From Negativicutes bacterium (GTDB lineage Bacteria; Bacillota; Negativicutes; UBA1444), in NCBI GenBank assembly GCA_963665275.2, contig CAXXIN010000016.1, positions 96,001-160,000 of the forward strand: 64,000 nucleotides of DNA, given 5' to 3'. Shown here piece by piece: positions 1 to 64,000 of this stretch. The position numbers and the translations under genes were made by a program. How positions within the stretch are numbered: the first letter of the stretch is position 1; each line of letters starts with the position of its first letter. The notes under the pieces are model-generated. The model was given only the letters and a program-made list of their open reading frames with translations. It made no database searches and had not been told where the DNA came from.

Positions 1-769
1 TCTGTTGAAAGGTCTGCGGTCGGTGCGCCGGAACGACATCACAGTTTGCAGCGATCTGTAGCAGTTCTGATCGGCGCGTCGGATCCGATTCGTTTGCAGC
101 CAGTTGGCGAGCATGGTCCGCATTGCGTCGGCCATAGAGGATGATTGCCTCGCAGGCGATTTTCATCGCTTCCAATTGAATTTTGCGGGCATAGGCTTGT
201 GGGTCCTGCAAGAAATCCAGTTTGTCGATTGCATTCTGAATATCAGTTTGAAAATCAAGAAACCCCTTGGTGTAAATCTTACCGTCAAGAACAGTGTGAC
301 CAGGGCCTCGTTGCTCCATAAATTCGGTAAAAATACCGTTTTCATAACAGGCATGCCATTCAGGACTCATGTGTCGCAAAATCGATTGACGGATTGAGCG
401 CTTTTCCCAATAAGGAATTACTTTTTCCAGATGAACCCGGGTTGCTTCCTCAGAGACTCGAAAATAGATTTTATCGCGTCGGTTCATCACGTCGAGATCT
501 TCCGGTGTATGGCAGCATAGTTCGGGGAAAGAAGGGGCGCTTTGCGGCTGTTCACCTTTTTCACCGACGATTAGCTCACCTTTGCCAATCCAGAGGGTTT
601 TGTTGGCTAAGACATGTTTGAAAGTCAGTGCGCGCAAGATGGGAGTCTCGACAGTGCCGGCGTATTTTTCATAGGCTTCTGTCACGAGCGCGGCGCGTTC
701 AATACTGAGCTGGGGAATGGCGGTGAGGCTCTCTTGCCGGAGTAATTGAATACGTTCATTCATTTTCAT
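1..769 (-). CDS. hypD: Glycyl radical enzyme, trans-4-hydroxy-L-proline dehydratase type (5' part; runs off window edge)
   Basis: Not in the ORF track (no stop in window). Manual translation of the minus strand gives MKMNERIQLLRQES...SIERAALVTEAYEKY...GELIVGEKG..P..APSFPELCCHT...IFTEFMEQRGPGHTV, closely matching the C. difficile HypD N-terminus as I recall it. SD AGAAAGGA; start ATG 769 or 763. Directly downstream of an activase. Confidence 0.85.
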   Translation of the reverse strand, partial: MKMNERIQLLRQESLTAIPQLSIERAALVTEAYEKYAGTVETPILRALTFKHVLANKTLWIGKGELIVGEKGEQPQSAPSFPELCCHTPEDLDVMNRRDKIYFRVSEEATRVHLEKVIPYWEKRSIRQSILRHMSPEWHACYENGIFTEFMEQRGPGHTVLDGKIYTKGFLDFQTDIQNAIDKLDFLQDPQAYARKIQLEAMKIACEAIILYGRRNADHARQLAANESDPTRRSELLQIAANCDVVPAHRPQTFQQ

Positions 770-780
770 TCGTCCTTTCT

Positions 781-1680
781 TTATCCACCAATGCGGGTTT
801 CCAGACCGGCATCGGTAAATTGGTGTTGAATGGCTTCCAGTCGTGCGGGAGACGGCGGGCATAATGATAAAGCAGTCGGTAGCCCAAGTTTTGCATATTT
901 GCTGGCGCCGGTATTGTGATAAGGAAGCAGATTGACCCGAGTTATGCGAAGTGGCTTTATAAAGCACAGGATAGCGTTGATGTCCTCCATTGCGGCGTTA
1001 ATGCCTTCAATCAGGGGGAGACGCAGGTTGATTTCCGCGCCAGCTCTGGAAAGATACCGCAGGTTTTCAAGAATAAGGGCATTGTCGTGTCCTGTGTGAT
1101 GCTGGTGGCGTGCAGGTTCCATGAGCTTAAGATCATAAAGGAATAAGTCCGTATAGGGTAGTATACGTTCGAAAGAGTCTTGTGGAACGTAGCCGCAAGT
1201 GTCGATGGCGACGTGCAGTCCGCGAAGTTTGCATTTTGCGGCAAGTGCTTCCAGCGTATTAATGTGGCACATGGCTTCTCCACCGGAAAAAGTGACGCCG
1301 CCGCCTGATTGTTCATAAAAAATCTGATCCTTCAGTATTTCCACAAGCAGTTCTGATTCTGAAAGTGCCTGACCGGCGACTTCGCGGGCATTCGACAGAC
1401 AAAAGTCTACACATTCACCGCAACGGGAACATGAATTGCGGTCGGTGAACTGATGGACGAGTGAGGTGTTGATTGCTTGCCGGGGACAGTGACTGACGCA
1501 AGTGGCGCAACCGGTGCATTTTTCGTTGTCGACCATGAGGTCGGCGGTAAATCTCTGGCTCTCCGGGTTGTGGCACCAAGTGCAGTGAAGGGGACAGCCT
1601 TTGAAAAAAACGGTTGTCCGGATGCCTGGGCCATCGTGGATGGAGAATTTCTGTACGGATAAAACAAGCGGTGTGGTCAT
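781..1680 (-). CDS. Glycyl-radical enzyme activating enzyme (radical SAM, with ferredoxin insert)
   Basis: HDGPGIRTTVFFKGCPLHCTWCHNPES motif (CxxxCxxC), two extra 4Fe-4S motifs, GGVTFSGGE. Confidence 0.95.
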   Translation of the reverse strand: MTTPLVLSVQKFSIHDGPGIRTTVFFKGCPLHCTWCHNPESQRFTADLMVDNEKCTGCATCVSHCPRQAINTSLVHQFTDRNSCSRCGECVDFCLSNAREVAGQALSESELLVEILKDQIFYEQSGGGVTFSGGEAMCHINTLEALAAKCKLRGLHVAIDTCGYVPQDSFERILPYTDLFLYDLKLMEPARHQHHTGHDNALILENLRYLSRAGAEINLRLPLIEGINAAMEDINAILCFIKPLRITRVNLLPYHNTGASKYAKLGLPTALSLCPPSPARLEAIQHQFTDAGLETRIGG

Positions 1681-2252
1681 ACGCTGGGCCCCTTTGCTTG
1701 AAAAGGGTTGGGGTGACTTACAACCAGAATACGGACTATTTTGGCCGTGTAGTTGGCCCAGTTGTGAGGAGTGGTGGAGGGATAATGCGCTGAATCGCCA
1801 GGAAAAAGATCCTGTCTTTCGTTATCGATGAAAAGAGTCAGAACTCCTTCCAACACGTGGATGAACTCCTCACCTTCGTGCGCATAGGGTAAAATTTCCT
1901 CGTCACTGTTGATCGGCAACAGTTCAATGAATCGTGACAACAAGACTTTATTGTCTAGTTGATGTGTCAAGTGATAATGAATGGAGCGTGACGCATCGAC
2001 TTGAAAAACTTCCTTCTCGTAACTGCGCATAATGCGTCGGGCATTTTGACGCGGCTCTCGGAAAAAGTGGGAACGGTCGACTCCGAGCGCCTGCGCCACA
2101 GTGGTCAAAAGATCCGTGGCAATGTCGGTCAAACCGCGTTCCAGCTGAGATAAGTAACCTACCGATAGGCCTGTTAACTGACCGAGGTCTTTTAAAGTCA
2201 GTTTGTTTTGCAACCGCAAATCACGGATTTTTTGGCCGATTGTTTTTTGCAT
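1677..2252 (-). CDS. XRE-family HTH + cupin transcriptional regulator
   Basis: N-terminal HTH (LSVGYLSQLERG); C-terminal cupin (HEGEEFIHVLEG...GDSAHY..PHNW); ATGA overlap with the activase. Confidence 0.9.
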   Translation of the reverse strand: MQKTIGQKIRDLRLQNKLTLKDLGQLTGLSVGYLSQLERGLTDIATDLLTTVAQALGVDRSHFFREPRQNARRIMRSYEKEVFQVDASRSIHYHLTHQLDNKVLLSRFIELLPINSDEEILPYAHEGEEFIHVLEGVLTLFIDNERQDLFPGDSAHYPSTTPHNWANYTAKIVRILVVSHPNPFQAKGPSV

Positions 2253-2320
2253 TAACCGTATCTCCTGTACACATTTTAATAATTATGGTTCTTATGACAA
2301 TTATATAACACCGATGTGAA

Positions 2321-2345
2321 AATATGAATAGAATAATTTCATATT
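2321..2345. promoter_or_regulatory. Inverted repeat AATATGAA-N9-TTCATATT, candidate operator for the XRE-cupin regulator
   Basis: Perfect 8-bp inverted repeat in the AT-rich divergent promoter region upstream of the regulator. Confidence 0.45.
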
Positions 2346-2510
2346 GGTGAAATGGAGTTGACCCAACCAGACGAAAATTGAATGAAAATTATGGCAGAAT
2401 AAATAGAGGAAGGTAGCGTTTGAATAGCGAATACCAATACGTTTTAAGCCTTGCCGCCAAGAGGCGACATCGGCAGGAATCCAAATAATTCGGGGAGGCG
2501 GTATTGTCAA

Positions 2511-3350
2511 ATGAGTGAATGTGAGCTATTGGATTGCTTTTGTCAGGTGGCTGAGTTCATCCCCAAATTGATCAGTGGAAAAGTCGGTATGGTGGTCAGT
2601 AATCGCGAAAAATTGTTGGTTTCCTATTGTATCCCGGAACTTGCGGCACAGGCGCACCCGGGCGATCCGGTCAAACCGGGTTCGGGTTTGTACAAGGCCA
2701 TGGAGACCAAACAACGAATTGTCACTGAAATACCGAAAGAGCTTTATGGTTTCGCTTATGTTGCCATCAGTCTGCCGATCATCAGCAAAAGCGGCGAAGT
2801 AGTGGGAGCGGTGGTCATTCATGAATCGCTCGAACGGAAAGATACTCTTCAGCATACCGCAACTGGATTGGAGACCTCGGCAACATCTTTGGCAGCTTCT
2901 ATTGAGGCGATAATGAGTCAGGCGCAGGAACTGAACGGACAAGCCCGTTCCCTGACGGTACTGGCTGCCAGGACGGAGAAAGAGATGCTGGAAACCGATG
3001 CGGTTCTGGCTTTTATAAAGAAAGTCGCCGGACAGACCAACCTGCTGGGATTGAATGCTTCGATCGAAGCAGCCCGGGTAGGCGCTCAGGGACGGGGATT
3101 TGCGGTGGTCGCAGAGGAGGTCCGTAAACTGGCGGAGAACAGCGCGAATTCCGCCGTGCAGATAGCCGATATTCTGAAACGGATGAAAGCCTCCATTAAT
3201 GATGTTTCCTCTTCATCCGGCCAAATCGAGGGTGTGATCAGTCATCAGGCCGGAGTAATCGAGTCCATTTCCAGCCATAGTCGGGACTTGATGGAGCTTT
3301 CGCGCGAACTGAAGCACCTGGCAGGCACGCTTTACTCACAAGCCAATTAA
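2511..3350 (+). CDS. Soluble methyl-accepting chemotaxis protein
   Basis: [34 protein letters not shown] hairpin; no TM segment; SD GGGGAGG before ATG 2511. Confidence 0.9.
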
Positions 3351-3424
3351 AATAAACAACTGAAGAATAATTGCTGATCCGTCGATTTAAGATATAGGTT
3401 GGATTATATATGGAGGCGGATGAG

Positions 3425-3988
3425 ATGGTGCGAGGAAAATATTTTAAGGTACTATTGATTCTAATGTTGTTCATGGTAGCGATTTTCATTCCGATGCCGG
3501 TTATGGCTGATGGAATGCCGGCAGGGTCTGATGATAAACAAACGAATACTCCGGGAACGACGAACCGCCCAAACACCGCCTGGCCGCCGTCCGGGAGCGT
3601 GCCCAAGGGGAATTCGCCTGCGGACGCGTTTGCCGGAACTTGGTACGCCTTCGTCGATAACACGGCTTTTACCATTGTTATTGAGCAGGAAGGCCGGATC
3701 ATCAAAGGAGCGCATACGGCCGTATATGACTATGGGCGACGAGTGGACTCCAGTGTCGGCGGTGTTTCCATGGTGGGAACATTGGACGGAAACATTGCTT
3801 ACATGGAATGGAAGAGCGGCCTCAGCCCTGAAAACGGCAAAGCGACGCTTGAATATCTGGCAGGAAGGCCTGCGACTTTACACTGGAAAATTGTTGACGA
3901 ATTACCGAAAGCTGACGATGCCAACGGGGCGGCGCCGGTGGAGGTTTCTTACTTTTTGCCGCGCACGGCATATTTGATCCGCAAATAA
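3425..3988 (+). CDS. Hypothetical exported protein
   Basis: Signal peptide (..PVMA/DG), low-complexity linker, beta-rich domain; GGAGG SD. Confidence 0.7.
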   Translation: MVRGKYFKVLLILMLFMVAIFIPMPVMADGMPAGSDDKQTNTPGTTNRPNTAWPPSGSVPKGNSPADAFAGTWYAFVDNTAFTIVIEQEGRIIKGAHTAVYDYGRRVDSSVGGVSMVGTLDGNIAYMEWKSGLSPENGKATLEYLAGRPATLHWKIVDELPKADDANGAAPVEVSYFLPRTAYLIRK

Positions 3989-4038
3989 TACCACCAGAGC
4001 AACTTCGAATATTTTTACAGAGGAGCTAGGGAAACGCA

Positions 4039-5964
4039 GTGCGATATGCGGGAAGAAAAATGCTAATTCCGGGATTGTTCTTTGCTTGGCTTTTGGGCGC
4101 ATCGGTTGCAGTGGCGGCATCTGCCGGAGAAAGTTACAACATTCCGGAAATCAAAGTTTTTCAACTGCAGGATCGCCAAGTGGTGGCGGTGGCAGTTGAA
4201 AATAGGATACCCGGCCAGGGCATCGAAGAGGTGCTGGGATACAGGATTGAGCCTAGTTTCAGCGAAAAAAGAAACGCTAACCATCTGGAAGTGGTTCTGT
4301 CCAATGTATCGCAGGGATCCTTTGAGTTGCCTGCAAGCGCTCCGCTCAAGTTCGAAAAACTGAGCGCGGAACAGGTCCGGTTTACGCTGAGTGGAGAGCA
4401 GGCTGCGAGAACAAGGATCACTACGGTGCAACGAAAAACGGTCAAAGGCCGCGACGGAATGATCCGTATGAGAACCTATCTAGTGTTCGATCTGCCGAAA
4501 GGAACGAAAACAAACGCTCCTACGGTAGTGTTGGACGCCGGACACGGCGGGGAAGATACAGGGGCTGTGAAGAGTTTTATCCGCGAAAAAGATATTAATC
4601 TTGATATTACGCTGCGCTCAGCACGTTTGTTTGAGGCACAGGGCTGGAATGTCATGCTGACCCGAAGTGAAGATATTGAACCGTCGCTGTTGGATCGGGC
4701 TGATGCTGCGAATATCGTGAGGGCTGATGTATTCATTTCGATTCACAACAATTCGCTGCCTGACGAAAAAATTCCGCGTAGTCGGGAGTTCGGCACAACT
4801 GTACTGTATAACTCTTCGGCATTGAAGCCTGCCTATGAATTGGCCGCTTTGGCGCAAAATGAAATCATCGGGGTGTTGGGGACGCAACGGGAAGTGATGC
4901 AGGATCGGCCTCGCTTGGTAGTGCTCAACTCAACGTGGGTGCCGGCGATATTAACGGAAGGCGTGATGCTGACCAATCCGGCGAATGCAAAGCTGGTGAT
5001 GGACCGTCTGCAACGGCAACGCATGGCCGAAGCCATTTTTAAAGCCACCGAGAATTGGCGTGGAATCAAGGTGCTATCTGCGACAAAAGCTATTTCGCAG
5101 CAGACGGCAACTGAGACGATGGTGATTGGCACGCAGACGCCGCCGGAAAATGCCAATAGCAGCGGAAATACCGCCAATCATGGTACGGTTGCGGCCAAAG
5201 ATGGATGGATTTACTATCTGAAAAAAGCGGAATCCTTATATGGTGAAAAAGAAGAAACCTTATGGCGTTTCCGGCCGGACCGATTTTTATCTGACCAGCT
5301 GGTTGCGGATGCCGAAGCTTGGGATATCAACCTGGACGGTGAGTGGCTTTATTACGTGAACTGGTCGGATGGACAAGCGATTTATCGCGCACGCCCTGAT
5401 GGATCGGAAGCGGTGCGCTTGGTGGAGGGTCCGGCTCAGCAAGTAAATATGGTTGGCGAAAATATCATATTTGTAAAGGATCGCCGGATTTACAGTATCA
5501 GACGAAACGGGGGAATGACCGTTCAGCTGATTGATGACGAGGCTGAAAATGTTGTTGCCGTCGGAGGGTGGATATATTATGCTAACGGCAGCGATGGATT
5601 CAAACCCTATCGGATCAAATCCGACGGTACGGGGCGGGCGAAAATTGTCAACGATGAAACCTTGTTCATGACGGTTGCGGGAGAGTGGATCTTTTACAGC
5701 AACCGGACTGATGAAGAAAAACTCTACCGCGTGAAAACTGATGGAACCCAACGAGGGAAAGTGTCGAACGACAAAGCAGGATATTTGAATGTGGACGGAC
5801 GATATGTGTATTATACGAATACTTCGCAAGGCAATGCGGTTTTTCGTATCCAGGCAGATGGCGGTGCACGGACTAAATTGACGGAGGGATCCGCTGCAAC
5901 CGGCCCGATCGGAATTGCCGGTAGAAAATTGTATTATCGTGGCCAATTTTCGGATTTGAACTAA
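4039..5964 (+). CDS. N-acetylmuramoyl-L-alanine amidase (Amidase_3) fused to DUF5050-like beta-propeller
   Basis: VVLDAGHGGED, EKDINL, FISIHNN, PAILTE motifs; repeated WIYY/WLYY..N.SD..Y R..DG propeller blades; signal peptide; start may be ATG 4060. Confidence 0.85.
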   Translation: MRYAGRKMLIPGLFFAWLLGASVAVAASAGESYNIPEIKVFQLQDRQVVAVAVENRIPGQGIEEVLGYRIEPSFSEKRNANHLEVVLSNVSQGSFELPASAPLKFEKLSAEQVRFTLSGEQAARTRITTVQRKTVKGRDGMIRMRTYLVFDLPKGTKTNAPTVVLDAGHGGEDTGAVKSFIREKDINLDITLRSARLFEAQGWNVMLTRSEDIEPSLLDRADAANIVRADVFISIHNNSLPDEKIPRSREFGTTVLYNSSALKPAYELAALAQNEIIGVLGTQREVMQDRPRLVVLNSTWVPAILTEGVMLTNPANAKLVMDRLQRQRMAEAIFKATENWRGIKVLSATKAISQQTATETMVIGTQTPPENANSSGNTANHGTVAAKDGWIYYLKKAESLYGEKEETLWRFRPDRFLSDQLVADAEAWDINLDGEWLYYVNWSDGQAIYRARPDGSEAVRLVEGPAQQVNMVGENIIFVKDRRIYSIRRNGGMTVQLIDDEAENVVAVGGWIYYANGSDGFKPYRIKSDGTGRAKIVNDETLFMTVAGEWIFYSNRTDEEKLYRVKTDGTQRGKVSNDKAGYLNVDGRYVYYTNTSQGNAVFRIQADGGARTKLTEGSAATGPIGIAGRKLYYRGQFSDLN

Positions 5965-6022
5965 GGAAAACTCGTCGCTTTATTCAGTTAAATTAATTAT
6001 GTGTTATCCAGTTCCATTTGGG

Positions 6023-6051
6023 TTGACATTACATGTTTCGAATGCTAAATT
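6023..6051 (+). promoter_or_regulatory. Sigma-A promoter for the M-box leader
   Basis: TTGACA-17-TAAATT with extended TG. Confidence 0.6.
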
Positions 6052-6070
6052 GAATGTGTAACCAGATATG

Positions 6071-6238
6071 CTTTCTCTGTTAGGTGAGGCTCCTGCATGA
6101 ACACAGGCCACTGCCCGGAAACGTCGAAAGACGCCAAATGGGTAGAACAGGTATTACCGGCTTAAGGTTTTACTTAAGGTGGCTGAGGTTTCCACACGCT
6201 CTACGTTATGCAGTGCTAAAGCTCAACGAGTAGGGAAG
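6071..6238 (+). ncRNA. M-box (ykoK) Mg2+ riboswitch
   Basis: Conserved segments GTTAGGTGAGGCTCC, CTGCCCGGAAACGTCGAAAGACGCCAAATGGGT and GTGCTAAAGCTCAACGAG; upstream of Mg transport genes. Confidence 0.93.
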
Positions 6239-6271
6239 GTCGTGCATAGATCAGATCCGTATGCATGCGAA

Positions 6272-6315
6272 GGCCTTCCGCTTTTCACGAGTGGAGAGGT
6301 CTTTTTTTCTTTTTC
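6272..6315 (+). terminator. Expression-platform terminator of the M-box
   Basis: GGCCTTCCGC...GTGGAGAGGTC hairpin followed by a T run. Confidence 0.7.
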
Positions 6316-6456
6316 TGAAAATAAGTTGGCAAGGAGGTGGTTTTATGGATTCCGATGCTGGAGGCAGTCCTATAGGTTTGCGACGCAGGCACAATAACAG
6401 GCGGCGTTTCTGTTCGGCAAGGAGCGGAATCCGCCTGCATAAAAAGGGGTGACATC

Positions 6457-7743
6457 ATGGTGAAATTAATTGGCGAATACTATTTCAGCCAATTTTTGGG
6501 CAAACCGATTTACGATGCCGCTGGCGATCGTATTGCCCAAATAAGGGATATGGCGGTTCGCTGGAACGGTGCATATCCAGAAGTCGTTGGCATAAAATAT
6601 GCAAAAAAATCTTCGTCGTTGATACCAATCCATTGGGTAAGCGAATGCAGTACCCAAGGAATTCATCTGGAACCTGGCTACGCAAGTGAAAAGGATATTT
6701 CACTTGCGGACAATGATATTTTTATTAGCAAGTGGCTTTTGGATAAACAAATCGTCGATTTAAAGGGCTCTAAACTGGTCCGGGTCAACGACGTTCGCCT
6801 AGTCTGGCTCGAACAGGAGCAATCCCGGCGCTTTGTAGTCCTCGCCGTGGATATTGGTATCCGGGGCCTATTGCGACGTCTTGGCCTGGAGTTTCTGGTG
6901 AAAAACCGCAAGGAAAACTTGCTTGGCTGGCAATATATGAAACCGCTGGAGCATTGGAACTCTCATCTGCAGGTGACACAGGTGAAGCCGCAACTCAAGG
7001 AACTTCACCCAGCCGACATCGCCGATTTGCTGGAAGACATGAGTTACAAACATCGTAGCGGCTTTATTCAGAGCCTGGATGCCCAGCAGGCAATCGAAGC
7101 GTTGTCTGAAATGGATCTCGAAACTCAGGTCGAAGTCATCCAACATATGGATGAAGAACGTGCTTCCGATATCTTGGAAGATATGCCGCCGGACGAAGCT
7201 GCGGATATCTTGGGTGAGTTGCCGGCGGAAAAATCAGAAGATCTGCTCAAACGAATGGAAGACGAAGATGCCGCCGAAGTCCGAGAGCTCATGCAATATG
7301 AGGAAGGCACCGCCGGTGCGCTCATGACCACCGAATATATTACTTTTTCTTCATCGATCACGGCCGAACAGGCTATCAATCAGCTTCGTGAACAGGCGCC
7401 TTCGGCTGAAACTATTTATTATCTCTATGTGATTGACGAAAAAGAGCATTTGCGTGGGGTCTTGTCGCTACGCGAACTGATTATCGCCGATCCTCGAACC
7501 ATCGTTAAAGACATTATGCATACGAAGATCTTCATGGTTTCAGATCACGATGACGACCAGCACGTTGCTGAGTTGATCAATAAATACGGGTTGTTGGCTG
7601 TACCCGTGGTTAACGAGGATGGCTTGATGCTGGGGATCATTACCGTCGATGATATTCTCGACACCGTGATGCCCGAGCGCGGCAAGATCGACACTTATTT
7701 CTCGTTCGCGGTTCGCAAACTGGCGGGTAGGCGGGTTTCATGA
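6457..7743 (+). CDS. PRC-barrel + MgtE N-terminal + CBS-pair protein (cytosolic part of MgtE, no TM domain)
   Basis: LHPADIADLLE, MPPDEAADIL, TAGALMTTEY, YYLYVID, GIITVDD motifs. Confidence 0.9.
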   Translation: MVKLIGEYYFSQFLGKPIYDAAGDRIAQIRDMAVRWNGAYPEVVGIKYAKKSSSLIPIHWVSECSTQGIHLEPGYASEKDISLADNDIFISKWLLDKQIVDLKGSKLVRVNDVRLVWLEQEQSRRFVVLAVDIGIRGLLRRLGLEFLVKNRKENLLGWQYMKPLEHWNSHLQVTQVKPQLKELHPADIADLLEDMSYKHRSGFIQSLDAQQAIEALSEMDLETQVEVIQHMDEERASDILEDMPPDEAADILGELPAEKSEDLLKRMEDEDAAEVRELMQYEEGTAGALMTTEYITFSSSITAEQAINQLREQAPSAETIYYLYVIDEKEHLRGVLSLRELIIADPRTIVKDIMHTKIFMVSDHDDDQHVAELINKYGLLAVPVVNEDGLMLGIITVDDILDTVMPERGKIDTYFSFAVRKLAGRRVS

Positions 7744-9014
7744 GTCGCCTGAAAAATATGCGAACACGCATGGGTTTGTTTTTGTCTGTCATGGGACCCG
7801 GCATTGTAACTGCTTTTGCGGACAATGATGCTGGCGGCGTTGCCACATATGCAGCAGCTGGCGCCAAATATGGTTACGGACTTTTGTTTACCATGTTTGT
7901 CGCGACTATTTGTTTGGCGATTGCGCAGGAGATCTCTGCCCGTACAGGTGCGGTCACAGGCCGCGGCCTTTCCGACCTGATCCGGGAAATTTTCGGTGTG
8001 AAATGGACGTTGTTCGCAATGGTTGTATTGCTAGTCGCCAACATTGGGACTACGGCCTCGGAATTTTCGGGGATTGCGACTAGTTTTGAGATTTTTGGCA
8101 TCAGCAAATACATATCTGTTCCCCTGATGGCTTTCTTTATTTGGTGGATGGTGATTAAAGGAAGTTACGGTCGGGTTGAGAAACTTTTTTTGATACTGTG
8201 CGCCACGTTTGCCAGCTATGTAATTTCCGGGCTGATTGTCGATCCGCCTTGGGGAGAGGTGCTGAAAGCCTCGGTGACTCCCAGTTTTGCCGGTGACGCA
8301 GAATTCCTCATGATGGCAATCGGGGTTATTGGAACCACCATTACGCCATGGGGACAATTTTATGTCCAGGCCTCAGTTGTTGATAAAGGCATTACGGCCG
8401 AAGAATATCGGTATACTTTTTGGGATGTCATGATTGGCGCATTCTTCACCTGGCTGATTGCGTTTTTCATTATTGTGGCTACCGCAGCCACTTTGCATGT
8501 CAATGGTGTTGCGATCGAAACGGCAGGAGATGCGGCCTTGGCATTGCAACCTTTGGCGGGGAAATACGCCAGCTACCTGTTCTCGTTTGGTTTGCTGGGC
8601 GCTTCTTTGCTGGCGGCTTTTATTCTGCCGCTTAGTACGGCTTATGCCATTTGCGAGGCCTTTGGATTCGAGCATGGGGTGGACCATGATTACAAAGACG
8701 CACCGGTTTTTTTTAGCCTATATACGGCACTGATCGTGATTGGCGCACTTTTGGTACTCTGGCCGGGGTTGTCGCTTTATAGCGTTATGTTGACATCGCA
8801 AGTTATCAATGGGGTGCTCTTGCCTCCCATTCTGATATTCATGGTTCTGATTGCCAGCAATAAGAATATTATGGGTTCTTATACCAATTCAGGCTGGTAT
8901 AATATCATAGCCTGGCTATTTACGATTGTACTGATAGTGTTGACAGTAATGCTGTTGGCTTGGAGCCTGGCGCCGGCGAAAATGGCCAGTTTGCTGGCAC
9001 TGTTCGGTTGGTGA
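7740..9014 (+). CDS. Nramp-related Mg2+ transporter (NRMT-type)
   Basis: GPGIVTAFADNDAGG (replaces DPGN), GTTITPW; M-box control; ATGA coupling to the MgtE_N protein. Confidence 0.85.
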   Translation: MSRLKNMRTRMGLFLSVMGPGIVTAFADNDAGGVATYAAAGAKYGYGLLFTMFVATICLAIAQEISARTGAVTGRGLSDLIREIFGVKWTLFAMVVLLVANIGTTASEFSGIATSFEIFGISKYISVPLMAFFIWWMVIKGSYGRVEKLFLILCATFASYVISGLIVDPPWGEVLKASVTPSFAGDAEFLMMAIGVIGTTITPWGQFYVQASVVDKGITAEEYRYTFWDVMIGAFFTWLIAFFIIVATAATLHVNGVAIETAGDAALALQPLAGKYASYLFSFGLLGASLLAAFILPLSTAYAICEAFGFEHGVDHDYKDAPVFFSLYTALIVIGALLVLWPGLSLYSVMLTSQVINGVLLPPILIFMVLIASNKNIMGSYTNSGWYNIIAWLFTIVLIVLTVMLLAWSLAPAKMASLLALFGW

Positions 9015-9204
9015 CGGAGATCCGTTTTTGTAAAACTTGGAACAGTTAATAGTTGTCGGATCACGTAAAAAAATGAGCCGGCAGTGGCAAAACTTGTCTA
9101 CATAAAAAGGATTTTGTTATTCGATCTCGAATAAAATACAATACCTGACTGAAAGCAGTAGCCGACTGCCAGCGAAAATATCATATGAAAGAGGGGTCTA
9201 TTGC

Positions 9205-12200
9205 ATGAAAAAAATGAAGACAATGGATGGAAACAACGCGGCCGCCCACATTGCGTATGCATTTACGGATGTTGCTGCGATATTTCCAATCACTCCGTCC
9301 TCGACCATGGCTGAGCATGTTGATGAGTGGAGCGCACAGGGCCAAAAGAATATTTTTGGCCAAACGGTGCGGGTTGCTGAAATGCAATCCGAGGGAGGCG
9401 CTGCTGGCGCCGTTCACGGATCGCTGCAATCCGGGGCATTGACTACGACCTTTACTGCGTCGCAGGGATTGTTGCTCATGATTCCCAATATGTACAAGAT
9501 CGCCGGCGAACTGTTGCCGGGCGTCTTCCATGTTAGCGCCCGTGCAGTAGCAGCTAACTCTCTGAACATTTTTGGTGACCACCAGGATGTCATGGCAACT
9601 CGGCAGACCGGGTTTGCGCTACTTGCTGAGAGCAGCGTCCAGCAGGTCATGGATCTCAGTGCGGTTGCCCACCTGGCAGCAATTAAAGGAAGGGTTCCTT
9701 TCATTAATTTCTTCGACGGTTTCCGCACCTCGCATGAAGCGCAAAAAATTGAAGTGATGGAATATGACGACTTGGCCAAGTTGGTCGATCAGGAGGCTCT
9801 GAATGCGTTCCGCCGCCGGGCTTTGAATCCAGATCATCCGGTTATACGCGGTACGGCTCAGAACCCTGATATCTACTTCCAGGAAAGAGAAGTATCGAAC
9901 ACCTATTATGAAGCGATTCCTGAAATCGTCGAAGGCTACATGGGTGAGATCAATAAGTTGACCGGTCGCGATTATCACCTGTTCAACTATTACGGCGCGC
10001 CGGATGCCGACAGAATTATCATCGCCATGGGTTCTGTCTGTGACGTTGTTGAAGAAACTGTCGATTACCTGAATGCGAAGGGTGAAAAAGTTGGCCTGTT
10101 GACGGTTCATCTCTACCGTCCCTTCTCGCTCGAACATTTCTTTCGCTATATTCCGAAGACCGTCAAGAAAATTGCCGTTCTCGACCGGACCAAAGAACCG
10201 GGTTCCATCGGTGAGCCGATGTATCTCGACGTCAAGAGCGCCTTCTACGGCAAAGAATGGCAGCCAGTTATCGTCGGCGGCCGTTATGGCCTCGGATCCA
10301 AAGATGTAATTCCTTCACATATTGTGCCGGTCTTTGACAACCTCAAGCTGCCTGTGCCGAAAGACCGCTTCACGGTCAGCATTGTCGACGACGTAACGTT
10401 TACCTCCCTGCCTGCGGGCATTGACATTGATACAACGCCTGCGGGAACAACCGCCTGTAAGTTCTGGGGCCTTGGCTCCGATGGCACGGTAGGCGCCAAC
10501 AAGGCGGCTGTCAAAATCATCGGCGACCATACTGACATGTATGCACAAGCCTATTTCGCCTACGATTCCAAGAAATCCGGCGGGATCACCGTATCGCACC
10601 TGCGCTTCGGCAAAAAGCCGATCAAATCCTCCTATCTTATCAACAAGGCGGATTTCGTTGCCTGCCACAACCAGTCCTATGTCAACAAATATGACGTACT
10701 TGCCGGACTGAAGCCTAAAGGAGTATTCCTGCTGAACTGCACCTGGACCCAGGCAGAGCTGGATGACAAGCTGCCAGGCTTCATGAAGCGGTATATCGCC
10801 AAAAACGACATTCAATTCTATACCATCGATGGCGCCGGTGTTGCTCAACAACTCGGACTCGGCGGGCGCATCAACATGGTCATGCAGTCGGCGTTCTTCA
10901 AGCTGGCAGCGATCCTGCCGATGGAAGAAGCCGTGAAGCATCTACAGAAAGCAGTTGTTGACGACTACGGCAACCAGGGTCAAAAAATCATCGACATGAA
11001 CTATGCGGCGATCCAAAAAGGAATGGAAGCTGCTGTGAAAGTTAGTGTGCCAGAGGCGTGGAAAACTGCCGCAGATAAAGCCAGCGACATTCAACACGTG
11101 GCGTGCGCCTGCTCCAGTGATGCGGTGGTCAATGAACTGCCGGCATTCGTCGAAGACCTGATGGTGCCGATGAATCGTCTGGAAGGCGATTCCTTGCCGG
11201 TTAGTGCATTCAAAGGCCGCGAAGACGGCACATTCCCGGTTGGAACTTCTGCGTATGAAAAACGAGGGATCGCCCTCAATGTGCCAGAATGGCAGATGGA
11301 ACACTGCATCCAATGCAACCAGTGCGCATTCGTCTGTCCGCATGCATCCATTCGGCCAGCTCTCGCTACGGAAGCTGAAGTGAAAGCAGCTCCGGAAGGC
11401 TTCACCGCCAAAGCTGCGGTTGGCGCCAAAGACCTGCAATTCCGTATTGCCGTTTCCCCGTTGGACTGCATCGGCTGCGGCAACTGCGCCCAGGTTTGCC
11501 CGGCCAAAGAAAAGGCACTGGTCATGAAACCCTTTGAATCTCAGCTTGGACAGGCCCCGTTGTGGGATTATGCCATGGCACTTTCGACCAAAGCCAATCC
11601 GATGAGCAAGGAAACTGTTAAGGGCAGTCAGTTCGAGACTCCGCTGCTTGAGTTCTCCGGCGCTTGCGGCGGCTGCGGCGAAACTCCTTATGCCAAACTT
11701 GTCACGCAGCTCTTCGGCGACCGTATGATGATTGCCAATGCCACCGGTTGCTCGTCCATCTGGGGCGCCAGCGCGCCGTCAATGCCATATACCAAAAACA
11801 CTCTTGGACAAGGACCTGCTTGGGCCAATTCCTTGTTCGAAGACAATGCCGAATACGGTTACGGCATGTTCCTCGGAGTCAAACAATCTCGCCAACGCCT
11901 TGCTATCGACATCGCTGCGGCTGCCAAACTGGCGGTTAGCACTGAGTTGAAAGCTGCGTTCGAAGAGTGGCTGGCAAATATCGACAACGGAGCCGGGACT
12001 CGCGAGCGGGCGGCTAAACTGATTGCGCTATTGGAAAAAGAAAAAGGCAGCGATGCGCTCCTTAACTCGATTTATGAAAACAAAGACTTCCTGGTCAAAC
12101 GATCGCACTGGATCTTTGGTGGCGACGGTTGGGCTTATGACATCGGATTCGGCGGCCTTGACCATGTTTTGGCCATGAACGAAAATGTCAATGTGTTGGT

Positions 12201-12774
12201 GTTCGATACTGAGGTATATTCCAACACCGGCGGACAATCCTCCAAATCGACGCCAACTGCTGCCATCGCCAAGTTTGCTGCGAGCGGCAAGCGGACCAAA
12301 AAGAAGGATCTTGGCATGATCGCCATGAGTTATGGCTATGTTTATGTAGCGCAGATCGCTATGGGCGCCGACAAGAACCAGACGCTCAAAGCGATTGCCG
12401 AAGCGGAAGCTTATCCTGGACCATCCCTGATTATTGCCTATGCACCGTGTATCAACCACGGCCTCAAAGCAGGCATGGGCGCGAGCCAGCTGGAAGCGAA
12501 AAAGGCTGTCGAAGCCGGTTATTGGGGAATGTATCGCTACAATCCCGCATTGCTTGAACAAGGCAAGAATCCGTTCAGCCTGGATTCCAAAGAACCGACA
12601 GCTGATTTCAAGGAATTCCTGATGGGTGAAGTTCGCTACTCCTCCCTGAAGAAACAGTTCCCTGAACAAGCGGAGGCTCTTTTCGCCAAGACCGCCAAAG
12701 ATGCGAAGGAACGCCTCGAGTCGTACAAACGGCTTGTGAAATCTTATGCAGAGGCTATTGAAACCAAAGCTTAA
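9205..12774 (+). CDS. nifJ: Pyruvate:ferredoxin (flavodoxin) oxidoreductase
   Basis: FPITPSS, EMQSEGGAAG, GLGSDGTVGANK, two 4Fe-4S motifs, GACGGCGET, GGDGWAYDIG TPP motif. Confidence 0.97.
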   Translation: MKKMKTMDGNNAAAHIAYAFTDVAAIFPITPSSTMAEHVDEWSAQGQKNIFGQTVRVAEMQSEGGAAGAVHGSLQSGALTTTFTASQGLLLMIPNMYKIAGELLPGVFHVSARAVAANSLNIFGDHQDVMATRQTGFALLAESSVQQVMDLSAVAHLAAIKGRVPFINFFDGFRTSHEAQKIEVMEYDDLAKLVDQEALNAFRRRALNPDHPVIRGTAQNPDIYFQEREVSNTYYEAIPEIVEGYMGEINKLTGRDYHLFNYYGAPDADRIIIAMGSVCDVVEETVDYLNAKGEKVGLLTVHLYRPFSLEHFFRYIPKTVKKIAVLDRTKEPGSIGEPMYLDVKSAFYGKEWQPVIVGGRYGLGSKDVIPSHIVPVFDNLKLPVPKDRFTVSIVDDVTFTSLPAGIDIDTTPAGTTACKFWGLGSDGTVGANKAAVKIIGDHTDMYAQAYFAYDSKKSGGITVSHLRFGKKPIKSSYLINKADFVACHNQSYVNKYDVLAGLKPKGVFLLNCTWTQAELDDKLPGFMKRYIAKNDIQFYTIDGAGVAQQLGLGGRINMVMQSAFFKLAAILPMEEAVKHLQKAVVDDYGNQGQKIIDMNYAAIQKGMEAAVKVSVPEAWKTAADKASDIQHVACACSSDAVVNELPAFVEDLMVPMNRLEGDSLPVSAFKGREDGTFPVGTSAYEKRGIALNVPEWQMEHCIQCNQCAFVCPHASIRPALATEAEVKAAPEGFTAKAAVGAKDLQFRIAVSPLDCIGCGNCAQVCPAKEKALVMKPFESQLGQAPLWDYAMALSTKANPMSKETVKGSQFETPLLEFSGACGGCGETPYAKLVTQLFGDRMMIANATGCSSIWGASAPSMPYTKNTLGQGPAWANSLFEDNAEYGYGMFLGVKQSRQRLAIDIAAAAKLAVSTELKAAFEEWLANIDNGAGTRERAAKLIALLEKEKGSDALLNSIYENKDFLVKRSHWIFGGDGWAYDIGFGGLDHVLAMNENVNVLVFDTEVYSNTGGQSSKSTPTAAIAKFAASGKRTKKKDLGMIAMSYGYVYVAQIAMGADKNQTLKAIAEAEAYPGPSLIIAYAPCINHGLKAGMGASQLEAKKAVEAGYWGMYRYNPALLEQGKNPFSLDSKEPTADFKEFLMGEVRYSSLKKQFPEQAEALFAKTAKDAKERLESYKRLVKSYAEAIETKA

Positions 12775-12775
12775 G

Positions 12776-13615
12776 ATGAAACTCTTATTTCAACAAAGTC
12801 TGCGATCCAGCACTCGGACCGTAGGCGATGGACGAATTGAGGCTGAAGCGGTGCTGCTATCTACGGATACCGAGATGGTCGCTCGCGTCACAGTCACTCA
12901 AGACACGTTTTTGATCGAAAATGCCGAAAGGGAGTCGCTGCGAAGCGGCTCCCTTTATGTGTCATCTATAGGAGCAGCAAATTTGATTGGAACGCCCGCT
13001 TATTTCGGCGTAGCTTCGTCGCTCGCCCGCGCTTTTCCTGACGCGAAAGACGCGTTGGAGCGAAGCCTGTTTTCCGAGTGCATCAAGGCGCTAATCCAGT
13101 CCGAATGTTATCTTTTCCGGCAGCGGGGCTTTGCTGATAAGCACGCTTACCAGAAGAACTGGGATATTTCCCATCCCAATTCATGCCGCTATTATTCACA
13201 TCTCGACATTGTATCGCGCCGATGGTTTGAGTACATAGGCGACGAACCGCGAAAACAGAGCCTGTTTAACAGACATAAGACTATCACAATCTGGCAGTCT
13301 GAGCGGGGAGCAATGGAAGGAAGAGGAACATTTTTGGATTCGTTTCATGAATTGGGCATTCAGGCGCAATGTGAAGCAGATGGCACGATAACCGGATTCA
13401 CTGGCAGCTTTTTACGCGCACCCGACTCAATCTGTTTTGGAACAGCTGAACTGGTGACAAGTCTCTCTGGTCGCAATCTCAACGAAATTACCCGCAAAGA
13501 AATGAACCGATGCGCTGGCGGGCCTGAAGGGTGCGCGCACCTGTTGGACCTGGGCCAAGACCTTTTGGCCATTCTGCAAAAAACAGCGAAACTGTTTGAC
13601 GCAACCAAGCTATAA
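12776..13615 (+). CDS. DUF2889-like protein
   Basis: C-terminal DSFHEL..RAP..C...GGPEGCAHL pattern; ATG one base after the nifJ stop. Confidence 0.6.
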   Translation: MKLLFQQSLRSSTRTVGDGRIEAEAVLLSTDTEMVARVTVTQDTFLIENAERESLRSGSLYVSSIGAANLIGTPAYFGVASSLARAFPDAKDALERSLFSECIKALIQSECYLFRQRGFADKHAYQKNWDISHPNSCRYYSHLDIVSRRWFEYIGDEPRKQSLFNRHKTITIWQSERGAMEGRGTFLDSFHELGIQAQCEADGTITGFTGSFLRAPDSICFGTAELVTSLSGRNLNEITRKEMNRCAGGPEGCAHLLDLGQDLLAILQKTAKLFDATKL

Positions 13616-13674
13616 AAGATATAATAAATGAGGGATTTTGTATACGCTATATAAAGATGGGGGGAAACGGAAGG

Positions 13675-14727
13675 ATGAGAAACCGAAGACTACACTGGTT
13701 GGTCCTGATTGTCGCAGTAGCTATGCTTACAGCGCTTGTAGCAGGCTGCGGCGGCGGGGAGAAAAAAGCGGCGGAACCCGCAAAATCTGACGCGCCCAAA
13801 ATTAGCGGAAAACTGATGATTTACACGTCCATCTACCCTGATATTATTGAAGGGGTAAAACCTGCCATTAAAAAAGCGTTTCCAGATCTTGACGTACAAT
13901 GGTTCCAAGCGGGAACTGAAAAAGTCATCACCAAATTGACGGGCGAAATCGAAGCAAAAAAAATCCAGGCTGATTTGCTTATGGTGGCAGACCCATCATA
14001 TTACCTGACATTGAAAGATAAAAACCTACTGATGAAATATGATGCTCCCAACCGCAAAGATGTCACTGCGGCTAAGGATGCTGATGGATATTGGACCGGC
14101 GTCCGTATCTCCAATATGATCATTGCGTATAATACCGCCAAAGTCAAACCGGAAGACGCGCCCAAAACTTTCAAGGAATTGACCGAACCAAAATGGCAGA
14201 ACAAAGTTGCGATTCCCAGTCCGCTCCTTTCAGGATCGGCTTATGTTGCAGTCGGCGTACTTGCGGATAAATACGGCTGGGATTATTTTGCTAAATTAAA
14301 AGCAAATGGAACGAAAGTTGAACCAGGCAACTCTGCGATTCAGAACAAGTTGGTAACCGGAGAATATCAGGTTGGTATGATTTTAGAAGAAAATATTCTC
14401 AAAATTATGGCCAAGGGTGAACCTATCAAGGTAGTTTATCCGGAAGATGGGACCATCGTGATTCCTAGTCCTATAGCCATTTTTACATCAACCCAGAATC
14501 CTGAAGCGGCCAAAGCGCTTGAGAACTGGTGGCTGTCCAAAGAAGGACAGGAAGCGATCGTTAAAGGCTGGATGCACTCGGTGCGCGGTGACGTGGCGCC
14601 TCCCAAAGGAGCTCCGGAGTTGAAATCCTTCCTGACCAAGGGGGATTTGAAACCCAGTTGGGATAAATTGGCCAAGGATATGGAAAAGATCAAAGGCGAA
14701 TACCAAAAGATCATGGACGCCAAATAG
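13675..14727 (+). CDS. ABC transporter substrate-binding lipoprotein (AfuA/FbpA family), orphan
   Basis: Lipobox VAGC; paralog of 22168 and 29061 proteins; followed by a terminator. Confidence 0.88.
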   Translation: MRNRRLHWLVLIVAVAMLTALVAGCGGGEKKAAEPAKSDAPKISGKLMIYTSIYPDIIEGVKPAIKKAFPDLDVQWFQAGTEKVITKLTGEIEAKKIQADLLMVADPSYYLTLKDKNLLMKYDAPNRKDVTAAKDADGYWTGVRISNMIIAYNTAKVKPEDAPKTFKELTEPKWQNKVAIPSPLLSGSAYVAVGVLADKYGWDYFAKLKANGTKVEPGNSAIQNKLVTGEYQVGMILEENILKIMAKGEPIKVVYPEDGTIVIPSPIAIFTSTQNPEAAKALENWWLSKEGQEAIVKGWMHSVRGDVAPPKGAPELKSFLTKGDLKPSWDKLAKDMEKIKGEYQKIMDAK

Positions 14728-14760
14728 TCTGATCCACCCAATTTGGTTCTTAATAAGCAT

Positions 14761-14797
14761 GCAAAAGGCTCGTGTCGTTATGACGCGAGCCTTTTGT
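14761..14797. terminator. Bidirectional rho-independent terminator
   Basis: GCAAAAGGCTCGTGTC-GTTAT-GACGCGAGCCTTTTGT. Confidence 0.8.
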
Positions 14798-14924
14798 GTA
14801 AAGCGGAAGCAGCATTGGGGCCGTTTCTCGGGCCCCTGATGGCAGGTTTATGTGGAACCGGGGTTCGATGTACTGGGGCGCTGCAGCGCCCCAGTAAGCA
14901 TCTGGTGGTTGCCAGACCGGACAG

Positions 14925-15797
14925 TCAATAGCTTAAATTATGGCGTTGAGATAAGATCATCCCGGCGAGCATGAGGGCGCAGCCGAGTAATTCGCGGGAA
15001 CCTAGCATTTCGCCCAGGATGAGGAAGCCGCCGATAGCGGCAAATACTGTTTCCAAGCTCAAGATAAGCGCAGCATGAGCTGGAGATGCATTTTTTTGGC
15101 CGATTATCTGCAGTGTATAAGCAATCCCGACAGAACCGAATCCGCCGTAAAGGATAGGAACTCCAGCCTGTAGTACGGCAGCAAGGCTGATCGATTCAGT
15201 GAATGCGGAAATTCCGAGGCTCAGTAGCGAGCAGGTTGCAAACTGGATGAAAGCAAGTTTCAAAGTATCAACCCGGAGGGAGACATGATCAATGAGCAGG
15301 ATGTGGGCGGTCCAGAATAAAGCGCCAATCAGTTCCAGCAAGTCGCCATAGGCAATGGAGAAGTCTTCTTTCAGACACAGAAGATAAAGCCCGGTGATGG
15401 AAAGCAGACAACCAGACCAAGTTGAGAAGGCAATCCGTCGTTTGAGAAACAGTCCAGCCAAAGGGACAAGCACTATATAAAGGCAAGTAATGAAAGCGGC
15501 TTTGCCGGCGGTCGTGTCCACTATGCCTACCTGTTGCAGTGATGCGGCCAAAAACAAAATCAGTCCGGCCAACAGGCCCATGCGAACGACGGAAAGGGGT
15601 TGGATAGGCGCGGAGTTCGTCTGAGGATATTGCTTGAAATACCACATCAATGGCAACAGAGAAATACCTCCCAAGGCGAAACGAATGCCGTTGAAGGTAA
15701 AAGGGCCAATATATTCCATTCCGATGCGTTGGGCGACAAAAGCGAAGCCCCAGATGGCGGCGGCTGTCAAAAGTATGATGTTTGCTCGAATTTGCAT
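14925..15797 (-). CDS. EamA/DMT family transporter
   Basis: IWGFAFVAQR, TTAGKAAFIT, IAYTLQIIGQK, LSLETVFA; about 10 TM segments. Confidence 0.92.
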   Translation of the reverse strand: MQIRANIILLTAAAIWGFAFVAQRIGMEYIGPFTFNGIRFALGGISLLPLMWYFKQYPQTNSAPIQPLSVVRMGLLAGLILFLAASLQQVGIVDTTAGKAAFITCLYIVLVPLAGLFLKRRIAFSTWSGCLLSITGLYLLCLKEDFSIAYGDLLELIGALFWTAHILLIDHVSLRVDTLKLAFIQFATCSLLSLGISAFTESISLAAVLQAGVPILYGGFGSVGIAYTLQIIGQKNASPAHAALILSLETVFAAIGGFLILGEMLGSRELLGCALMLAGMILSQRHNLSY

Positions 15798-15866
15798 GAT
15801 GCATCTATTGTACGTCCCTCAAAGGTTCGTTGGCAACCCCCAAAAACCTTATTTCCAGGATAAAAT

Positions 15867-15894
15867 GGAAAACCGCTGCTTTCAGCGGTTTTCC
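15867..15894. terminator. Terminator downstream of alkaline phosphatase
   Basis: GGAAAACCGCTG-CTTT-CAGCGGTTTTCC. Confidence 0.7.
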
Positions 15895-15920
15895 TCATAA
15901 ATCATGACATGTCGCTGTTG

Positions 15921-17573
15921 TTACCAACCATTGGATTTCAATAGGTCAACTGCTTTGCGTGGAACGTATACCTTGCCTGTTTTGGCAATCTGTACAATAA
16001 TTCCGGGGAGCCTGTAGGTTGTTTTACCCACGGTCATGAGATTGGTATCAATCGGCAGTGATGCGCGCAGGATTCCTTTTTCAACAATCAAGACAGGGTT
16101 GGCGAGGTCGCTGTCATCGAAGCGAGTCAGAGCGCCAACTTCTGCGAAACATTTAGCGGCGTCCACAAACAGTTGCCGATCGGTAGCAGCAAGGTCAAAA
16201 CCTAGACTATGTGCGGTGATCTTGGCAATATCCGTGTTCTGTATCAGCCCGGCCGGTTTATTCGGACCGTAAGCGTACAGAAAAAGGTCTTCACCGGTAT
16301 GACCGGTGTAAATCCAGCCGATGGCCGAGCGTTTGCTGAGCATGGGGCCAATGACGCTTGCAAAGGCTCTTTTTCGTGGACCTTTCTGAATCGCAGTGAT
16401 TTCATCGACTGTCAGATCGTCGATGCTGTAATTTTGGCTCATCTGAATCCGTATATTAAATTCGGACCTATTGTCCCCCAATATCTGATCCATGCCTTCA
16501 CCGGTATAGGTGGCTCTTTTCAGCGGAGCCAATACCGCTTCGAACGGCAGTTTATCGTATGTTTTATAGAAATCCTTATTGCCAATGGACATACCGCCAG
16601 TCCCATGATCAGCAAAGGCCATGACGAGGGTCTGGCCGTCTTTCTTGGCGAAGTCGAGAGCAACTTTAACTGCATCGTCATATGCGAGCAGATCGCTGAT
16701 GACTCCAACGGGATCATTTGCATGAGCAGCCCAGTCAACCTTACTCGCTTCGACAAACAAGAAAAATCCTTTTTCATTTTGAGACAGAGTATCGATCGCC
16801 TTTCTGGTCATTTCCGCCAGAGATGGCTCCGTCGGCGCCAGATCTTTACGGTCCATTTCGAACTGCATCGCATCAGCCGCGAATAGTCCCCATACTTTGG
16901 TTCCCTTGAATGCGAGCATCTCATCACGGGAACTCACAACAGAGTAGTCATGTGATTTAAGAACATCAATGAGATTAATGCCGTCGTCGCGGGTTCCGCC
17001 GAGCGCTTTCGGCAGCATATATTGCCGGCCGGCGCTAAGGACCACATCGATATCTTCATAAACCTGTTGCTTCGCAATCAAGGAATAACGATCGCGGTAA
17101 GGCGTATGAGAAGAAAATCCTCCAGGGCTGGCGTGCTGGATATTGGAAGTCGCCACTAACCCGACTGACTTACCCATCTGTTTGGCGCCTTCGAGAACTG
17201 TGGCCACTGGTTTGCATTGATCGTCCGAACTAACTGCAGGGACGCCGGGGGTTGTAGTCGTTTCCGGCAGGATGGCGAGAAACTTGCTATTGCTTTTGAA
17301 CCCGGTTGCAAACGCGGTTGCGGCAGGGGCGGAATCGGTGATAAGTGAATCCGCGCTGTAAGTGCGCAGGCCCCCGACCAGAATTTCATCGAGCGCAAGC
17401 GGAGCACCTTTGTACCAGCGACTCAGCGTGATATGAGTGGACGACGTGCCATCTGTCATTAATAAGATAACGTTTTTTGCAGGCGCAGCCCAAGCCGGCG
17501 CCTGCGTAGTTGTCAGAATAAGAAAAGCAATCAGGATAAATGCGGCGAAGAAGCGCTTAACGTGGTTATTCAT
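15921..17573 (-). CDS. phoA: Alkaline phosphatase (PhoA/PhoB family), exported
   Basis: KNVILLMTDG, TDSAPAATA catalytic Ser, GFFLFVEASKVDWAAHAND, ADHGTGG, GHTGED; signal peptide. Confidence 0.93.
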   Translation of the reverse strand: MNNHVKRFFAAFILIAFLILTTTQAPAWAAPAKNVILLMTDGTSSTHITLSRWYKGAPLALDEILVGGLRTYSADSLITDSAPAATAFATGFKSNSKFLAILPETTTTPGVPAVSSDDQCKPVATVLEGAKQMGKSVGLVATSNIQHASPGGFSSHTPYRDRYSLIAKQQVYEDIDVVLSAGRQYMLPKALGGTRDDGINLIDVLKSHDYSVVSSRDEMLAFKGTKVWGLFAADAMQFEMDRKDLAPTEPSLAEMTRKAIDTLSQNEKGFFLFVEASKVDWAAHANDPVGVISDLLAYDDAVKVALDFAKKDGQTLVMAFADHGTGGMSIGNKDFYKTYDKLPFEAVLAPLKRATYTGEGMDQILGDNRSEFNIRIQMSQNYSIDDLTVDEITAIQKGPRKRAFASVIGPMLSKRSAIGWIYTGHTGEDLFLYAYGPNKPAGLIQNTDIAKITAHSLGFDLAATDRQLFVDAAKCFAEVGALTRFDDSDLANPVLIVEKGILRASLPIDTNLMTVGKTTYRLPGIIVQIAKTGKVYVPRKAVDLLKSNGW

Positions 17574-17630
17574 TTCCTTATCTCCCATCGTAATTTGATT
17601 TTGGACGGGATGACCGCAGGTTGTCGACTT

Positions 17631-18308
17631 CTATTTTCCGAACCGGGCATCCCATTCCGCGAGCAGCGCCTCACCCGCACTGACGCCGATTCGGTTGGCT
17701 CCGGCTTCCAACATGGACAGGGCTTGATCCAGAGTTCGAATGCCACCGGAAGCTTTGACTCCCATGGTAGGACCGACTGTTTCGCGCATGAGCTTGATAT
17801 CAATCGGGTCAGCGCCCCTGGCAGCAAATCCGGTTGATGTTTTGACGAATTGGGCTCCGGCCTGTTGAACCAGCTGACAGGCGATAACAATTTCGTCTTT
17901 TGACAGTTCGCAGGTTTCCAGAATGACTTTGACGGGTGCTCCAGCGGCAGCGGTTACGACAGCTTCGATATCCTGCACGACAGCGGCGTGCTCGCCAGCC
18001 TTGAAAGCACCCAAGTCCATCACCATATCGAGTTCATCGGCGCCGATTGAACGTAGCCTGTCAGCGGAGAATGCTTTGACTTCGGTCAAGTCGGCTCCAT
18101 GGGGAAAACCAAGAACCGCACCGACGAGTACACCGGAGCCGGTCAGTTCGCTTACAGCCAATGCTGTGTGACGCGGCTGCACCATCAGAAGTTTGAACGC
18201 GTTTTCACTGGCGCTGCGGCATCCGGTGAGAATATCAGCCTCCGTCGCAGTCGGTTTTAGGATTGAAAAATCAAAGGTTTGAGCGAATTCAGCTCGTGTC
18301 ATCATCAT
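17631..18308 (-). CDS. deoC: Deoxyribose-phosphate aldolase
   Basis: GFPHG, ADELDMV, VKVILET, FVKTSTGF, VKASGGIR; SD AAAGGA before ATG 18308. Confidence 0.9.
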   Translation of the reverse strand: MMMTRAEFAQTFDFSILKPTATEADILTGCRSASENAFKLLMVQPRHTALAVSELTGSGVLVGAVLGFPHGADLTEVKAFSADRLRSIGADELDMVMDLGAFKAGEHAAVVQDIEAVVTAAAGAPVKVILETCELSKDEIVIACQLVQQAGAQFVKTSTGFAARGADPIDIKLMRETVGPTMGVKASGGIRTLDQALSMLEAGANRIGVSAGEALLAEWDARFGK

Positions 18309-18351
18309 TGTTCGTCCTTTCTTTTCTTTCAGATCATTGTCTGTGCAGGAA

Positions 18352-19434
18352 TCAAGTGGGCAACGCAACAGCATCTGCCGGGGAAATGATTAGTTTGACG
18401 TGGTCCCCTTCATTATATAAAATCATGCCGACCATATATGGTTCTTCTGCATGGATAACCGTTCCATCGGGCAACGCAGCTTCATACTCTATGCGGTCGC
18501 CTACGAAAGTTCGTAGACGTACCACGGCCGTCAGGCCGAGTGCGTCCAAGGTGCCCAAACGCAGACTTTCGGGGCGGACAATCAAAGAGACAGCGGTATC
18601 TGGTATGTAAGAGCGACCTTGTAGGGCCCGCACCTGGTAAGCTTGATCATAGCAGGCTACTTCGAGTTTGCCTGAGCTGGCGTTTCCGACCGTTCCACGC
18701 AGCACGTTGGCCTGGCCGATGAAGTCGGCCACAAACAGGGTTGTGGGGTTGGCATAAAGCTCAAAAGGAGTATCTACCTGCTCGATTCGGCCCTTGTGCA
18801 TGACGACGATACGGTCCGCCAACGTTAGCGCTTCTTTTTGATCATGGGTGACATAGAGGCAAGTCAGTCCCAGTTTTTTCTGGATGCGTCGGATTTCCGT
18901 CCGCATGTGGATGCGCAGTTTGGCATCCAGATTCGAAAGGGGCTCGTCCATGAGGAGGACCTGCGGTTCGAGCGCCAACACTCTGGCGAGAGCAACGCGC
19001 TGCTGTTCACCACCGGAAAGTTGGTTGGGGTAACGACCTTCAACCTTCGGCAGACCAACTAGCTCCAAGCTCTCTCTAACTTTGTTTTGCAGTCCTTCAC
19101 CAGACTGTTTGCGGGCCCGCAGACCATAGGCGACATTATCGAAAATCGTCATATGGGGAAATAAGGCGTAGTTTTGAAAGACAAAACCAATATCGCGTTT
19201 GTTGACCTGTATATTGGTTACATCACGCCCATCAAACAGGATGCGTCCTGATGAAGGAGTTTCGAACCCGGCGATCATGCGTAGTGTCGTGGTTTTGCCG
19301 CAGCCGGAAGGGCCGAGAAAGGTCACCAGTTCTCCTTGATTAATGGTGAGGTGGACATCATCCACCGCCCGGAATTCATTATTGTCCTTGGTGAACGTTT
19401 TAGTCAGGTGCTCAAGGGAAATACTTACTGCCAT
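18352..19434 (-). CDS. ABC transporter ATP-binding protein (PotA/FbpC family)
   Basis: GPSGCGKT, LSGGEQQR, DEPLSNLD, TOBE domain. Confidence 0.93.
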   Translation of the reverse strand: MAVSISLEHLTKTFTKDNNEFRAVDDVHLTINQGELVTFLGPSGCGKTTTLRMIAGFETPSSGRILFDGRDVTNIQVNKRDIGFVFQNYALFPHMTIFDNVAYGLRARKQSGEGLQNKVRESLELVGLPKVEGRYPNQLSGGEQQRVALARVLALEPQVLLMDEPLSNLDAKLRIHMRTEIRRIQKKLGLTCLYVTHDQKEALTLADRIVVMHKGRIEQVDTPFELYANPTTLFVADFIGQANVLRGTVGNASSGKLEVACYDQAYQVRALQGRSYIPDTAVSLIVRPESLRLGTLDALGLTAVVRLRTFVGDRIEYEAALPDGTVIHAEEPYMVGMILYNEGDHVKLIISPADAVALPT

Positions 19435-19446
19435 GAACAGTCCTCC

Positions 19447-21084
19447 TTAACGGGAATAGCGCGGGTACGCCAGTCGGAAAGCAAGGGTGATGAAGCCGCT
19501 GGCGACAAAGACAATCAGAATCAAAATGACCGAGAAGGCTGAGGCCTGAGCGAACTGCATTTCTGTCATACATTCGAGAATGCGGGTGGTTAATAGGGAC
19601 CAGTGCACAGAAACCAAAAAAATGGTGGCGCTGATTGCGGTCATTGCACGAATGAACAGGAATTTCATTCCAGCAGTCACGGCAGGGATGATAAGCGGCA
19701 GAGTAACCTTGCGGAAAGTGCCGAAGGCCGTTTCGCCAAGCGACAGAGAAGCTTCCTCCAGGGAAGGATCAAGTTGTTGCAGTGAAGCGACGGTGGAGCG
19801 GATACCGGTTGCATCATAGCGAAAAACATAAGCCGATACGATAATGGCCATGGTGCCGGTAAGCACAATCGGTCCGGTATTGAACGCGATAACATAAGAA
19901 ATGCCGACGACGGTTCCCGGCAAGGCGTAATTCAGCATGGACGCAAATTCCATGAAGCGCGAACCGGGAAATTTCATGCGGGAAGTCAGGTATCCGAAGG
20001 CTGTACCGAGGATTGCTCCAAGCGGCGTAACGACGCAGGCAATGACGAAGGTATCCTCGATCGCTTTCAGGCCGCGGGTGAATACGTAATTGTAATGGTC
20101 AAAAGTGAGTGTGTTATTGACACCCCAAACTTTGACCAGCGAACCGAGAAAGATGATCGCGTACAGAAAAAGGATAAAAGCGGAGACAAAAGCGCAAACA
20201 GCCAGAACGAATGCCTCGGGGCCTGTGCCGAGAGTTCTGATGCCGCTGCGCGGACCGGCTTTGCCGGTTATCGTGACGTAGCTCTTTTGGCCGACCCAGT
20301 AACGCTGGAGAAAATAGACGATCAGAGCCGGGATGAGCAGGATAAAGGACAGGGACGCGCCGCCGCGAAGATCGTGCAGACCGGTTATCTGCAGGTAAGC
20401 CTGGGTCGGTAGTACCGGAAAGGAGTGGCCGGCCAACACGAGCGGGGTGGCGAAATCGGCCAGTGAACTGGCAAACAGGAGCAGGAAGGCATTGGCCAGG
20501 CCGGGAGTCGTCAAAGGCAACGTCACGGAGAAGAAGGTGCCAAGACGCGACTTGCCGAGACTCAGCGAGGCATCTTCCAGATTGGGATCAATTGCGGCCA
20601 GGATGGCAGATAGCGTGAGAAAAGCCACCGGGAAAACAGTCAGCGTTTCCGACAGCCAAGTGCCCCAGAAGCCGTAAATATTAAACTGAGGCAGTCCCAA
20701 CCAGCGAAAGAGCATGCCATTAGGTCCCAAAGCCAAAGTAATGGCGATACTACTTGTGAAGGGTGGAGAGATGAGCGGCAGGATCGGCACGGCACTGAGA
20801 AACCATTTGACTGGCCGCGGCAGACTCATCCGGGTGACGGCAAAGGCAAAAATGAAGCCCAGCAGTACCCCGGCGAGGGATACTGCCAGCGCTAAATAAA
20901 GACTATTGAATACGGCAGCCCGATCGTACCAGTTCGTGAAAACACGCATCAAACTGGCCAGGCTGAAGTACCCGTCGGCGAAAAACGTGACCTGAAGTAA
21001 TCGGACAAACGGATAGAGCACGAATACGCCGAGCGAAAGCCATAAAGCGGTGATGGCCGCGATGAGGGCAGGATCACGTCTCAT
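19447..21084 (-). CDS. ABC transporter permease (FbpB/AfuB type, two EAA loops)
   Basis: DPNLEDASLSLG and DPSLEEASLSLG loops; about 12 TM. Confidence 0.92.
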   Translation of the reverse strand: MRRDPALIAAITALWLSLGVFVLYPFVRLLQVTFFADGYFSLASLMRVFTNWYDRAAVFNSLYLALAVSLAGVLLGFIFAFAVTRMSLPRPVKWFLSAVPILPLISPPFTSSIAITLALGPNGMLFRWLGLPQFNIYGFWGTWLSETLTVFPVAFLTLSAILAAIDPNLEDASLSLGKSRLGTFFSVTLPLTTPGLANAFLLLFASSLADFATPLVLAGHSFPVLPTQAYLQITGLHDLRGGASLSFILLIPALIVYFLQRYWVGQKSYVTITGKAGPRSGIRTLGTGPEAFVLAVCAFVSAFILFLYAIIFLGSLVKVWGVNNTLTFDHYNYVFTRGLKAIEDTFVIACVVTPLGAILGTAFGYLTSRMKFPGSRFMEFASMLNYALPGTVVGISYVIAFNTGPIVLTGTMAIIVSAYVFRYDATGIRSTVASLQQLDPSLEEASLSLGETAFGTFRKVTLPLIIPAVTAGMKFLFIRAMTAISATIFLVSVHWSLLTTRILECMTEMQFAQASAFSVILILIVFVASGFITLAFRLAYPRYSR

Positions 21085-22130
21085 TTGATTACTTCGTTGA
21101 TCCAGCGATCAACCAGATGCTGCCGGTCTTTACCGGCTTTTAGAATGTCAACTTCGACGAATTTGACTTTGGACATGTCAAGTGCCGGATCAGTGACTTT
21201 CACATCAGGGTTGGTCGGGATGAAGAAGATCTTATTGGTTTCATATAGTTTCTGCATGTCGGCCGTCGAGGCCCAATCAAGGAACTTTTTCGCCAATTCG
21301 GGTTGCTTGGCGCCCTTGATCATCGCCATCGCTTCCACGGCATAAGCGACTCCCTCCTTGGGATAACTGACGACAACATCATACCCTTGCGCTTTGGTTT
21401 CCAGCGAATCTACCAGAAAGAAAATTCCGCCGACTGCCTGACCGTTGGCGATGGGCAACGTTCCGCCGCCGCCGCTTTTGGTATACATCTGCACGTTTTG
21501 ATGCAGCTTCTTTTGGTAGTCATAGGCTTTGTCTTCACCCATTACGTAAGTCAGACTGAGGATGCGAGAGATCGCGGTCCCGGACGTGCGGGCATCCGCG
21601 GTCTGCAGACCATTCTTAAAGGCGGGATTTAGCAGTTCATCCCAGGAAGTGGGCGCTGGAATATTTTTTTCCTTGAGAAACTTGTTGTTGAACATGAAAC
21701 TGATTGGATCAACAGCGACACCAACCCAGAAATTTTTGGGATCCTTGAATTTTGCCGGGATCTTGTCGGCACTCTTGGGTGCATATGCCTCAAAAACCCC
21801 TTGCTCCACGCCGGCAGCGAAGGTGTCCGCCGGACCGCCAAAAAGCACATCGACCTGCGGGTTGCCTTTTTCCGCCACGATGCGGGCTAATGCTTCACCA
21901 GAGGAGAAGCGGAGAAAATTGACCTTGATGCCGGTTTCTTTGGTGAATGCGGCAAATACCGCGGAAGAGTATTTTTCCGGCCAGATTGTATAAATGTTGA
22001 TTGTTTCGGCTTTGGCCGGAGCAGCAGATTTGTCGGCGGGTTTGGATTCGCCGCCGCCGCACCCGGTGATCAACAGTGCAACCAGAGAAAAGATCAATAC
22101 TAGAATCAGGTGTTTTTTGATTGATGTCAT
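21081..22130 (-). CDS. ABC substrate-binding lipoprotein (AfuA-like variant)
   Basis: Lipobox ITGC; RFSSGE, FGGPAD, RTSGTA. Confidence 0.9.
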   Translation of the reverse strand: MTSIKKHLILVLIFSLVALLITGCGGGESKPADKSAAPAKAETINIYTIWPEKYSSAVFAAFTKETGIKVNFLRFSSGEALARIVAEKGNPQVDVLFGGPADTFAAGVEQGVFEAYAPKSADKIPAKFKDPKNFWVGVAVDPISFMFNNKFLKEKNIPAPTSWDELLNPAFKNGLQTADARTSGTAISRILSLTYVMGEDKAYDYQKKLHQNVQMYTKSGGGGTLPIANGQAVGGIFFLVDSLETKAQGYDVVVSYPKEGVAYAVEAMAMIKGAKQPELAKKFLDWASTADMQKLYETNKIFFIPTNPDVKVTDPALDMSKVKFVEVDILKAGKDRQHLVDRWINEVIK

Positions 22131-22167
22131 ACGCGTATCCCCCTTTATTTAATTTACATGTTGTAAG

Positions 22168-23220
22168 CTATTTCTCCATGACGGTTTTCCGAAAAGTTTC
22201 TTTCACGGATTCCGCTTCTTTGGCGAACTTGGCCCAGTCGAGCATGGGCGAGTTCTTGGTTATGACCGCTTTGTCGGGAGCTCCCTGGGGCGGCGGGACA
22301 TCATCCCGTACGGAATGCATCCAGCCTTTGGTAACGATGGCCTGCTGACCGTCTTTGGAAAGCCACCAGTCAGTCACTGCTTTGGCTGCTTCGGGATTTT
22401 GCGTACTGGTAAAAATGGCAATCGGGCTGGGCAATATTACCGCTCCGTCAGTTGGATAGGCAACTTTCAACGGTTCGCCCTTGGCGGAAACCTTGAGAAT
22501 GTTTTCTTCACCAATGATGCCGACAAAATATTCACCGGTGATGAGCTTGTTTTGGACAGCGGTGTTACCGCCTTCGATTTTAAGACCGTTGGCCTTGAGT
22601 GCTTTAAAATAATCCCATCCATAGCGCTGGGAAAGATCGGCCGCGACTGTGAGGATGGACCCCGATAGCAGCGGATTAGCCATGGAAAGTTTGTCTTTCC
22701 ATTTGGGATCTGTTAAATCCTTAAAGGTTTTGGGGGCTTCTTCCGGTTTAACTTTGGTTGTATTGTAAGCTATCAGCATGTAACTGAGGCGGACGCCGGT
22801 CCAGTAGCCTTCCGTGTCTTTATATTTTTCACCGACGAATTTGCGGTTGGGAGCGTCAAATTTCAGCAGTAGATTCTTTTCTTTGAGCGTGATGTAGTAA
22901 CCAGGGTCGGAAACCATGAGTACATCGGCCTGGATCTTTTTCGCTTCAATTTCTCCGGCCAGTTTGGTCATGACTTGTTCGGATCCCGCTTGAAACCATT
23001 GAACATCGAGATTGGGAAACGCTTTCTTCAGTTCAGGTTTGACGGCTTCGATGATATCCGGGAACATTGAAGTGTAAATCATCAGTTTACCTGAAGGGCC
23101 GGCTGGTTTGGCAGGTTCTGCCGCTTTTTTGACATCGCCGCCACAGCCTGCGGACAATGCGGTGAAAAGGACGAGAATGAGGAGTGCGGCAGTCAGTTTG
23201 GCTTTTTTCATAAGATTCAT
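22168..23220 (-). CDS. ABC substrate-binding lipoprotein (AfuA/FbpA family)
   Basis: Lipobox SAGC; paralog of 13675 and 29061 proteins. Confidence 0.9.
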   Translation of the reverse strand: MNLMKKAKLTAALLILVLFTALSAGCGGDVKKAAEPAKPAGPSGKLMIYTSMFPDIIEAVKPELKKAFPNLDVQWFQAGSEQVMTKLAGEIEAKKIQADVLMVSDPGYYITLKEKNLLLKFDAPNRKFVGEKYKDTEGYWTGVRLSYMLIAYNTTKVKPEEAPKTFKDLTDPKWKDKLSMANPLLSGSILTVAADLSQRYGWDYFKALKANGLKIEGGNTAVQNKLITGEYFVGIIGEENILKVSAKGEPLKVAYPTDGAVILPSPIAIFTSTQNPEAAKAVTDWWLSKDGQQAIVTKGWMHSVRDDVPPPQGAPDKAVITKNSPMLDWAKFAKEAESVKETFRKTVMEK

Positions 23221-23265
23221 ACCCCCTTGTCTTAAAATGTGAAAAACTTATAGTGTTCGGGAAGG

Positions 23266-23338
23266 AAAATAAAACCGGGATATCTGTGCGGGTGTACCAC
23301 GACACAGACACCCCGGACTTCTCTAAATCTCTGTCCTG
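23266..23338 (-). promoter_or_regulatory. Leader attenuator copy A (antiterminator-like stem-loop overlapping a terminator)
   Basis: Minus strand: GGAC-AGAGATTTAGAGAA-GTCC overlapping CCGGGGTGTCTGTG...CACAGATATCCCGG-TTTTATTTT. Confidence 0.7.
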
Positions 23339-23408
23339 AAGATGTTTCGAATTTGCTCCATTTTAATTGACGAAGAAGTGTTAGCTGATTCTAATCCTGC
23401 CTTTGAGA

Positions 23409-24482
23409 CTATTTCACTATATGGAGCTTGTTCGGCGCAATGACCAGGAATACCTGCTCATCGGCAGCGAATGTTTCGTGATTCGCAGGATCAGGATCAA
23501 CGATAAGCAAGTTTTGTCCATGTGCTGAGATGATGTAATCCTGATAAGATCCCATAAAAACGGAAGAGGCAATTTTGGCCGGGATGCCTGCAGTTCGCGA
23601 GAGTACGACAGCTTCGGGGCGGACGATCAATTTCACGGAATCCCCGATTTTCAGAAGCAGCTCAGTTTTGACATAAAAACTGGTTCCGAGCGTTTCGACT
23701 TCGACTTCTCCGACTGTAGCTGTTTTCACTGTGCTGGGAATAATGTTGGCTGTGCCTATAAAATCCGCCACAAACTGACTGGATGGCGTGGCGTATATTT
23801 CTTTCGGTGTGCCCATTTGTTCGACCACACCTTTGTTCATGACGATGATGCGGTCCGACATGCTCATTGCTTCTGCTTGGTCATGGGTGACATAAATGCT
23901 GGTGATACCGAACTGGCGCTGGATTTTGCGAATTTCGCGCCGCATGTGAATGCGCAGTTTGGCGTCGAGGTTGGAGAGCGGTTCGTCGAACAGGAGCACC
24001 GAAGGCTCCATGACTAGCGCACGGGCCAGCGCGACACGCTGTTGTTGGCCGCCCGAGAGTTGGTTGGGCGAGCGGTTTTCCAAGTCGGCGAGTCCGACCA
24101 GACCGAGAAGTTCCGTAACTTTCACGCGAATGTCATCTGTTTTCATTTTTTTGATTTTTAATCCGTAAGCGACGTTTTCAAATACATTCAAATGCGGAAA
24201 TAGTGCATAGCTTTGGAAAACCATGGCCGTATCCCGCCGATCCGGCGTTAATGTATTGACCCGTACTCCACCGATGAGAACATCACCGCTGTTGGGGTTT
24301 TCAAAACCGGCTATCATCCGCAAAATAGTAGTTTTACCGCAGCCGGAAGGTCCCAGAAGAGTGACAAACTCACCGGGTTCAATGGTGAGGGAGACATTAT
24401 CGACGGCGGTTACTTTTTTGCCACCGGAACCTTCGAAAATTTTTACGAGCTTCTTTACACTGACATTTTTGGATGTTGACAA
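23409..24482 (-). CDS. ABC transporter ATP-binding protein (FbpC/AfuC type)
   Basis: Walker A GPSGCGKT, LSGGQQQR; SD AAGGAGG before TTG 24482. Confidence 0.92.
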   Translation of the reverse strand: MSTSKNVSVKKLVKIFEGSGGKKVTAVDNVSLTIEPGEFVTLLGPSGCGKTTILRMIAGFENPNSGDVLIGGVRVNTLTPDRRDTAMVFQSYALFPHLNVFENVAYGLKIKKMKTDDIRVKVTELLGLVGLADLENRSPNQLSGGQQQRVALARALVMEPSVLLFDEPLSNLDAKLRIHMRREIRKIQRQFGITSIYVTHDQAEAMSMSDRIIVMNKGVVEQMGTPKEIYATPSSQFVADFIGTANIIPSTVKTATVGEVEVETLGTSFYVKTELLLKIGDSVKLIVRPEAVVLSRTAGIPAKIASSVFMGSYQDYIISAHGQNLLIVDPDPANHETFAADEQVFLVIAPNKLHIVK

Positions 24483-24498
24483 ACCGATGGCCTCCTTA

Positions 24499-26178
24499 TC
24501 ACCCTTGAACGTCCGAAATTTTAACTCCCATGCGGCCGAGTAGCAATTTGAGAATACCTGTGACAATAAGAACGATGATGATCAACACGGTTGAGTAAGC
24601 CGCGGCCACCCCCAGCTTTCCGCCATCAACCTGGGACATGATGGATACAGTCAGTAGATTGTAACTGGCGGAAACCAGAAAAATAACCGCACTGACCGCA
24701 GTCATGCTGCGGACGAAACTGTACACCAAGCCGCTAAAAAAAGCCGCCTTGATCAGAGGGATCGTGACGGATGTGAATACTTTGAATGAACTTGCGCCCA
24801 AGTCTTGAGCCGCTTCTTCGATGGCCGGATCTATCTGCTGCAGCGAGGCGATACCGGCGCGAATTCCGACCGGCATGCTGCGAAAGACGAAGGAGAGCAC
24901 GATGATTGTCGCAGTTCCCGTCAAGACCAGAGGTTCCTTGTTATAGGCCAGCACATAGCCTACGCCAATGACGGTGCCGGGGATTGCCATAGAGAGCAGC
25001 GAAGTAAATTCGATAAGACCTCGTCCCATAAATTTCTTGCGAACGATCAGAAACGCGATGACCATACCGAGAATGCCGGTAATCGGCATAGAGACGAGGG
25101 CGAGCCAAGTAGTGTCAATGATAGGCTTGAGGCCGAGTTCCATAACATAGCGGTAATGTTTCAGCGTTGGAGTATAATCGATTCCCCAGAGATTCACCAG
25201 TGACCCGTAAGGAATCAAGGCATACAGGATAAGGATGAATAAGCTGACAAGCAGGCAGGGGATACCGACAAAAAATAACGGCAGAGGATCGGCGGTCAGT
25301 TCGCGTTCGCGCGAGGGTTTGCCGGTCACTGTCACATAAGACTTGTCACCGACCCAATATTTCTGCGCCACAAACATCAGTACGGAAACTGTGAGCAGAA
25401 CTGTGGCCAGTGCCGTGCCACCCTTCAAATCGTAATTTCCCATGGCCTGCATATAGATTTGCGCCGCCAGAGTCGTGTAATTGCCACCGATCACCATGGC
25501 ATTACCGAAGTCGGCCACGCTCTGGATGAATACCAGCAGAAAAGCATTGGCAATACCGGGGCGGACCAAAGGCAAAACAATGGTACGGAAGATGTGGCCG
25601 CGGGAGGCGCCCATATTACGGGCCGCTTCTTCATAGGACGGATCGATTTGCCTCAGCAGACCAGCCAATACCAGAAAGGCGACAGGAAAGAAGGTCAGCA
25701 CCTGGACGGTGGCGAGTCCCTCAAAGCCGTAAACATTGGTTTCCTTTAGACCCAGAATTGTCCGGGTCACAAAACCCTGCTGGCCGAACAGCATAATGAA
25801 TGACATCGAGAGCGCGAATGGCGGGGAAATGATCGGCAGAATAGCCAACGTATTGAAGAGGCTTTTGAACCGTATCTTCAGGAAAGCGTCAGCGTAGGCG
25901 AATAAGAACCCGACAAAAGTCGACACCGCGCTGACGAAAATCCCCAACCATACAGTATTGGCGAGTGTTTTCAGGTTATCCATCTTGCTGAGCGAGTCGC
26001 GGAAGTAATTGAGTGTAAAGGTTCCTTCATCCGTGAAGAACCCTTCCCACAATACCTCATAAAGCGGCCACAGGATAAATAAAACCAGAGAAGCCGCCAC
26101 GAGAATAATCGTGGCGGCAAGAATGGGATCACGTGTAATCATTCGTAGTTCATCGAGTTTACGACGGATAATATTCAC
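24499..26178 (-). CDS. ABC transporter permease (AfuB type)
   Basis: Two EAA loops (YEEAARNMGAS, IEEAAQDLGAS). Confidence 0.92.
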   Translation of the reverse strand: MNIIRRKLDELRMITRDPILAATIILVAASLVLFILWPLYEVLWEGFFTDEGTFTLNYFRDSLSKMDNLKTLANTVWLGIFVSAVSTFVGFLFAYADAFLKIRFKSLFNTLAILPIISPPFALSMSFIMLFGQQGFVTRTILGLKETNVYGFEGLATVQVLTFFPVAFLVLAGLLRQIDPSYEEAARNMGASRGHIFRTIVLPLVRPGIANAFLLVFIQSVADFGNAMVIGGNYTTLAAQIYMQAMGNYDLKGGTALATVLLTVSVLMFVAQKYWVGDKSYVTVTGKPSRERELTADPLPLFFVGIPCLLVSLFILILYALIPYGSLVNLWGIDYTPTLKHYRYVMELGLKPIIDTTWLALVSMPITGILGMVIAFLIVRKKFMGRGLIEFTSLLSMAIPGTVIGVGYVLAYNKEPLVLTGTATIIVLSFVFRSMPVGIRAGIASLQQIDPAIEEAAQDLGASSFKVFTSVTIPLIKAAFFSGLVYSFVRSMTAVSAVIFLVSASYNLLTVSIMSQVDGGKLGVAAAYSTVLIIIVLIVTGILKLLLGRMGVKISDVQG

Positions 26179-26191
26179 TTTTATAACCTAC

Positions 26192-27238
26192 TTACTTAAT
26201 CGCGTTGTTCCATTTTTCGACCAAGGCGCTGCGGTTTTTGCCGGCCCATTCGAGATTATATTCAATCAGTTTGGTGTTTTTAATCGGTTCAGCCTGTTTC
26301 GGCGGATTCGCGTCAGAATTGGTCAGGAATTGGTACGAGCCTACTGCCTGGCCGAATTCCTGGCCTTTTTTGGAAAGGGCCCAATCAACCCATTTTTTTG
26401 CGGCTTCTTGATCAGGGCCACCCTTGATGATCGCGACGGCGCCAATTTCATAGCCGGTGCCTTCAGAGGGTGCAGATAAGACAAGGTCTTTCATTCCTTC
26501 TTCCTGATACTTGATTGCATCATGCAGGAAAGTCAGGCCAACTGTAACTTCGCCTTGACCTGCCATACGCGCCGGTGCAGTGCCGGTTTTCTGATAAACT
26601 TTGATTTGGCCATTTAATTTCTTCATGTACTCCAGGCCTTTTTCCTCACCCATGAGCTGCACGATGGTTGCCAACATGGTATAAGCGGTGCCTGAGGCGC
26701 CGGGATTGGCCATCGATACTTGCCCTTTCAATTCCGGGCGAAGCAGATCCTGCCAGGATTGCGGCACAGGAATGCCTTTTTCCTTTAGTAGCTTTTCATT
26801 GGAGGAGAATCCGAGATAGCCAACATAGATGCCGGTCCAGAAGCCATCGGCGTCTTTGAATTTAGCCGGAATTTTCGCGGCATTGGGAGAGTCGTATTTT
26901 TCAAACAAACCGTCCTGTTTGGCAGCGATAAAGGCATCGGCAGGTCCTCCCCACCACACACTGGCTTTGGGATTGCTTTTCTCAGCTTTGATTCGACCGA
27001 GGATTTCGCCGGAGCTCATACGCACGGCTTCAACTTTGATGCCGGTATCTTTTTGAAACTCCTGGACCGCCTTTGCCATGTGATCTTCCATCAGGCCACA
27101 ATACAACGTAAGCTTAAGCGGTTTCGCTTCAGGCTTTGCGGGGGTACTGCCACCACAACCTGCCAGTGCAAGTGATGCAACAAATACAAACAGGACCAAC
27201 AGACTGGAAACCTTCAGGCTTTTGTGAGTCATCTTCAA
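26192..27238 (-). CDS. ABC substrate-binding lipoprotein, AfuA sugar-phosphate-binding type
   Basis: Lipobox LAGC; RMSSGE, WGGPAD, SGTAY, TFLHD and PSEGTGYEIG, which resemble the AfuA sugar-phosphate site as I recall it. Confidence 0.85.
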   Translation of the reverse strand: MKMTHKSLKVSSLLVLFVFVASLALAGCGGSTPAKPEAKPLKLTLYCGLMEDHMAKAVQEFQKDTGIKVEAVRMSSGEILGRIKAEKSNPKASVWWGGPADAFIAAKQDGLFEKYDSPNAAKIPAKFKDADGFWTGIYVGYLGFSSNEKLLKEKGIPVPQSWQDLLRPELKGQVSMANPGASGTAYTMLATIVQLMGEEKGLEYMKKLNGQIKVYQKTGTAPARMAGQGEVTVGLTFLHDAIKYQEEGMKDLVLSAPSEGTGYEIGAVAIIKGGPDQEAAKKWVDWALSKKGQEFGQAVGSYQFLTNSDANPPKQAEPIKNTKLIEYNLEWAGKNRSALVEKWNNAIK

Positions 27239-27285
27239 ACCTCCCCAGTTTTCTCCTTTATTACTTGGCGGCTACGTCGCGGCAG

Positions 27286-27353
27286 AAAAAAACCGGGAGC
27301 TTGCGTAATGCAACGCAAGCATCCCGGGAATTTCTCTTAATCTCTCTTCCCTG
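27286..27353 (-). promoter_or_regulatory. Leader attenuator copy B
   Basis: Minus strand: GGGAA-GAGAGATTAAGAGAAA-TTCCC overlapping CCGGGATGCTTGCGT...ACGCAAGCTCCCGG-TTTTTTT. Confidence 0.75.
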
Positions 27354-27398
27354 CAAATGCGATATTCTAAGTAACTATCATACCTTATATCCAGCATT

Positions 27399-27428
27399 AG
27401 TATAGCGCTGTCTGGGGCGGTTCGTCAA
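27399..27428 (-). promoter_or_regulatory. Sigma-A promoter (leftward)
   Basis: TTGACG-18-TATACT on the minus strand. Confidence 0.55.
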
Positions 27429-27443
27429 TCACAAATCCCGTAA

Positions 27444-27472
27444 TTGACGGCTTGGCGAATCCAAGTTATAAT
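27444..27472 (+). promoter_or_regulatory. Sigma-A promoter (rightward, phoU operon)
   Basis: TTGACG-17-TATAAT. Confidence 0.7.
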
Positions 27473-27513
27473 AATTTTAATATTTAGATATGCATCATTT
27501 TTTAGGCAGCTTT

Positions 27514-27585
27514 GGGAAAAGAGAGCAAGAGAAATTCCCGGTATGTTGGTGGCTTTTTGTCGCCCGTCCGGGGTTTTGTGTTTTT
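27514..27585 (+). promoter_or_regulatory. Leader attenuator copy C
   Basis: GGGAA-AAGAGAGCAAGAGAAA-TTCCC overlapping CCCGGTATG..GGTGGC..GTCGCC.CGTCCGGGG-TTTTGTGTTTTT. Confidence 0.72.
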
Positions 27586-27623
27586 GGCAAGATATAGGAT
27601 TCGGGAAAGAAAGGGTGGCGGAA

Positions 27624-28295
27624 ATGGAACGAAAAATGTACTCGGAAGAGCTGGCGGGCATCAAGCAGTTGACCCTTGACATGGGGCAGAAGACCGTTGA
27701 TGCTGTAAAGTTTTCCGCGCAAGCTCTTATATCGAACGATCAGGATGCGGCGGTTCGCGCCCGAAATTTGGAAAAAGAAGTGGACGACATTTATCGGCAA
27801 GTTGATGACCGTTGCATCATTAGCATCGCAACACAACAACCCATGGCGGGAGACCTGCGATTTTTGGTTTCAACGCTCAAGATCGCCACAGAAATTGAAA
27901 GAATTGCTGATTATGCCAATAATATTGCAAAAATGGTGCAAAAGAAGTTTGCCCAGGAAGATATGTCGCCGATTGAGTCCATGAAACCGGCAGTGGATAT
28001 CATGGCCAGGGAAGCTGTCAGTATGCTGGAGGAAGCACTGGAGGCCTACCGCAAAAATGATCCTGAAATGGCGATTTTGGTTCCAAAACGCGATGCACTG
28101 GTGAACCGGTTGAATAAAGACTTGTTCCGCAACATTCTGGCCATGGCAACGGTGAAACAGTATGCGAACGAACTGGCAATGGATTTTCACACCACAGTGC
28201 GCTATATCGAGCGTGTGGCAGACCGGTCAGGCAATGTTGCCGAATATGTTTATTATGCAGCTACCGGATACCGATTCCCCGACAATAAAAAATAA
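27624..28295 (+). CDS. phoU: Phosphate signalling complex protein PhoU
   Basis: QQPMAGDLR, EIERIADYANNIA, RYIERVADR..NVAE. Confidence 0.92.
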   Translation: MERKMYSEELAGIKQLTLDMGQKTVDAVKFSAQALISNDQDAAVRARNLEKEVDDIYRQVDDRCIISIATQQPMAGDLRFLVSTLKIATEIERIADYANNIAKMVQKKFAQEDMSPIESMKPAVDIMAREAVSMLEEALEAYRKNDPEMAILVPKRDALVNRLNKDLFRNILAMATVKQYANELAMDFHTTVRYIERVADRSGNVAEYVYYAATGYRFPDNKK

Positions 28296-28330
28296 CCGAC
28301 GCAGCTTCAGGTGGAAAGGGGGCGCGTATT

Positions 28331-28993
28331 TTGCCGGCAGAGCTGATTGAAATCATACGATTGATAGCGGCTGCGTTTTTGGGCGGGGTCATCGGACTTG
28401 AAAGGCAACAGCGGCACAAGTCGGCTGGACTGCGGACCCATATCTTGGTTTGCCTGGGTTCCTGTCTCGTGATGCTGATCTCCTATAAGATCTATTCGGA
28501 GGTTCAGGGCCTGACCAACGCCGACCCTGCCCGTCTGGCGGCCCAAGTCGTTAGCGGCATCGGTTTTCTTGGCGCAGGCACCATCATGAAAGAAGGCTTG
28601 ACCATCAAAGGACTGACTACGGCGGCCAGCTTGTGGGTCGTCGCCGGAGTCGGTCTGGCGGTAGGGGCGGGATATTATATCGGGGCTGTTACCACCACTG
28701 TTTTGTCGGTGCTCGCGCTTACCTATTTGCCGCGTTTTGAACGACTGTATGGGTGCGGGCCTTCTCAGGTGGCACTTATCGTTCACTCGGTGGACAAACC
28801 GGGTCAGATTGGCAGGGTCGGATCATATCTGGGAACCAAAAATGTTGCGATTTGCGATATAAAAATTGATGAAGTCGGAAAAAACGACATTCATATTTCT
28901 GTGATTGTTGATGTTACCGATCGTCGTATCGTGCCTGAAATTATTGATGGATTAAAAGGAATCGAAGGAGTTATTGACGTCCAACCGGAATGA
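28331..28993 (+). CDS. MgtC/SapB family protein with C-terminal ACT-like domain
   Basis: IGLERQ..KSAGLRTH, DPARLAAQVVSGIGFLGAG, GLTTAASLW. Confidence 0.92.
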   Translation: MPAELIEIIRLIAAAFLGGVIGLERQQRHKSAGLRTHILVCLGSCLVMLISYKIYSEVQGLTNADPARLAAQVVSGIGFLGAGTIMKEGLTIKGLTTAASLWVVAGVGLAVGAGYYIGAVTTTVLSVLALTYLPRFERLYGCGPSQVALIVHSVDKPGQIGRVGSYLGTKNVAICDIKIDEVGKNDIHISVIVDVTDRRIVPEIIDGLKGIEGVIDVQPE

Positions 28994-29060
28994 TAAACGG
29001 CAAGTCGATAGTCCTGGATGAATGAATCCAATACAATAGATGAAAGGATGGGGTAATGGG

Positions 29061-30098
29061 ATGAAGAAATCAATGGTTTTCCTGGTACTGGTCATGTTCG
29101 TCGTCGCGGCGATGGTGGCTGGCTGTGGCGGGGGAGACAAAAAACCTGCCGAACAACCCAAAGCGAAAGGCCCTTCCGGCACGTTAATGATTTACACCTC
29201 GATCTATCCGGATATTGTCGAGCTGGTCAAACCGGCTATCGCCAAAAAGTTTCCTGATTTAAAGGTAAGCTGGTTCCAGGCGGGATCGGAACAAGTCATG
29301 GCCAAGCTGGCCGGTGAAATTGAAGCGAAAAAAGTGCAGGCAGACGTACTGCTGGTAGCCGATCCGGCGTATTATCTGACGCTCAAGGATAAAGGGCTGC
29401 TACTGAAATATGACTCGCCGATGCGAAAAGACATCACAGGGAATAAAGATACGGAAGGCTATTGGACCGGCGTCCGAATTAATGCTATCGTGATGGCGTA
29501 CAACACCAAAAAAGTTAAACCGGAAGAAGCGCCGAAAACGTGGCAGGATTTAACGGATCCGAAATGGAAAAACCGCATTGCGATGGCGAATCCCTTGTTG
29601 TCCGGGACCGCCTACGTCGGTGTGGGTGCATTGGTACAGAAATACGGCTGGGAATATTTTGATAAACTCAAAGCCAATGGCGTGAAGGTTGAATCTGGCA
29701 ACACCGCGTTGCAGAATAAACTGGTTCAGGGCGAATATGATGTGGTCATAATTTTGGAAGAGAATATTCTCAAGATGGCGGACAAAGGCGAGCCGGTTAA
29801 GGTAGCCTATCCGACGGATGGTGTCGCTATCAACCCCAGCCCAATCGCTATCTTCGGCAGCTCGCAGAACCCCGAAGCTGCAAAAGCATTGACTGACTGG
29901 TGGCTCTCAAAAGAAGGTCAGGAAATGGTCGTGAAAGGCTGGATGCATTCGGTACGGGATGATGTTTCCTCGCCCAAGGGAGCGCCGGCATTGAAGACAC
30001 TCATGCCTACGGCATTGAAGATCGATTGGGATCAGCTTGCCAAAGAAAACGAAAAGTTTAAGGAAAACTTCCGGTCACGAGTGTTGGAAAAGAAATAA
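29061..30098 (+). CDS. ABC substrate-binding lipoprotein (AfuA/FbpA family)
   Basis: Lipobox VAGC; paralog of 13675 and 22168 proteins. Confidence 0.9.
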   Translation: MKKSMVFLVLVMFVVAAMVAGCGGGDKKPAEQPKAKGPSGTLMIYTSIYPDIVELVKPAIAKKFPDLKVSWFQAGSEQVMAKLAGEIEAKKVQADVLLVADPAYYLTLKDKGLLLKYDSPMRKDITGNKDTEGYWTGVRINAIVMAYNTKKVKPEEAPKTWQDLTDPKWKNRIAMANPLLSGTAYVGVGALVQKYGWEYFDKLKANGVKVESGNTALQNKLVQGEYDVVIILEENILKMADKGEPVKVAYPTDGVAINPSPIAIFGSSQNPEAAKALTDWWLSKEGQEMVVKGWMHSVRDDVSSPKGAPALKTLMPTALKIDWDQLAKENEKFKENFRSRVLEKK

Positions 30099-30105
30099 TC
30101 CAGCG

Positions 30106-30133
30106 AAGGTGGGGGGCAACTCCCCCCCACCTT
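30106..30133 (+). other. Intercistronic hairpin after the binding-protein gene
   Basis: AAGGTGGGGGG-CAACTC-CCCCCCACCTT; typical mRNA stabiliser or partial terminator between SBP and permease. Confidence 0.55.
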
Positions 30134-30163
30134 ATATAATGCCAGCTAAACAGGGGGTATATC

Positions 30164-31846
30164 GTGGGAAAAAAATGGCTCCCCCAGTGGGACACCAAGT
30201 GGATGGTAATTATTTCGGCAGTAGCTGCATTGGTCCTGTTTGTCGTGTTGCCCATGCTTTATCTGGTCTACAAGAGCTTCATCATCAATGGAAGCTTTGA
30301 CGTCCATCATTATCAGACGGTGTACAGTAATATCGTCAATTGGAATGCCTTGAGCAATACGCTTCAAATTTCTTTATATTCCACCGTGTTGGCGGTGCTG
30401 ATCTCTTTTCCGCTGGCCTGGATGATCGGGCGGACTGATTTGCCGGGCAAGGGGTTCTTTCGGACTCTGTTTGTGGCAACTTACATGATTCCACCCTATG
30501 TTGGGGCTATTGCCTGGATTCAGTTGTTGAATCCAAGAGTCGGGTACGTGAACAAGTTTCTGGTTGAAAGTCTGCATCTGGCCGAAGCCCCCTTCAACAT
30601 CTACTCAATGACGGGTATGGTCTGGTGTCTGACCTTGTTTTATGCGCCTTTTGCTTTTATTACTATTTCCCGGGCAATGGAAAAAATGGACCCGACCCTG
30701 GAAGAAGCCTCCCGGATATCTGGCGCATCGCCGCTGCGGACACTCTGGAATGTAACGATTCCTCTGATGTATCCCAGTATTCTGGCTGGGGGAGTACTCG
30801 TTTTCATCGGTGTGGCTTCGGCCTTCGGAACGCCATCCATCATCGGTATGCCAGCCAATATTGAAGTTCTGACGACCCGAATTGTCACATATATATACAT
30901 GGGTGACACCAAAGGGATTCAGGAAGCGACTGCACTGGCGGTTTCCCTGATGTTGGCAGCCAATGGGCTACTGTATTTCTCCATGTTCGGTCTGGGGAAA
31001 AAAGAATATGTGACCATAGGCGGGAAAAGCACCCGGCCCAACTTGGTCGAACTGGGAAGCTGGAAATGGCCGGCTTTCGGTATCGTGCTTGGTTATGGCG
31101 CTATCTCGGTATTCCTGCCGATTGGTTCTGTGTTAGTGACTTCTTTGATCAAATCAATGTCGCGGCCCATCACACTGGATAATCTTACGATATCAACATG
31201 GGTGGCTGCACTGAAGAATGAGCAATACACCGAACCTCTTTGGAACAGTTTCGTTTTAGCGATTACTGCGGCAACGGTTGCTACTATCATCGGAATTTTC
31301 GTCGCTTACCTCTTGATCAAGACAAGGGTCAAGGGACGGGAGATCCCGGATGCATTGGCTACCCTCGGCGGCGCCACTCCCGGCATCGTAATAGCGTTGG
31401 CGCTGATCATTACTTTTTCGGGTTCCTTTGGCCTGAATTTGTATTCAACGATGACGATCCTGGTTATCGGATATGTTGTCAAATACCTGACGATGTCTGT
31501 TCGGACAATATCCGCATCGCTCAGTCAGGTTCACCCTTCGCTGGAAGAGGCGGCGCTCAACTCCGGGGCAACCTGGTTACAGTCGCTGAAAGACATCATG
31601 TGGCCGCTGATCCGTCCGTCCATCGTCGCCGGCTGGTTTTTGGTCTTTATGCCGTCGTTTTATGAATTGACGATGTCCATTATCCTCTACGGATCCCAGA
31701 CGAAGACCATCGGCGTGTTACTGTATGAACTCCAAACCTATGCCGACCCACAAGACGCATCGGTATTGGCTGTTATAATTCTTTTGATCGTTCTGCTGGG
31801 CAATCTTGCACTTCGCAAGGTTTCGCGCGGCCAGATCGGCATTTGA
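30164..31846 (+). CDS. ABC transporter permease (FbpB type)
   Basis: LEEASRISGAS and LEEAALNSGAT loops. Confidence 0.92.
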   Translation: MGKKWLPQWDTKWMVIISAVAALVLFVVLPMLYLVYKSFIINGSFDVHHYQTVYSNIVNWNALSNTLQISLYSTVLAVLISFPLAWMIGRTDLPGKGFFRTLFVATYMIPPYVGAIAWIQLLNPRVGYVNKFLVESLHLAEAPFNIYSMTGMVWCLTLFYAPFAFITISRAMEKMDPTLEEASRISGASPLRTLWNVTIPLMYPSILAGGVLVFIGVASAFGTPSIIGMPANIEVLTTRIVTYIYMGDTKGIQEATALAVSLMLAANGLLYFSMFGLGKKEYVTIGGKSTRPNLVELGSWKWPAFGIVLGYGAISVFLPIGSVLVTSLIKSMSRPITLDNLTISTWVAALKNEQYTEPLWNSFVLAITAATVATIIGIFVAYLLIKTRVKGREIPDALATLGGATPGIVIALALIITFSGSFGLNLYSTMTILVIGYVVKYLTMSVRTISASLSQVHPSLEEAALNSGATWLQSLKDIMWPLIRPSIVAGWFLVFMPSFYELTMSIILYGSQTKTIGVLLYELQTYADPQDASVLAVIILLIVLLGNLALRKVSRGQIGI

Positions 31847-31865
31847 CCTGAAAGGAGCCGGGATT

Positions 31866-32909
31866 GTGGCAGATGTAAAAATCAGTTCGGTGACCAAAAA
31901 ATTCGGTGATGTTTATGCCGTAAACCATTTTGATGCGCTCATTCGCGATGGAGAGTTCGTGTCAATTCTGGGTCCGTCGGGATGCGGAAAAACCACAATG
32001 CTTCGCATGATTGCGGGGTTTGAGAAAGCAACCGAAGGTGAAATTTCGATTGGCGACCAGATCGTGAGCCAGGCAGGAAGCGGTATATTTGTACCGCCAG
32101 AAAAACGGCATATCGGAATGGTGTTCCAATCTTACGCGGTATGGCCGCACATGAACGTATTTGACAATGTGGCATACCCCCTGAAAATCCAAAAAGTTCC
32201 GGCAGAGAAGCTGAAAGAGCGTACCCTTAAGGCGCTGGAACTAGTGCACCTAGAGGAATATGCGGCGCGCTTTCCGAACCAACTATCCGGCGGACAGCAA
32301 CAGCGTGTGGCGTTGGCACGGGCGCTCGTCGCAGAGCCGGGTTTGCTGCTGCTGGATGAACCGCTATCGAATCTGGACGCCAAACTGCGTGAAAGTATGC
32401 GGTTTGAAATTAAAGAACTTCAGAAGAAACTGGGCATCACCGTCATCTATGTAACTCACGACCAGGCAGAGGCGATGGCGATGTCAGATCGAATCATCGT
32501 AATGTACAAGGGTGTCATCCAGCAGGTAGATGTACCCATGCGTATTTACGAACATCCTGCTAATCCAACCGTGGCAGACTTTATCGGGCTGGTCAATTTC
32601 CTGGAAGGCGATGCGGAACCCGGGTTTGTTCATTTTAAGACACTGGACTGCTCCTTGCCTGCTGATGTTTCATTCACCGGTCCGGCTCGTGTGGCTGTCC
32701 GACCGGAGCATATCACAATGTCGAAAACCCAGGGCGCATTGCGCGGGAAATTACTGCACAAAATATATCTAGGAGACTCGACCGATTGGCGGGTAGCGGT
32801 CGGAGAAAACGTACTGCGGGTCATTGACCGGGGTTCGAGTTTCGTCGAATATGCTGCCGGTGATGATGTTTTGCTGAGCTTCGATCATGTGATGATTTTT
32901 CCCAAATGA
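31866..32909 (+). CDS. ABC transporter ATP-binding protein
   Basis: GPSGCGKT, LSGGQQQR; SD AAAGGAG before GTG 31866. Confidence 0.92.
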   Translation: MADVKISSVTKKFGDVYAVNHFDALIRDGEFVSILGPSGCGKTTMLRMIAGFEKATEGEISIGDQIVSQAGSGIFVPPEKRHIGMVFQSYAVWPHMNVFDNVAYPLKIQKVPAEKLKERTLKALELVHLEEYAARFPNQLSGGQQQRVALARALVAEPGLLLLDEPLSNLDAKLRESMRFEIKELQKKLGITVIYVTHDQAEAMAMSDRIIVMYKGVIQQVDVPMRIYEHPANPTVADFIGLVNFLEGDAEPGFVHFKTLDCSLPADVSFTGPARVAVRPEHITMSKTQGALRGKLLHKIYLGDSTDWRVAVGENVLRVIDRGSSFVEYAAGDDVLLSFDHVMIFPK

Positions 32910-33715
32910 GTGCATTAGCTGATATCCAACTGTTTCTTTTGGACATGGATGGGACTGTTTATTTGGGGAATCGGCTATTGCCCGGTTCCCTTGATTTTTT
33001 GAACTACCTCGGCGAGACCGGTCGCGATCATCTGTTTTTGACTAACAATTCTTCGCGCAATGCCGGCCACTATGCGCAAAAATTGACGAAACTCGGGTGG
33101 TCGGCCCAGCCGGGAGAAATTCTTACTTCCGGAGAGGCGACTGCACTTTATTTAGGTGGAGAAAAACCGGCTTCCCGTATCTATCTTTTGGGAACTCCCG
33201 ATTTAGAGGCGGAGTTCGCTTCGCACGGATTTGTGCTGACAGATGAAAACCCGGACTATGTTGTTTTGGGGTTTGACATGACTTTGACCTATGCAAAGCT
33301 GGTGCGCGCCTGCGATTTGATCCGGGCCGGCGTACCGTTTGTTGCGACTCACCCGGATATTAACTGCCCGACAGAGACCGGCTATATACCGGATTGTGGC
33401 GCGATGACCGCACTCATTACCGCTTCGACCGGTGTGGCGCCGAAAGTAATCGGCAAACCAAACAGGGAAATTATCGATGCAATGTTTCGCAAAAAGCCAG
33501 TGCGACGTGAACAAGTTGCCATGGTCGGTGATCGGCTTTACACGGATATTGTCATGGGACATAATGCCGGAGTAACATCCGTGTTGGTTCTATCTGGGGA
33601 AGCGAAGGAAACGGATATTGCTTCGGCGCCAGCAAAACCTGATTATGTTGTAGCAGGGCTGGGAGAACTGCATGCCGCTCTGAAAAAGGCTGATGCATCG
33701 ATGCATAAGTATTGA
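32906..33715 (+). CDS. HAD subfamily IIA phosphatase (NagD-like)
   Basis: DMDGT, FLTNNS, IGKP, GDRLYTDI. Confidence 0.92.
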   Translation: MSALADIQLFLLDMDGTVYLGNRLLPGSLDFLNYLGETGRDHLFLTNNSSRNAGHYAQKLTKLGWSAQPGEILTSGEATALYLGGEKPASRIYLLGTPDLEAEFASHGFVLTDENPDYVVLGFDMTLTYAKLVRACDLIRAGVPFVATHPDINCPTETGYIPDCGAMTALITASTGVAPKVIGKPNREIIDAMFRKKPVRREQVAMVGDRLYTDIVMGHNAGVTSVLVLSGEAKETDIASAPAKPDYVVAGLGELHAALKKADASMHKY

Positions 33716-33767
33716 ATGGCACGGGTTCTCTTTTTCCAGGGATGGTGCGGGAAACATACGGTCCAAC

Positions 33768-33807
33768 AATAAACGCTCTGCGTCAGTATGACAGCAGAGC
33801 GTTTATT
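33768..33807. terminator. Bidirectional terminator between convergent operons
   Basis: AATAAACGCTCTG...CAGAGCGTTTATT. Confidence 0.8.
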
Positions 33808-33847
33808 ATATTCCAACATTTAAGCATTATCCAGGTCAGTTAATGTA

Positions 33848-35125
33848 CTACTGCAAGAATTTTGGCAGCCAGGTAGCCAGCTCGGGGATCCAGGCTACAA
33901 CAGCGATGGTGAGAATCATCAGGAGCCCGAAAGGTAATACACCTTTGATAATTTCTGACATGCGTGTCCCCGGCGAAATTCCCTGTATGACGAACAGGTT
34001 CATGCCGACCGGCGGCGTAATCAGAGCCAGCTCCATGTTGATGACCATGATGACGGCAAACCAGATGGGATCAAATCCGAGTTTGAGAATCAGCGGATAC
34101 AGGATAGGAACGGTGATCAGGATAATCGAAACGGTTTCCAGAATGCAGCCGAGGAACAGCAACAGAATGTTGATGGCTACGAAAACGATCCAGCGGTTGA
34201 CCTCCATGGCGGTAACCAGCTCCGTCAGCTGTTGGGGAATTTGCATAACAGTCAGAACAAAACCGTACAACATAGCACCGATTATGATCGCCAATACCAT
34301 GGCGCTGGTTTTGGTTGTGTCGAGCATGATACCGGGCATATCACGCAGAGAAAGGGTTTTGTAAACGAAGAAGGTTATGAATAGGCTGTAGACAGTCCCG
34401 ACCGCCGCCGCTTCGGTGGGGGTGAACAACCCAGTGTAGATGCCGCCAATGATGAGGACCGGCAGAAACAGGCCCCAGGAAGAGTGACGGAGAACCGCAA
34501 ATCGCTCGTTCCAGCTAGCCGGTGGTTGAGCAGGAACTTTTTTGGCGGCAAACAGCACGACATAGAGGATGAAAAGGGCAGTAAGCAATATGCCCGGCAA
34601 TACACCGGCGATGAACAGAGCGCCTACCGATTCCCCTGTAATGGCGCCAAATAGGATCATCGGAATACTTGGAGGAATCAGGATGCCAAGAGTGCCGCCG
34701 CCGGCTACCAGGCCCAATACCAACTCCTTCGGGTAACCGCGGGAAATCATTTCGGGAATGGCGACCATGCCGATGGTGACTGCAGTGGCGACGCTGGACC
34801 CCGAAATAGCTGCAAAAGCAGCGCAAGCCAAAATGGTGGCGACGCCGAGCCCGGCCGGCAAGTGGCGGACCCATTTGCTGGCGACATCGTACAGGTCATT
34901 GCCGACTTTGCCGGCGAGGAGGATCTGACTGAGCAGAATATACAGTGGAATGGAAGACAGGACGAAATCATCCAGTGATTTGTAGGCGATGATCGGGGCC
35001 TGAGCCAGGGACTGAGAGCCCATCATCAGCCAGAAACCGACCATACTGGTGATGCCGAGGCTGAATGCTACAGGGAGTCCGATCAGTAGCAGAATAACTA
35101 ATGAGCCGACAAAGGTGGTAATCAT
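33848..35125 (-). CDS. dctM: TRAP transporter large permease
   Basis: AAISGSSVAT, GTLGILIPPSIPM, GLFTPTEAAA, ITPPVGMNLF. Confidence 0.95.
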   Translation of the reverse strand: MITTFVGSLVILLLIGLPVAFSLGITSMVGFWLMMGSQSLAQAPIIAYKSLDDFVLSSIPLYILLSQILLAGKVGNDLYDVASKWVRHLPAGLGVATILACAAFAAISGSSVATAVTIGMVAIPEMISRGYPKELVLGLVAGGGTLGILIPPSIPMILFGAITGESVGALFIAGVLPGILLTALFILYVVLFAAKKVPAQPPASWNERFAVLRHSSWGLFLPVLIIGGIYTGLFTPTEAAAVGTVYSLFITFFVYKTLSLRDMPGIMLDTTKTSAMVLAIIIGAMLYGFVLTVMQIPQQLTELVTAMEVNRWIVFVAINILLLFLGCILETVSIILITVPILYPLILKLGFDPIWFAVIMVINMELALITPPVGMNLFVIQGISPGTRMSEIIKGVLPFGLLMILTIAVVAWIPELATWLPKFLQ

Positions 35126-35637
35126 TGGTGCCCCTCCTTTTCCTGGACTGTGCTGTCAGGATCGATCAAATTAGCCAGGAATTGGAGGGTCAGGATGGCA
35201 AAGCCTATCGGAAGGGAAGCTTGTGGGATATAGAGCGGAATGCGGAGTGTACTGGTTGAGAGCATATTCAACTGATACGAATTCAAGGCCATCTCGGCGC
35301 TGGTTACCAGAAAGACCAGGCTGAAAACCATCCCCAAGATGGAAATGATGATTCCGAGAACCTTGTTGGTCTGTTTGGAAAGCTTACTGGTCACGAGATC
35401 CACACAGATATGCTTTCCGGCAGCAAGGGCAGGGGAAAGTCCAAGAAAAGCACTGATTAATATAAGATAGACGGAGACCTCGTTGACCCATTCTGTAGGA
35501 GCGTCAAACAATGCGCGCAAAACAACCTCATACGTAACGAAAAAGGCGGTCGCGAGGATGCAAATCCCCGCGATAAAACCGCCGATACGGTTGGCTATCG
35601 CAGCCAACCGGAATATGGCGTTTCGAATCAAAATCAC
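35122..35637 (-). CDS. dctQ: TRAP transporter small permease
   Basis: 4 TM segments; EVVLR..F..P..W..E; HI.VD. Confidence 0.9.
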   Translation of the reverse strand: MILIRNAIFRLAAIANRIGGFIAGICILATAFFVTYEVVLRALFDAPTEWVNEVSVYLILISAFLGLSPALAAGKHICVDLVTSKLSKQTNKVLGIIISILGMVFSLVFLVTSAEMALNSYQLNMLSTSTLRIPLYIPQASLPIGFAILTLQFLANLIDPDSTVQEKEGHQ

Positions 35638-35640
35638 CGC

Positions 35641-36684
35641 CTACTTCAAATTTTTACAGAAGTCCACCATTTTTTGCCCGACTTCCCCGGTTCGTTTGAT
35701 GAAAAGAGCCTGGACCGACTCGGTGGCTTTTTGCCAGGCGGCGATTTCCGAATCAGGAATGGTATGTACCTGCATGCCTTTTTCTTTTAACAGGGTAAGG
35801 GCTTTGTCCTCTTCATTTTTAACTTCCGATCTAATTGCAGTCTGAACTTCTTTGGCCGATTCCTCAAGAATTTTCTTTTGATCGGCTGAAAGACTGTTCC
35901 AGAACTTGAGGTTGATGGAGGTAACGAATTCGGGGAACGCATGATTGGTCATTGTAAGATATTTGGTTACTTCATACATTTTTCGGTCATACATGGCGGT
36001 TGTGCCTGAGGTCTGGCCGTCGATGGTACCGCGTTGAAGCGCCATGTAGACTTCACCAGCGCCCATGGTTACAGGAGCTGCTCCCAGTGCTTTGATAGTT
36101 TCCGACGGCAGCTCACCGTAGCCGCGCAACTTTAATCCTTTAAAATCTTCAGGCTTTGTGAGAGGGCGCTTACTATTACCGAACTGAACAAAGCCATAGT
36201 CTACCCAGATCAGGGGCTTGACTCCCTTCTTTTCCATTTCAGCCCCGAGCTGTGCCCCAACACCGCCGTCGAGAGCCTGGGCGACTTTGGCATAGCTGGG
36301 GAACAGGAACGGTACGTCGAAAATTTCCATGACAGGGATGATCGATGCCCACATGGCGGTGGAGTTCAGACCAATTTCGATACCGCCGGCCATTAAAGCA
36401 TCGTTCATGCTTTTATCGTTGTACAGCTGGCCTGAAGGATAAATTTGCACAGTCATGGCGCCTTTGGATTTTTCACTTACTTTCTTTGCGAATGAATCCA
36501 TTCCACGGGCCATGTGATTCGTAATAGGCAGGTTGTGTGCGAGTTTGATGGTTATTTTATCCGCAGCTTTTGCCGGAGTCGGAGAAGTTGGCTGTGAAGA
36601 GCCGCCGCAACCTATCGCGACAACCGTGAATACGGCCAGGGCGAGAAGTGCGATTAGACGAAGGGTGAAATAGCCTTTTTTCAT
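35641..36684 (-). CDS. dctP: TRAP transporter solute-binding lipoprotein
   Basis: Lipobox AIGC; YPSGQL, DFKGLKLR (carboxylate-binding Arg), EVYMALQRGTIDG. Confidence 0.93.
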   Translation of the reverse strand: MKKGYFTLRLIALLALAVFTVVAIGCGGSSQPTSPTPAKAADKITIKLAHNLPITNHMARGMDSFAKKVSEKSKGAMTVQIYPSGQLYNDKSMNDALMAGGIEIGLNSTAMWASIIPVMEIFDVPFLFPSYAKVAQALDGGVGAQLGAEMEKKGVKPLIWVDYGFVQFGNSKRPLTKPEDFKGLKLRGYGELPSETIKALGAAPVTMGAGEVYMALQRGTIDGQTSGTTAMYDRKMYEVTKYLTMTNHAFPEFVTSINLKFWNSLSADQKKILEESAKEVQTAIRSEVKNEEDKALTLLKEKGMQVHTIPDSEIAAWQKATESVQALFIKRTGEVGQKMVDFCKNLK

Positions 36685-36697
36685 GGGATGAACCTCC

Positions 36698-37585
36698 TCA
36701 TTCTTTATTGCAGTATTGTTTTTCTAATGCGGCATATTCCGGCAAGCCGACCAGGTCGTTGAATTGCTGGAAGCTGTGCATTTTGGCTGCTACACCGGCA
36801 GTGGTTCCCGTATTGTTCAATTCAGCAAAAACTTCTTCCAAAGATTTAAAGACTGTATATAGTGCAGTGCAAGGCCAAAAAACAATTCGGAATCCAATTT
36901 CTTGCAATTGAGCAGCATTCAAAATCGGCGTTTTTCCACCTTCCAACATATTGGCAAGCAGTATTTTGCCGGGGAAGGCTTGGGCGATAGCTCGCAGTTC
37001 TGCTTCATCCTGCGGCGCTTCAATGAACAGTGCGTCAGCGCCTGCGTCGAAATACGCATGACCTCGTTTGATTGCTTCCGGCATATCATAGACTGCCCGG
37101 GAATCAGTGCGGGCAATGATGAGTGTATCTGGATTGGTGCGGGCTTCAACGGCAGCGCGAATTTTCGCAGCATGTTCCTCGGTTGGGATCACTTCTTTTC
37201 CCTGCATATGACCGCATCGTTTTGGCCAGACCTGGTCTTCAAAGAGCATGGCTGCAGCCCCGGCGCGTTCATATTCCACCACTGTGCGACGAACGCTGAG
37301 CGCGTTGCCGTAACCGGTGTCTCCGTCGGCGACGATAGGCAGGTCGACGGCGTCACAGATGTTTTTCAACGCCTGCGTCATTTCCGTCATGGTCAGGTAT
37401 CCCACATCCGGTTGACCCAGGCGGGAAGCGGCGATGCTATACCCGCCCATGACTAGGCATTTGAAACCGACTTTGGCGGCTATTTTCGCGGTCAGGGCAT
37501 CATAGACGCCAGGAAGGGTGAGAAATTCTGAACCGGCTAATAAACGGCGCAATACGCCTGCTTGTGGATTATGAATAACAATCAC
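36698..37585 (-). CDS. Isocitrate lyase/PEP mutase family C-C lyase (PrpB / dimethylmalate lyase-like)
   Basis: PGVYDALTA, DGDTGYG, EDQVWPKRCGH catalytic loop, IIARTD, LANMLEGGKTP; GTGA overlap with the leuB stop. Confidence 0.88.
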   Translation of the reverse strand: MIVIHNPQAGVLRRLLAGSEFLTLPGVYDALTAKIAAKVGFKCLVMGGYSIAASRLGQPDVGYLTMTEMTQALKNICDAVDLPIVADGDTGYGNALSVRRTVVEYERAGAAAMLFEDQVWPKRCGHMQGKEVIPTEEHAAKIRAAVEARTNPDTLIIARTDSRAVYDMPEAIKRGHAYFDAGADALFIEAPQDEAELRAIAQAFPGKILLANMLEGGKTPILNAAQLQEIGFRIVFWPCTALYTVFKSLEEVFAELNNTGTTAGVAAKMHSFQQFNDLVGLPEYAALEKQYCNKE

Positions 37586-38670
37586 GCTCCCTTGAGAATT
37601 TCTAGTTCAACATAACGTCCCATTTCAGTAGTGGAGGCGCGTGTCAGGCCTTCTTGCATCATGTCGGCTGTACGGTATCCTGCCGATAACACTTTTTCCA
37701 CGGCAGCTTCAACCATTCGGGCTGCAGGCTCATTGGCAAGAGAATGTCGGAACATCAGGGCAACAGAGAGGATTGTGCCAAGCGGGTTGGCGATTCCTTT
37801 GCCTGTAATATCCGGCGCGGAGCCGTGGATCGGCTCGTAAAGGCCTGTACCTGCCCCGAGACTGGCAGAAGGCAGCATGCCGATGGAACCGGTGATGACG
37901 GCCGCTTCGTCGGTCAGGATGTCGCCGAACAGGTTGCCTGTAACAACAACGTCGAGGGCTTTGGGGGCCATGACCAACTGCATCGCGCAGTTGTCGACAT
38001 ACATGTGATCAAGTTGGACTGTAGGATATTCTTTTGCGATGCTGTTTGCGGTCCGACGCCACAAGCGGGACGAAGCCAGAACATTTGCTTTGTCGACGGA
38101 GGTGACTTTGCCGCTACGACCTTGTGCGGCCTGGAAGGCCATGCGTACGATACGGTCCACTTCCGGCACGCTATAAAGTTCGGTATCCCAGGCTTGCTCC
38201 ACCCCGTTCACCTGTTCCGATTCGCAGCGGGTTCCATAGTAGATGCCACCATTGAGTTCCCGCAGGATGAGGATGTCGACGCCGGTGACCCGCTCCGGTT
38301 TCAATGGGGAATAGGGCGCCATCGCGGCAGTGACTTTGACCGGACGCATATTGGCGAACAGGCCCAACGTTTTTCGCAGGCCGAGAATGGCTTTTTCCGG
38401 CCTGATTTCCGGCGCAACATTATCCCATTTCGGACCGCCGACGGCGCCCAGCAGTACCGCGTCGGCACTACGTGCGGCAGCGATGGTCTCTTCCGGCAAG
38501 GGGAGCCCGTGCGCATCGATGGCGGCGCCGCCGGCCAGATGGGTTGAGCAGATGCATTTCATGCCGGTAAGCGAAGCGGCTGCATGCATTACTGCAATTG
38601 CGGCAGTTGTGACTTCCGGTCCGATCCCGTCGCCGGGGATCACCGTGATTTTCTTCTCAATTATGTTCAT
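37582..38670 (-). CDS. leuB: 3-isopropylmalate dehydrogenase
   Basis: [46 protein letters not shown]. Confidence 0.95.
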
Positions 38671-39158
38671 TGCGCCGATCCTTTCACATAGTTGATCAAG
38701 CCACCGGCACGGGCGATATCCTGGATGAACCCAGGTAACGGCTGGCCCTGAATTTTTTCGCCTGTTGTGGTATTCACGATTTCGCCGGTTTCCAGATCGA
38801 CCGACAGAGTATCGCCGGCTTTGATCTTCGCTACATCTTCGCCGACCTCCAGCAACGGTAAGCCGATATTGATCGCGTTGCGATAGAAGATGCGGGCGAA
38901 ATTGGCGGCTATGACGCAGGTGATGCCGCTGGCCTTAATGGCGACTGGCGCATGCTCACGGGAAGACCCGCACCCGAAGTTGTTGTCGGCGACCATGATG
39001 TCGCCTTCCTTCACGCCGGTAACGAAAGTTTTGTCGATGTCTTCCATACAGTGTTTGGCAAGTTCCTGGGGGTTGGATGTGTTCAGATAGCGCGCCGGAA
39101 TGATGACGTCAGTATCGATATTGTCACCATAGCGCCAGACTTTCCCGGTTAATTTCAT
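38667..39158 (-). CDS. leuD: 3-isopropylmalate dehydratase small subunit
   Basis: [25 protein letters not shown]. Confidence 0.92.
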
Positions 39159-40417
39159 GCGAGCACCTCCTTCGGTTCGGCAATGCGGCCCATGACCGCA
39201 CTGGCGGCTGCGACTGCCGGGCTGGCCAGATATACTTCGCTGTCAACATGTCCCATGCGGCCGCGGAAATTGCGATTGGTGGTGGAAACACAACGTTCAC
39301 CGGCGGCCAGAATTCCCATGTACCCTCCCAGGCAAGGCCCGCAGGTCGGTGTGCTGACAACGGCGCCTGCTTCAATGAACTGGGCAATGTAGCCGCGTTT
39401 CATAGCTTCCATATATACTTCCTGCGTGCCGGGAATAATAATGGCCCGGATATTTGGATGGATTTTGCGGCCGGCAATGATTTTCGCGGCCTGTTCCAGA
39501 TCATCGATGCGGCCATTGGTGCAGGATCCGATGACTACTTGGTCGATAATTATTTCAGGCAGTTCCGCAACCGGCTTTACATTTTCCGGCAGATGCGGTA
39601 ATGCGACGACCGGACGGAGAGCAGAGAGATCGATTTGGATTTCGCGCGCATACACCGCATCCGGATCGGAAGTATAAACTTGATATGGATGAGTTGTGCG
39701 TGCCCTCAGATACTCGACGGTTTTTTCATCTACAGGGAAAATTCCGTTTTTACCGCCGGCTTCAATGGCCATATTGGAAATGGTGAACCTGTCGGCCATC
39801 GACAGATTGGCAACGCCGGGACCGCTGAACTCGAGAGCCTGGTAACGGGCGCCGTCGACACCGATGCGACCGATGAGCGTCAGAATGACATCCTTGCCGC
39901 TCACCCATTCCGGCAGCGTGCCAAAGAGCTCGACTTTAATCGTCGAAGGAACCTTGAACCAGGTATCGCCGGTAGCCATTGCCGCGCCGAGATCTGTTCC
40001 GCCAACACCGGTCGCGAAAGCGCCGATCGCGCCGTAGGTGCAAGTGTGTGAGTCGGCTCCGATGATGACTTCGCCAGGACGGACCCAGCCCATTTCCGGC
40101 AACAGAACATGCTCGATGCCCATGCGGCCAACTTCAACATAATGGCTGATTTTATGCTTGCGGGCGAAATCGCGCATGACTTTGGCCTGTTCAGCAGATT
40201 TGATGTCTTTGTTCGGGATGAAGTGGTCTGGAATCAGAGCTATTTTGTCCGGATCGAACACCGCTCGCCCGATCTTGTCGAATTCAGGAATGGCCTGCGG
40301 CCCAGTGATGTCGTTTGCAAGCAAAAAATCGACCTTAGCGCGGATCAGTTGACCCGGCTCGACTTTTTCGCATCCGGCGTGCGCCGCCAGAATTTTTTCT
40401 GTCATCGTCATTCCCAT
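39155..40417 (-). CDS. leuC: 3-isopropylmalate dehydratase large subunit
   Basis: [29 protein letters not shown]. Confidence 0.92.
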
Positions 40418-40424
40418 ACTATTT

Positions 40425-41981
40425 TCATTCCTCCTGCTGCTGCGTTTTGGTTTCGGCAGGTCGCCCGCAGGCGGCCACCATTTTGTTGATTGCGTTCAGA
40501 TAAGCGCGGGCGCTGGCTTCCACTACGTCAGTGCTTAACCCGCGGCCGACGAAAACTTGATTTTCACACTCTACCCAGGCAGTTGCTTCGCCGAGTGCAT
40601 CCTGACCGGAAGTGACTGCTTTCAATTGATAGTCCTTCAAATTTACGGCAAATCCGACAGCCGCATCGATCGCGTTAAAAACGGCGTCCACAGGACCATC
40701 CCCGACTGCCGCCTGCGAAATGGGTGGCTTTCCATCGATGGTGGTAAGTTTGACAAGGGCCATGGCAGGTCCCTGCGATCCACTGGTGACATGATGCCCG
40801 CTGAGCTGATAATATTCGAAGACAGCGATGGGCTTGTGTCCCACCAACGCTTCGATGTCCCGGTCGAAGACGGTTTTCTTGCGATCAGCCAGTTCCTTGA
40901 AGCGAACGAACAGCTCGTTGATCGTTTCGGCTGACAACTCATGACCCAGGGAGACCAAGCGCTCTTCGAAAGCGTGTCGACCGGAATGTTTGCCGAGGAC
41001 CAGAGCGTTCCGTTGCATGCCGACACTTTCCGGACTCATGATTTCATAGGTCAGGGAATTACTGAGGATGCCGTGCTGATGAATGCCTGACTCGTGCGCG
41101 AAGGCGTTGTCGCCGATTATCGCTTTGTTGGGAGGCGGTGTGAAGCCGGTGAGGTTTTGCACAATGCGGGAGGTCCGATAAATTTGCCGGGTATCCAGTC
41201 CTATTTCCACGCCGAAGTGTTCCTTGCGGGTGGCGAGCGCCATCGCGATTTCTTCGAGCGCCGCATTGCCTGCTCGTTCTCCCAGTCCATTGATCGTGCA
41301 TTCAACTTGGTCTGCTCCTGCCATGACTGCGGCGATAGAATTGGCGGCAGCCATGCCGAGATCATCATGGCAATGTACACTGATGACGGCTTTTTCGATG
41401 TCCGGAGTATTTTGCCGCAAATACGTGATGAGGCGGGCGAATTCGTCAGGCATGGCATAGCCGACGGTGTCGGGGACATTAATGACGGTAGCTCCTTCAC
41501 GGATTGCAACACCTAAAATTTCTGCCAAAAACGCCCAGTCGCTGCGTGAAGCGTCTTCGGCTGAGAATTCGACATCCGGCGTGAGTGTTCGTGCATAACG
41601 GACGGCCGTGGCAGCCGCATCCAGGACTTGTGCCCGGGACATTTTCAACTTGTGTTCCAGATGAATGTCGCTAGTAGCGATGAAAGTGTGAATTCGTGGA
41701 CGTTCCGCCTTGCGAATCCCCTCCCATGCCAGGTCGATATCCTTTTTGTTGGCTCTGGCCAGGCCCGCGATGGCGGGTCCTTTCACTCTGGCTGCGACTG
41801 CCTGGACGGCGGCGAGATCGCCGGGAGAAGCGGCGGGGAAGCCGGCTTCGATTACGTCAACTTTTAGACGGGCTAGGGCTAGGCCGATCTCGACCTTCTC
41901 TTCAACGCCCAGGCAAATGCCGGGACTTTGTTCTCCATCGCGCAGGGTTGTGTCAAAAAACTGAATTCGCCGAGTTCCCAT
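40425..41981 (-). CDS. leuA: 2-isopropylmalate synthase
   Basis: [39 protein letters not shown]-terminal regulatory domain; SD AAGGAGG before ATG 41981. Confidence 0.95.
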
Positions 41982-42007
41982 GCTGTGTTCCTCCTTATGT
42001 TTTAATA

Positions 42008-42260
42008 TAGAAAATCCGCCCCTACCTGTCATATTACTGACAAGTAGGGGCGGATTGAATCGCGGTACCACCCTACATTATAACTTGGCCGGTTAACGCC
42101 CGGATACGCCGCATCCTACACATGTGTGCAACTAGCATTTGCGCATGTTTCGGATGAAGAGCTCATGGGTGAGTTTTCGCCCGGGGAGGGCACACCGGCT
42201 CGCAGCAACACCGGCTCTCTGAAGTGCCTGAATCCTAGGCTTTAGTCCCAATCATCGCTA
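42008..42260 (-). ncRNA. T-box leader (Leu, specifier CUC) with terminator
   Basis: Minus strand: AGAGAG/GCTG stem-I motifs, GAAAA-CTC-ACCC specifier, T-box GGGTGGTACCGCG, terminator CCGCCCCTAC...GTAGGGGCGG-ATTTT. Confidence 0.9.
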
Positions 42261-42306
42261 AAATTATTGGATATACCCTTGTGTCTTCTTTAAGGATTTT
42301 GTATAC

Positions 42307-42335
42307 ATTATCGCAGCGATTGCGGGCTAAGTCAA
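42307..42335 (-). promoter_or_regulatory. Sigma-A promoter of the leu operon
   Basis: TTGACT-17-GATAAT on the minus strand. Confidence 0.55.
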
Positions 42336-42520
42336 GCATAAGTGTAAAATTGGCATAAGGCCATATGTCGGTCTTGTCTAATGCAATGAAAAACGATACT
42401 ATCGGGGCATGGTATCATAGAAGAATGAAAAAACGTTTGAGCGTTGACAGGAATTTTATGTTTGATGGCAAATTTAAACTAAGTACGGAAAATCCATGAT
42501 CTTATTAAACTTGAAGCTGG

Positions 42521-44065
42521 ATGGTGTGGAGGGATTTTCAGACTATGCATGATGGACGCCTTTTGACCTGGCGGGCGGCAGCTCTGGCAATTGTACTGAT
42601 AGTGGGCCAATGTTTTCCGTTGTTTGCGGCTTCGCCTACCGTATATGATTTTCGGCTGACGCAAGGAGTTGCGAAACTTTCTGCGATCAAAGCGTACGTT
42701 GATATAATAGGCGCGGGGGATGTGCCGGTAAAAGGCTTGCAAATGGAAGGGTTGAAGGCTCAAATCGGAGCAATGCCGGTAAAGGTGACCAACATTGTTC
42801 CGTTTGAGGATGCTAAAGAAGGAATCGGTTATGTTTTACTGGTCGATGTCTCCAAATCCCTGTCAGCGGCGCAGTTTTCCCTGATGCAAGAAACCCTCGC
42901 CGCATTTGTTGATGCGATGTCGGATCTTGACCAGGCGGCGCTGGTTACCTTCGGCAGCGAAGTGAAGCTTATTCAGGATTTTTCGCCGAACCGTGGAAAA
43001 ATCAAGGAAAAAATTGCTTCAATTGCCCCATCCGAAGACGAAACCGCTTTTTATGGAGGTCTGGACAAGGCGATTACGGTGGCTAGGGCCGGTAGTGCGG
43101 AAGTCCCGGCTCGCCGGGTTGTGATCACGCTTACTGATGGGGTCAACGATTTAACAGGGGGTGTTACTAAAGGAGATATTTCGGCCAAGTTATCGACTGA
43201 CCCGGTTCCCTTGTATTTGGTCGGATACGTGCAGGGAAAACCAACACCGGAGGAAGAAAGCGCCATTGGCATTATGAAGGGTTTTGCCAGTCAATCGGGT
43301 GGACGTTTCTATGATGGTCGTGGTGGAGCCTGGCGCGGAATTTATTTCGCCGTTACGCGTTCCATTCGCAGCTCTTTTGTGGTTGAATTGGATGCAACAG
43401 GATTTCGTTCGGAAGGGGCAGTGTATCCTTTAGAACTGTCTCTGTTGGCAGCCAACCGGACTTGGACGTCAAAACTGCAACTGACGGTGCCCGCAGGGGG
43501 TACTCCTGCTGCACCGCATGGAGAATCCACCCCGGCAGCGCAACAGAAGACGGGACAGAATAACCCGGATGCAAATGTGTGGCTGTATGTAGGAATCGTT
43601 GTTGCGTTAACTGGAATCGGATGGTTTTGGACCCGGCGACGTTCCGCAGTGAAGAGCTTCGGCAGGGACGCCGATGTTGCTTCGCCGATGCAGCGAGTTC
43701 AATCTTTCGCCGATGCGAGGAATCCGCTTCCCGTGGGCGAGACCCCGGAACTCCCGGGAGTGCTTACGCGTTTGACGCGCATTCACGAAGGTCCGCCGCC
43801 GCATCAATTTGAGCTGGAAATTGTCGATCGGGTTATCCTCGGCCGTGATCCAGCGGTGAGCCAGCTGGTCTTTGAACATGATGAAACCATATCGCCATCG
43901 CATTGTGAAATTCTTTTTGAAAATGGATTCCTGTATGTGCAAGATTTGGAATCGGCACAGGGCACTTTTCTTAACGGGATGCCTCTGACAACCCGCCGGC
44001 GGATTGAAGAAGCTGATGTGTTGAGGATCGGTCAAATAGAGATGAGAATTACTTTTCCGAGCTGA
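42521..44065 (+). CDS. Exported VWA domain - TM - cytoplasmic FHA protein
   Basis: Signal peptide; MIDAS DVSKS, ETAFY, LTDG; TM VWLYVGIVVALTGIGWFW; FHA ILGRD..ISPSHC..DLESAQGTFLNG; start may be 42545. Confidence 0.85.
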   Translation: MVWRDFQTMHDGRLLTWRAAALAIVLIVGQCFPLFAASPTVYDFRLTQGVAKLSAIKAYVDIIGAGDVPVKGLQMEGLKAQIGAMPVKVTNIVPFEDAKEGIGYVLLVDVSKSLSAAQFSLMQETLAAFVDAMSDLDQAALVTFGSEVKLIQDFSPNRGKIKEKIASIAPSEDETAFYGGLDKAITVARAGSAEVPARRVVITLTDGVNDLTGGVTKGDISAKLSTDPVPLYLVGYVQGKPTPEEESAIGIMKGFASQSGGRFYDGRGGAWRGIYFAVTRSIRSSFVVELDATGFRSEGAVYPLELSLLAANRTWTSKLQLTVPAGGTPAAPHGESTPAAQQKTGQNNPDANVWLYVGIVVALTGIGWFWTRRRSAVKSFGRDADVASPMQRVQSFADARNPLPVGETPELPGVLTRLTRIHEGPPPHQFELEIVDRVILGRDPAVSQLVFEHDETISPSHCEILFENGFLYVQDLESAQGTFLNGMPLTTRRRIEEADVLRIGQIEMRITFPS

Positions 44066-44138
44066 TGGTGAAAGGGTGTTGCTTCAGTGAATCAGGGAAG
44101 GTTAACCCGAACGGACTAAAAATTGGAAGGTGGTAAAA

Positions 44139-45478
44139 ATGTTGAAACAAAGAAAGGGAACACTGCATAAACCATGGTGTAAGTTCCTGGCATTGGCGTT
44201 GGCAATGGTTGTTATAGCGGTTACTGCAGTGCTACCGGTTGTTTCGGCGGCAGCCGAGGCCGATATCGAAACCATGAAAAATAGTTCCGTCCGGGTTCTG
44301 ATTACACAGGGTGGCAAACTACTGGGCAAAGGAAGCGGGTTTGTCATCGATGATGGAAAACACATCGTGACCAATTATCATGTTGTCGAAGCTGTTGAAA
44401 AAGAAGGGGCACAGGCGTGGGTAGCTCTCGGTCGGGGGCGTGATATGCTGCGGGCTCTGGAAATTCGGGCTACCTCTCAAGCCAACGATATTGCGGTGTT
44501 ATCAGTCGATCAGAAACTGGCCAAACCCAGCGTGAAGCTGGTTCGGCGCGATGACATAAAAGCCGCCGAGAGTGTTATTGCGGTTGGCTTTCCAGGCACC
44601 AGCGACCGAGTCGATGAAGATTGGCCGAATGCGCCGGCTACGCCTACTCCCGGTCAGGTCGTTCAGAAGCTGCGGCTCGGTGGGGGCGCACATATGATCC
44701 AAATAACTGCGGATATTAATCCTGGGGAATTCCGGAGGTCCAGTGTTCAATAGTCGCGGCTATGTCATCGGCATGTCCACATTGAAAGGCAGATCCTCTT
44801 CCCTGAACTATGCGGTTGATGCTGATGAAATCATGGAAGTTGTCAAACGGACGAATGCGGTAGCGGAATTAGCGCCCGCTGCCGGGGCGATAGCTGGCAG
44901 CAAAGATGCACCGGTGGCGCCGGTAGCCACTGAAACCAAGCCTGTACAGCAGCCCGCGCCTGAGCCTTTCTATCAGAATCCGATGTTTATCGGCGGGGCC
45001 GTAGTCGTTATCATTTTGATCGGCATTGCCGGATTCATGATGTCACGGAAAAAGAACTCGCCACAGCAAATGCAGATGCCTATGCAGCACCAGATGCCGC
45101 AGCAACAAATTCCACAGGGAATGCCGAGTGCGCCAAAGCCCACGGTAGCAGCTGCTGTTCACCACTCCACGGTCACCGGCGTCAGCGGTTTTTTTGCCGG
45201 CAAGACCATTTGAAATCCCCAGTGGACGGCCTATGCTTATCGGTAGGGATCCGCAACAGGCTCAACTGGTGTTTCCTGCCGACATGAGCGAAATCAGTCG
45301 GGTGCACTGCATTGTGACATTTGATGCTGCTACTCAGTCTTTCACGGTTGAAGACCGATCCACGAACGGAACCTTCTTCGTTAATGGGCAAAAGATCAAT
45401 GGGCAGGCGCGGTTGCGTTCCGGTGAGCGGTTCTATCTCAGTGAACCTACCCATCTGTTCGAGCTGCGCGCCGATTGA
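44139..45478 (+). pseudogene. Trypsin-like serine protease - TM - FHA protein, split by two +1 frameshifts (possibly sequencing artefacts)
   Basis: GSGF, VTNYHV, NDIAVL; deleting one G at 44724-27 restores NPGNSGGP; TM FIGGAVVVIILIGIAGF; deleting one T near 45189-45211 joins the FHA (IGRD..ISRVHC..STNGTF). Confidence 0.8.
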
Positions 45479-45480
45479 AG

Positions 45481-46225
45481 ATGCGAATGGATTCAGCCTG
45501 TCTGTCGAAGGGTTGGCGGGCGCAAGTCGAATCAGGATGCATATGGGGCTGAGAGCAACGAGGCCGGCGGGTGCTGGCTCGTTGCTGATGGCCTTGGCGG
45601 TCATGCGGGAGGGGAAGTTGCTTCACACATTGCTGTCGATCTTGTGCGGGCTCGTTTCCGCGAAGATTCGGCAGTATCGATGCAATTCGTTTCCGACTGC
45701 TTCCAAATAGTTCAGAGTGCGATTCGAGAAAAAGCTGCGGAAGATTTCAGCCTTTCGGGGATGCGGACAACGATGGTTTTGTTGGCCTGTAACCAAGCGA
45801 ACGCCGTATGGGGCCATGTTGGCGATTCACGGCTCTATTGGTTTCGCCAGGGGGCTCTCCTGCAACAGACCCGTGACCATAGTGTGCCGCAAATGCTTGT
45901 AGATGCAGGGAAAATCAGCCTACAGCAGATTCGGGGGCATGAGGATCAGAATCGCTTGACCCGTGCCTTGGGACAGGAAGGCGAGCTTCGTCCAACCCTT
46001 CTGGCGGAAAGCTTCCCAATTCAGGATGGAGACGCTGCCTTGCTTTGTAGTGATGGTGTCTGGACTTATGTGCTGGAGCCGGAAATGGAGGCTGATCTTT
46101 CGCTGTCACGTTCGGCAGAGGAGTGGCTGGAGCGATTGGAAGAGCGAATATTGCAGCGGGCAACGGGGCCCTATGACAACTACACCGCCATTGCGGTTTT
46201 GTTTCAAGGAGCAATCAAAACATGA
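45481..46225 (+). pseudogene. PP2C (Stp1-like) Ser/Thr phosphatase with a +1 frameshift near the 5' end
   Basis: ATG 45481; deleting one G at 45510-12 gives MRMDSACLSKVGGRKSNQD..VADGLGGHAGGEVAS continuing into HVGDSRLY, LCSDG, DNYT. Confidence 0.8.
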
Positions 46226-47004
46226 CTGACAGGACAAACGCACCCTGCGGGGTGGTTCCCGGCAATGCGCAGCATATTGGCGCGCGTAGCGAACAGCAGG
46301 ATTCTTTCGGTTTTTCGGATTTTGACAATGCAGATTTCATCAAGCATGCCGGTATCCTGTCCGTAGTGGCTGATGGGATGGGCGGACTTGCCCTGGGCAA
46401 GGACTCCAGCGCGATCGCCGTGCAAACCTTTCTGGCAACTTATGCGGAAAAAGAGCCTGACGAGAAGATCACCGCAGTTCTTGACAAGAGTCTGCATAGC
46501 GCAAATCGGGCCGTCAACCGAAGGGCGGCGGAGGCAGGAGTAGAGGGAGAAGCCGGAACTACGCTGGTGGCAGTGGTGATCCACGAGGGGAAACTTTATT
46601 GGATCAGCGCTGGCGACAGCCGAATCTATTTGTTCCGGCAGGGACTCTTGCGTCAGCTTACGACCGACTACAACTACGGCCGAGTTCTTGATCGCATGGC
46701 GGAAAAAGGGGAAATCAGCCTCGGCGAGGCGGCGTCTCACCCGTCGCGTGCTGCCCTTACCAGTTATCTGGGCAAAGCGGAAGTGGATGAATATGATCGA
46801 CCGTCAGATTCCACGCTGGAGTTGTTGTCAGGTGATAAAGTGCTACTGGCCAGTGATGGGCTGTTCGGTTTTTTGCCGGAAGAAGATATTATCAGGTTGA
46901 TGGCATCCGAACCGCAGCATGCGGCTGAAGCGTTAGTTCAGGGAACGGTTGCCAGACAACTTCCCTATCAAGATAACGTAACGGTCGCTGTTTTGGGGGT
47001 ATGA
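46222..47004 (+). CDS. PP2C Ser/Thr phosphatase (probably extends to 47332 with TM tail)
   Basis: GARSEQQD, VADGMGG, GTT, GDSRIY, LASDG, DNVT. Confidence 0.9.
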   Translation: MTDRTNAPCGVVPGNAQHIGARSEQQDSFGFSDFDNADFIKHAGILSVVADGMGGLALGKDSSAIAVQTFLATYAEKEPDEKITAVLDKSLHSANRAVNRRAAEAGVEGEAGTTLVAVVIHEGKLYWISAGDSRIYLFRQGLLRQLTTDYNYGRVLDRMAEKGEISLGEAASHPSRAALTSYLGKAEVDEYDRPSDSTLELLSGDKVLLASDGLFGFLPEEDIIRLMASEPQHAAEALVQGTVARQLPYQDNVTVAVLGV

Positions 47005-47332
47005 TCTACCGCTAGTACAAAATTTGGACCAGACGCAGACACGTAGGCAGGAACCGCAAAAAACAGCTGCAGCCAAGCCAACGCGAAAAGAACTCGTTGG
47101 CCGTGGCAAATGGATTAAGGCCGTTGGTCTCATCCTGGCCTTGGCGATAGCCGGTTTTTTCGGTGGACGTTATTTCGGCGCGCAAGGTCTGGCGCCGACA
47201 TCGTCCAAGCCTGTGGAAAATCCGACCGTCGAGGTTAGTCCGAAGAAGCCTGCCGAAAAGTCGGCAAATACGTCCGAGGACCCCCCGAAAAACGAGCCTT
47301 CAAAAGAATCTGGCAGTTCAGTGCCCCGGTGA
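47000..47332 (+). other. Probable C-terminal TM + Pro/Ser-rich tail of the preceding PP2C (+1 frameshift at G5 run 46995-46999)
   Basis: The +1 frame is open from 47000 (YDLPLVQNLDQTQ...) to 47332 and contains TM AVGLILALAIAGFFGG; no SD before the TTG at 47024. Confidence 0.6.
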
Positions 47333-47383
47333 TGGGGAAAAATTGAGGATGCTTTTATGCATACAGGAAAGGGGAATGAAAAC

Positions 47384-48049
47384 ATGGCCTTGATTCGTTG
47401 CCAACAGGGGCATTTCTATGATCCATCCCGACACAATGCGTGCCCATACTGCGGCAGTATGCCCGCTGGAGGAACCGGCGCCACAGAAGCTCAGCAGCAG
47501 CCGCCGATGCCGCCGCCTTTGGGCGGAGCTCCGTCTCCGGTAGGCGCAACGCGGCCGTTGCGTGATGTGCCGCAGCCAGTTATCGGGCCCACTGTGCCGC
47601 TTCGTCCGGCAGGCGTCCACCTGGGAGGCTCTCTCAAAGGGCCTGAGGAAGGCCGTACAGTGGCTGTTGACATGAAGAAAGTCGGGATTGATCCGGTGGT
47701 CGGCTGGCTGGTTTGTATCAAAGGACCTTCCCGAGGACGCGATTATCGCATTCGCAGTGGGCGGAACGGGATCGGACGGTCGGAAGCCATGGATGTTCAA
47801 ATCGCTGGAGATAATACAGTTTCCAGAGAGAATCACGCGTTCCTAGTCTACGAGCCTCGTAAACGCAGTTTCAGTATCCGCCCCGGCGATGGGAGGGGAC
47901 TGGTATATTTGAATGGGGATGAAGTCGTTCAGGCTTCCGACATCAAAGGGTATGACATTATAGAAATCGGAGAAACCCAACTGATGTTTGTACCGCTTTG
48001 TGGCGAAAAGTTTAACTGGGACCAGGGGAAAGAAGACGCGGCGGAATAA
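47384..48049 (+). CDS. Zn-ribbon + Pro-rich linker + FHA domain protein
   Basis: CQQGHFYD..CPYC; PVVGWLVC..GRNGIGRS..VSRENHA. Confidence 0.88.
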   Translation: MALIRCQQGHFYDPSRHNACPYCGSMPAGGTGATEAQQQPPMPPPLGGAPSPVGATRPLRDVPQPVIGPTVPLRPAGVHLGGSLKGPEEGRTVAVDMKKVGIDPVVGWLVCIKGPSRGRDYRIRSGRNGIGRSEAMDVQIAGDNTVSRENHAFLVYEPRKRSFSIRPGDGRGLVYLNGDEVVQASDIKGYDIIEIGETQLMFVPLCGEKFNWDQGKEDAAE

Positions 48050-48087
48050 TAGGACGCTGTTTGGAAAAACCAAGAGGAGTGTAGAGA

Positions 48088-49698
48088 TTGGGAACATGGG
48101 ATGCGCTATGTCCCGGGTGCTTTGCTGATAAAGGGAATGAGTCCGTCTGTCCATACTGCGGCTATGATGAGTCTGAACGACGCACCCCTTTGGTGTTGTC
48201 CTATCGCAGTGTTCTGAACGGACAATTTATCGTGGGCAAGGTGCTGGGGAAACCCGGTGGATTTGGCATTACATATCTCGGATGGGATATTAACCTTGCT
48301 ACGCTTGTCGCAGTCAAGGAGTATTTGCCGCGCGATTATGCCGGCCGAGATTCGGACCATGCCTCTGTTATGGCACATTCGCGCGAAGATGCGAGTTTGT
48401 TCCGCTTCGGTCTGGAGCAGTTCCTACAGGAAGCCCGTACATTGGCACGTTTCGATCATCCCAATGTTGTCAGGGTCCGCAGCTTTTTTGAACAGCACGG
48501 AACAGCCTACTTAGTCATGGACTATCTGCAAGGAGTGAATTTGGCGGAATATCTTCTTGCCATGGGCGGTCGCCTGACAGAACAGCAGGCTTGTGAGATT
48601 ATGATGCCGATCCTTGGCGGGTTGCAGGAAGTCCATGCAAAGGGATTCCTGCACCGAGATATCAAGCCGCAGAACATCTATGTTACGTCGTCCGGTAGAC
48701 CGATTTTGCTGGATTTTGGGGCAGCGCGCCAAGCAATGGGAGAACGCAGCCGCAGTCTCTCCGTCGTTCTAACCCCCGGTTTTTCACCGTATGAGCAATA
48801 TCACCGACGCGGTGAGCAAGGCCCTTGGACTGATATTTATGCGCTCGCGGCCACTTATTACTATCTGCTGACCGGGCATGCGCCGCCGGATGCGCCGGAA
48901 CGCGTTGCCATTGATGAGTTGGCGCCGCTAAATTCTTTGGTTCCTGGCATCTCGCCCGGTTTGAACGCGGCGATTATGCAGTCTCTTTCACTGGAGGCTG
49001 GCGCACGGCCGCAAGATGTTTTCATATTTCGCGGTCTAGTTAATGGGCAAATCGCACCAGCCATCCCCGCAGCTCCCTCTATTCCAAGCACGCCGCCGCC
49101 CCTGCCGCAGGCTATTACAACGGGGTTTTCTGCTCCTGGTTCACCCATCCTGGCAACTCCTCCTCTATCGGTGCAACCTTCTGTCGCGAAGGCTGCATCA
49201 ACGCCGCAACCCAATGTTTATTCGCCTCCGTCGCCAGTTCCTAACCGCGCCTATTCTCCACCGCCGCCCCCCCCTATGCCGGCGGACAGCAAACGACAGT
49301 CTTCGTCCGGGATAGGGCTTGTTGTGGGAGGCCTTGTTTTAGCCTTAGCAGTGGCAGGATGGTATTTCTTTGGAGGAACGAGTAAAGATAAACAGGCTTC
49401 GCCAGCTCCTGCATCAAAGCAAACTACCGCTCCCGCTTCGAACGTAGCCCCGCTTCCGTCAGAACAACCTACAAAGACTCAGCCTATAGCGCCGGCTCAA
49501 CCGGTTACGACAGATAAACCGGCGGTAGCTGTTCCTTCAAAGCCTGGCGAAGTAGATAAAACTCCATCAGAAGTATCTCCCGCTCCATCGGAGACGCCGG
49601 CTGCTCCGAGGCAGCAACCGGCAGTACGCACTCAGCCTCCCGCTGACAAACCGGCCACCCCCACTCCACCCAAAAGAGATAAAGGGTCGCTATGGTAA
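48088..49698 (+). CDS. Ser/Thr (Hanks) protein kinase with N-terminal Zn ribbon, TM and Pro-rich outer tail
   Basis: CPGC..CPYC; GKPGGFGITY, VAVKE, HRDIKPQN, DFG, TDIYAL; TM IGLVVGGLVLALAVAGWYFF. Confidence 0.93.
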   Translation: MGTWDALCPGCFADKGNESVCPYCGYDESERRTPLVLSYRSVLNGQFIVGKVLGKPGGFGITYLGWDINLATLVAVKEYLPRDYAGRDSDHASVMAHSREDASLFRFGLEQFLQEARTLARFDHPNVVRVRSFFEQHGTAYLVMDYLQGVNLAEYLLAMGGRLTEQQACEIMMPILGGLQEVHAKGFLHRDIKPQNIYVTSSGRPILLDFGAARQAMGERSRSLSVVLTPGFSPYEQYHRRGEQGPWTDIYALAATYYYLLTGHAPPDAPERVAIDELAPLNSLVPGISPGLNAAIMQSLSLEAGARPQDVFIFRGLVNGQIAPAIPAAPSIPSTPPPLPQAITTGFSAPGSPILATPPLSVQPSVAKAASTPQPNVYSPPSPVPNRAYSPPPPPPMPADSKRQSSSGIGLVVGGLVLALAVAGWYFFGGTSKDKQASPAPASKQTTAPASNVAPLPSEQPTKTQPIAPAQPVTTDKPAVAVPSKPGEVDKTPSEVSPAPSETPAAPRQQPAVRTQPPADKPATPTPPKRDKGSLW

Positions 49699-49739
49699 TT
49701 GAAATCGACAGGAGCAGCAATGAAAGGAGAGGTACGGGA

Positions 49740-50156
49740 ATGAAGTGGACAAGAAAGTTCGGGACAAAAGTGTTTTTGGCGTGCATGATTGGAATTTTTG
49801 CGATCAGCGGAACCGCTGCGGCTGACCCAGTGGTGTGGATGGGACCATCAGGAACTGGAGGTTGGAATGGATTCATGCAAGTGATCATGCAGCAGGATTA
49901 TCGTCTCCAGATGTCCAATGGGAATCCTTACTGGAATACGCTGATGCTGCCTGTAGGGGAGTCTTCACTATCAAGCGGCACATCTTCCTATATGGGAATG
50001 CCAGCCTTTGGATTTTGCGCCGCTCCCGGCCAGTGCTATATGGTGCTGGTACAGCGGCCTTTATCATACAGTTCCATGGCGTGTCCTCCGGTTCCACCGG
50101 CGGCTCCGGGGCCCAATACCCCCAACCAGTCAGGCAAACCCACTTCACTCTGGTAG
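49740..50156 (+). CDS. Small exported hypothetical protein
   Basis: SD AAAGGAGAGG; signal peptide ending AAA/DP; three Cys in the mature part; Pro-rich C-terminus. Confidence 0.6.
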   Translation: MKWTRKFGTKVFLACMIGIFAISGTAAADPVVWMGPSGTGGWNGFMQVIMQQDYRLQMSNGNPYWNTLMLPVGESSLSSGTSSYMGMPAFGFCAAPGQCYMVLVQRPLSYSSMACPPVPPAAPGPNTPNQSGKPTSLW

Positions 50157-50193
50157 ATCAAAGAACCCATATGAGAAAGGAAGGATTTTAAGG

Positions 50194-51141
50194 ATGAAAC
50201 GAGGCATGGCGGCAGTTCTCTTCGTATGCATGGTTGCATTGGTATCCCTGATTCCGATTACAGCGCTGGCTGCGCCAGATATGCAGGCTGGGAACGCAAC
50301 AGGTGGACTTCGTTACACCGTTTCTGTGGCTAAGTTTGAAAATCGGGCTGGCTACCATGGCCAATGGGATATCGGCGACGGCTGGGGTATCGTCATGACT
50401 GACATTCTCAACCAGACTGGCAAATTCATCGTGCTAGGTGAGACCGATATGCGCAAGGAAGCAATGGCTGAGCAGGATATTGCGGCGGCCGGCCGCACGG
50501 CCCAGGGGGCGATTACTCCCGGTATGGGCAATATGACGCCAGCGCAGATCTTGGTTAAAGGCGCCATTACCCACGTTGCAAACAATACGAGCGGCGGTGG
50601 CGGCGGGGTCTCTTTCGGCGGAGTTTCACTAGGTGGCGCAAGTGCCAATTCCCAGGTTAATGTCACCATGTATATGGTTCACACTTCAACCGGCCAGATC
50701 TTGGCTTCAAAAAGCGTCGTAGGCAAGTCCAACAAGTCCGGCGGATTCGTCGGATATTCCGGTAACGGTTGGGGCGCAGGCGCTGGCGGCTTCAAAAGCG
50801 ACAACGTTGGCAAGGCCGTCGAAAATGCCGTCCAGCAGGGCGTTCAATGGATGATCGAGCAGTTGCCGAAGATCACCTGGCGGGGCAATGTTGTCATGGT
50901 CAGAGACGGTAATGTCTATATTAACCGTGGCACCCGCGAAGGCGTCAGTGAAGGCATGAGTTTCGTGGTGGGAACGGCTGAAGCACTTCGGGATCCCAGC
51001 ACAGGCGAAGTACTGGATGTTAGCTTCAACACGCTGGCGAACCTCACCGTCACTTCGGTGAAGGAGAAGATCTCTATCGCCACGGTGAATAACGGCAACG
51101 TTGATCAGATCGAAAAAGGAATGTTCGTGCAACTGCCCTAA
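50194..51141 (+). CDS. CsgG/HfaB-family protein with FlgT-like C-terminal domain
   Basis: Signal peptide; VSVAKFEN, L..TGKFIVL, AQILVKGAIT, Gly-rich beta-hairpins, STGQIL; VYINRG..G C-domain. Confidence 0.72.
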   Translation: MKRGMAAVLFVCMVALVSLIPITALAAPDMQAGNATGGLRYTVSVAKFENRAGYHGQWDIGDGWGIVMTDILNQTGKFIVLGETDMRKEAMAEQDIAAAGRTAQGAITPGMGNMTPAQILVKGAITHVANNTSGGGGGVSFGGVSLGGASANSQVNVTMYMVHTSTGQILASKSVVGKSNKSGGFVGYSGNGWGAGAGGFKSDNVGKAVENAVQQGVQWMIEQLPKITWRGNVVMVRDGNVYINRGTREGVSEGMSFVVGTAEALRDPSTGEVLDVSFNTLANLTVTSVKEKISIATVNNGNVDQIEKGMFVQLP

Positions 51142-51243
51142 GGGCGATCAAAAAAGAAGCTCCCGGCATTGGTGATGTGATATGCTCCCCTAAAGGTAGA
51201 CAGGTTAAATAATAAAACCTACTACCGAAGGGGGAGCTTTTTC

Positions 51244-51921
51244 GTGCCCAAAATACGCCAATACAGTGCTGCTGAAAAACTTTCCATATTGAAAGAACTT
51301 GATACGAGTTCGACTATAAATATTGCTAACAAGTACGATCTTAACCAATCCACCATAACCGATTGGCTTCATCGGTATGAAGTGTATGGATATAAGGGTT
51401 TAGAAATTCGGGCCCATAATAAAAGCTATTCTGCCGATCTTAAAATTCAAGCGGTTCAGGACTATCTTTCCGGAAATGGCTCATTACGTCAAATCATTGA
51501 TAAGTATAAAATAACCAACAAGAAACAGCTCAGGAACTGGATCAAAAAGTATAATAGTCATAGCAGCATTAAATCCAACGAAGGTGGAGGAACGTACGCT
51601 ATGACTAAGGGCCGGGTTACAACTTGGCAAGAGCGAATTGACACTGTTCTATACTGTCTTGCTCACAACTACGATTACTTAAACACCGCCAAAAACTTTC
51701 AGGTTTCCTACCCGCAGGTTTACCAATGGGTAAAGAAGTATGAAGAAGGTGGAGAAGATGCATTAAAAGATGGCCGAGGGCGAAAACGAACAGTAGAAGA
51801 ATTAAGTGATACGGATAGGCAAAAGCTTGCGGTAAAGAAACTTGAGTCTGAAAATGAGCGCCTCAGAGCGGAGAACGCTCTATTAAAAAAGTTACAGGAA
51901 CTCGAAGGGAGGCGATTTTAA
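51244..51921 (+). CDS. IS3 transposase OrfA (HTH repeats + coiled coil)
   Basis: HTH repeats; ENERLRAENALLKKL; A AAA AAG slippery site near 51885-51891. Confidence 0.9.
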   Translation: MPKIRQYSAAEKLSILKELDTSSTINIANKYDLNQSTITDWLHRYEVYGYKGLEIRAHNKSYSADLKIQAVQDYLSGNGSLRQIIDKYKITNKKQLRNWIKKYNSHSSIKSNEGGGTYAMTKGRVTTWQERIDTVLYCLAHNYDYLNTAKNFQVSYPQVYQWVKKYEEGGEDALKDGRGRKRTVEELSDTDRQKLAVKKLESENERLRAENALLKKLQELEGRRF

Positions 51922-51962
51922 GTCAAGTCCGGCAAGAAAAAATCTACCTGGCAATCCAGGCA

Positions 51963-52799
51963 GTGCAACAAGAACACCATTTTAGTATCAATTTGCTTTG
52001 TCAAATTGCAGAGATTCCTCGTTCGAGCTATTACAAATGGTTAAACCGCCCCGTGAGTCCCCGTGAGCAGGAGAACGGCCAGCTCATGAAAGAGATGATC
52101 TTTCTCTACGAGAAAATTGAGGGCATTTATGGGTACCGCCAATTAACCATCCATCTGCGGCGACGAAACGATCAGCGAATTAACCATAAGCGGATCTATC
52201 GTCTGATGAGGGTGGCAGGAATCCAATCCGTTATTCGGCGGAAGAAAAAGAAATATGTGAAGTCAACGCCACAGCAAATTGCTGAAAATCTCTTGAATCG
52301 CAAGTTCATCGCAGCACAGTCCAATGAAAAATGGTTGACCGACGTGACAGAGTTTAAATATGGAGACGGCCACAAAGCCTATCTTAGCGCTATTTTGGAC
52401 TTACATGACAAATCCATTGTTGCCTATGCGTTAAGCCATTCCAATAATAATAACCTTGTTTTCAACACATTGGATTTAGCATTTAAAGCTGCCCCGGGCA
52501 GTTCGCCGATGATTCACAGCGACCGAGGTTTTCAATATACCTCGTGGGAGTTTAAGAAACGATTAGATGCTCATGGTTTGACACAGAGTATGTCGCGAGT
52601 CGGGAAGTGCATTGACAATGGCCCTATGGAAGGATTCTGGGGAACACTCAAGTGTGAAAAATATTACCTGCACAAATACCAAACCTATGAAGCCCTTGAG
52701 AAAGACATTGATCACTACATTTATTTTTACAATTATGAACGATTGCAGGCAAAATTAAACAGCCTCAGTCCGATGGAAGTCCGGACCAAGGCTGCCTAA
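51963..52799 (+). CDS. IS3 transposase OrfB (DDE integrase core), fused to OrfA by -1 frameshift
   Basis: YGYR, WLTDVTE, HSDRGFQY, DNGPMEGFWG. Confidence 0.93.
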   Translation: MQQEHHFSINLLCQIAEIPRSSYYKWLNRPVSPREQENGQLMKEMIFLYEKIEGIYGYRQLTIHLRRRNDQRINHKRIYRLMRVAGIQSVIRRKKKKYVKSTPQQIAENLLNRKFIAAQSNEKWLTDVTEFKYGDGHKAYLSAILDLHDKSIVAYALSHSNNNNLVFNTLDLAFKAAPGSSPMIHSDRGFQYTSWEFKKRLDAHGLTQSMSRVGKCIDNGPMEGFWGTLKCEKYYLHKYQTYEALEKDIDHYIYFYNYERLQAKLNSLSPMEVRTKAA

Positions 52800-52899
52800 A
52801 TAGATTTACTTTTTTATGGTGTCTACTTGACGGGGGGGCAGTTCAATGATTTCGATGTCTGGAGCTTCTTTTGCATGTGTCAAGCAAGGCGTGGAAGTT

Positions 52900-54894
52900 T
52901 TACCAGTAGAAAGATCCGTCCCGGTAGGAGGCGACAACGGCTCTGCCATCTTTTTTCAGCACAACCCGGTATTGGCCGTTCGGGCTGTAGGGAACGTCAT
53001 CGCGATATTCTCCCACATATTCGGCAACGATAACGCCGCTGTTCGTCAAAGCCTGAGTGCCATTGCCATGGCGCTTATCGTCCTTCCATTCGCCGACATA
53101 GGAGCTGCCTGAGGACCACTTCATGGTTCCCTGACCATTGCGCTTGTCATTGCTGTAGCTGCCTTTGTAAACGCGCCCGTCGACGTAGGTATAGGTTCCC
53201 TGGCCGCTTTTATTCCCCTGGTCGAATCCACCGACATACTGGTCTCCACGCGAGGTCATTAGCGTGCCCTCCCCGTGAGGAAGGTCATCCTTGAAGGGGC
53301 CGGTGTATTTCGTGCCGTCCTTCGTTGTCATAATTCCTGCGCCATTGGCTTTGTCATTGACCCAGGCTCCCGTATAATTCCGGCCATCCGGTTGGGTTTG
53401 CGATCCGGTGCCGTTTCGTTTTCCATCTTTAAAGGAGCCCTCATAGTGAAGGCCGCTTTTCAAGGTCAACTTTCCCAATCCATCGAATTTGTCGTTGCTC
53501 CAGTCACCCTCGTAGGAGTCGCCGGATTTTGCAGCAAGGATACCCTTACCTTGGCGTTGTCCGCCGGCAAAATAACCGGTATATACAGACCCGTCGGCAT
53601 AGGTTAACTTACCCTTTCCAGCCGGAGTTCCCCAGCTGACATTTCCTTCGTAGGCGCCGTTGCGGTAGGAGATAGTATGGTAGCCGTTCATGCTGTTATA
53701 GGACATCGCTACCCCGACGAGCACCAAGATCAGAAGTGCTGCGGACCAGAGGAGGATTTTGCGGCTGCGCTTTTGAGGCGGCGTTGGTGGCGCGATGATG
53801 CCTGGGGGAGGTTCCATAGGTGGCGGAGGCGGTGGCAACCATTGCGAGGCGGGGCCGGACGGAGGCGGGGGCGGAACGGGCGCAGACCAAATCGGTGGTG
53901 GCATGGGCGGTGCATAGACGATGGGCTGCGGCTCGGTACCGACTGAACCCTTCAGGGCGGCCTGAAACGTCGCCACGTCTTGCGGGCGATTGGCCGGATC
54001 AATGGATAAAGCCTGCAAAAGAGCATAGTTGAAATGCGGCGAAAGAGCTGGTATGACTTGCAGCGGTGGGATCAGAGACTCCTGCGCGACCCGTTCCGCA
54101 GCCTCCGGCGGTACGAAGCCTGTTACTAGATGATAGAGGGTCGCTGCGCAAGCATAGATATCGGTCCAAGCGCCTTGCTTGCCGTGTCGATGATATTGTT
54201 CCCAGGGCGCATAACCGGGGGTGATAATGGTTGTCATGCCTCGGTTAAGCTCCCCAAGGGACTGCCGGGCGGTTCCAAAGTCCAGCAGAATTGGGCGGCC
54301 GGTTGAGGTAATATAAATGTTCTGCGGCTTGATATCACGGTGCAGAAACCCTTTGGCATGCACTTCACGCAATCCAGCCAGAACAGGCAGCATCGTGTCG
54401 AGGGCTGCTTGTTCAGATATCCTGCCACCCAAATTGAGCAGGTGATCCTGCAGACTGTTGCCCTGAAGGTAATCCATCACCAGATAGGCGGTACCATTCT
54501 CCTGAAAAAAGGAACGAACCCGGACCACGTTGGGGTGGTCGAATTGTGCGAGAGTACGGGCTTCATGCAAAAATTGCTCCAGCCCATACCGGAAATGCTC
54601 CGCGTCATCATTGGTGTGGGCACTGACCGTCAAGCGGTCGAAGTGCCGTCCGGCGACCTCGCGCGGCAAATACTCCTTAATGGCGACGAAGGTTGCCAAT
54701 TGGCTGTCCCATCCCAGGTAAGTGATCCCAAAACCGCCAGGCTTACCAAGAAGTTTTCCCACCAGATACTGCCCATTCATCAAGGGGGTTCCCGGCGGGA
54801 GCAATAATGGACTTAGCGGCGCGTTTTCGTCAAAGCCGCACGACGCGCAAACACCATTGTTGAAAGTTTCTAGGAAACAAGCGGGGCAAATCAT
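52900..54894 (-). CDS. Ser/Thr kinase with Zn ribbon, TM and extracytoplasmic MORN repeats
   Basis: CPAC..CASC; kinase motifs paralogous to 48088; TM ILLWSAALLILVLVGVAM; about 10 Y.G.W/F..D...G.G repeats. Confidence 0.92.
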   Translation of the reverse strand: MICPACFLETFNNGVCASCGFDENAPLSPLLLPPGTPLMNGQYLVGKLLGKPGGFGITYLGWDSQLATFVAIKEYLPREVAGRHFDRLTVSAHTNDDAEHFRYGLEQFLHEARTLAQFDHPNVVRVRSFFQENGTAYLVMDYLQGNSLQDHLLNLGGRISEQAALDTMLPVLAGLREVHAKGFLHRDIKPQNIYITSTGRPILLDFGTARQSLGELNRGMTTIITPGYAPWEQYHRHGKQGAWTDIYACAATLYHLVTGFVPPEAAERVAQESLIPPLQVIPALSPHFNYALLQALSIDPANRPQDVATFQAALKGSVGTEPQPIVYAPPMPPPIWSAPVPPPPPSGPASQWLPPPPPPMEPPPGIIAPPTPPQKRSRKILLWSAALLILVLVGVAMSYNSMNGYHTISYRNGAYEGNVSWGTPAGKGKLTYADGSVYTGYFAGGQRQGKGILAAKSGDSYEGDWSNDKFDGLGKLTLKSGLHYEGSFKDGKRNGTGSQTQPDGRNYTGAWVNDKANGAGIMTTKDGTKYTGPFKDDLPHGEGTLMTSRGDQYVGGFDQGNKSGQGTYTYVDGRVYKGSYSNDKRNGQGTMKWSSGSSYVGEWKDDKRHGNGTQALTNSGVIVAEYVGEYRDDVPYSPNGQYRVVLKKDGRAVVASYRDGSFYW

Positions 54895-55115
54895 GATAGG
54901 GCCTCCTTCAAATAACACGACAGAAAAATTTGCGATTATATTATTATTTGCCATGAATTGAATTAATCCTGCACGGGTTAGTAGTGGCTTTTATTTGGGC
55001 AGGGAATCAGCGAAAAATGGAGAAGTCTTCTGTACGATAAAGCTGTTGTATCGTAACGCGGAACGGTATTCGGATTTTAAAGGGGGCGAAAGCTATCGAA
55101 AAGGCGAAACGGATT

Positions 55116-56516
55116 TTGCATGCGCTGCGGCAGGCAGGTCAGGAGGCCTATATTGTTGGGGGCGCGGTTCGTGATCACTTATTGGGGGTAGCTCCTCAGG
55201 ATATTGACATTGCCACTTCCGCCCATACGCAGGAGATTATAACCGCGGCGCAAAAGGAAGGCTGGCGCACCGTTGAAACTGGTGTTTTTTTCGGCGTGGT
55301 GGTTGTTGTAGTGGCGGGGGATCCTTACGATGTAGCGACGTTTCGCACCGAGACCTATGGCGAGGACTGCCACAGACCGGAAACGGTCTCGTTTGCGGTG
55401 TCGCTGCGTGATGATCTTTCCCGCCGTGATTTTACAATCAATGCAATGGCGATGGACGAAGCCGGCAACATCATAGACTACTTCAATGGCAGGGAAGATC
55501 TGCGATGCGGAGTGATTCGCACGGTCGGCGATCCATTACTCCGTTTTCAGGAAGACTCACTGCGTATGTTCCGTGCGGCGCGTTTTGCCGCTGTGTTTGA
55601 TTTCACTATCGACCCTAGGACCTTGGCGGCGATTCCGCCAAACTTGTATCGTGTGCGCGGCTTGTCTGTGGAAAGGGTGCGGAACGAGATCGACAAAACC
55701 CTGACAGGAACCTTTGCTCCCAAAGGGTTGAGGGTTCTAATGGAACAGGGCCTTTTGAACGAGACCTGCCGCGCCCGCGATGAGTCAGGCGAAGAAAATG
55801 TGCTGATTTTACCAGAATTGTCGCATCTCAGTGGTTTGGCGCAGAATGCCAGATATCACCGTCTGGACGTGTGGGAGCATACGCTGGCTATGGTGGGAGA
55901 AATCATGCCGCATCCGGTGCTGCGTTGGGCAGCACTATTGCACGACGTTGCTAAGGGATTGCCGGAAGTGAGGCTTTACAATGCGCAGGGAGATTTGGTC
56001 GAGCACCGGCATGAAGTTGCCGGTGCCCAAATTGCGATGAACGTGGCAAAACGACTGCGTTTTCCTGCTTATTGGAGTCGTAGCGTACCCTGGCTGGTTC
56101 GGCATCACCTGCGCTTGCCCCCGGCGGAGACGGAGGCTTGCATTCGGTGGCTGAGAAGAAGGTCCCGTGAATTCAAACGGTCTGGCGACCTCCGGGAAGG
56201 CATTGAGGCGTTGCTGGAAATACATCGTGCCGACCGACTGGCAGGACATCGGGACCCCGGCATGCCGGGATGGGAAAAAATTGCAGGCGTTCTGCGGCAA
56301 ATCTTAGATTCAGTACCGTTTTACCCTGACCAATTGGCCCTCTCCGGCGAAGAAATCGCCGAGTGCCTGGGGCGAAATCCAGCCGTAGGACAGTTTCAAC
56401 GAACACTGTTGTCCCGGATCCAAACCGGCGAATTGCTCAACACGCCAGAGGACCAGCTCGATGCTTTGATTAAAAAATCAGAGCGAGAAAAACAAAAGAA
56501 TCATGTATACAATTGA
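55116..56516 (+). CDS. cca: CCA-adding enzyme / tRNA nucleotidyltransferase with HD domain (true start possibly ATC 55095)
   Basis: YIVGGAVRD, DIDIAT, RRDFTINAMA, RFQEDSLR, LLHDVAK. Confidence 0.88.
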   Translation: MHALRQAGQEAYIVGGAVRDHLLGVAPQDIDIATSAHTQEIITAAQKEGWRTVETGVFFGVVVVVVAGDPYDVATFRTETYGEDCHRPETVSFAVSLRDDLSRRDFTINAMAMDEAGNIIDYFNGREDLRCGVIRTVGDPLLRFQEDSLRMFRAARFAAVFDFTIDPRTLAAIPPNLYRVRGLSVERVRNEIDKTLTGTFAPKGLRVLMEQGLLNETCRARDESGEENVLILPELSHLSGLAQNARYHRLDVWEHTLAMVGEIMPHPVLRWAALLHDVAKGLPEVRLYNAQGDLVEHRHEVAGAQIAMNVAKRLRFPAYWSRSVPWLVRHHLRLPPAETEACIRWLRRRSREFKRSGDLREGIEALLEIHRADRLAGHRDPGMPGWEKIAGVLRQILDSVPFYPDQLALSGEEIAECLGRNPAVGQFQRTLLSRIQTGELLNTPEDQLDALIKKSEREKQKNHVYN

Positions 56517-56557
56517 TGGTTGCATTGACATGTTTTTTGACAATAGTGTATAGTTAA

Positions 56558-56629
56558 CTCAAGGACAAACCAATGCGTTGAGGAGTCAAAGGCGACTTCT
56601 TCGCACTAAAGCGGAGGAGTCTGTTTTTT
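56558..56629 (+). promoter_or_regulatory. Leader with alternative hairpins and intrinsic terminator
   Basis: Promoter TTGACA-18-TATAGT at 56525-54; terminator GACTTCTTCGC-ACTAAA-GCGGAGGAGTC-TGTTTTTT; second GAGGAGTC at 56580-87. Confidence 0.55.
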
Positions 56630-56660
56630 ACCCTGAATGCAATATTGAAAGGAGGCCCTT

Positions 56661-56786
56661 GTGATGATGGAACACCTGAAACCTGAAGAAATCGTAAAAA
56701 TGCCTTTGCACATGCAGATCCTGTACTATTTCGAGAAGTGGGGGACATTGGCGCAGGGCGCAGACCTTTTGAAAAAAGCCGGGTAA
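56661..56786 (+). CDS. Small hypothetical protein (39-41 aa), not in ORF track
   Basis: SD GAAAGGAGG then GTG ATG ATG; MMEHLKPEEIVKMPLHMQILYYFEKWGTLAQGADLLKKAG*. Confidence 0.6.
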   Translation: MMMEHLKPEEIVKMPLHMQILYYFEKWGTLAQGADLLKKAG

Positions 56787-56928
56787 GCGAACTTGCCGGA
56801 TAAGTGAAATTACGCCGATTTTCTGGGGAGACGGTATTAACCGTCTCTTTTTCTTAGGGAAAAGTTGATCTCGGGTCTCGAAAGGTATAGAATTGTAATT
56901 GTATTTTGTGCAATTCAAGAGGTGAACC

Positions 56929-57693
56929 ATGCTTACCCGAAGATGTTTTATCAAGAATTGTGTTGCAACGGTCGCGGCGCTGGGGATAAGCGAAGCTTTT
57001 TCGCCGCCTCAGGTTGTTACAGCTACCGAAAATGTTGATATTCCAGTACTGCTTTATCATCGTATCGGCGATACGGCGGGCCACTTGACGATATCACCGG
57101 ATAAGTTTGCGCAAGATTTGTCGCGATTACGCGAAATGGGTTATGAAACGATCTCGCTGGAGCTTTTTCGCCGCTATAAAGCTGATCCGGAGACTCCATT
57201 GCCAGAAAAACCGATCATGATTTCTTTTGATGACGGATATTTGGATAATTATCTGAATGCGTATCTGATTTTGCGACAATATGGCATGTCTGCCGCCTTT
57301 TACATCATCACGAGCCTTGTTGGGGAAGAAGATCGCCTAGCGGCGGGACATATCCGTGAAATGGCGAACAACGGCATGTCTATTGGTTCACATACAGTGA
57401 GCCATCGGCAATTGGGTGATCTGGGGGTTGAGGAGGCAATGAACGAAATGTCTTTGTCGCGGCTTTACCTCGAAGGGCTGCTGCAAAAACCAGTTCAGTA
57501 TATTGCTTACCCTAAGGGCAGCTACAACGATTTTACCGGTAAGGAAGCAAATGAAGCCGGCTATTGGGGCGGATTCTCGATTTTGCCAGGAACCTGTTCG
57601 CTCGCGACCAATCCCTATGTATTGAGGCGAATCCCGGTTTTCAGCTTCGATGGCGACATCGGCCGAACGATGGCGAAACGCGGTCGTGTGTAG
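56929..57693 (+). CDS. Polysaccharide deacetylase (CE4/NodB) with twin-arginine signal
   Basis: TRRCFIK; PVLLYH, SFDDGY, GSHTVSH, AYPKG. Confidence 0.9.
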   Translation: MLTRRCFIKNCVATVAALGISEAFSPPQVVTATENVDIPVLLYHRIGDTAGHLTISPDKFAQDLSRLREMGYETISLELFRRYKADPETPLPEKPIMISFDDGYLDNYLNAYLILRQYGMSAAFYIITSLVGEEDRLAAGHIREMANNGMSIGSHTVSHRQLGDLGVEEAMNEMSLSRLYLEGLLQKPVQYIAYPKGSYNDFTGKEANEAGYWGGFSILPGTCSLATNPYVLRRIPVFSFDGDIGRTMAKRGRV

Positions 57694-57699
57694 AGTTGA

Positions 57700-57729
57700 T
57701 TGACAAAGGCGCGGGGCCCCTGTTATAAT
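57700..57729 (+). promoter_or_regulatory. tRNA operon promoter
   Basis: TTGACA-18-TATAAT with extended TG. Confidence 0.75.
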
Positions 57730-57746
57730 ACTTGCGTGCCGGACAC

Positions 57747-57835
57747 GGAGGGGTGTCCGAGTGGTTTATGGAGCTGGTCTTGAAAACCAGTGATCCCGCA
57801 AGGGACCGCGGGTTCGAATCCCGCCCCCTCCGCCA
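57747..57835 (+). tRNA. tRNA-Ser(TGA)
   Basis: GGAGGGG/CCCCTCC acceptor stem, CTGGT-CTTGAAA-ACCAG anticodon arm, long variable arm, GGTTCGAATCC, encoded CCA. Confidence 0.95.
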
Positions 57836-57879
57836 TTTCCTTGCGGCATGAACTGAATTTTCACTATCCATCGGATCGC

Positions 57880-57970
57880 GGAGTGGTACTCAAGTGGCCG
57901 AAGAGGTCGGTTTGCTAAACCGATAGGGGGGGAAACTCCCGCGAGGGTTCAAATCCCTCCCACTCCGCCA
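57880..57970 (+). tRNA. tRNA-Ser(GCT)
   Basis: GGAGTGG/CCACTCC acceptor stem, TCGGT-TTGCTAA-ACCGA anticodon arm, long variable arm, encoded CCA. Confidence 0.95.
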
Positions 57971-57986
57971 GTATTAAAAACCTTAT

Positions 57987-58024
57987 AGGCACCGCCCAAC
58001 AAATGGGTCGTGTCTGTTTTTTTT
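57987..58024 (+). terminator. tRNA operon terminator
   Basis: AGGCAC.GCCCA-ACAAA-TGGGT.GTGTCT followed by a T run. Confidence 0.7.
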
Positions 58025-58589
58025 GCAGCTGGAAACTAGCTACGTTCAAAAAATAATGTAAAACAAGGCATTACAGGATCGGTTTTCACTATTGGATCAT
58101 CATTTAGGACTTTTGGCCCATAACAATAGGACCTTAGTAGGGAGAAACCCGCGTTTTATAGAGGTACAATATATTTAAGAGTTAAATATTGGGATAATTT
58201 TCGAGGCGTTTTGATCATTGGCAAAGGCTAAAGTCTTCAGCACGGAATTCGTCTGGGTGTCTGCATCATGAGTATCCCTTTCCAATAAAAGTAGTATAGG
58301 TTGATTTTATGATGTATTCAACAAGTCATCGTTCGGGCTCGCAGAGGTGCGGGTTTTTTATTTTGAATTGCTAGCACGCCATTAATTATTGCTGAAGTTA
58401 AACTCTTTACTGCGAAAATTCCGTCTGCTAACGGAACCACTGCTGCCGATGCGCGCAAGGGTTTAAAAAACGCAGTCTTTGATTTAGAAAAAGTTGTGGT
58501 AAATGCATCGCATCATTGTAAAATCGACCCCGCTTATATCAAATTCCTTATTCCTATTTGAAATTCTTTTGGGATGGAGAGGTACGCGC

Positions 58590-59702
58590 ATGCAACGACT
58601 ACCTGTAGGAAAGCTGCAACCGGGGATGGTAACTGCCCGAAACGTTTATAATGATGATGGGCAAAAGCTTCTTTCCGCCAACATGATTATTACATGGTCA
58701 TTTATTCACCGATTGAACGAGATGAAAATACCGGCTGTCTATATCACCAATTCCTACATGACCGGGATTGAGGTAGATCCGATTGTTAACGAAGACGTTC
58801 GGATTAAAACAATACAAACCATAAAGAGTGTTTTCAGTTTGATGGACTCACATCGGCCGGATATCAACTACCGAGAAATTCAGGGGCTAGGGAAAAGCAT
58901 AGTGACCGAAGTACTGCGGAACAAGGATGCGCTGCTTCATCTCAATGAAATACGAACCTACGACAACTACACATTCGCTCATTCCGTCAACGTTTGCATC
59001 ATGGCCGTCCTGATCGCGGTGGGGATGAACTATAGCGAGAAACGTCTGCACGATCTAGCGATGGGTTCACTTCTGCACGATGCGGGAAAAATGCTGATTG
59101 ACTCAGCCATCCTGAACAAGCCGGGGCTTCTTACGGAAGAAGAAATGATAACGATGCAAGGACACCCGCAATTAGGTTTTGATTATTTACGGCAGTCAGG
59201 AAAAAGAATATCGGCGCCCGCCCTGCATGTTGCGTATCAGCACCATGAAAAATTTGACGGCAGTGGGTACCCTCGGGGTTTGAAAAAAGCCGAAATTCAT
59301 GAATATGCCCGTATTGTTGCGATAGCGGATGTCTACGATGCACTTATTTCCGACCGATCCTACAGATCTGCCATGCTGCCTCATGAAGCATACGAGATTC
59401 TTCTGGCATCGAGCAGTTTCCACTTCGATCCCGATATCTTGCCGCATTTTCTAGCCAAAATCGCCATATATCCCATCGGAACGCTAGTAAAACTGAATAA
59501 TGGAGATGTCGGTCTCGTTATCGACGTGCAACCGGGAATGACGAACCGTCCAACGGTGCGTTTAGTTATGGATAAGCATGCCAAACTGTATCCGAGTCAC
59601 ACTGATCTGGATTTGCGGGAACGTTTGACCATCTTCATCGAGCAGGTGATTCGTGACAAGACTGTATTTGACTTGACAGGGGGCAAAAGTATTTCACCCT
59701 GA
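58590..59702 (+). CDS. HD-GYP domain cyclic-di-nucleotide phosphodiesterase
   Basis: YTFAHSVNV, LLHDAGK, HHEKFDGSGYP, IADVYDAL, YPIG; SD GGAGAGG before ATG 58590. Confidence 0.92.
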   Translation: MQRLPVGKLQPGMVTARNVYNDDGQKLLSANMIITWSFIHRLNEMKIPAVYITNSYMTGIEVDPIVNEDVRIKTIQTIKSVFSLMDSHRPDINYREIQGLGKSIVTEVLRNKDALLHLNEIRTYDNYTFAHSVNVCIMAVLIAVGMNYSEKRLHDLAMGSLLHDAGKMLIDSAILNKPGLLTEEEMITMQGHPQLGFDYLRQSGKRISAPALHVAYQHHEKFDGSGYPRGLKKAEIHEYARIVAIADVYDALISDRSYRSAMLPHEAYEILLASSSFHFDPDILPHFLAKIAIYPIGTLVKLNNGDVGLVIDVQPGMTNRPTVRLVMDKHAKLYPSHTDLDLRERLTIFIEQVIRDKTVFDLTGGKSISP

Positions 59703-59741
59703 AGAATTTCACGGTGAAAATAGGCAATAATCAAACTGATG

Positions 59742-59790
59742 AAAAAACGGAGATCTGCCGCGATTTTTCGGTGGCAGGTCTCCGCCTTTT
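59742..59790. terminator. Rho-independent terminator
   Basis: CGGAGATCTGCC...GGCAGGTCTCCG-CCTTTT. Confidence 0.75.
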
Positions 59791-59957
59791 ATGGGTAAGG
59801 ATCTTTCCAACAGGAAATTGAACCCGTTATGCCGAAGAAATCAGTTATGCATTTCGTTGCCTGTTGTTGAATGGCAGAATGCTGACGGGCCATCCTGTGG
59901 AGGCCAATGCTTTGCATCAAATGCGGAAACCTGAAACGGAAGAGGTAAGGGAAATGA

Positions 59958-61196
59958 ATGGATAAATTAAATGGGATCGGGCCGCGAGCCCGCGAAATAT
60001 TAAAGTATATCGGGCCGGGAATTTTGGTTACCGTGGGGTTCATTGATCCAGGCAACTGGGCTTCCAATGTTGCCGCCGGCGCTTCCTATGGCTATTCGCT
60101 GTTGTGGATGGTGACGTTATCTACGCTGATGCTGATCATTCTGCAACATAACGCGGCGCATCTCGGCATTGTCAGCGGTCTTTGCATATCCGAAGCCGCA
60201 GAAAAATATCTTCCAGCCTGGTTTGCCAAACCGATTCTGCTCTCCGCCGTCGCCGCTGCTGTTGCCACTGCGCTGGCCGAGCTTCTTGGCGCAGCTATCG
60301 CTCTGAAAATGCTGTTCAATCTACCCATCAAAATCGGCACGCTGCTTACGGTGGCATTCGTCGGCTGGATGCTGTACAGCAACTCTTACCGGAGGCTGGA
60401 AAAATGGATCATTGGCTTCGTATCGCTGATCGGACTATCCTTTCTGTTTGAACTGAGCCTGGTGGATATTGCCTGGCCGCAGGCAGTCAGAGGTTGGCTT
60501 GTTCCCGTGATTCCGGAGGGTTCTCTGCCGATCGTCATGAGCGTGCTTGGGGCCGTGGTCATGCCGCACAATCTATTCCTTCACTCCGAAGTGATTCAAA
60601 GCCGGCACTGGAATCTGTCGGATGACAAAGTAATCCAGCGACAGCTGCGGTTTGAGTTTATGGATACACTTTTCTCCATGCTGATCGGGTGGGGGATTAA
60701 CAGCGCAATGATCCTGATCGCAGCCGCCACTTTCTTTAATGCCGGGTTGGAAGTGAGTGAGCTGGAGCAGGCTGCGCAGATGCTAGACCCTTTGCTGGGC
60801 AAAGCCGCGGCAGCCGTTTTTGCGCTGGCGCTGCTTTTTTCAGGACTGGCCTCGAGTGTTACAGCGGGGATGGCTGGTGGGTCGATTTTTGCCGGTGGAT
60901 TTGGCGAAGCCTATGATATCGATCGCGGGCATACTCGGCGAGGCGTTTTGCTGACTTTATGCGTGGCTGCCCTGCTGATCTTTTTCATTACAGATCCGTT
61001 CAAAGGCCTCGTATATTCACAGATGCTGCTCAGCATCCAGTTGCCGTGGACGATTTTTCTGCAAATCCGGCTGACCTCATCGACTGCGGTGATGGGAAAA
61101 TATGCGAATCGTACGAAAACGGCGATAACCCTATGGGCCATCGGCGCAATCGTTACTGGATTAAATGTGATGCTTCTGATCGAACTGTTGTCATGA
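59958..61196 (+). CDS. mntH: Nramp family Mn2+/Fe2+ transporter
   Basis: FIDPGNW and VMPHNLFLHS metal-binding motifs. Confidence 0.9.
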   Translation: MDKLNGIGPRAREILKYIGPGILVTVGFIDPGNWASNVAAGASYGYSLLWMVTLSTLMLIILQHNAAHLGIVSGLCISEAAEKYLPAWFAKPILLSAVAAAVATALAELLGAAIALKMLFNLPIKIGTLLTVAFVGWMLYSNSYRRLEKWIIGFVSLIGLSFLFELSLVDIAWPQAVRGWLVPVIPEGSLPIVMSVLGAVVMPHNLFLHSEVIQSRHWNLSDDKVIQRQLRFEFMDTLFSMLIGWGINSAMILIAAATFFNAGLEVSELEQAAQMLDPLLGKAAAAVFALALLFSGLASSVTAGMAGGSIFAGGFGEAYDIDRGHTRRGVLLTLCVAALLIFFITDPFKGLVYSQMLLSIQLPWTIFLQIRLTSSTAVMGKYANRTKTAITLWAIGAIVTGLNVMLLIELLS

Positions 61197-61251
61197 GCAA
61201 GCTGCGTTGGAAAGACTGGAAACAACCCGTCGGGGTGAGGTGAAGTTGAGC

Positions 61252-62442
61252 GTGCTGCGCTGGATTATCCACGTTGATATGGATGCCTTTTTTGCGGCGG
61301 TGGAACAGCGGGACCACCCCGAATACCAGGGGAAGCCCGTTATTGTTGGCGGACTTGGCAATCGGGGCGTGGTTTCGACTGCCTCCTATGAAGCTCGCCG
61401 TTTCGGCGTACATTCAGCTTTGCCGATGATTACGGCCCGACGGCTCTGTCCGCAGGGCATTTTTGTCGCCGGCGATCATCATAAATATGCGAGTATATCG
61501 CAGCAGATCATGGCGATCCTGAATGAATATTCCCCTCTGTTGGAGCAAGTTTCAGTAGATGAAGCTTTTTTGGATGTTACGGGCATGGAACTGCTGTATG
61601 CATCCCCGGTGGATATTGCCCGGGAAATCAAGCGCAGGGTAAAGGCTGAATTGGCCTTGACGATTTCGGCGGGTGTAGCTCCCAACAAATTCCTGGCTAA
61701 GATGGCGTCTGATCTGCAGAAACCAGACGGTTTGGTGGTAGTGGAACACGGACGAGAAAAGGAGTTTTTGCATAAGTTGCCGGTGGAAAAACTCTGGGGT
61801 GTCGGAGACGTAACTGCGAATTCTCTTCAAGCCAAGGGGATCAAGACGATTGGGCAATTGGCGCAGTTACAGGAAACGCAGTTGAAGAGCTTTTTTGGCC
61901 AAAATGCAGCCGTGATCCACGCACTCGCCCGGGGCTTTGATGACCGACCGTTGGTGCAGGAACGGGAAGCGAAATCTGTGGGGGCGGAAGAAACGTTCGA
62001 GACAGACCTGCGGGACGTTGACGCCATGCGGACTGTGCTGATGGGCCTCGCGGAGCGAGTGGGATGGCGGCTGCGACAAGAGCGGGTTGCGGGGCGCACC
62101 ATCACTCTCAAGCTGCGCTACGGCTCATTTCAGACGTTGACCCGTCGTCGCACACTGGCAGATCCGGTTCAGTCAGATGAAACGATTTACAGGGTTGCTG
62201 TCGAGCTATTGGAACAACAGAAGGAAATTGGATCTGGTGTGCGGCTGCTCGGAATCACCGTTTCGCAGCTGGCGCCGGAAGGCCCATTAGAAGTTTCTTT
62301 GTTTGAAAATGGAGAAGAAAAGGGACGGTTGTTGTCATCGGCCATGGACCGGATGCGTTTGAAGTTTGGTCCAACGGCTTTGATGCACGGACGGCTGGCA
62401 CTCCGAAAAGAAGGGAAGGATAAGAAACATGATCAATCGTGA
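61252..62442 (+). CDS. dinB: DNA polymerase IV
   Basis: IHVDMDAFFAAVE, SYEARRFG, SVDEAFLD, KFLAKMAS; start uncertain (61207-61252). Confidence 0.95.
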   Translation: MLRWIIHVDMDAFFAAVEQRDHPEYQGKPVIVGGLGNRGVVSTASYEARRFGVHSALPMITARRLCPQGIFVAGDHHKYASISQQIMAILNEYSPLLEQVSVDEAFLDVTGMELLYASPVDIAREIKRRVKAELALTISAGVAPNKFLAKMASDLQKPDGLVVVEHGREKEFLHKLPVEKLWGVGDVTANSLQAKGIKTIGQLAQLQETQLKSFFGQNAAVIHALARGFDDRPLVQEREAKSVGAEETFETDLRDVDAMRTVLMGLAERVGWRLRQERVAGRTITLKLRYGSFQTLTRRRTLADPVQSDETIYRVAVELLEQQKEIGSGVRLLGITVSQLAPEGPLEVSLFENGEEKGRLLSSAMDRMRLKFGPTALMHGRLALRKEGKDKKHDQS

Positions 62443-63550
62443 ACGAACACTGAAAGAATTCATGGAACTAGTGGCGATCACTTCGCCCAGCCGCGGTGAA
62501 AGAGAAATCGCCGATGTGTTGAAACAGAAGCTCGAGGCGGCAGGGATGCAGGTCGAAGAGGATGGCGTCGGAGAAAAAATCGGCGGCAATGCCGGCAATC
62601 TGATCGCGAAACTGCCCGGAAACGTAAAAGGCGCTCCCTGCATCATGTTGAGTGCGCACATGGATTCGGTGGAACCCTGCGCAGGGATTCGCCCTCAGCT
62701 GAAAGAGGGCGTCATTACTTCGTCCGGAGACACGATCCTTGGTTCTGACTGCAAGTCCGGCATCGTGCCGATTTTGGAGGCTTTGCGCCGGATACAGGAG
62801 GAGAAGCTGCCGCATGGTGAAGTGGTAGTCGTATTGACTGTTGCCGAAGAAGCCGGTCTGCACGGCGCCAAAAACATTGACCCGACAAAAATCCGGGCCG
62901 ACTTCGGATATGCGTTGGATGGCGGCGGAGCGCCAGGAGTGGTCACGACCATGGCGCCAGGGCAGAATCGCATTGAGATCGTCGTGCATGGTAAAACTGC
63001 GCATGCCGGACTGGCGCCTGAGGAAGGAATCAATGCCATTATCTTGGCCGGCAAATCGTTGGCGGTGATCCCGCAGGGTCGTATGGATTTTGAAACGACC
63101 TGCAATGTGGGGATTATCAAAGGCGGGGTTGCGACCAATATCGTACCGGACAAGGTGGAAATAACAGCAGAAGTCCGCAGCAGGAACATGGATAAATTGG
63201 AAAAGTTGACTCGCGAAATCACCGACGCATTTTCCCGCATTGTAGAGGGAGGCGGTGGAAAAACCGAGATTTCCGTGAAGAAAACATACGAGCCGTTTGT
63301 TTTGACAGAAGATTCGGCCGTCGTTGCCACGGCGGTTCGTGCAGCACGAACTTTGGGCCTGGAAACCCGGATCGAAGCAACGGGCGGAGGAAGTGACGTC
63401 AATTTTTTCAACCGCTACGGGATTCCCTCGGCGATTTTGGGAACGGGAATGTCCAAAGTTCATACCAAGGATGAATATATTTTGGAAGAACATTTGTATC
63501 TGACGGCAGAATGGACGCTGGCCCTGCTCGGAGAGGTTATTGAGAATTGA
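62429..63550 (+). CDS. M20 family peptidase (PepT-like tripeptidase)
   Basis: SAHMDSV, LGSDCKSG, VAEEAGL, GGGSD, VHT.DE. Confidence 0.9.
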   Translation: MINRERTLKEFMELVAITSPSRGEREIADVLKQKLEAAGMQVEEDGVGEKIGGNAGNLIAKLPGNVKGAPCIMLSAHMDSVEPCAGIRPQLKEGVITSSGDTILGSDCKSGIVPILEALRRIQEEKLPHGEVVVVLTVAEEAGLHGAKNIDPTKIRADFGYALDGGGAPGVVTTMAPGQNRIEIVVHGKTAHAGLAPEEGINAIILAGKSLAVIPQGRMDFETTCNVGIIKGGVATNIVPDKVEITAEVRSRNMDKLEKLTREITDAFSRIVEGGGGKTEISVKKTYEPFVLTEDSAVVATAVRAARTLGLETRIEATGGGSDVNFFNRYGIPSAILGTGMSKVHTKDEYILEEHLYLTAEWTLALLGEVIEN

Positions 63551-63623
63551 CAAAATAGTATGACAAATATAAAGCCTGGAGGTATAATATAAGTATAAGA
63601 AACATGGAAGGAGGTGCTAACTC

Positions 63624-64000
63624 ATGGCAATGGCTACCCTGTTGGATGTAGGCCAATTTGTGACTCCCGGGATGAGTGAGATTGTTCAAAAAACCGTCGA
63701 AAAGAAACATACAGGTTACAGTTACGGCGGTGGTGCGATGGAAGATTTGTTGGCGACGCCGGCTTATGTCGATTTGATGATGCGCGCAGCGATTCAGACC
63801 GTCGACCCTAAATTGCCCAAAGGGTATATCACGGTGGGCCGATCGATGGAGTTTACCCACGAAGCCCCCACAGGCACGGGCATGTCGGTCAGTATTCAGG
63901 CGAAGGTGACAGAAGTCAATGGAAATCGGATCATGTTTGAAATAATCGCAAGCGATGAACTCGGCGAGATTGGCAGTGGACGACATGAACGGGTGGTAGT
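63624..64000 (+). CDS. Hotdog-fold thioesterase, FlK-like (runs off window edge)
   Basis: SD GGAGGTG; manual translation ...LLATPAYVDLMMRAA...TVG....THEAPT..G....GEIGSGRHERVV. Confidence 0.75.
   Translation, partial: MAMATLLDVGQFVTPGMSEIVQKTVEKKHTGYSYGGGAMEDLLATPAYVDLMMRAAIQTVDPKLPKGYITVGRSMEFTHEAPTGTGMSVSIQAKVTEVNGNRIMFEIIASDELGEIGSGRHERVV

Follow-up and report, generated by a model that had tools for sequence, protein, structure and literature searches.

Genes at the locus

The locus lies in a 64-kb window (the whole stretch of DNA that was analyzed, to which all coordinates refer) of a 3,972,404-base (3.97-Mb) host genome and contains three gene sets, each behind its own leader, here designated A, B, and C (Table 1). 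Analysis with Pfam and NCBIfam recovered the gene content listed in a first-pass annotation of this DNA: ABC importers, deoC, phoA, phoU, mgtC, and a HAD phosphatase gene. Judged by sequence, the transporters are three AfuA-like organophosphate ABC importers with putative substrates. The nearest NCBIfam model for all four binding proteins was PhnS2, with scores far under the cut-off (109 to 237 bits versus 392.75). Among solved chains, the sequences nearest to the leader-B binding protein were 8x1a_B (245 bits), 4r72_A (239 bits), and 6wce_A (192 bits), the latter two representing the AfuABC-type transporters (4r72 to 4r75) and P5PA (6wce), a pyridoxal-5-phosphate binding protein. We take 4r72 to 4r75 to be sugar-phosphate-binding AfuA; the PDB title of this family is just "Fe3+ transport system component." The deoC assignment was above the NCBIfam equivalog cut-off (231 versus 117 bits). 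The MgtC of operon C is the only one in the host genome, and another PhoU is encoded on contig C1, adjoining a PstB-like ATPase.

Table 1. Coordinates of genes and leader features in the window
Feature	Position	Strand	Basis or details
Genes behind leader A	15921-23220	-	Pfam
Binding proteins	23220-22168; 22130-21081	-
Permease	21084-19447	-
ATPase	19434-18352	-
deoC	18374-17631	-
Alkaline phosphatase (phoA)	17588-15921	-
Operon behind leader B	23409-27238	-	Pfam; NCBIfam PhnS2/U2/T2-like, below cut-offs
AfuA-like binding protein	27238-26192	-
Fused double permease	26178-24499	-
ATPase with TOBE domain	24566-23409	-
Operon behind leader C	27624-33715	+	Pfam, NCBIfam
PhoU paralogue	27624-28295	+
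MgtC-ACT	28331-28993	+
Binding protein	29040-30098	+
Permease	30164-31846	+
ATPase	31806-32909	+
HAD-IIA phosphatase	32906-33715	+
Leader A, exact motif	23319-23332	-	AGAGANNNAGAGAA
Leader A, boxes	23332-23328; 23324-23319	-	Sequence; AGAGA, spacer UUU, AGAGA(A)
Leader A, predicted antiterminator hairpin	23308-23344	-	Predicted fold, -6.8 to -7.4 kcal/mol; flanks of boxes (sequence) 5' CAUCUUCAGGAC, 3' GUCCGGGGUGU
Leader A, intrinsic terminator	23266-23316	-	Hairpin 23316-23275, U-tract 23274-23266; fold -29.5 kcal/mol
Leader B, exact motif	27332-27345	-	AGAGANNNAGAGAA
Leader B, predicted antiterminator hairpin	27321-27357	-	GGGAA(G) AGAGA UUA AGAGA(A) (A)UUCCC, then GGGAU; P1 -4.0 to -5.7 kcal/mol
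Leader B, intrinsic terminator	27286-27327	-	Hairpin 27327-27293, U7 27292-27286; fold -26.0 kcal/mol
Leader C, exact motif	27520-27533	+	AGAGANNNAGAGAA
Leader C, predicted antiterminator hairpin	27508-27544	+	UUGGGAA(A) AGAGA GCA AGAGA(A) (A)UUCCCGG; P1 -5.2 kcal/mol
Leader C, intrinsic terminator	27537-27585	+	Hairpin 27537-27572, U-rich tail to 27585; fold -22.3 kcal/mol
Promoter-like site, operon B	27399-27428	-	TTGACG-18-TATACT; 10/12 positions, consensus match only
Promoter-like site, operon C	27444-27472	+	TTGACG-17-TATAAT; 11/12 positions, consensus match only

Anatomy of the leaders

The three copies of AGAGA-N3-AGAGAA that had been claimed for the leaders were exact matches, and a genome-wide motif scan found no others in the host genome. 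When up to one mismatch was allowed, the window contained 3 matches per 64 kb compared to a shuffle mean of 0.64, and at least three matches occurred in 0 of 100 shuffles. In a relaxed scan of the whole genome the only intergenic sense-strand matches were leaders A, B, and C and the leader between glpP and glpA. Each element in the window is on the sense strand, with a promoter-like site upstream and a terminator downstream. The closing stems, GGAC/GUCC in A and GGGAA/UUCCC in B and C, and the spacers UUU, UUA, and GCA were as first described.

Downstream of its promoter and ahead of its first gene, each leader has an intrinsic terminator with a U-tract (-22.3 to -29.5 kcal/mol), and the 3' side of the two-GAGA-box hairpin, in which the boxes are 3 to 5 nt apart, lies in the 5' arm of that terminator. 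In leader A, for example, the terminator 5' arm CCGGGGUG is common to the 3' side of the hairpin, and the whole leader folds with a z score of -4.5. The predicted antiterminator hairpins are weak, about -4 to -7 kcal/mol, compared to -22 to -30 kcal/mol for the predicted folds of the terminators that they overlap. The overlap described in the first-pass annotation is thus present, but its extent was greater than the CC(C) noted then: when the hairpins were extended by allowing G-U pairs and one mismatch, they shared 5 to 8 nt with the terminator 5' arm. The promoters proposed ahead of B and C correspond to near-consensus sigma-70-type sites, and leader A, which is located between two gene sets, has only a weak promoter-like site.

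The conserved core of the element is the loop of 13 to 15 nt on a weak stem of 3 to 7 bp. Single hairpin stems were barely above chance, as all 25 beat the mean of shuffled 5' flanks but just 6 of the 25 did so at ≤0.05. The stem flanks are complementary in the glpA leader as well as in A, B, and C, despite differing in sequence from one leader to another. Compensatory changes were present in the terminator B stem in two relatives (G011 and G001).

Association with glpP in the host genome and its family

A profile search identified a single glpP in the host genome (PF04309; 164.4 bits; E value, 3.5e-48), on contig C19 rather than the contig of the window. The first-pass annotation was therefore correct that there is no glp gene in the window, as the glp locus is on a different contig of the same genome, and the search for glpP paralogs that it proposed yielded this one PF04309 match. 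Downstream of glpP are glpA, glpB, and glpC, followed by ugp-like genes, and the intergenic leader between glpP and glpABC-ugp has AGAGA-AUG-AGAGA and a terminator whose 5' arm, GUCCUGAC, doubles as the 3' arm of the hairpin. The genome that encodes a PF04309 protein thus has the same element heading bona fide glycerol/glycerol-3-phosphate genes, with boxes identical to those of A, B, and C. No other candidate regulators were found with Pfam within the locus in the window.

One PF04309 match was found in each of the 8 family genomes searched. The glpP-adjacent leader was kept in 8/8 family relatives, with fixed boxes and a variable spacer. Leader A was at the syntenic site in 6/6 relatives and leader C in all 8 examined, with spacers of 3 to 5 nt. 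Leader B was present in 5 of the 10 family genomes with readable sequence and missing in the other 5. Outside the host family, none of 19 transporter orthologues had the element. Control of phoU, mgtC, and phoA by such leaders had been expected to be unusual, and among the sampled genomes it was found in the host family only.

The element beside glpP in other lineages

A two-GAGA-box hairpin overlapping a terminator was located less than 1.5 kb from glpP at 17 of 30 loci from the class, and this arrangement was also found beside glpP at 10 of 30 loci from the phylum. The phylum loci gave 13 passes in 0.20 Mb, versus a background of 13 passes in 7.94 Mb when the identical filter was applied to the host genome. 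Glycerol genes accounted for 16 of the 18 open reading frames scanned downstream of the canonical hairpin (13 MIP [GlpF-type], 1 DAO, 1 Dak1, 1 GlpP, and 2 NusG-like overall). In another family there is an independent glpP-mgtC-phosphoesterase gene string.

The widespread stem is GGACU/AGUCC, from which the GGGAA/UUCCC stems of B and C deviate; these could bind poorly if GlpP reads the stem besides the loop. A covariance model (R1) of 17 glpP-adjacent hairpins from other genera, which was too short (33 positions) and had a sequence-specific stem, placed A (13.4 bits; E value, 0.37) and B (12.4 bits; E value, 0.75) as the top two of 81.5 kb, neither of them significant. That search reported neither leader C nor the leader of glpA, and the whole-genome run of this model missed all four leaders. 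There is no Rfam family for the two-GAGA-box hairpin: Rfam 15 had zero matches in the window at the gathering score, and at an E value of ≤10 positions 22900 to 27900 gave two chance-level matches only, one with a microRNA model and the other with a snoRNA model.

Proposed mechanism and alternatives

The RNA anatomy, the conservation, and the association with glpP and glycerol genes that were observed suggest that leaders A to C are probably GlpP-type antitermination leaders that would coregulate glpABC-ugp and the three phosphate-ester operons. Transcription would start at a strong promoter (B and C) or from a weak promoter supplemented by read-through (A). By default, RNA polymerase would stop at the intrinsic terminator, since the upstream hairpin that competes with this terminator is much less stable. 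We infer that GlpP loaded with its ligand, which in Bacillus subtilis is glycerol-3-phosphate, would bind both GAGA boxes of the hairpin loop in leaders A to C and keep the hairpin closed; with the base of the terminator stem thereby sequestered on its 5' side, read-through would be permitted. One GlpP signal for glpABC-ugp would therefore also turn on the three importers, deoC, phoA, the HAD phosphatase, the second PhoU, and MgtC. The first-pass suggestion of a common antitermination regulon that depends on a protein or ligand is supported by the single GlpP and by the same hairpin and terminator ahead of glpABC-ugp.

The same antiterminator architecture might respond to a different effector, either because GlpP in this lineage senses another phosphate ester, for which candidates are sugar phosphates, products of glycerophosphodiesters, and phosphate status, or because a second RNA-binding protein reads the B/C-type hairpins. 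The genes behind the leaders are AfuA-like importers, phoA, deoC, a HAD phosphatase, phoU, and mgtC rather than genes for glycerol uptake or catabolism, a difference that concerns the regulon rather than the mechanism, and the sensed ligand may therefore differ from glycerol-3-phosphate. In addition to the noncanonical stems of B and C, other genomes have 2 to 4 GlpP paralogues each, which suggests ligand diversification within the GlpP family. However, the single PF04309 match in the host and in every family genome searched, the identity of the boxes to those of the glpP-adjacent leader, and the locus without another candidate regulator make a different effector improbable.

It is considerably less likely that the element is a small protein-free riboswitch, in which the purine loop would bind a metabolite or ion directly and thereby stabilize the hairpin. 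Judged by inspection of the sequence, tandem G-A pairs could form in the loop, and the lack of a matching Rfam family places the element outside the catalogued classes. Against this, little beyond the loop is conserved, the spacer is free in both sequence and length, the element accompanies a GlpP-family gene from Escherichia coli to Bacillota, and the literature consulted describes GlpP as overcoming the glpD terminator. Least likely of all are ordinary terminators with a chance purine run upstream or a direct-repeat DNA operator for a transcription factor. In favor of these readings, the boxes are direct repeats near promoters, and purine runs upstream are able to base-pair with U-tracts, which they do in the predicted minimum-energy structures of A and B. 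Against them, the copies exceed the shuffles and are confined to these leaders, are invariably in the transcribed orientation with a promoter and a terminator on either side, have complementary flanks of differing sequence, and are kept across phyla beside the gene for an RNA-binding antiterminator.

Implications

The proposed GlpP-type antitermination at this locus is a known switch type in a new use, a lineage-specific expansion of the regulon onto operons for the import and cleavage of phosphate esters. We lean toward the broader view that in the uncultured host family leader duplication recruited the GlpP antiterminator as a master switch that governs the scavenging of organophosphates along with phosphate/magnesium balance, and that the hairpin represents a widespread protein-binding RNA class with a regulon well beyond glycerol. 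If so, one metabolite signal would coinduce three importers of the sugar-phosphate type together with phosphatases, MgtC, and a dedicated PhoU paralogue, and the GlpP switch would bypass or supplement PhoR/PhoB control. The two-GAGA-box class would span E. coli to Bacillota while being absent from Rfam. Placement of the second PhoU and the only MgtC behind a GlpP-type leader might tie phosphate-ester sensing to phosphate/magnesium balance during organophosphate uptake; the gene string in the other family points in the same direction.

In the accounts consulted, the RNA target of GlpP was termed only "inverted repeats" or "binding site." The locus and the related leaders provide a working consensus, two GAGA boxes separated by 3 to 5 nt within the loop of a weak terminator-competing hairpin, which is useful as an annotation rule for leaders of this kind, and they suggest that a GlpP-type switch can be copied onto nonglycerol operons.

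Comparison with known systems

The leader logic resembles that of RAT/BglG-LicT, the ANTAR targets (EutV, AmiR, and NasR), HutP, and PyrR, in which protein binding or a protein-stabilized structure blocks a terminator. The ANTAR target consists of two tandem hexaloop hairpins, the second of which overlaps the terminator, and was rejected because the window leaders have one hairpin with a loop of 13 to 15 nt; the one ANTAR protein of the host genome is encoded away from this locus. RAT is an imperfect hairpin of ∼29 nt, HutP recognizes UAG triplets, and PyrR a loop containing CAGAGAGG, features that the single two-GAGA-box loop does not fit.

GlpP of B. subtilis, the textbook antiterminator of family PF04309, mediates glycerol-3-phosphate-dependent antitermination at the glpD, glpFK, and glpTQ leaders. 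The window leaders share with these a promoter, a two-GAGA-box hairpin in the 5' untranslated region overlapping an intrinsic terminator, a PF04309 gene, and a glp operon with the element. The first-pass annotation had pointed to the GlpP leader as the closest known analogue, which agrees with the association with glpP across families and classes, and had foreseen that a match to GlpP sites would remove the novelty of the motif but leave that of the regulon; the glpD 5' untranslated region does match, reading GGUCC-UGAGA-UGA-GGAGA-GACC into the terminator (Table S4 of PMC9604022). The boxes are UGAGA/GGAGA in glpD compared to AGAGA/AGAGA in the window, the second glpD box is inside the terminator arm whereas in the window just the 3' stem overlaps (≤8 nt), and the B. 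subtilis genes serve glycerol uptake and catabolism rather than organophosphate import and the accompanying functions.

The leaders of ygcW and yqcE in E. coli each have a two-box hairpin and a terminator in a gene cluster that includes the GlpP-like ygcP. This divergent pair, AGAGA-CC-UGAGA and AGAGA-UAAU-GAGA running into terminators, mirrors the divergent leaders B and C of the window but belongs to another phylum. The E. coli spacers are shorter, the cargo is of a sugar type, and the GlpP paralogue is a different one, whose gene is within the cluster, whereas the regulator gene of the host genome is on another contig.

Anatomy of the importer leaders

Leaders A, B and C, each a weak hairpin with two GAGA boxes in its loop that overlaps an intrinsic terminator, stand before three operons for AfuA-like organophosphate importers. 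The first-pass annotation had described three copies of AGAGA-N3-AGAGAA, their stems and spacers, and a CCGG at the start of each subsequent hairpin, all of which were borne out when the sequence was read. With up to one mismatch, the motif had three matches in the 64 kb compared to a shuffle mean of 0.64 (three were reached by 0/100 shuffles), and the pattern matched leaders A, B and C only in the whole genome (3,972,404 bases). The same annotation had the hairpin overlapping the terminator by 2 to 3 nt; the overlap exists, but this extent was too small, as 5 to 8 nt of the terminator 5′ arm are shared when G-U pairs and one mismatch are permitted in the hairpin extension (in leader A, for example, CAUCUU..GGAC / GUCC GGGGUG). 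The promoters proposed for leaders C and B correspond to near-consensus promoter-like sites (11/12 and 10/12 consensus positions, respectively), and the site of leader A has 9/12 positions only and lies partly within the end of the preceding gene.

Positions of the leaders and of other features in the window, the own genome and related genomes. Fold energies are predicted, in kcal/mol.
Feature	Position	Strand	Description
Motif of leader A	window 23319-23332	-	Stem GGAC/GUCC, spacer UUU; hairpin -6.8, terminator with U-tract -29.5; whole-leader z-score -4.5. Behind it: two binding proteins, permease, ATPase, deoC (231 bits, cut-off 117), alkaline phosphatase
Motif of leader B	window 27332-27345	-	Stem GGGAA/UUCCC, spacer UUA; hairpin -5.5, terminator with U-tract -26.0; z-score -5.3. 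Behind it: binding protein, fused double permease, ATPase
Motif of leader C	window 27520-27533	+	Stem GGGAA/UUCCC, spacer GCA; hairpin -5.2, terminator with U-tract -22.3; z-score -2.0. Behind it: PhoU (152.8 bits, cut-off 130.25), MgtC-ACT, third importer, HAD-IIA phosphatase
M-box (magnesium) riboswitch aptamer	window 6069-6241	+	Rfam RF00380, 152.8 bits; same window as the mgtC behind leader C
TRAP transporter (DctP, DctQ, DctM)	window 33848-36684	-	Adjoins the downstream end of the HAD phosphatase gene; runs convergently with operon C
tRNA gene	window 57747-57832	+	Rfam, 59.3 bits
tRNA gene	window 57880-57967	+	Rfam, 57.9 bits
Mutator-family transposase	own-genome contig C1, locus L131, 278-1504	+	Adjoins two response regulators, KdpD-like kinase genes and a pstB-phoU pair
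Fourth same-type importer	relatives G009 and G002 (loci L098, ~4844-9761; L100, ~5578-10250)		Between two binding-protein genes behind leader A; 34-50% identity to the other importers
NusG-like paralogue	locus L110, 501-1025	+	Not a glycerol gene; behind canonical hairpin and terminator; record titled Pelosinus
NusG-like paralogue	locus L119, 544-1116	-	As for L110
Two-box site	locus L023, ~1501-1523		Close behind a GntP-family permease stop codon; next come a terminator and a SIS+CBS (KpsF-like) gene
glpP-mgtC-phosphoesterase locus	locus L053, 779-1447 and 1-663	-	Another family of the class

Because spacer lengths differ, box 1 was mis-registered in a MAFFT alignment of 25 family leaders, and pair counts were therefore replaced by constrained folding of each sequence, with shuffled 5′ flanks as the comparison. 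All 25 stems beat the shuffle mean, with values of ≤0.05 against shuffled flanks in 6/25 only. No Rfam 15 family matched at gathering score, and only two chance-level matches appeared at E ≤ 10. A covariance model trained on 17 hairpins from other genera, too short to discriminate firmly, gave leaders A and B weak scores of 13.4 and 12.4 bits in a filter-free run (leader C and the leader of glpA were not among the matches listed), and on the whole genome it gave two unrelated 15-bit matches only. Readings of the purine loop in terms of TRAP, HutP, PyrR, CsrA, Hfq (ARN) or a K-turn were set aside on sequence grounds only.

The importers are nearest to PhnS2/T2/U2 in NCBIfam, with scores far under the cut-offs. 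By sequence, the PDB chains nearest to the first binding protein, encoded behind leader B, were 8x1a_B (245 bits) and 4r72_A (239 bits); the pyridoxal-5-phosphate binding protein 6wce_A scored 192 bits. Entries 4r72 to 4r75, whose titles are silent on the matter, we take to be sugar-phosphate-bound AfuA. The sole mgtC of the genome is in the window, and a second PhoU gene on another contig adjoins genes for a PstB-like ATPase and a histidine kinase.

A fourth leader between glpP and glpA

The genome has a single GlpP-family gene (PF04309, 164 bits), and directly downstream are glpA, glpB, glpC and genes for ugp-like permeases and a binding protein. The 118-nt stretch between glpP and glpA contains ...GGAGUCUU AGAGA AUG AGAGA UAGUCCUGAC... 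followed by a terminator, whose 3′ arm GUCGGGAC pairs with GUCCUGAC, the same segment as in the hairpin region. The sole reason that the exact pattern failed to match this leader is that its last base is U. The leader was present in 8/8 family relatives fetched, with fixed boxes and varying spacers (UUG, UGA, UUU, UAG, UGG and others); one relative, G004, has the variant AGAG-UUUU-AGAGA.

With the pattern relaxed, the whole genome held 430 regex matches, and filtering for a hairpin and a terminator left 10 distinct sites. Candidates at C13:33583 (antisense within a 799-aa open reading frame) and C5:42117 (on the 3′ end of a gene) were ruled out. Because only leaders A, B and C and the leader of glpA were intergenic and on the sense strand among these sites, the predicted GlpP regulon of this genome is four leaders served by one GlpP.

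The two-box hairpin beside glpP in other lineages

GlpP was found in 62/121 genomes of a class-level sample, and 17 of the 30 class loci fetched have, no more than 1.5 kb from glpP, a hairpin of the form GGRCU-AGAG(A)-N3-10-AGAGA-(A/U)GUCC that runs into a terminator. Leader A (GGAC AGAGAUUUAGAGA AGUCC) differs from the commonest class form by the deletion of one U and a different spacer. A scan for the canonical form, with one genome per species, gave 22 stretches, mostly in records titled Pelosinus, Sporomusaceae or Negativicutes. Pfam assigned the downstream open reading frames (n = 18) to 13 MIP channels, one DAO, one Dak1, one GlpP and two NusG-like proteins; three stretches without a terminator from other phyla (L115, L117 and L128) had been left out, as had the L124 frame, a duplicate of that in L123, and L130 had no open reading frame.

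At the phylum level, GlpP occurred in 34/101 genomes, and 10/30 glpP loci had a two-box hairpin overlapping a terminator (13 passes in 0.20 Mb), for example, GGAC GGAGA UGU GGAGA AAGUCC and GGUUC AGAGA UGA AGAGA GGACC. Applied to 7.94 Mb of the own genome, the same filter passed 17 sites, of which four are the true leaders. In Escherichia coli K-12, sequence reading located the two-box hairpins of both the ygcW and the yqcE leader, with terminators, in an intergenic region of the cluster that encodes the GlpP-like YgcP.

Exact-pattern searches in the family, order and class returned the true family copies; the remainder were mostly chance matches in coding regions, together with one conserved site in another genus. 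Three genomes from a different genus in the class (L022, L023 and L024) keep AGAGA-N3-AGAGAA in an invariant frame, with spacers CGU, UUU and UGU. The genus has two GlpP paralogues, and this site may be either a GlpP attenuator between genes or a chance occurrence. In locus L053, glpP is followed within ~50 nt by mgtC (141 bits) and then by a gene for a calcineurin-like phosphoesterase, and L062 has the same layout. This is a second, independent link of GlpP to MgtC and phosphoesterase genes.

Distribution of the importer leaders

The synteny of the divergent first-binding-protein and phoU-mgtC locus is kept in relatives. Leader C was found in 8/8 relatives examined, with spacers of 3 to 5 nt, and leader A in 6/6. 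Leader B is present in the own genome and in relatives G001, G004, G009 and G011 and absent from G002, G003, G006, G007 and G012; in these five genomes the promoter leads directly into the ribosome-binding site. In G004 (locus L065, upstream of the first-binding-protein orthologue), the boxes AGAGA-UUUU-AGAGAA and the terminator stem are kept, and the degraded U-tract is replaced by GGGAAUUUAUAUAU; the attenuator there is possibly in decay.

Orthologues of the first binding protein outside the family (63-78% identity) have a patchy distribution. At 19 such loci, 180 nt or more could be read upstream, and none of them had the two-box motif, a count that leaves out L076 (16 nt upstream only) and the family locus L073, which starts at a contig end. 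Because the motif was not found at these loci, the GlpP-type leader on the importers looks like a family-specific acquisition, probably through leader duplication. At two of the non-family loci (L074 and L075), the importer is preceded by a gene that has a LuxR-type helix-turn-helix at its end, which suggests two-component control instead of antitermination in those lineages.

Proposed mechanism and comparison with known systems

By default, the terminator would win over the upstream hairpin on energy. Ligand-bound GlpP would clamp the two GAGA boxes and stabilise the weak hairpin, which would then withhold the base of the terminator stem and permit read-through. The boxes are invariant and the spacers and stems variable, a pattern that fits a protein recognising two short repeats that a hairpin displays in single-stranded form.

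A literature search, with key older GlpP papers that may define the site outside its reach, found no stated GlpP RNA consensus and no report of GlpP controlling phoU, mgtC, phoA or Afu-type transporters; PMC2965389 mentions neither glp nor phosphate. As listed in Table S4 of the PMC9604022 supplement, the 5′ untranslated region of Bacillus subtilis glpD reads GGUCC UGAGA UGA GGAGA GACC and runs on into a terminator, and the glpF and glpT leaders are described in PMC10573289 as having similar inverted repeats and Term-seq terminators. The antitermination mechanism and the GlpP protein family are already known; the new elements are the cargo and the leaders' family-specific spread.
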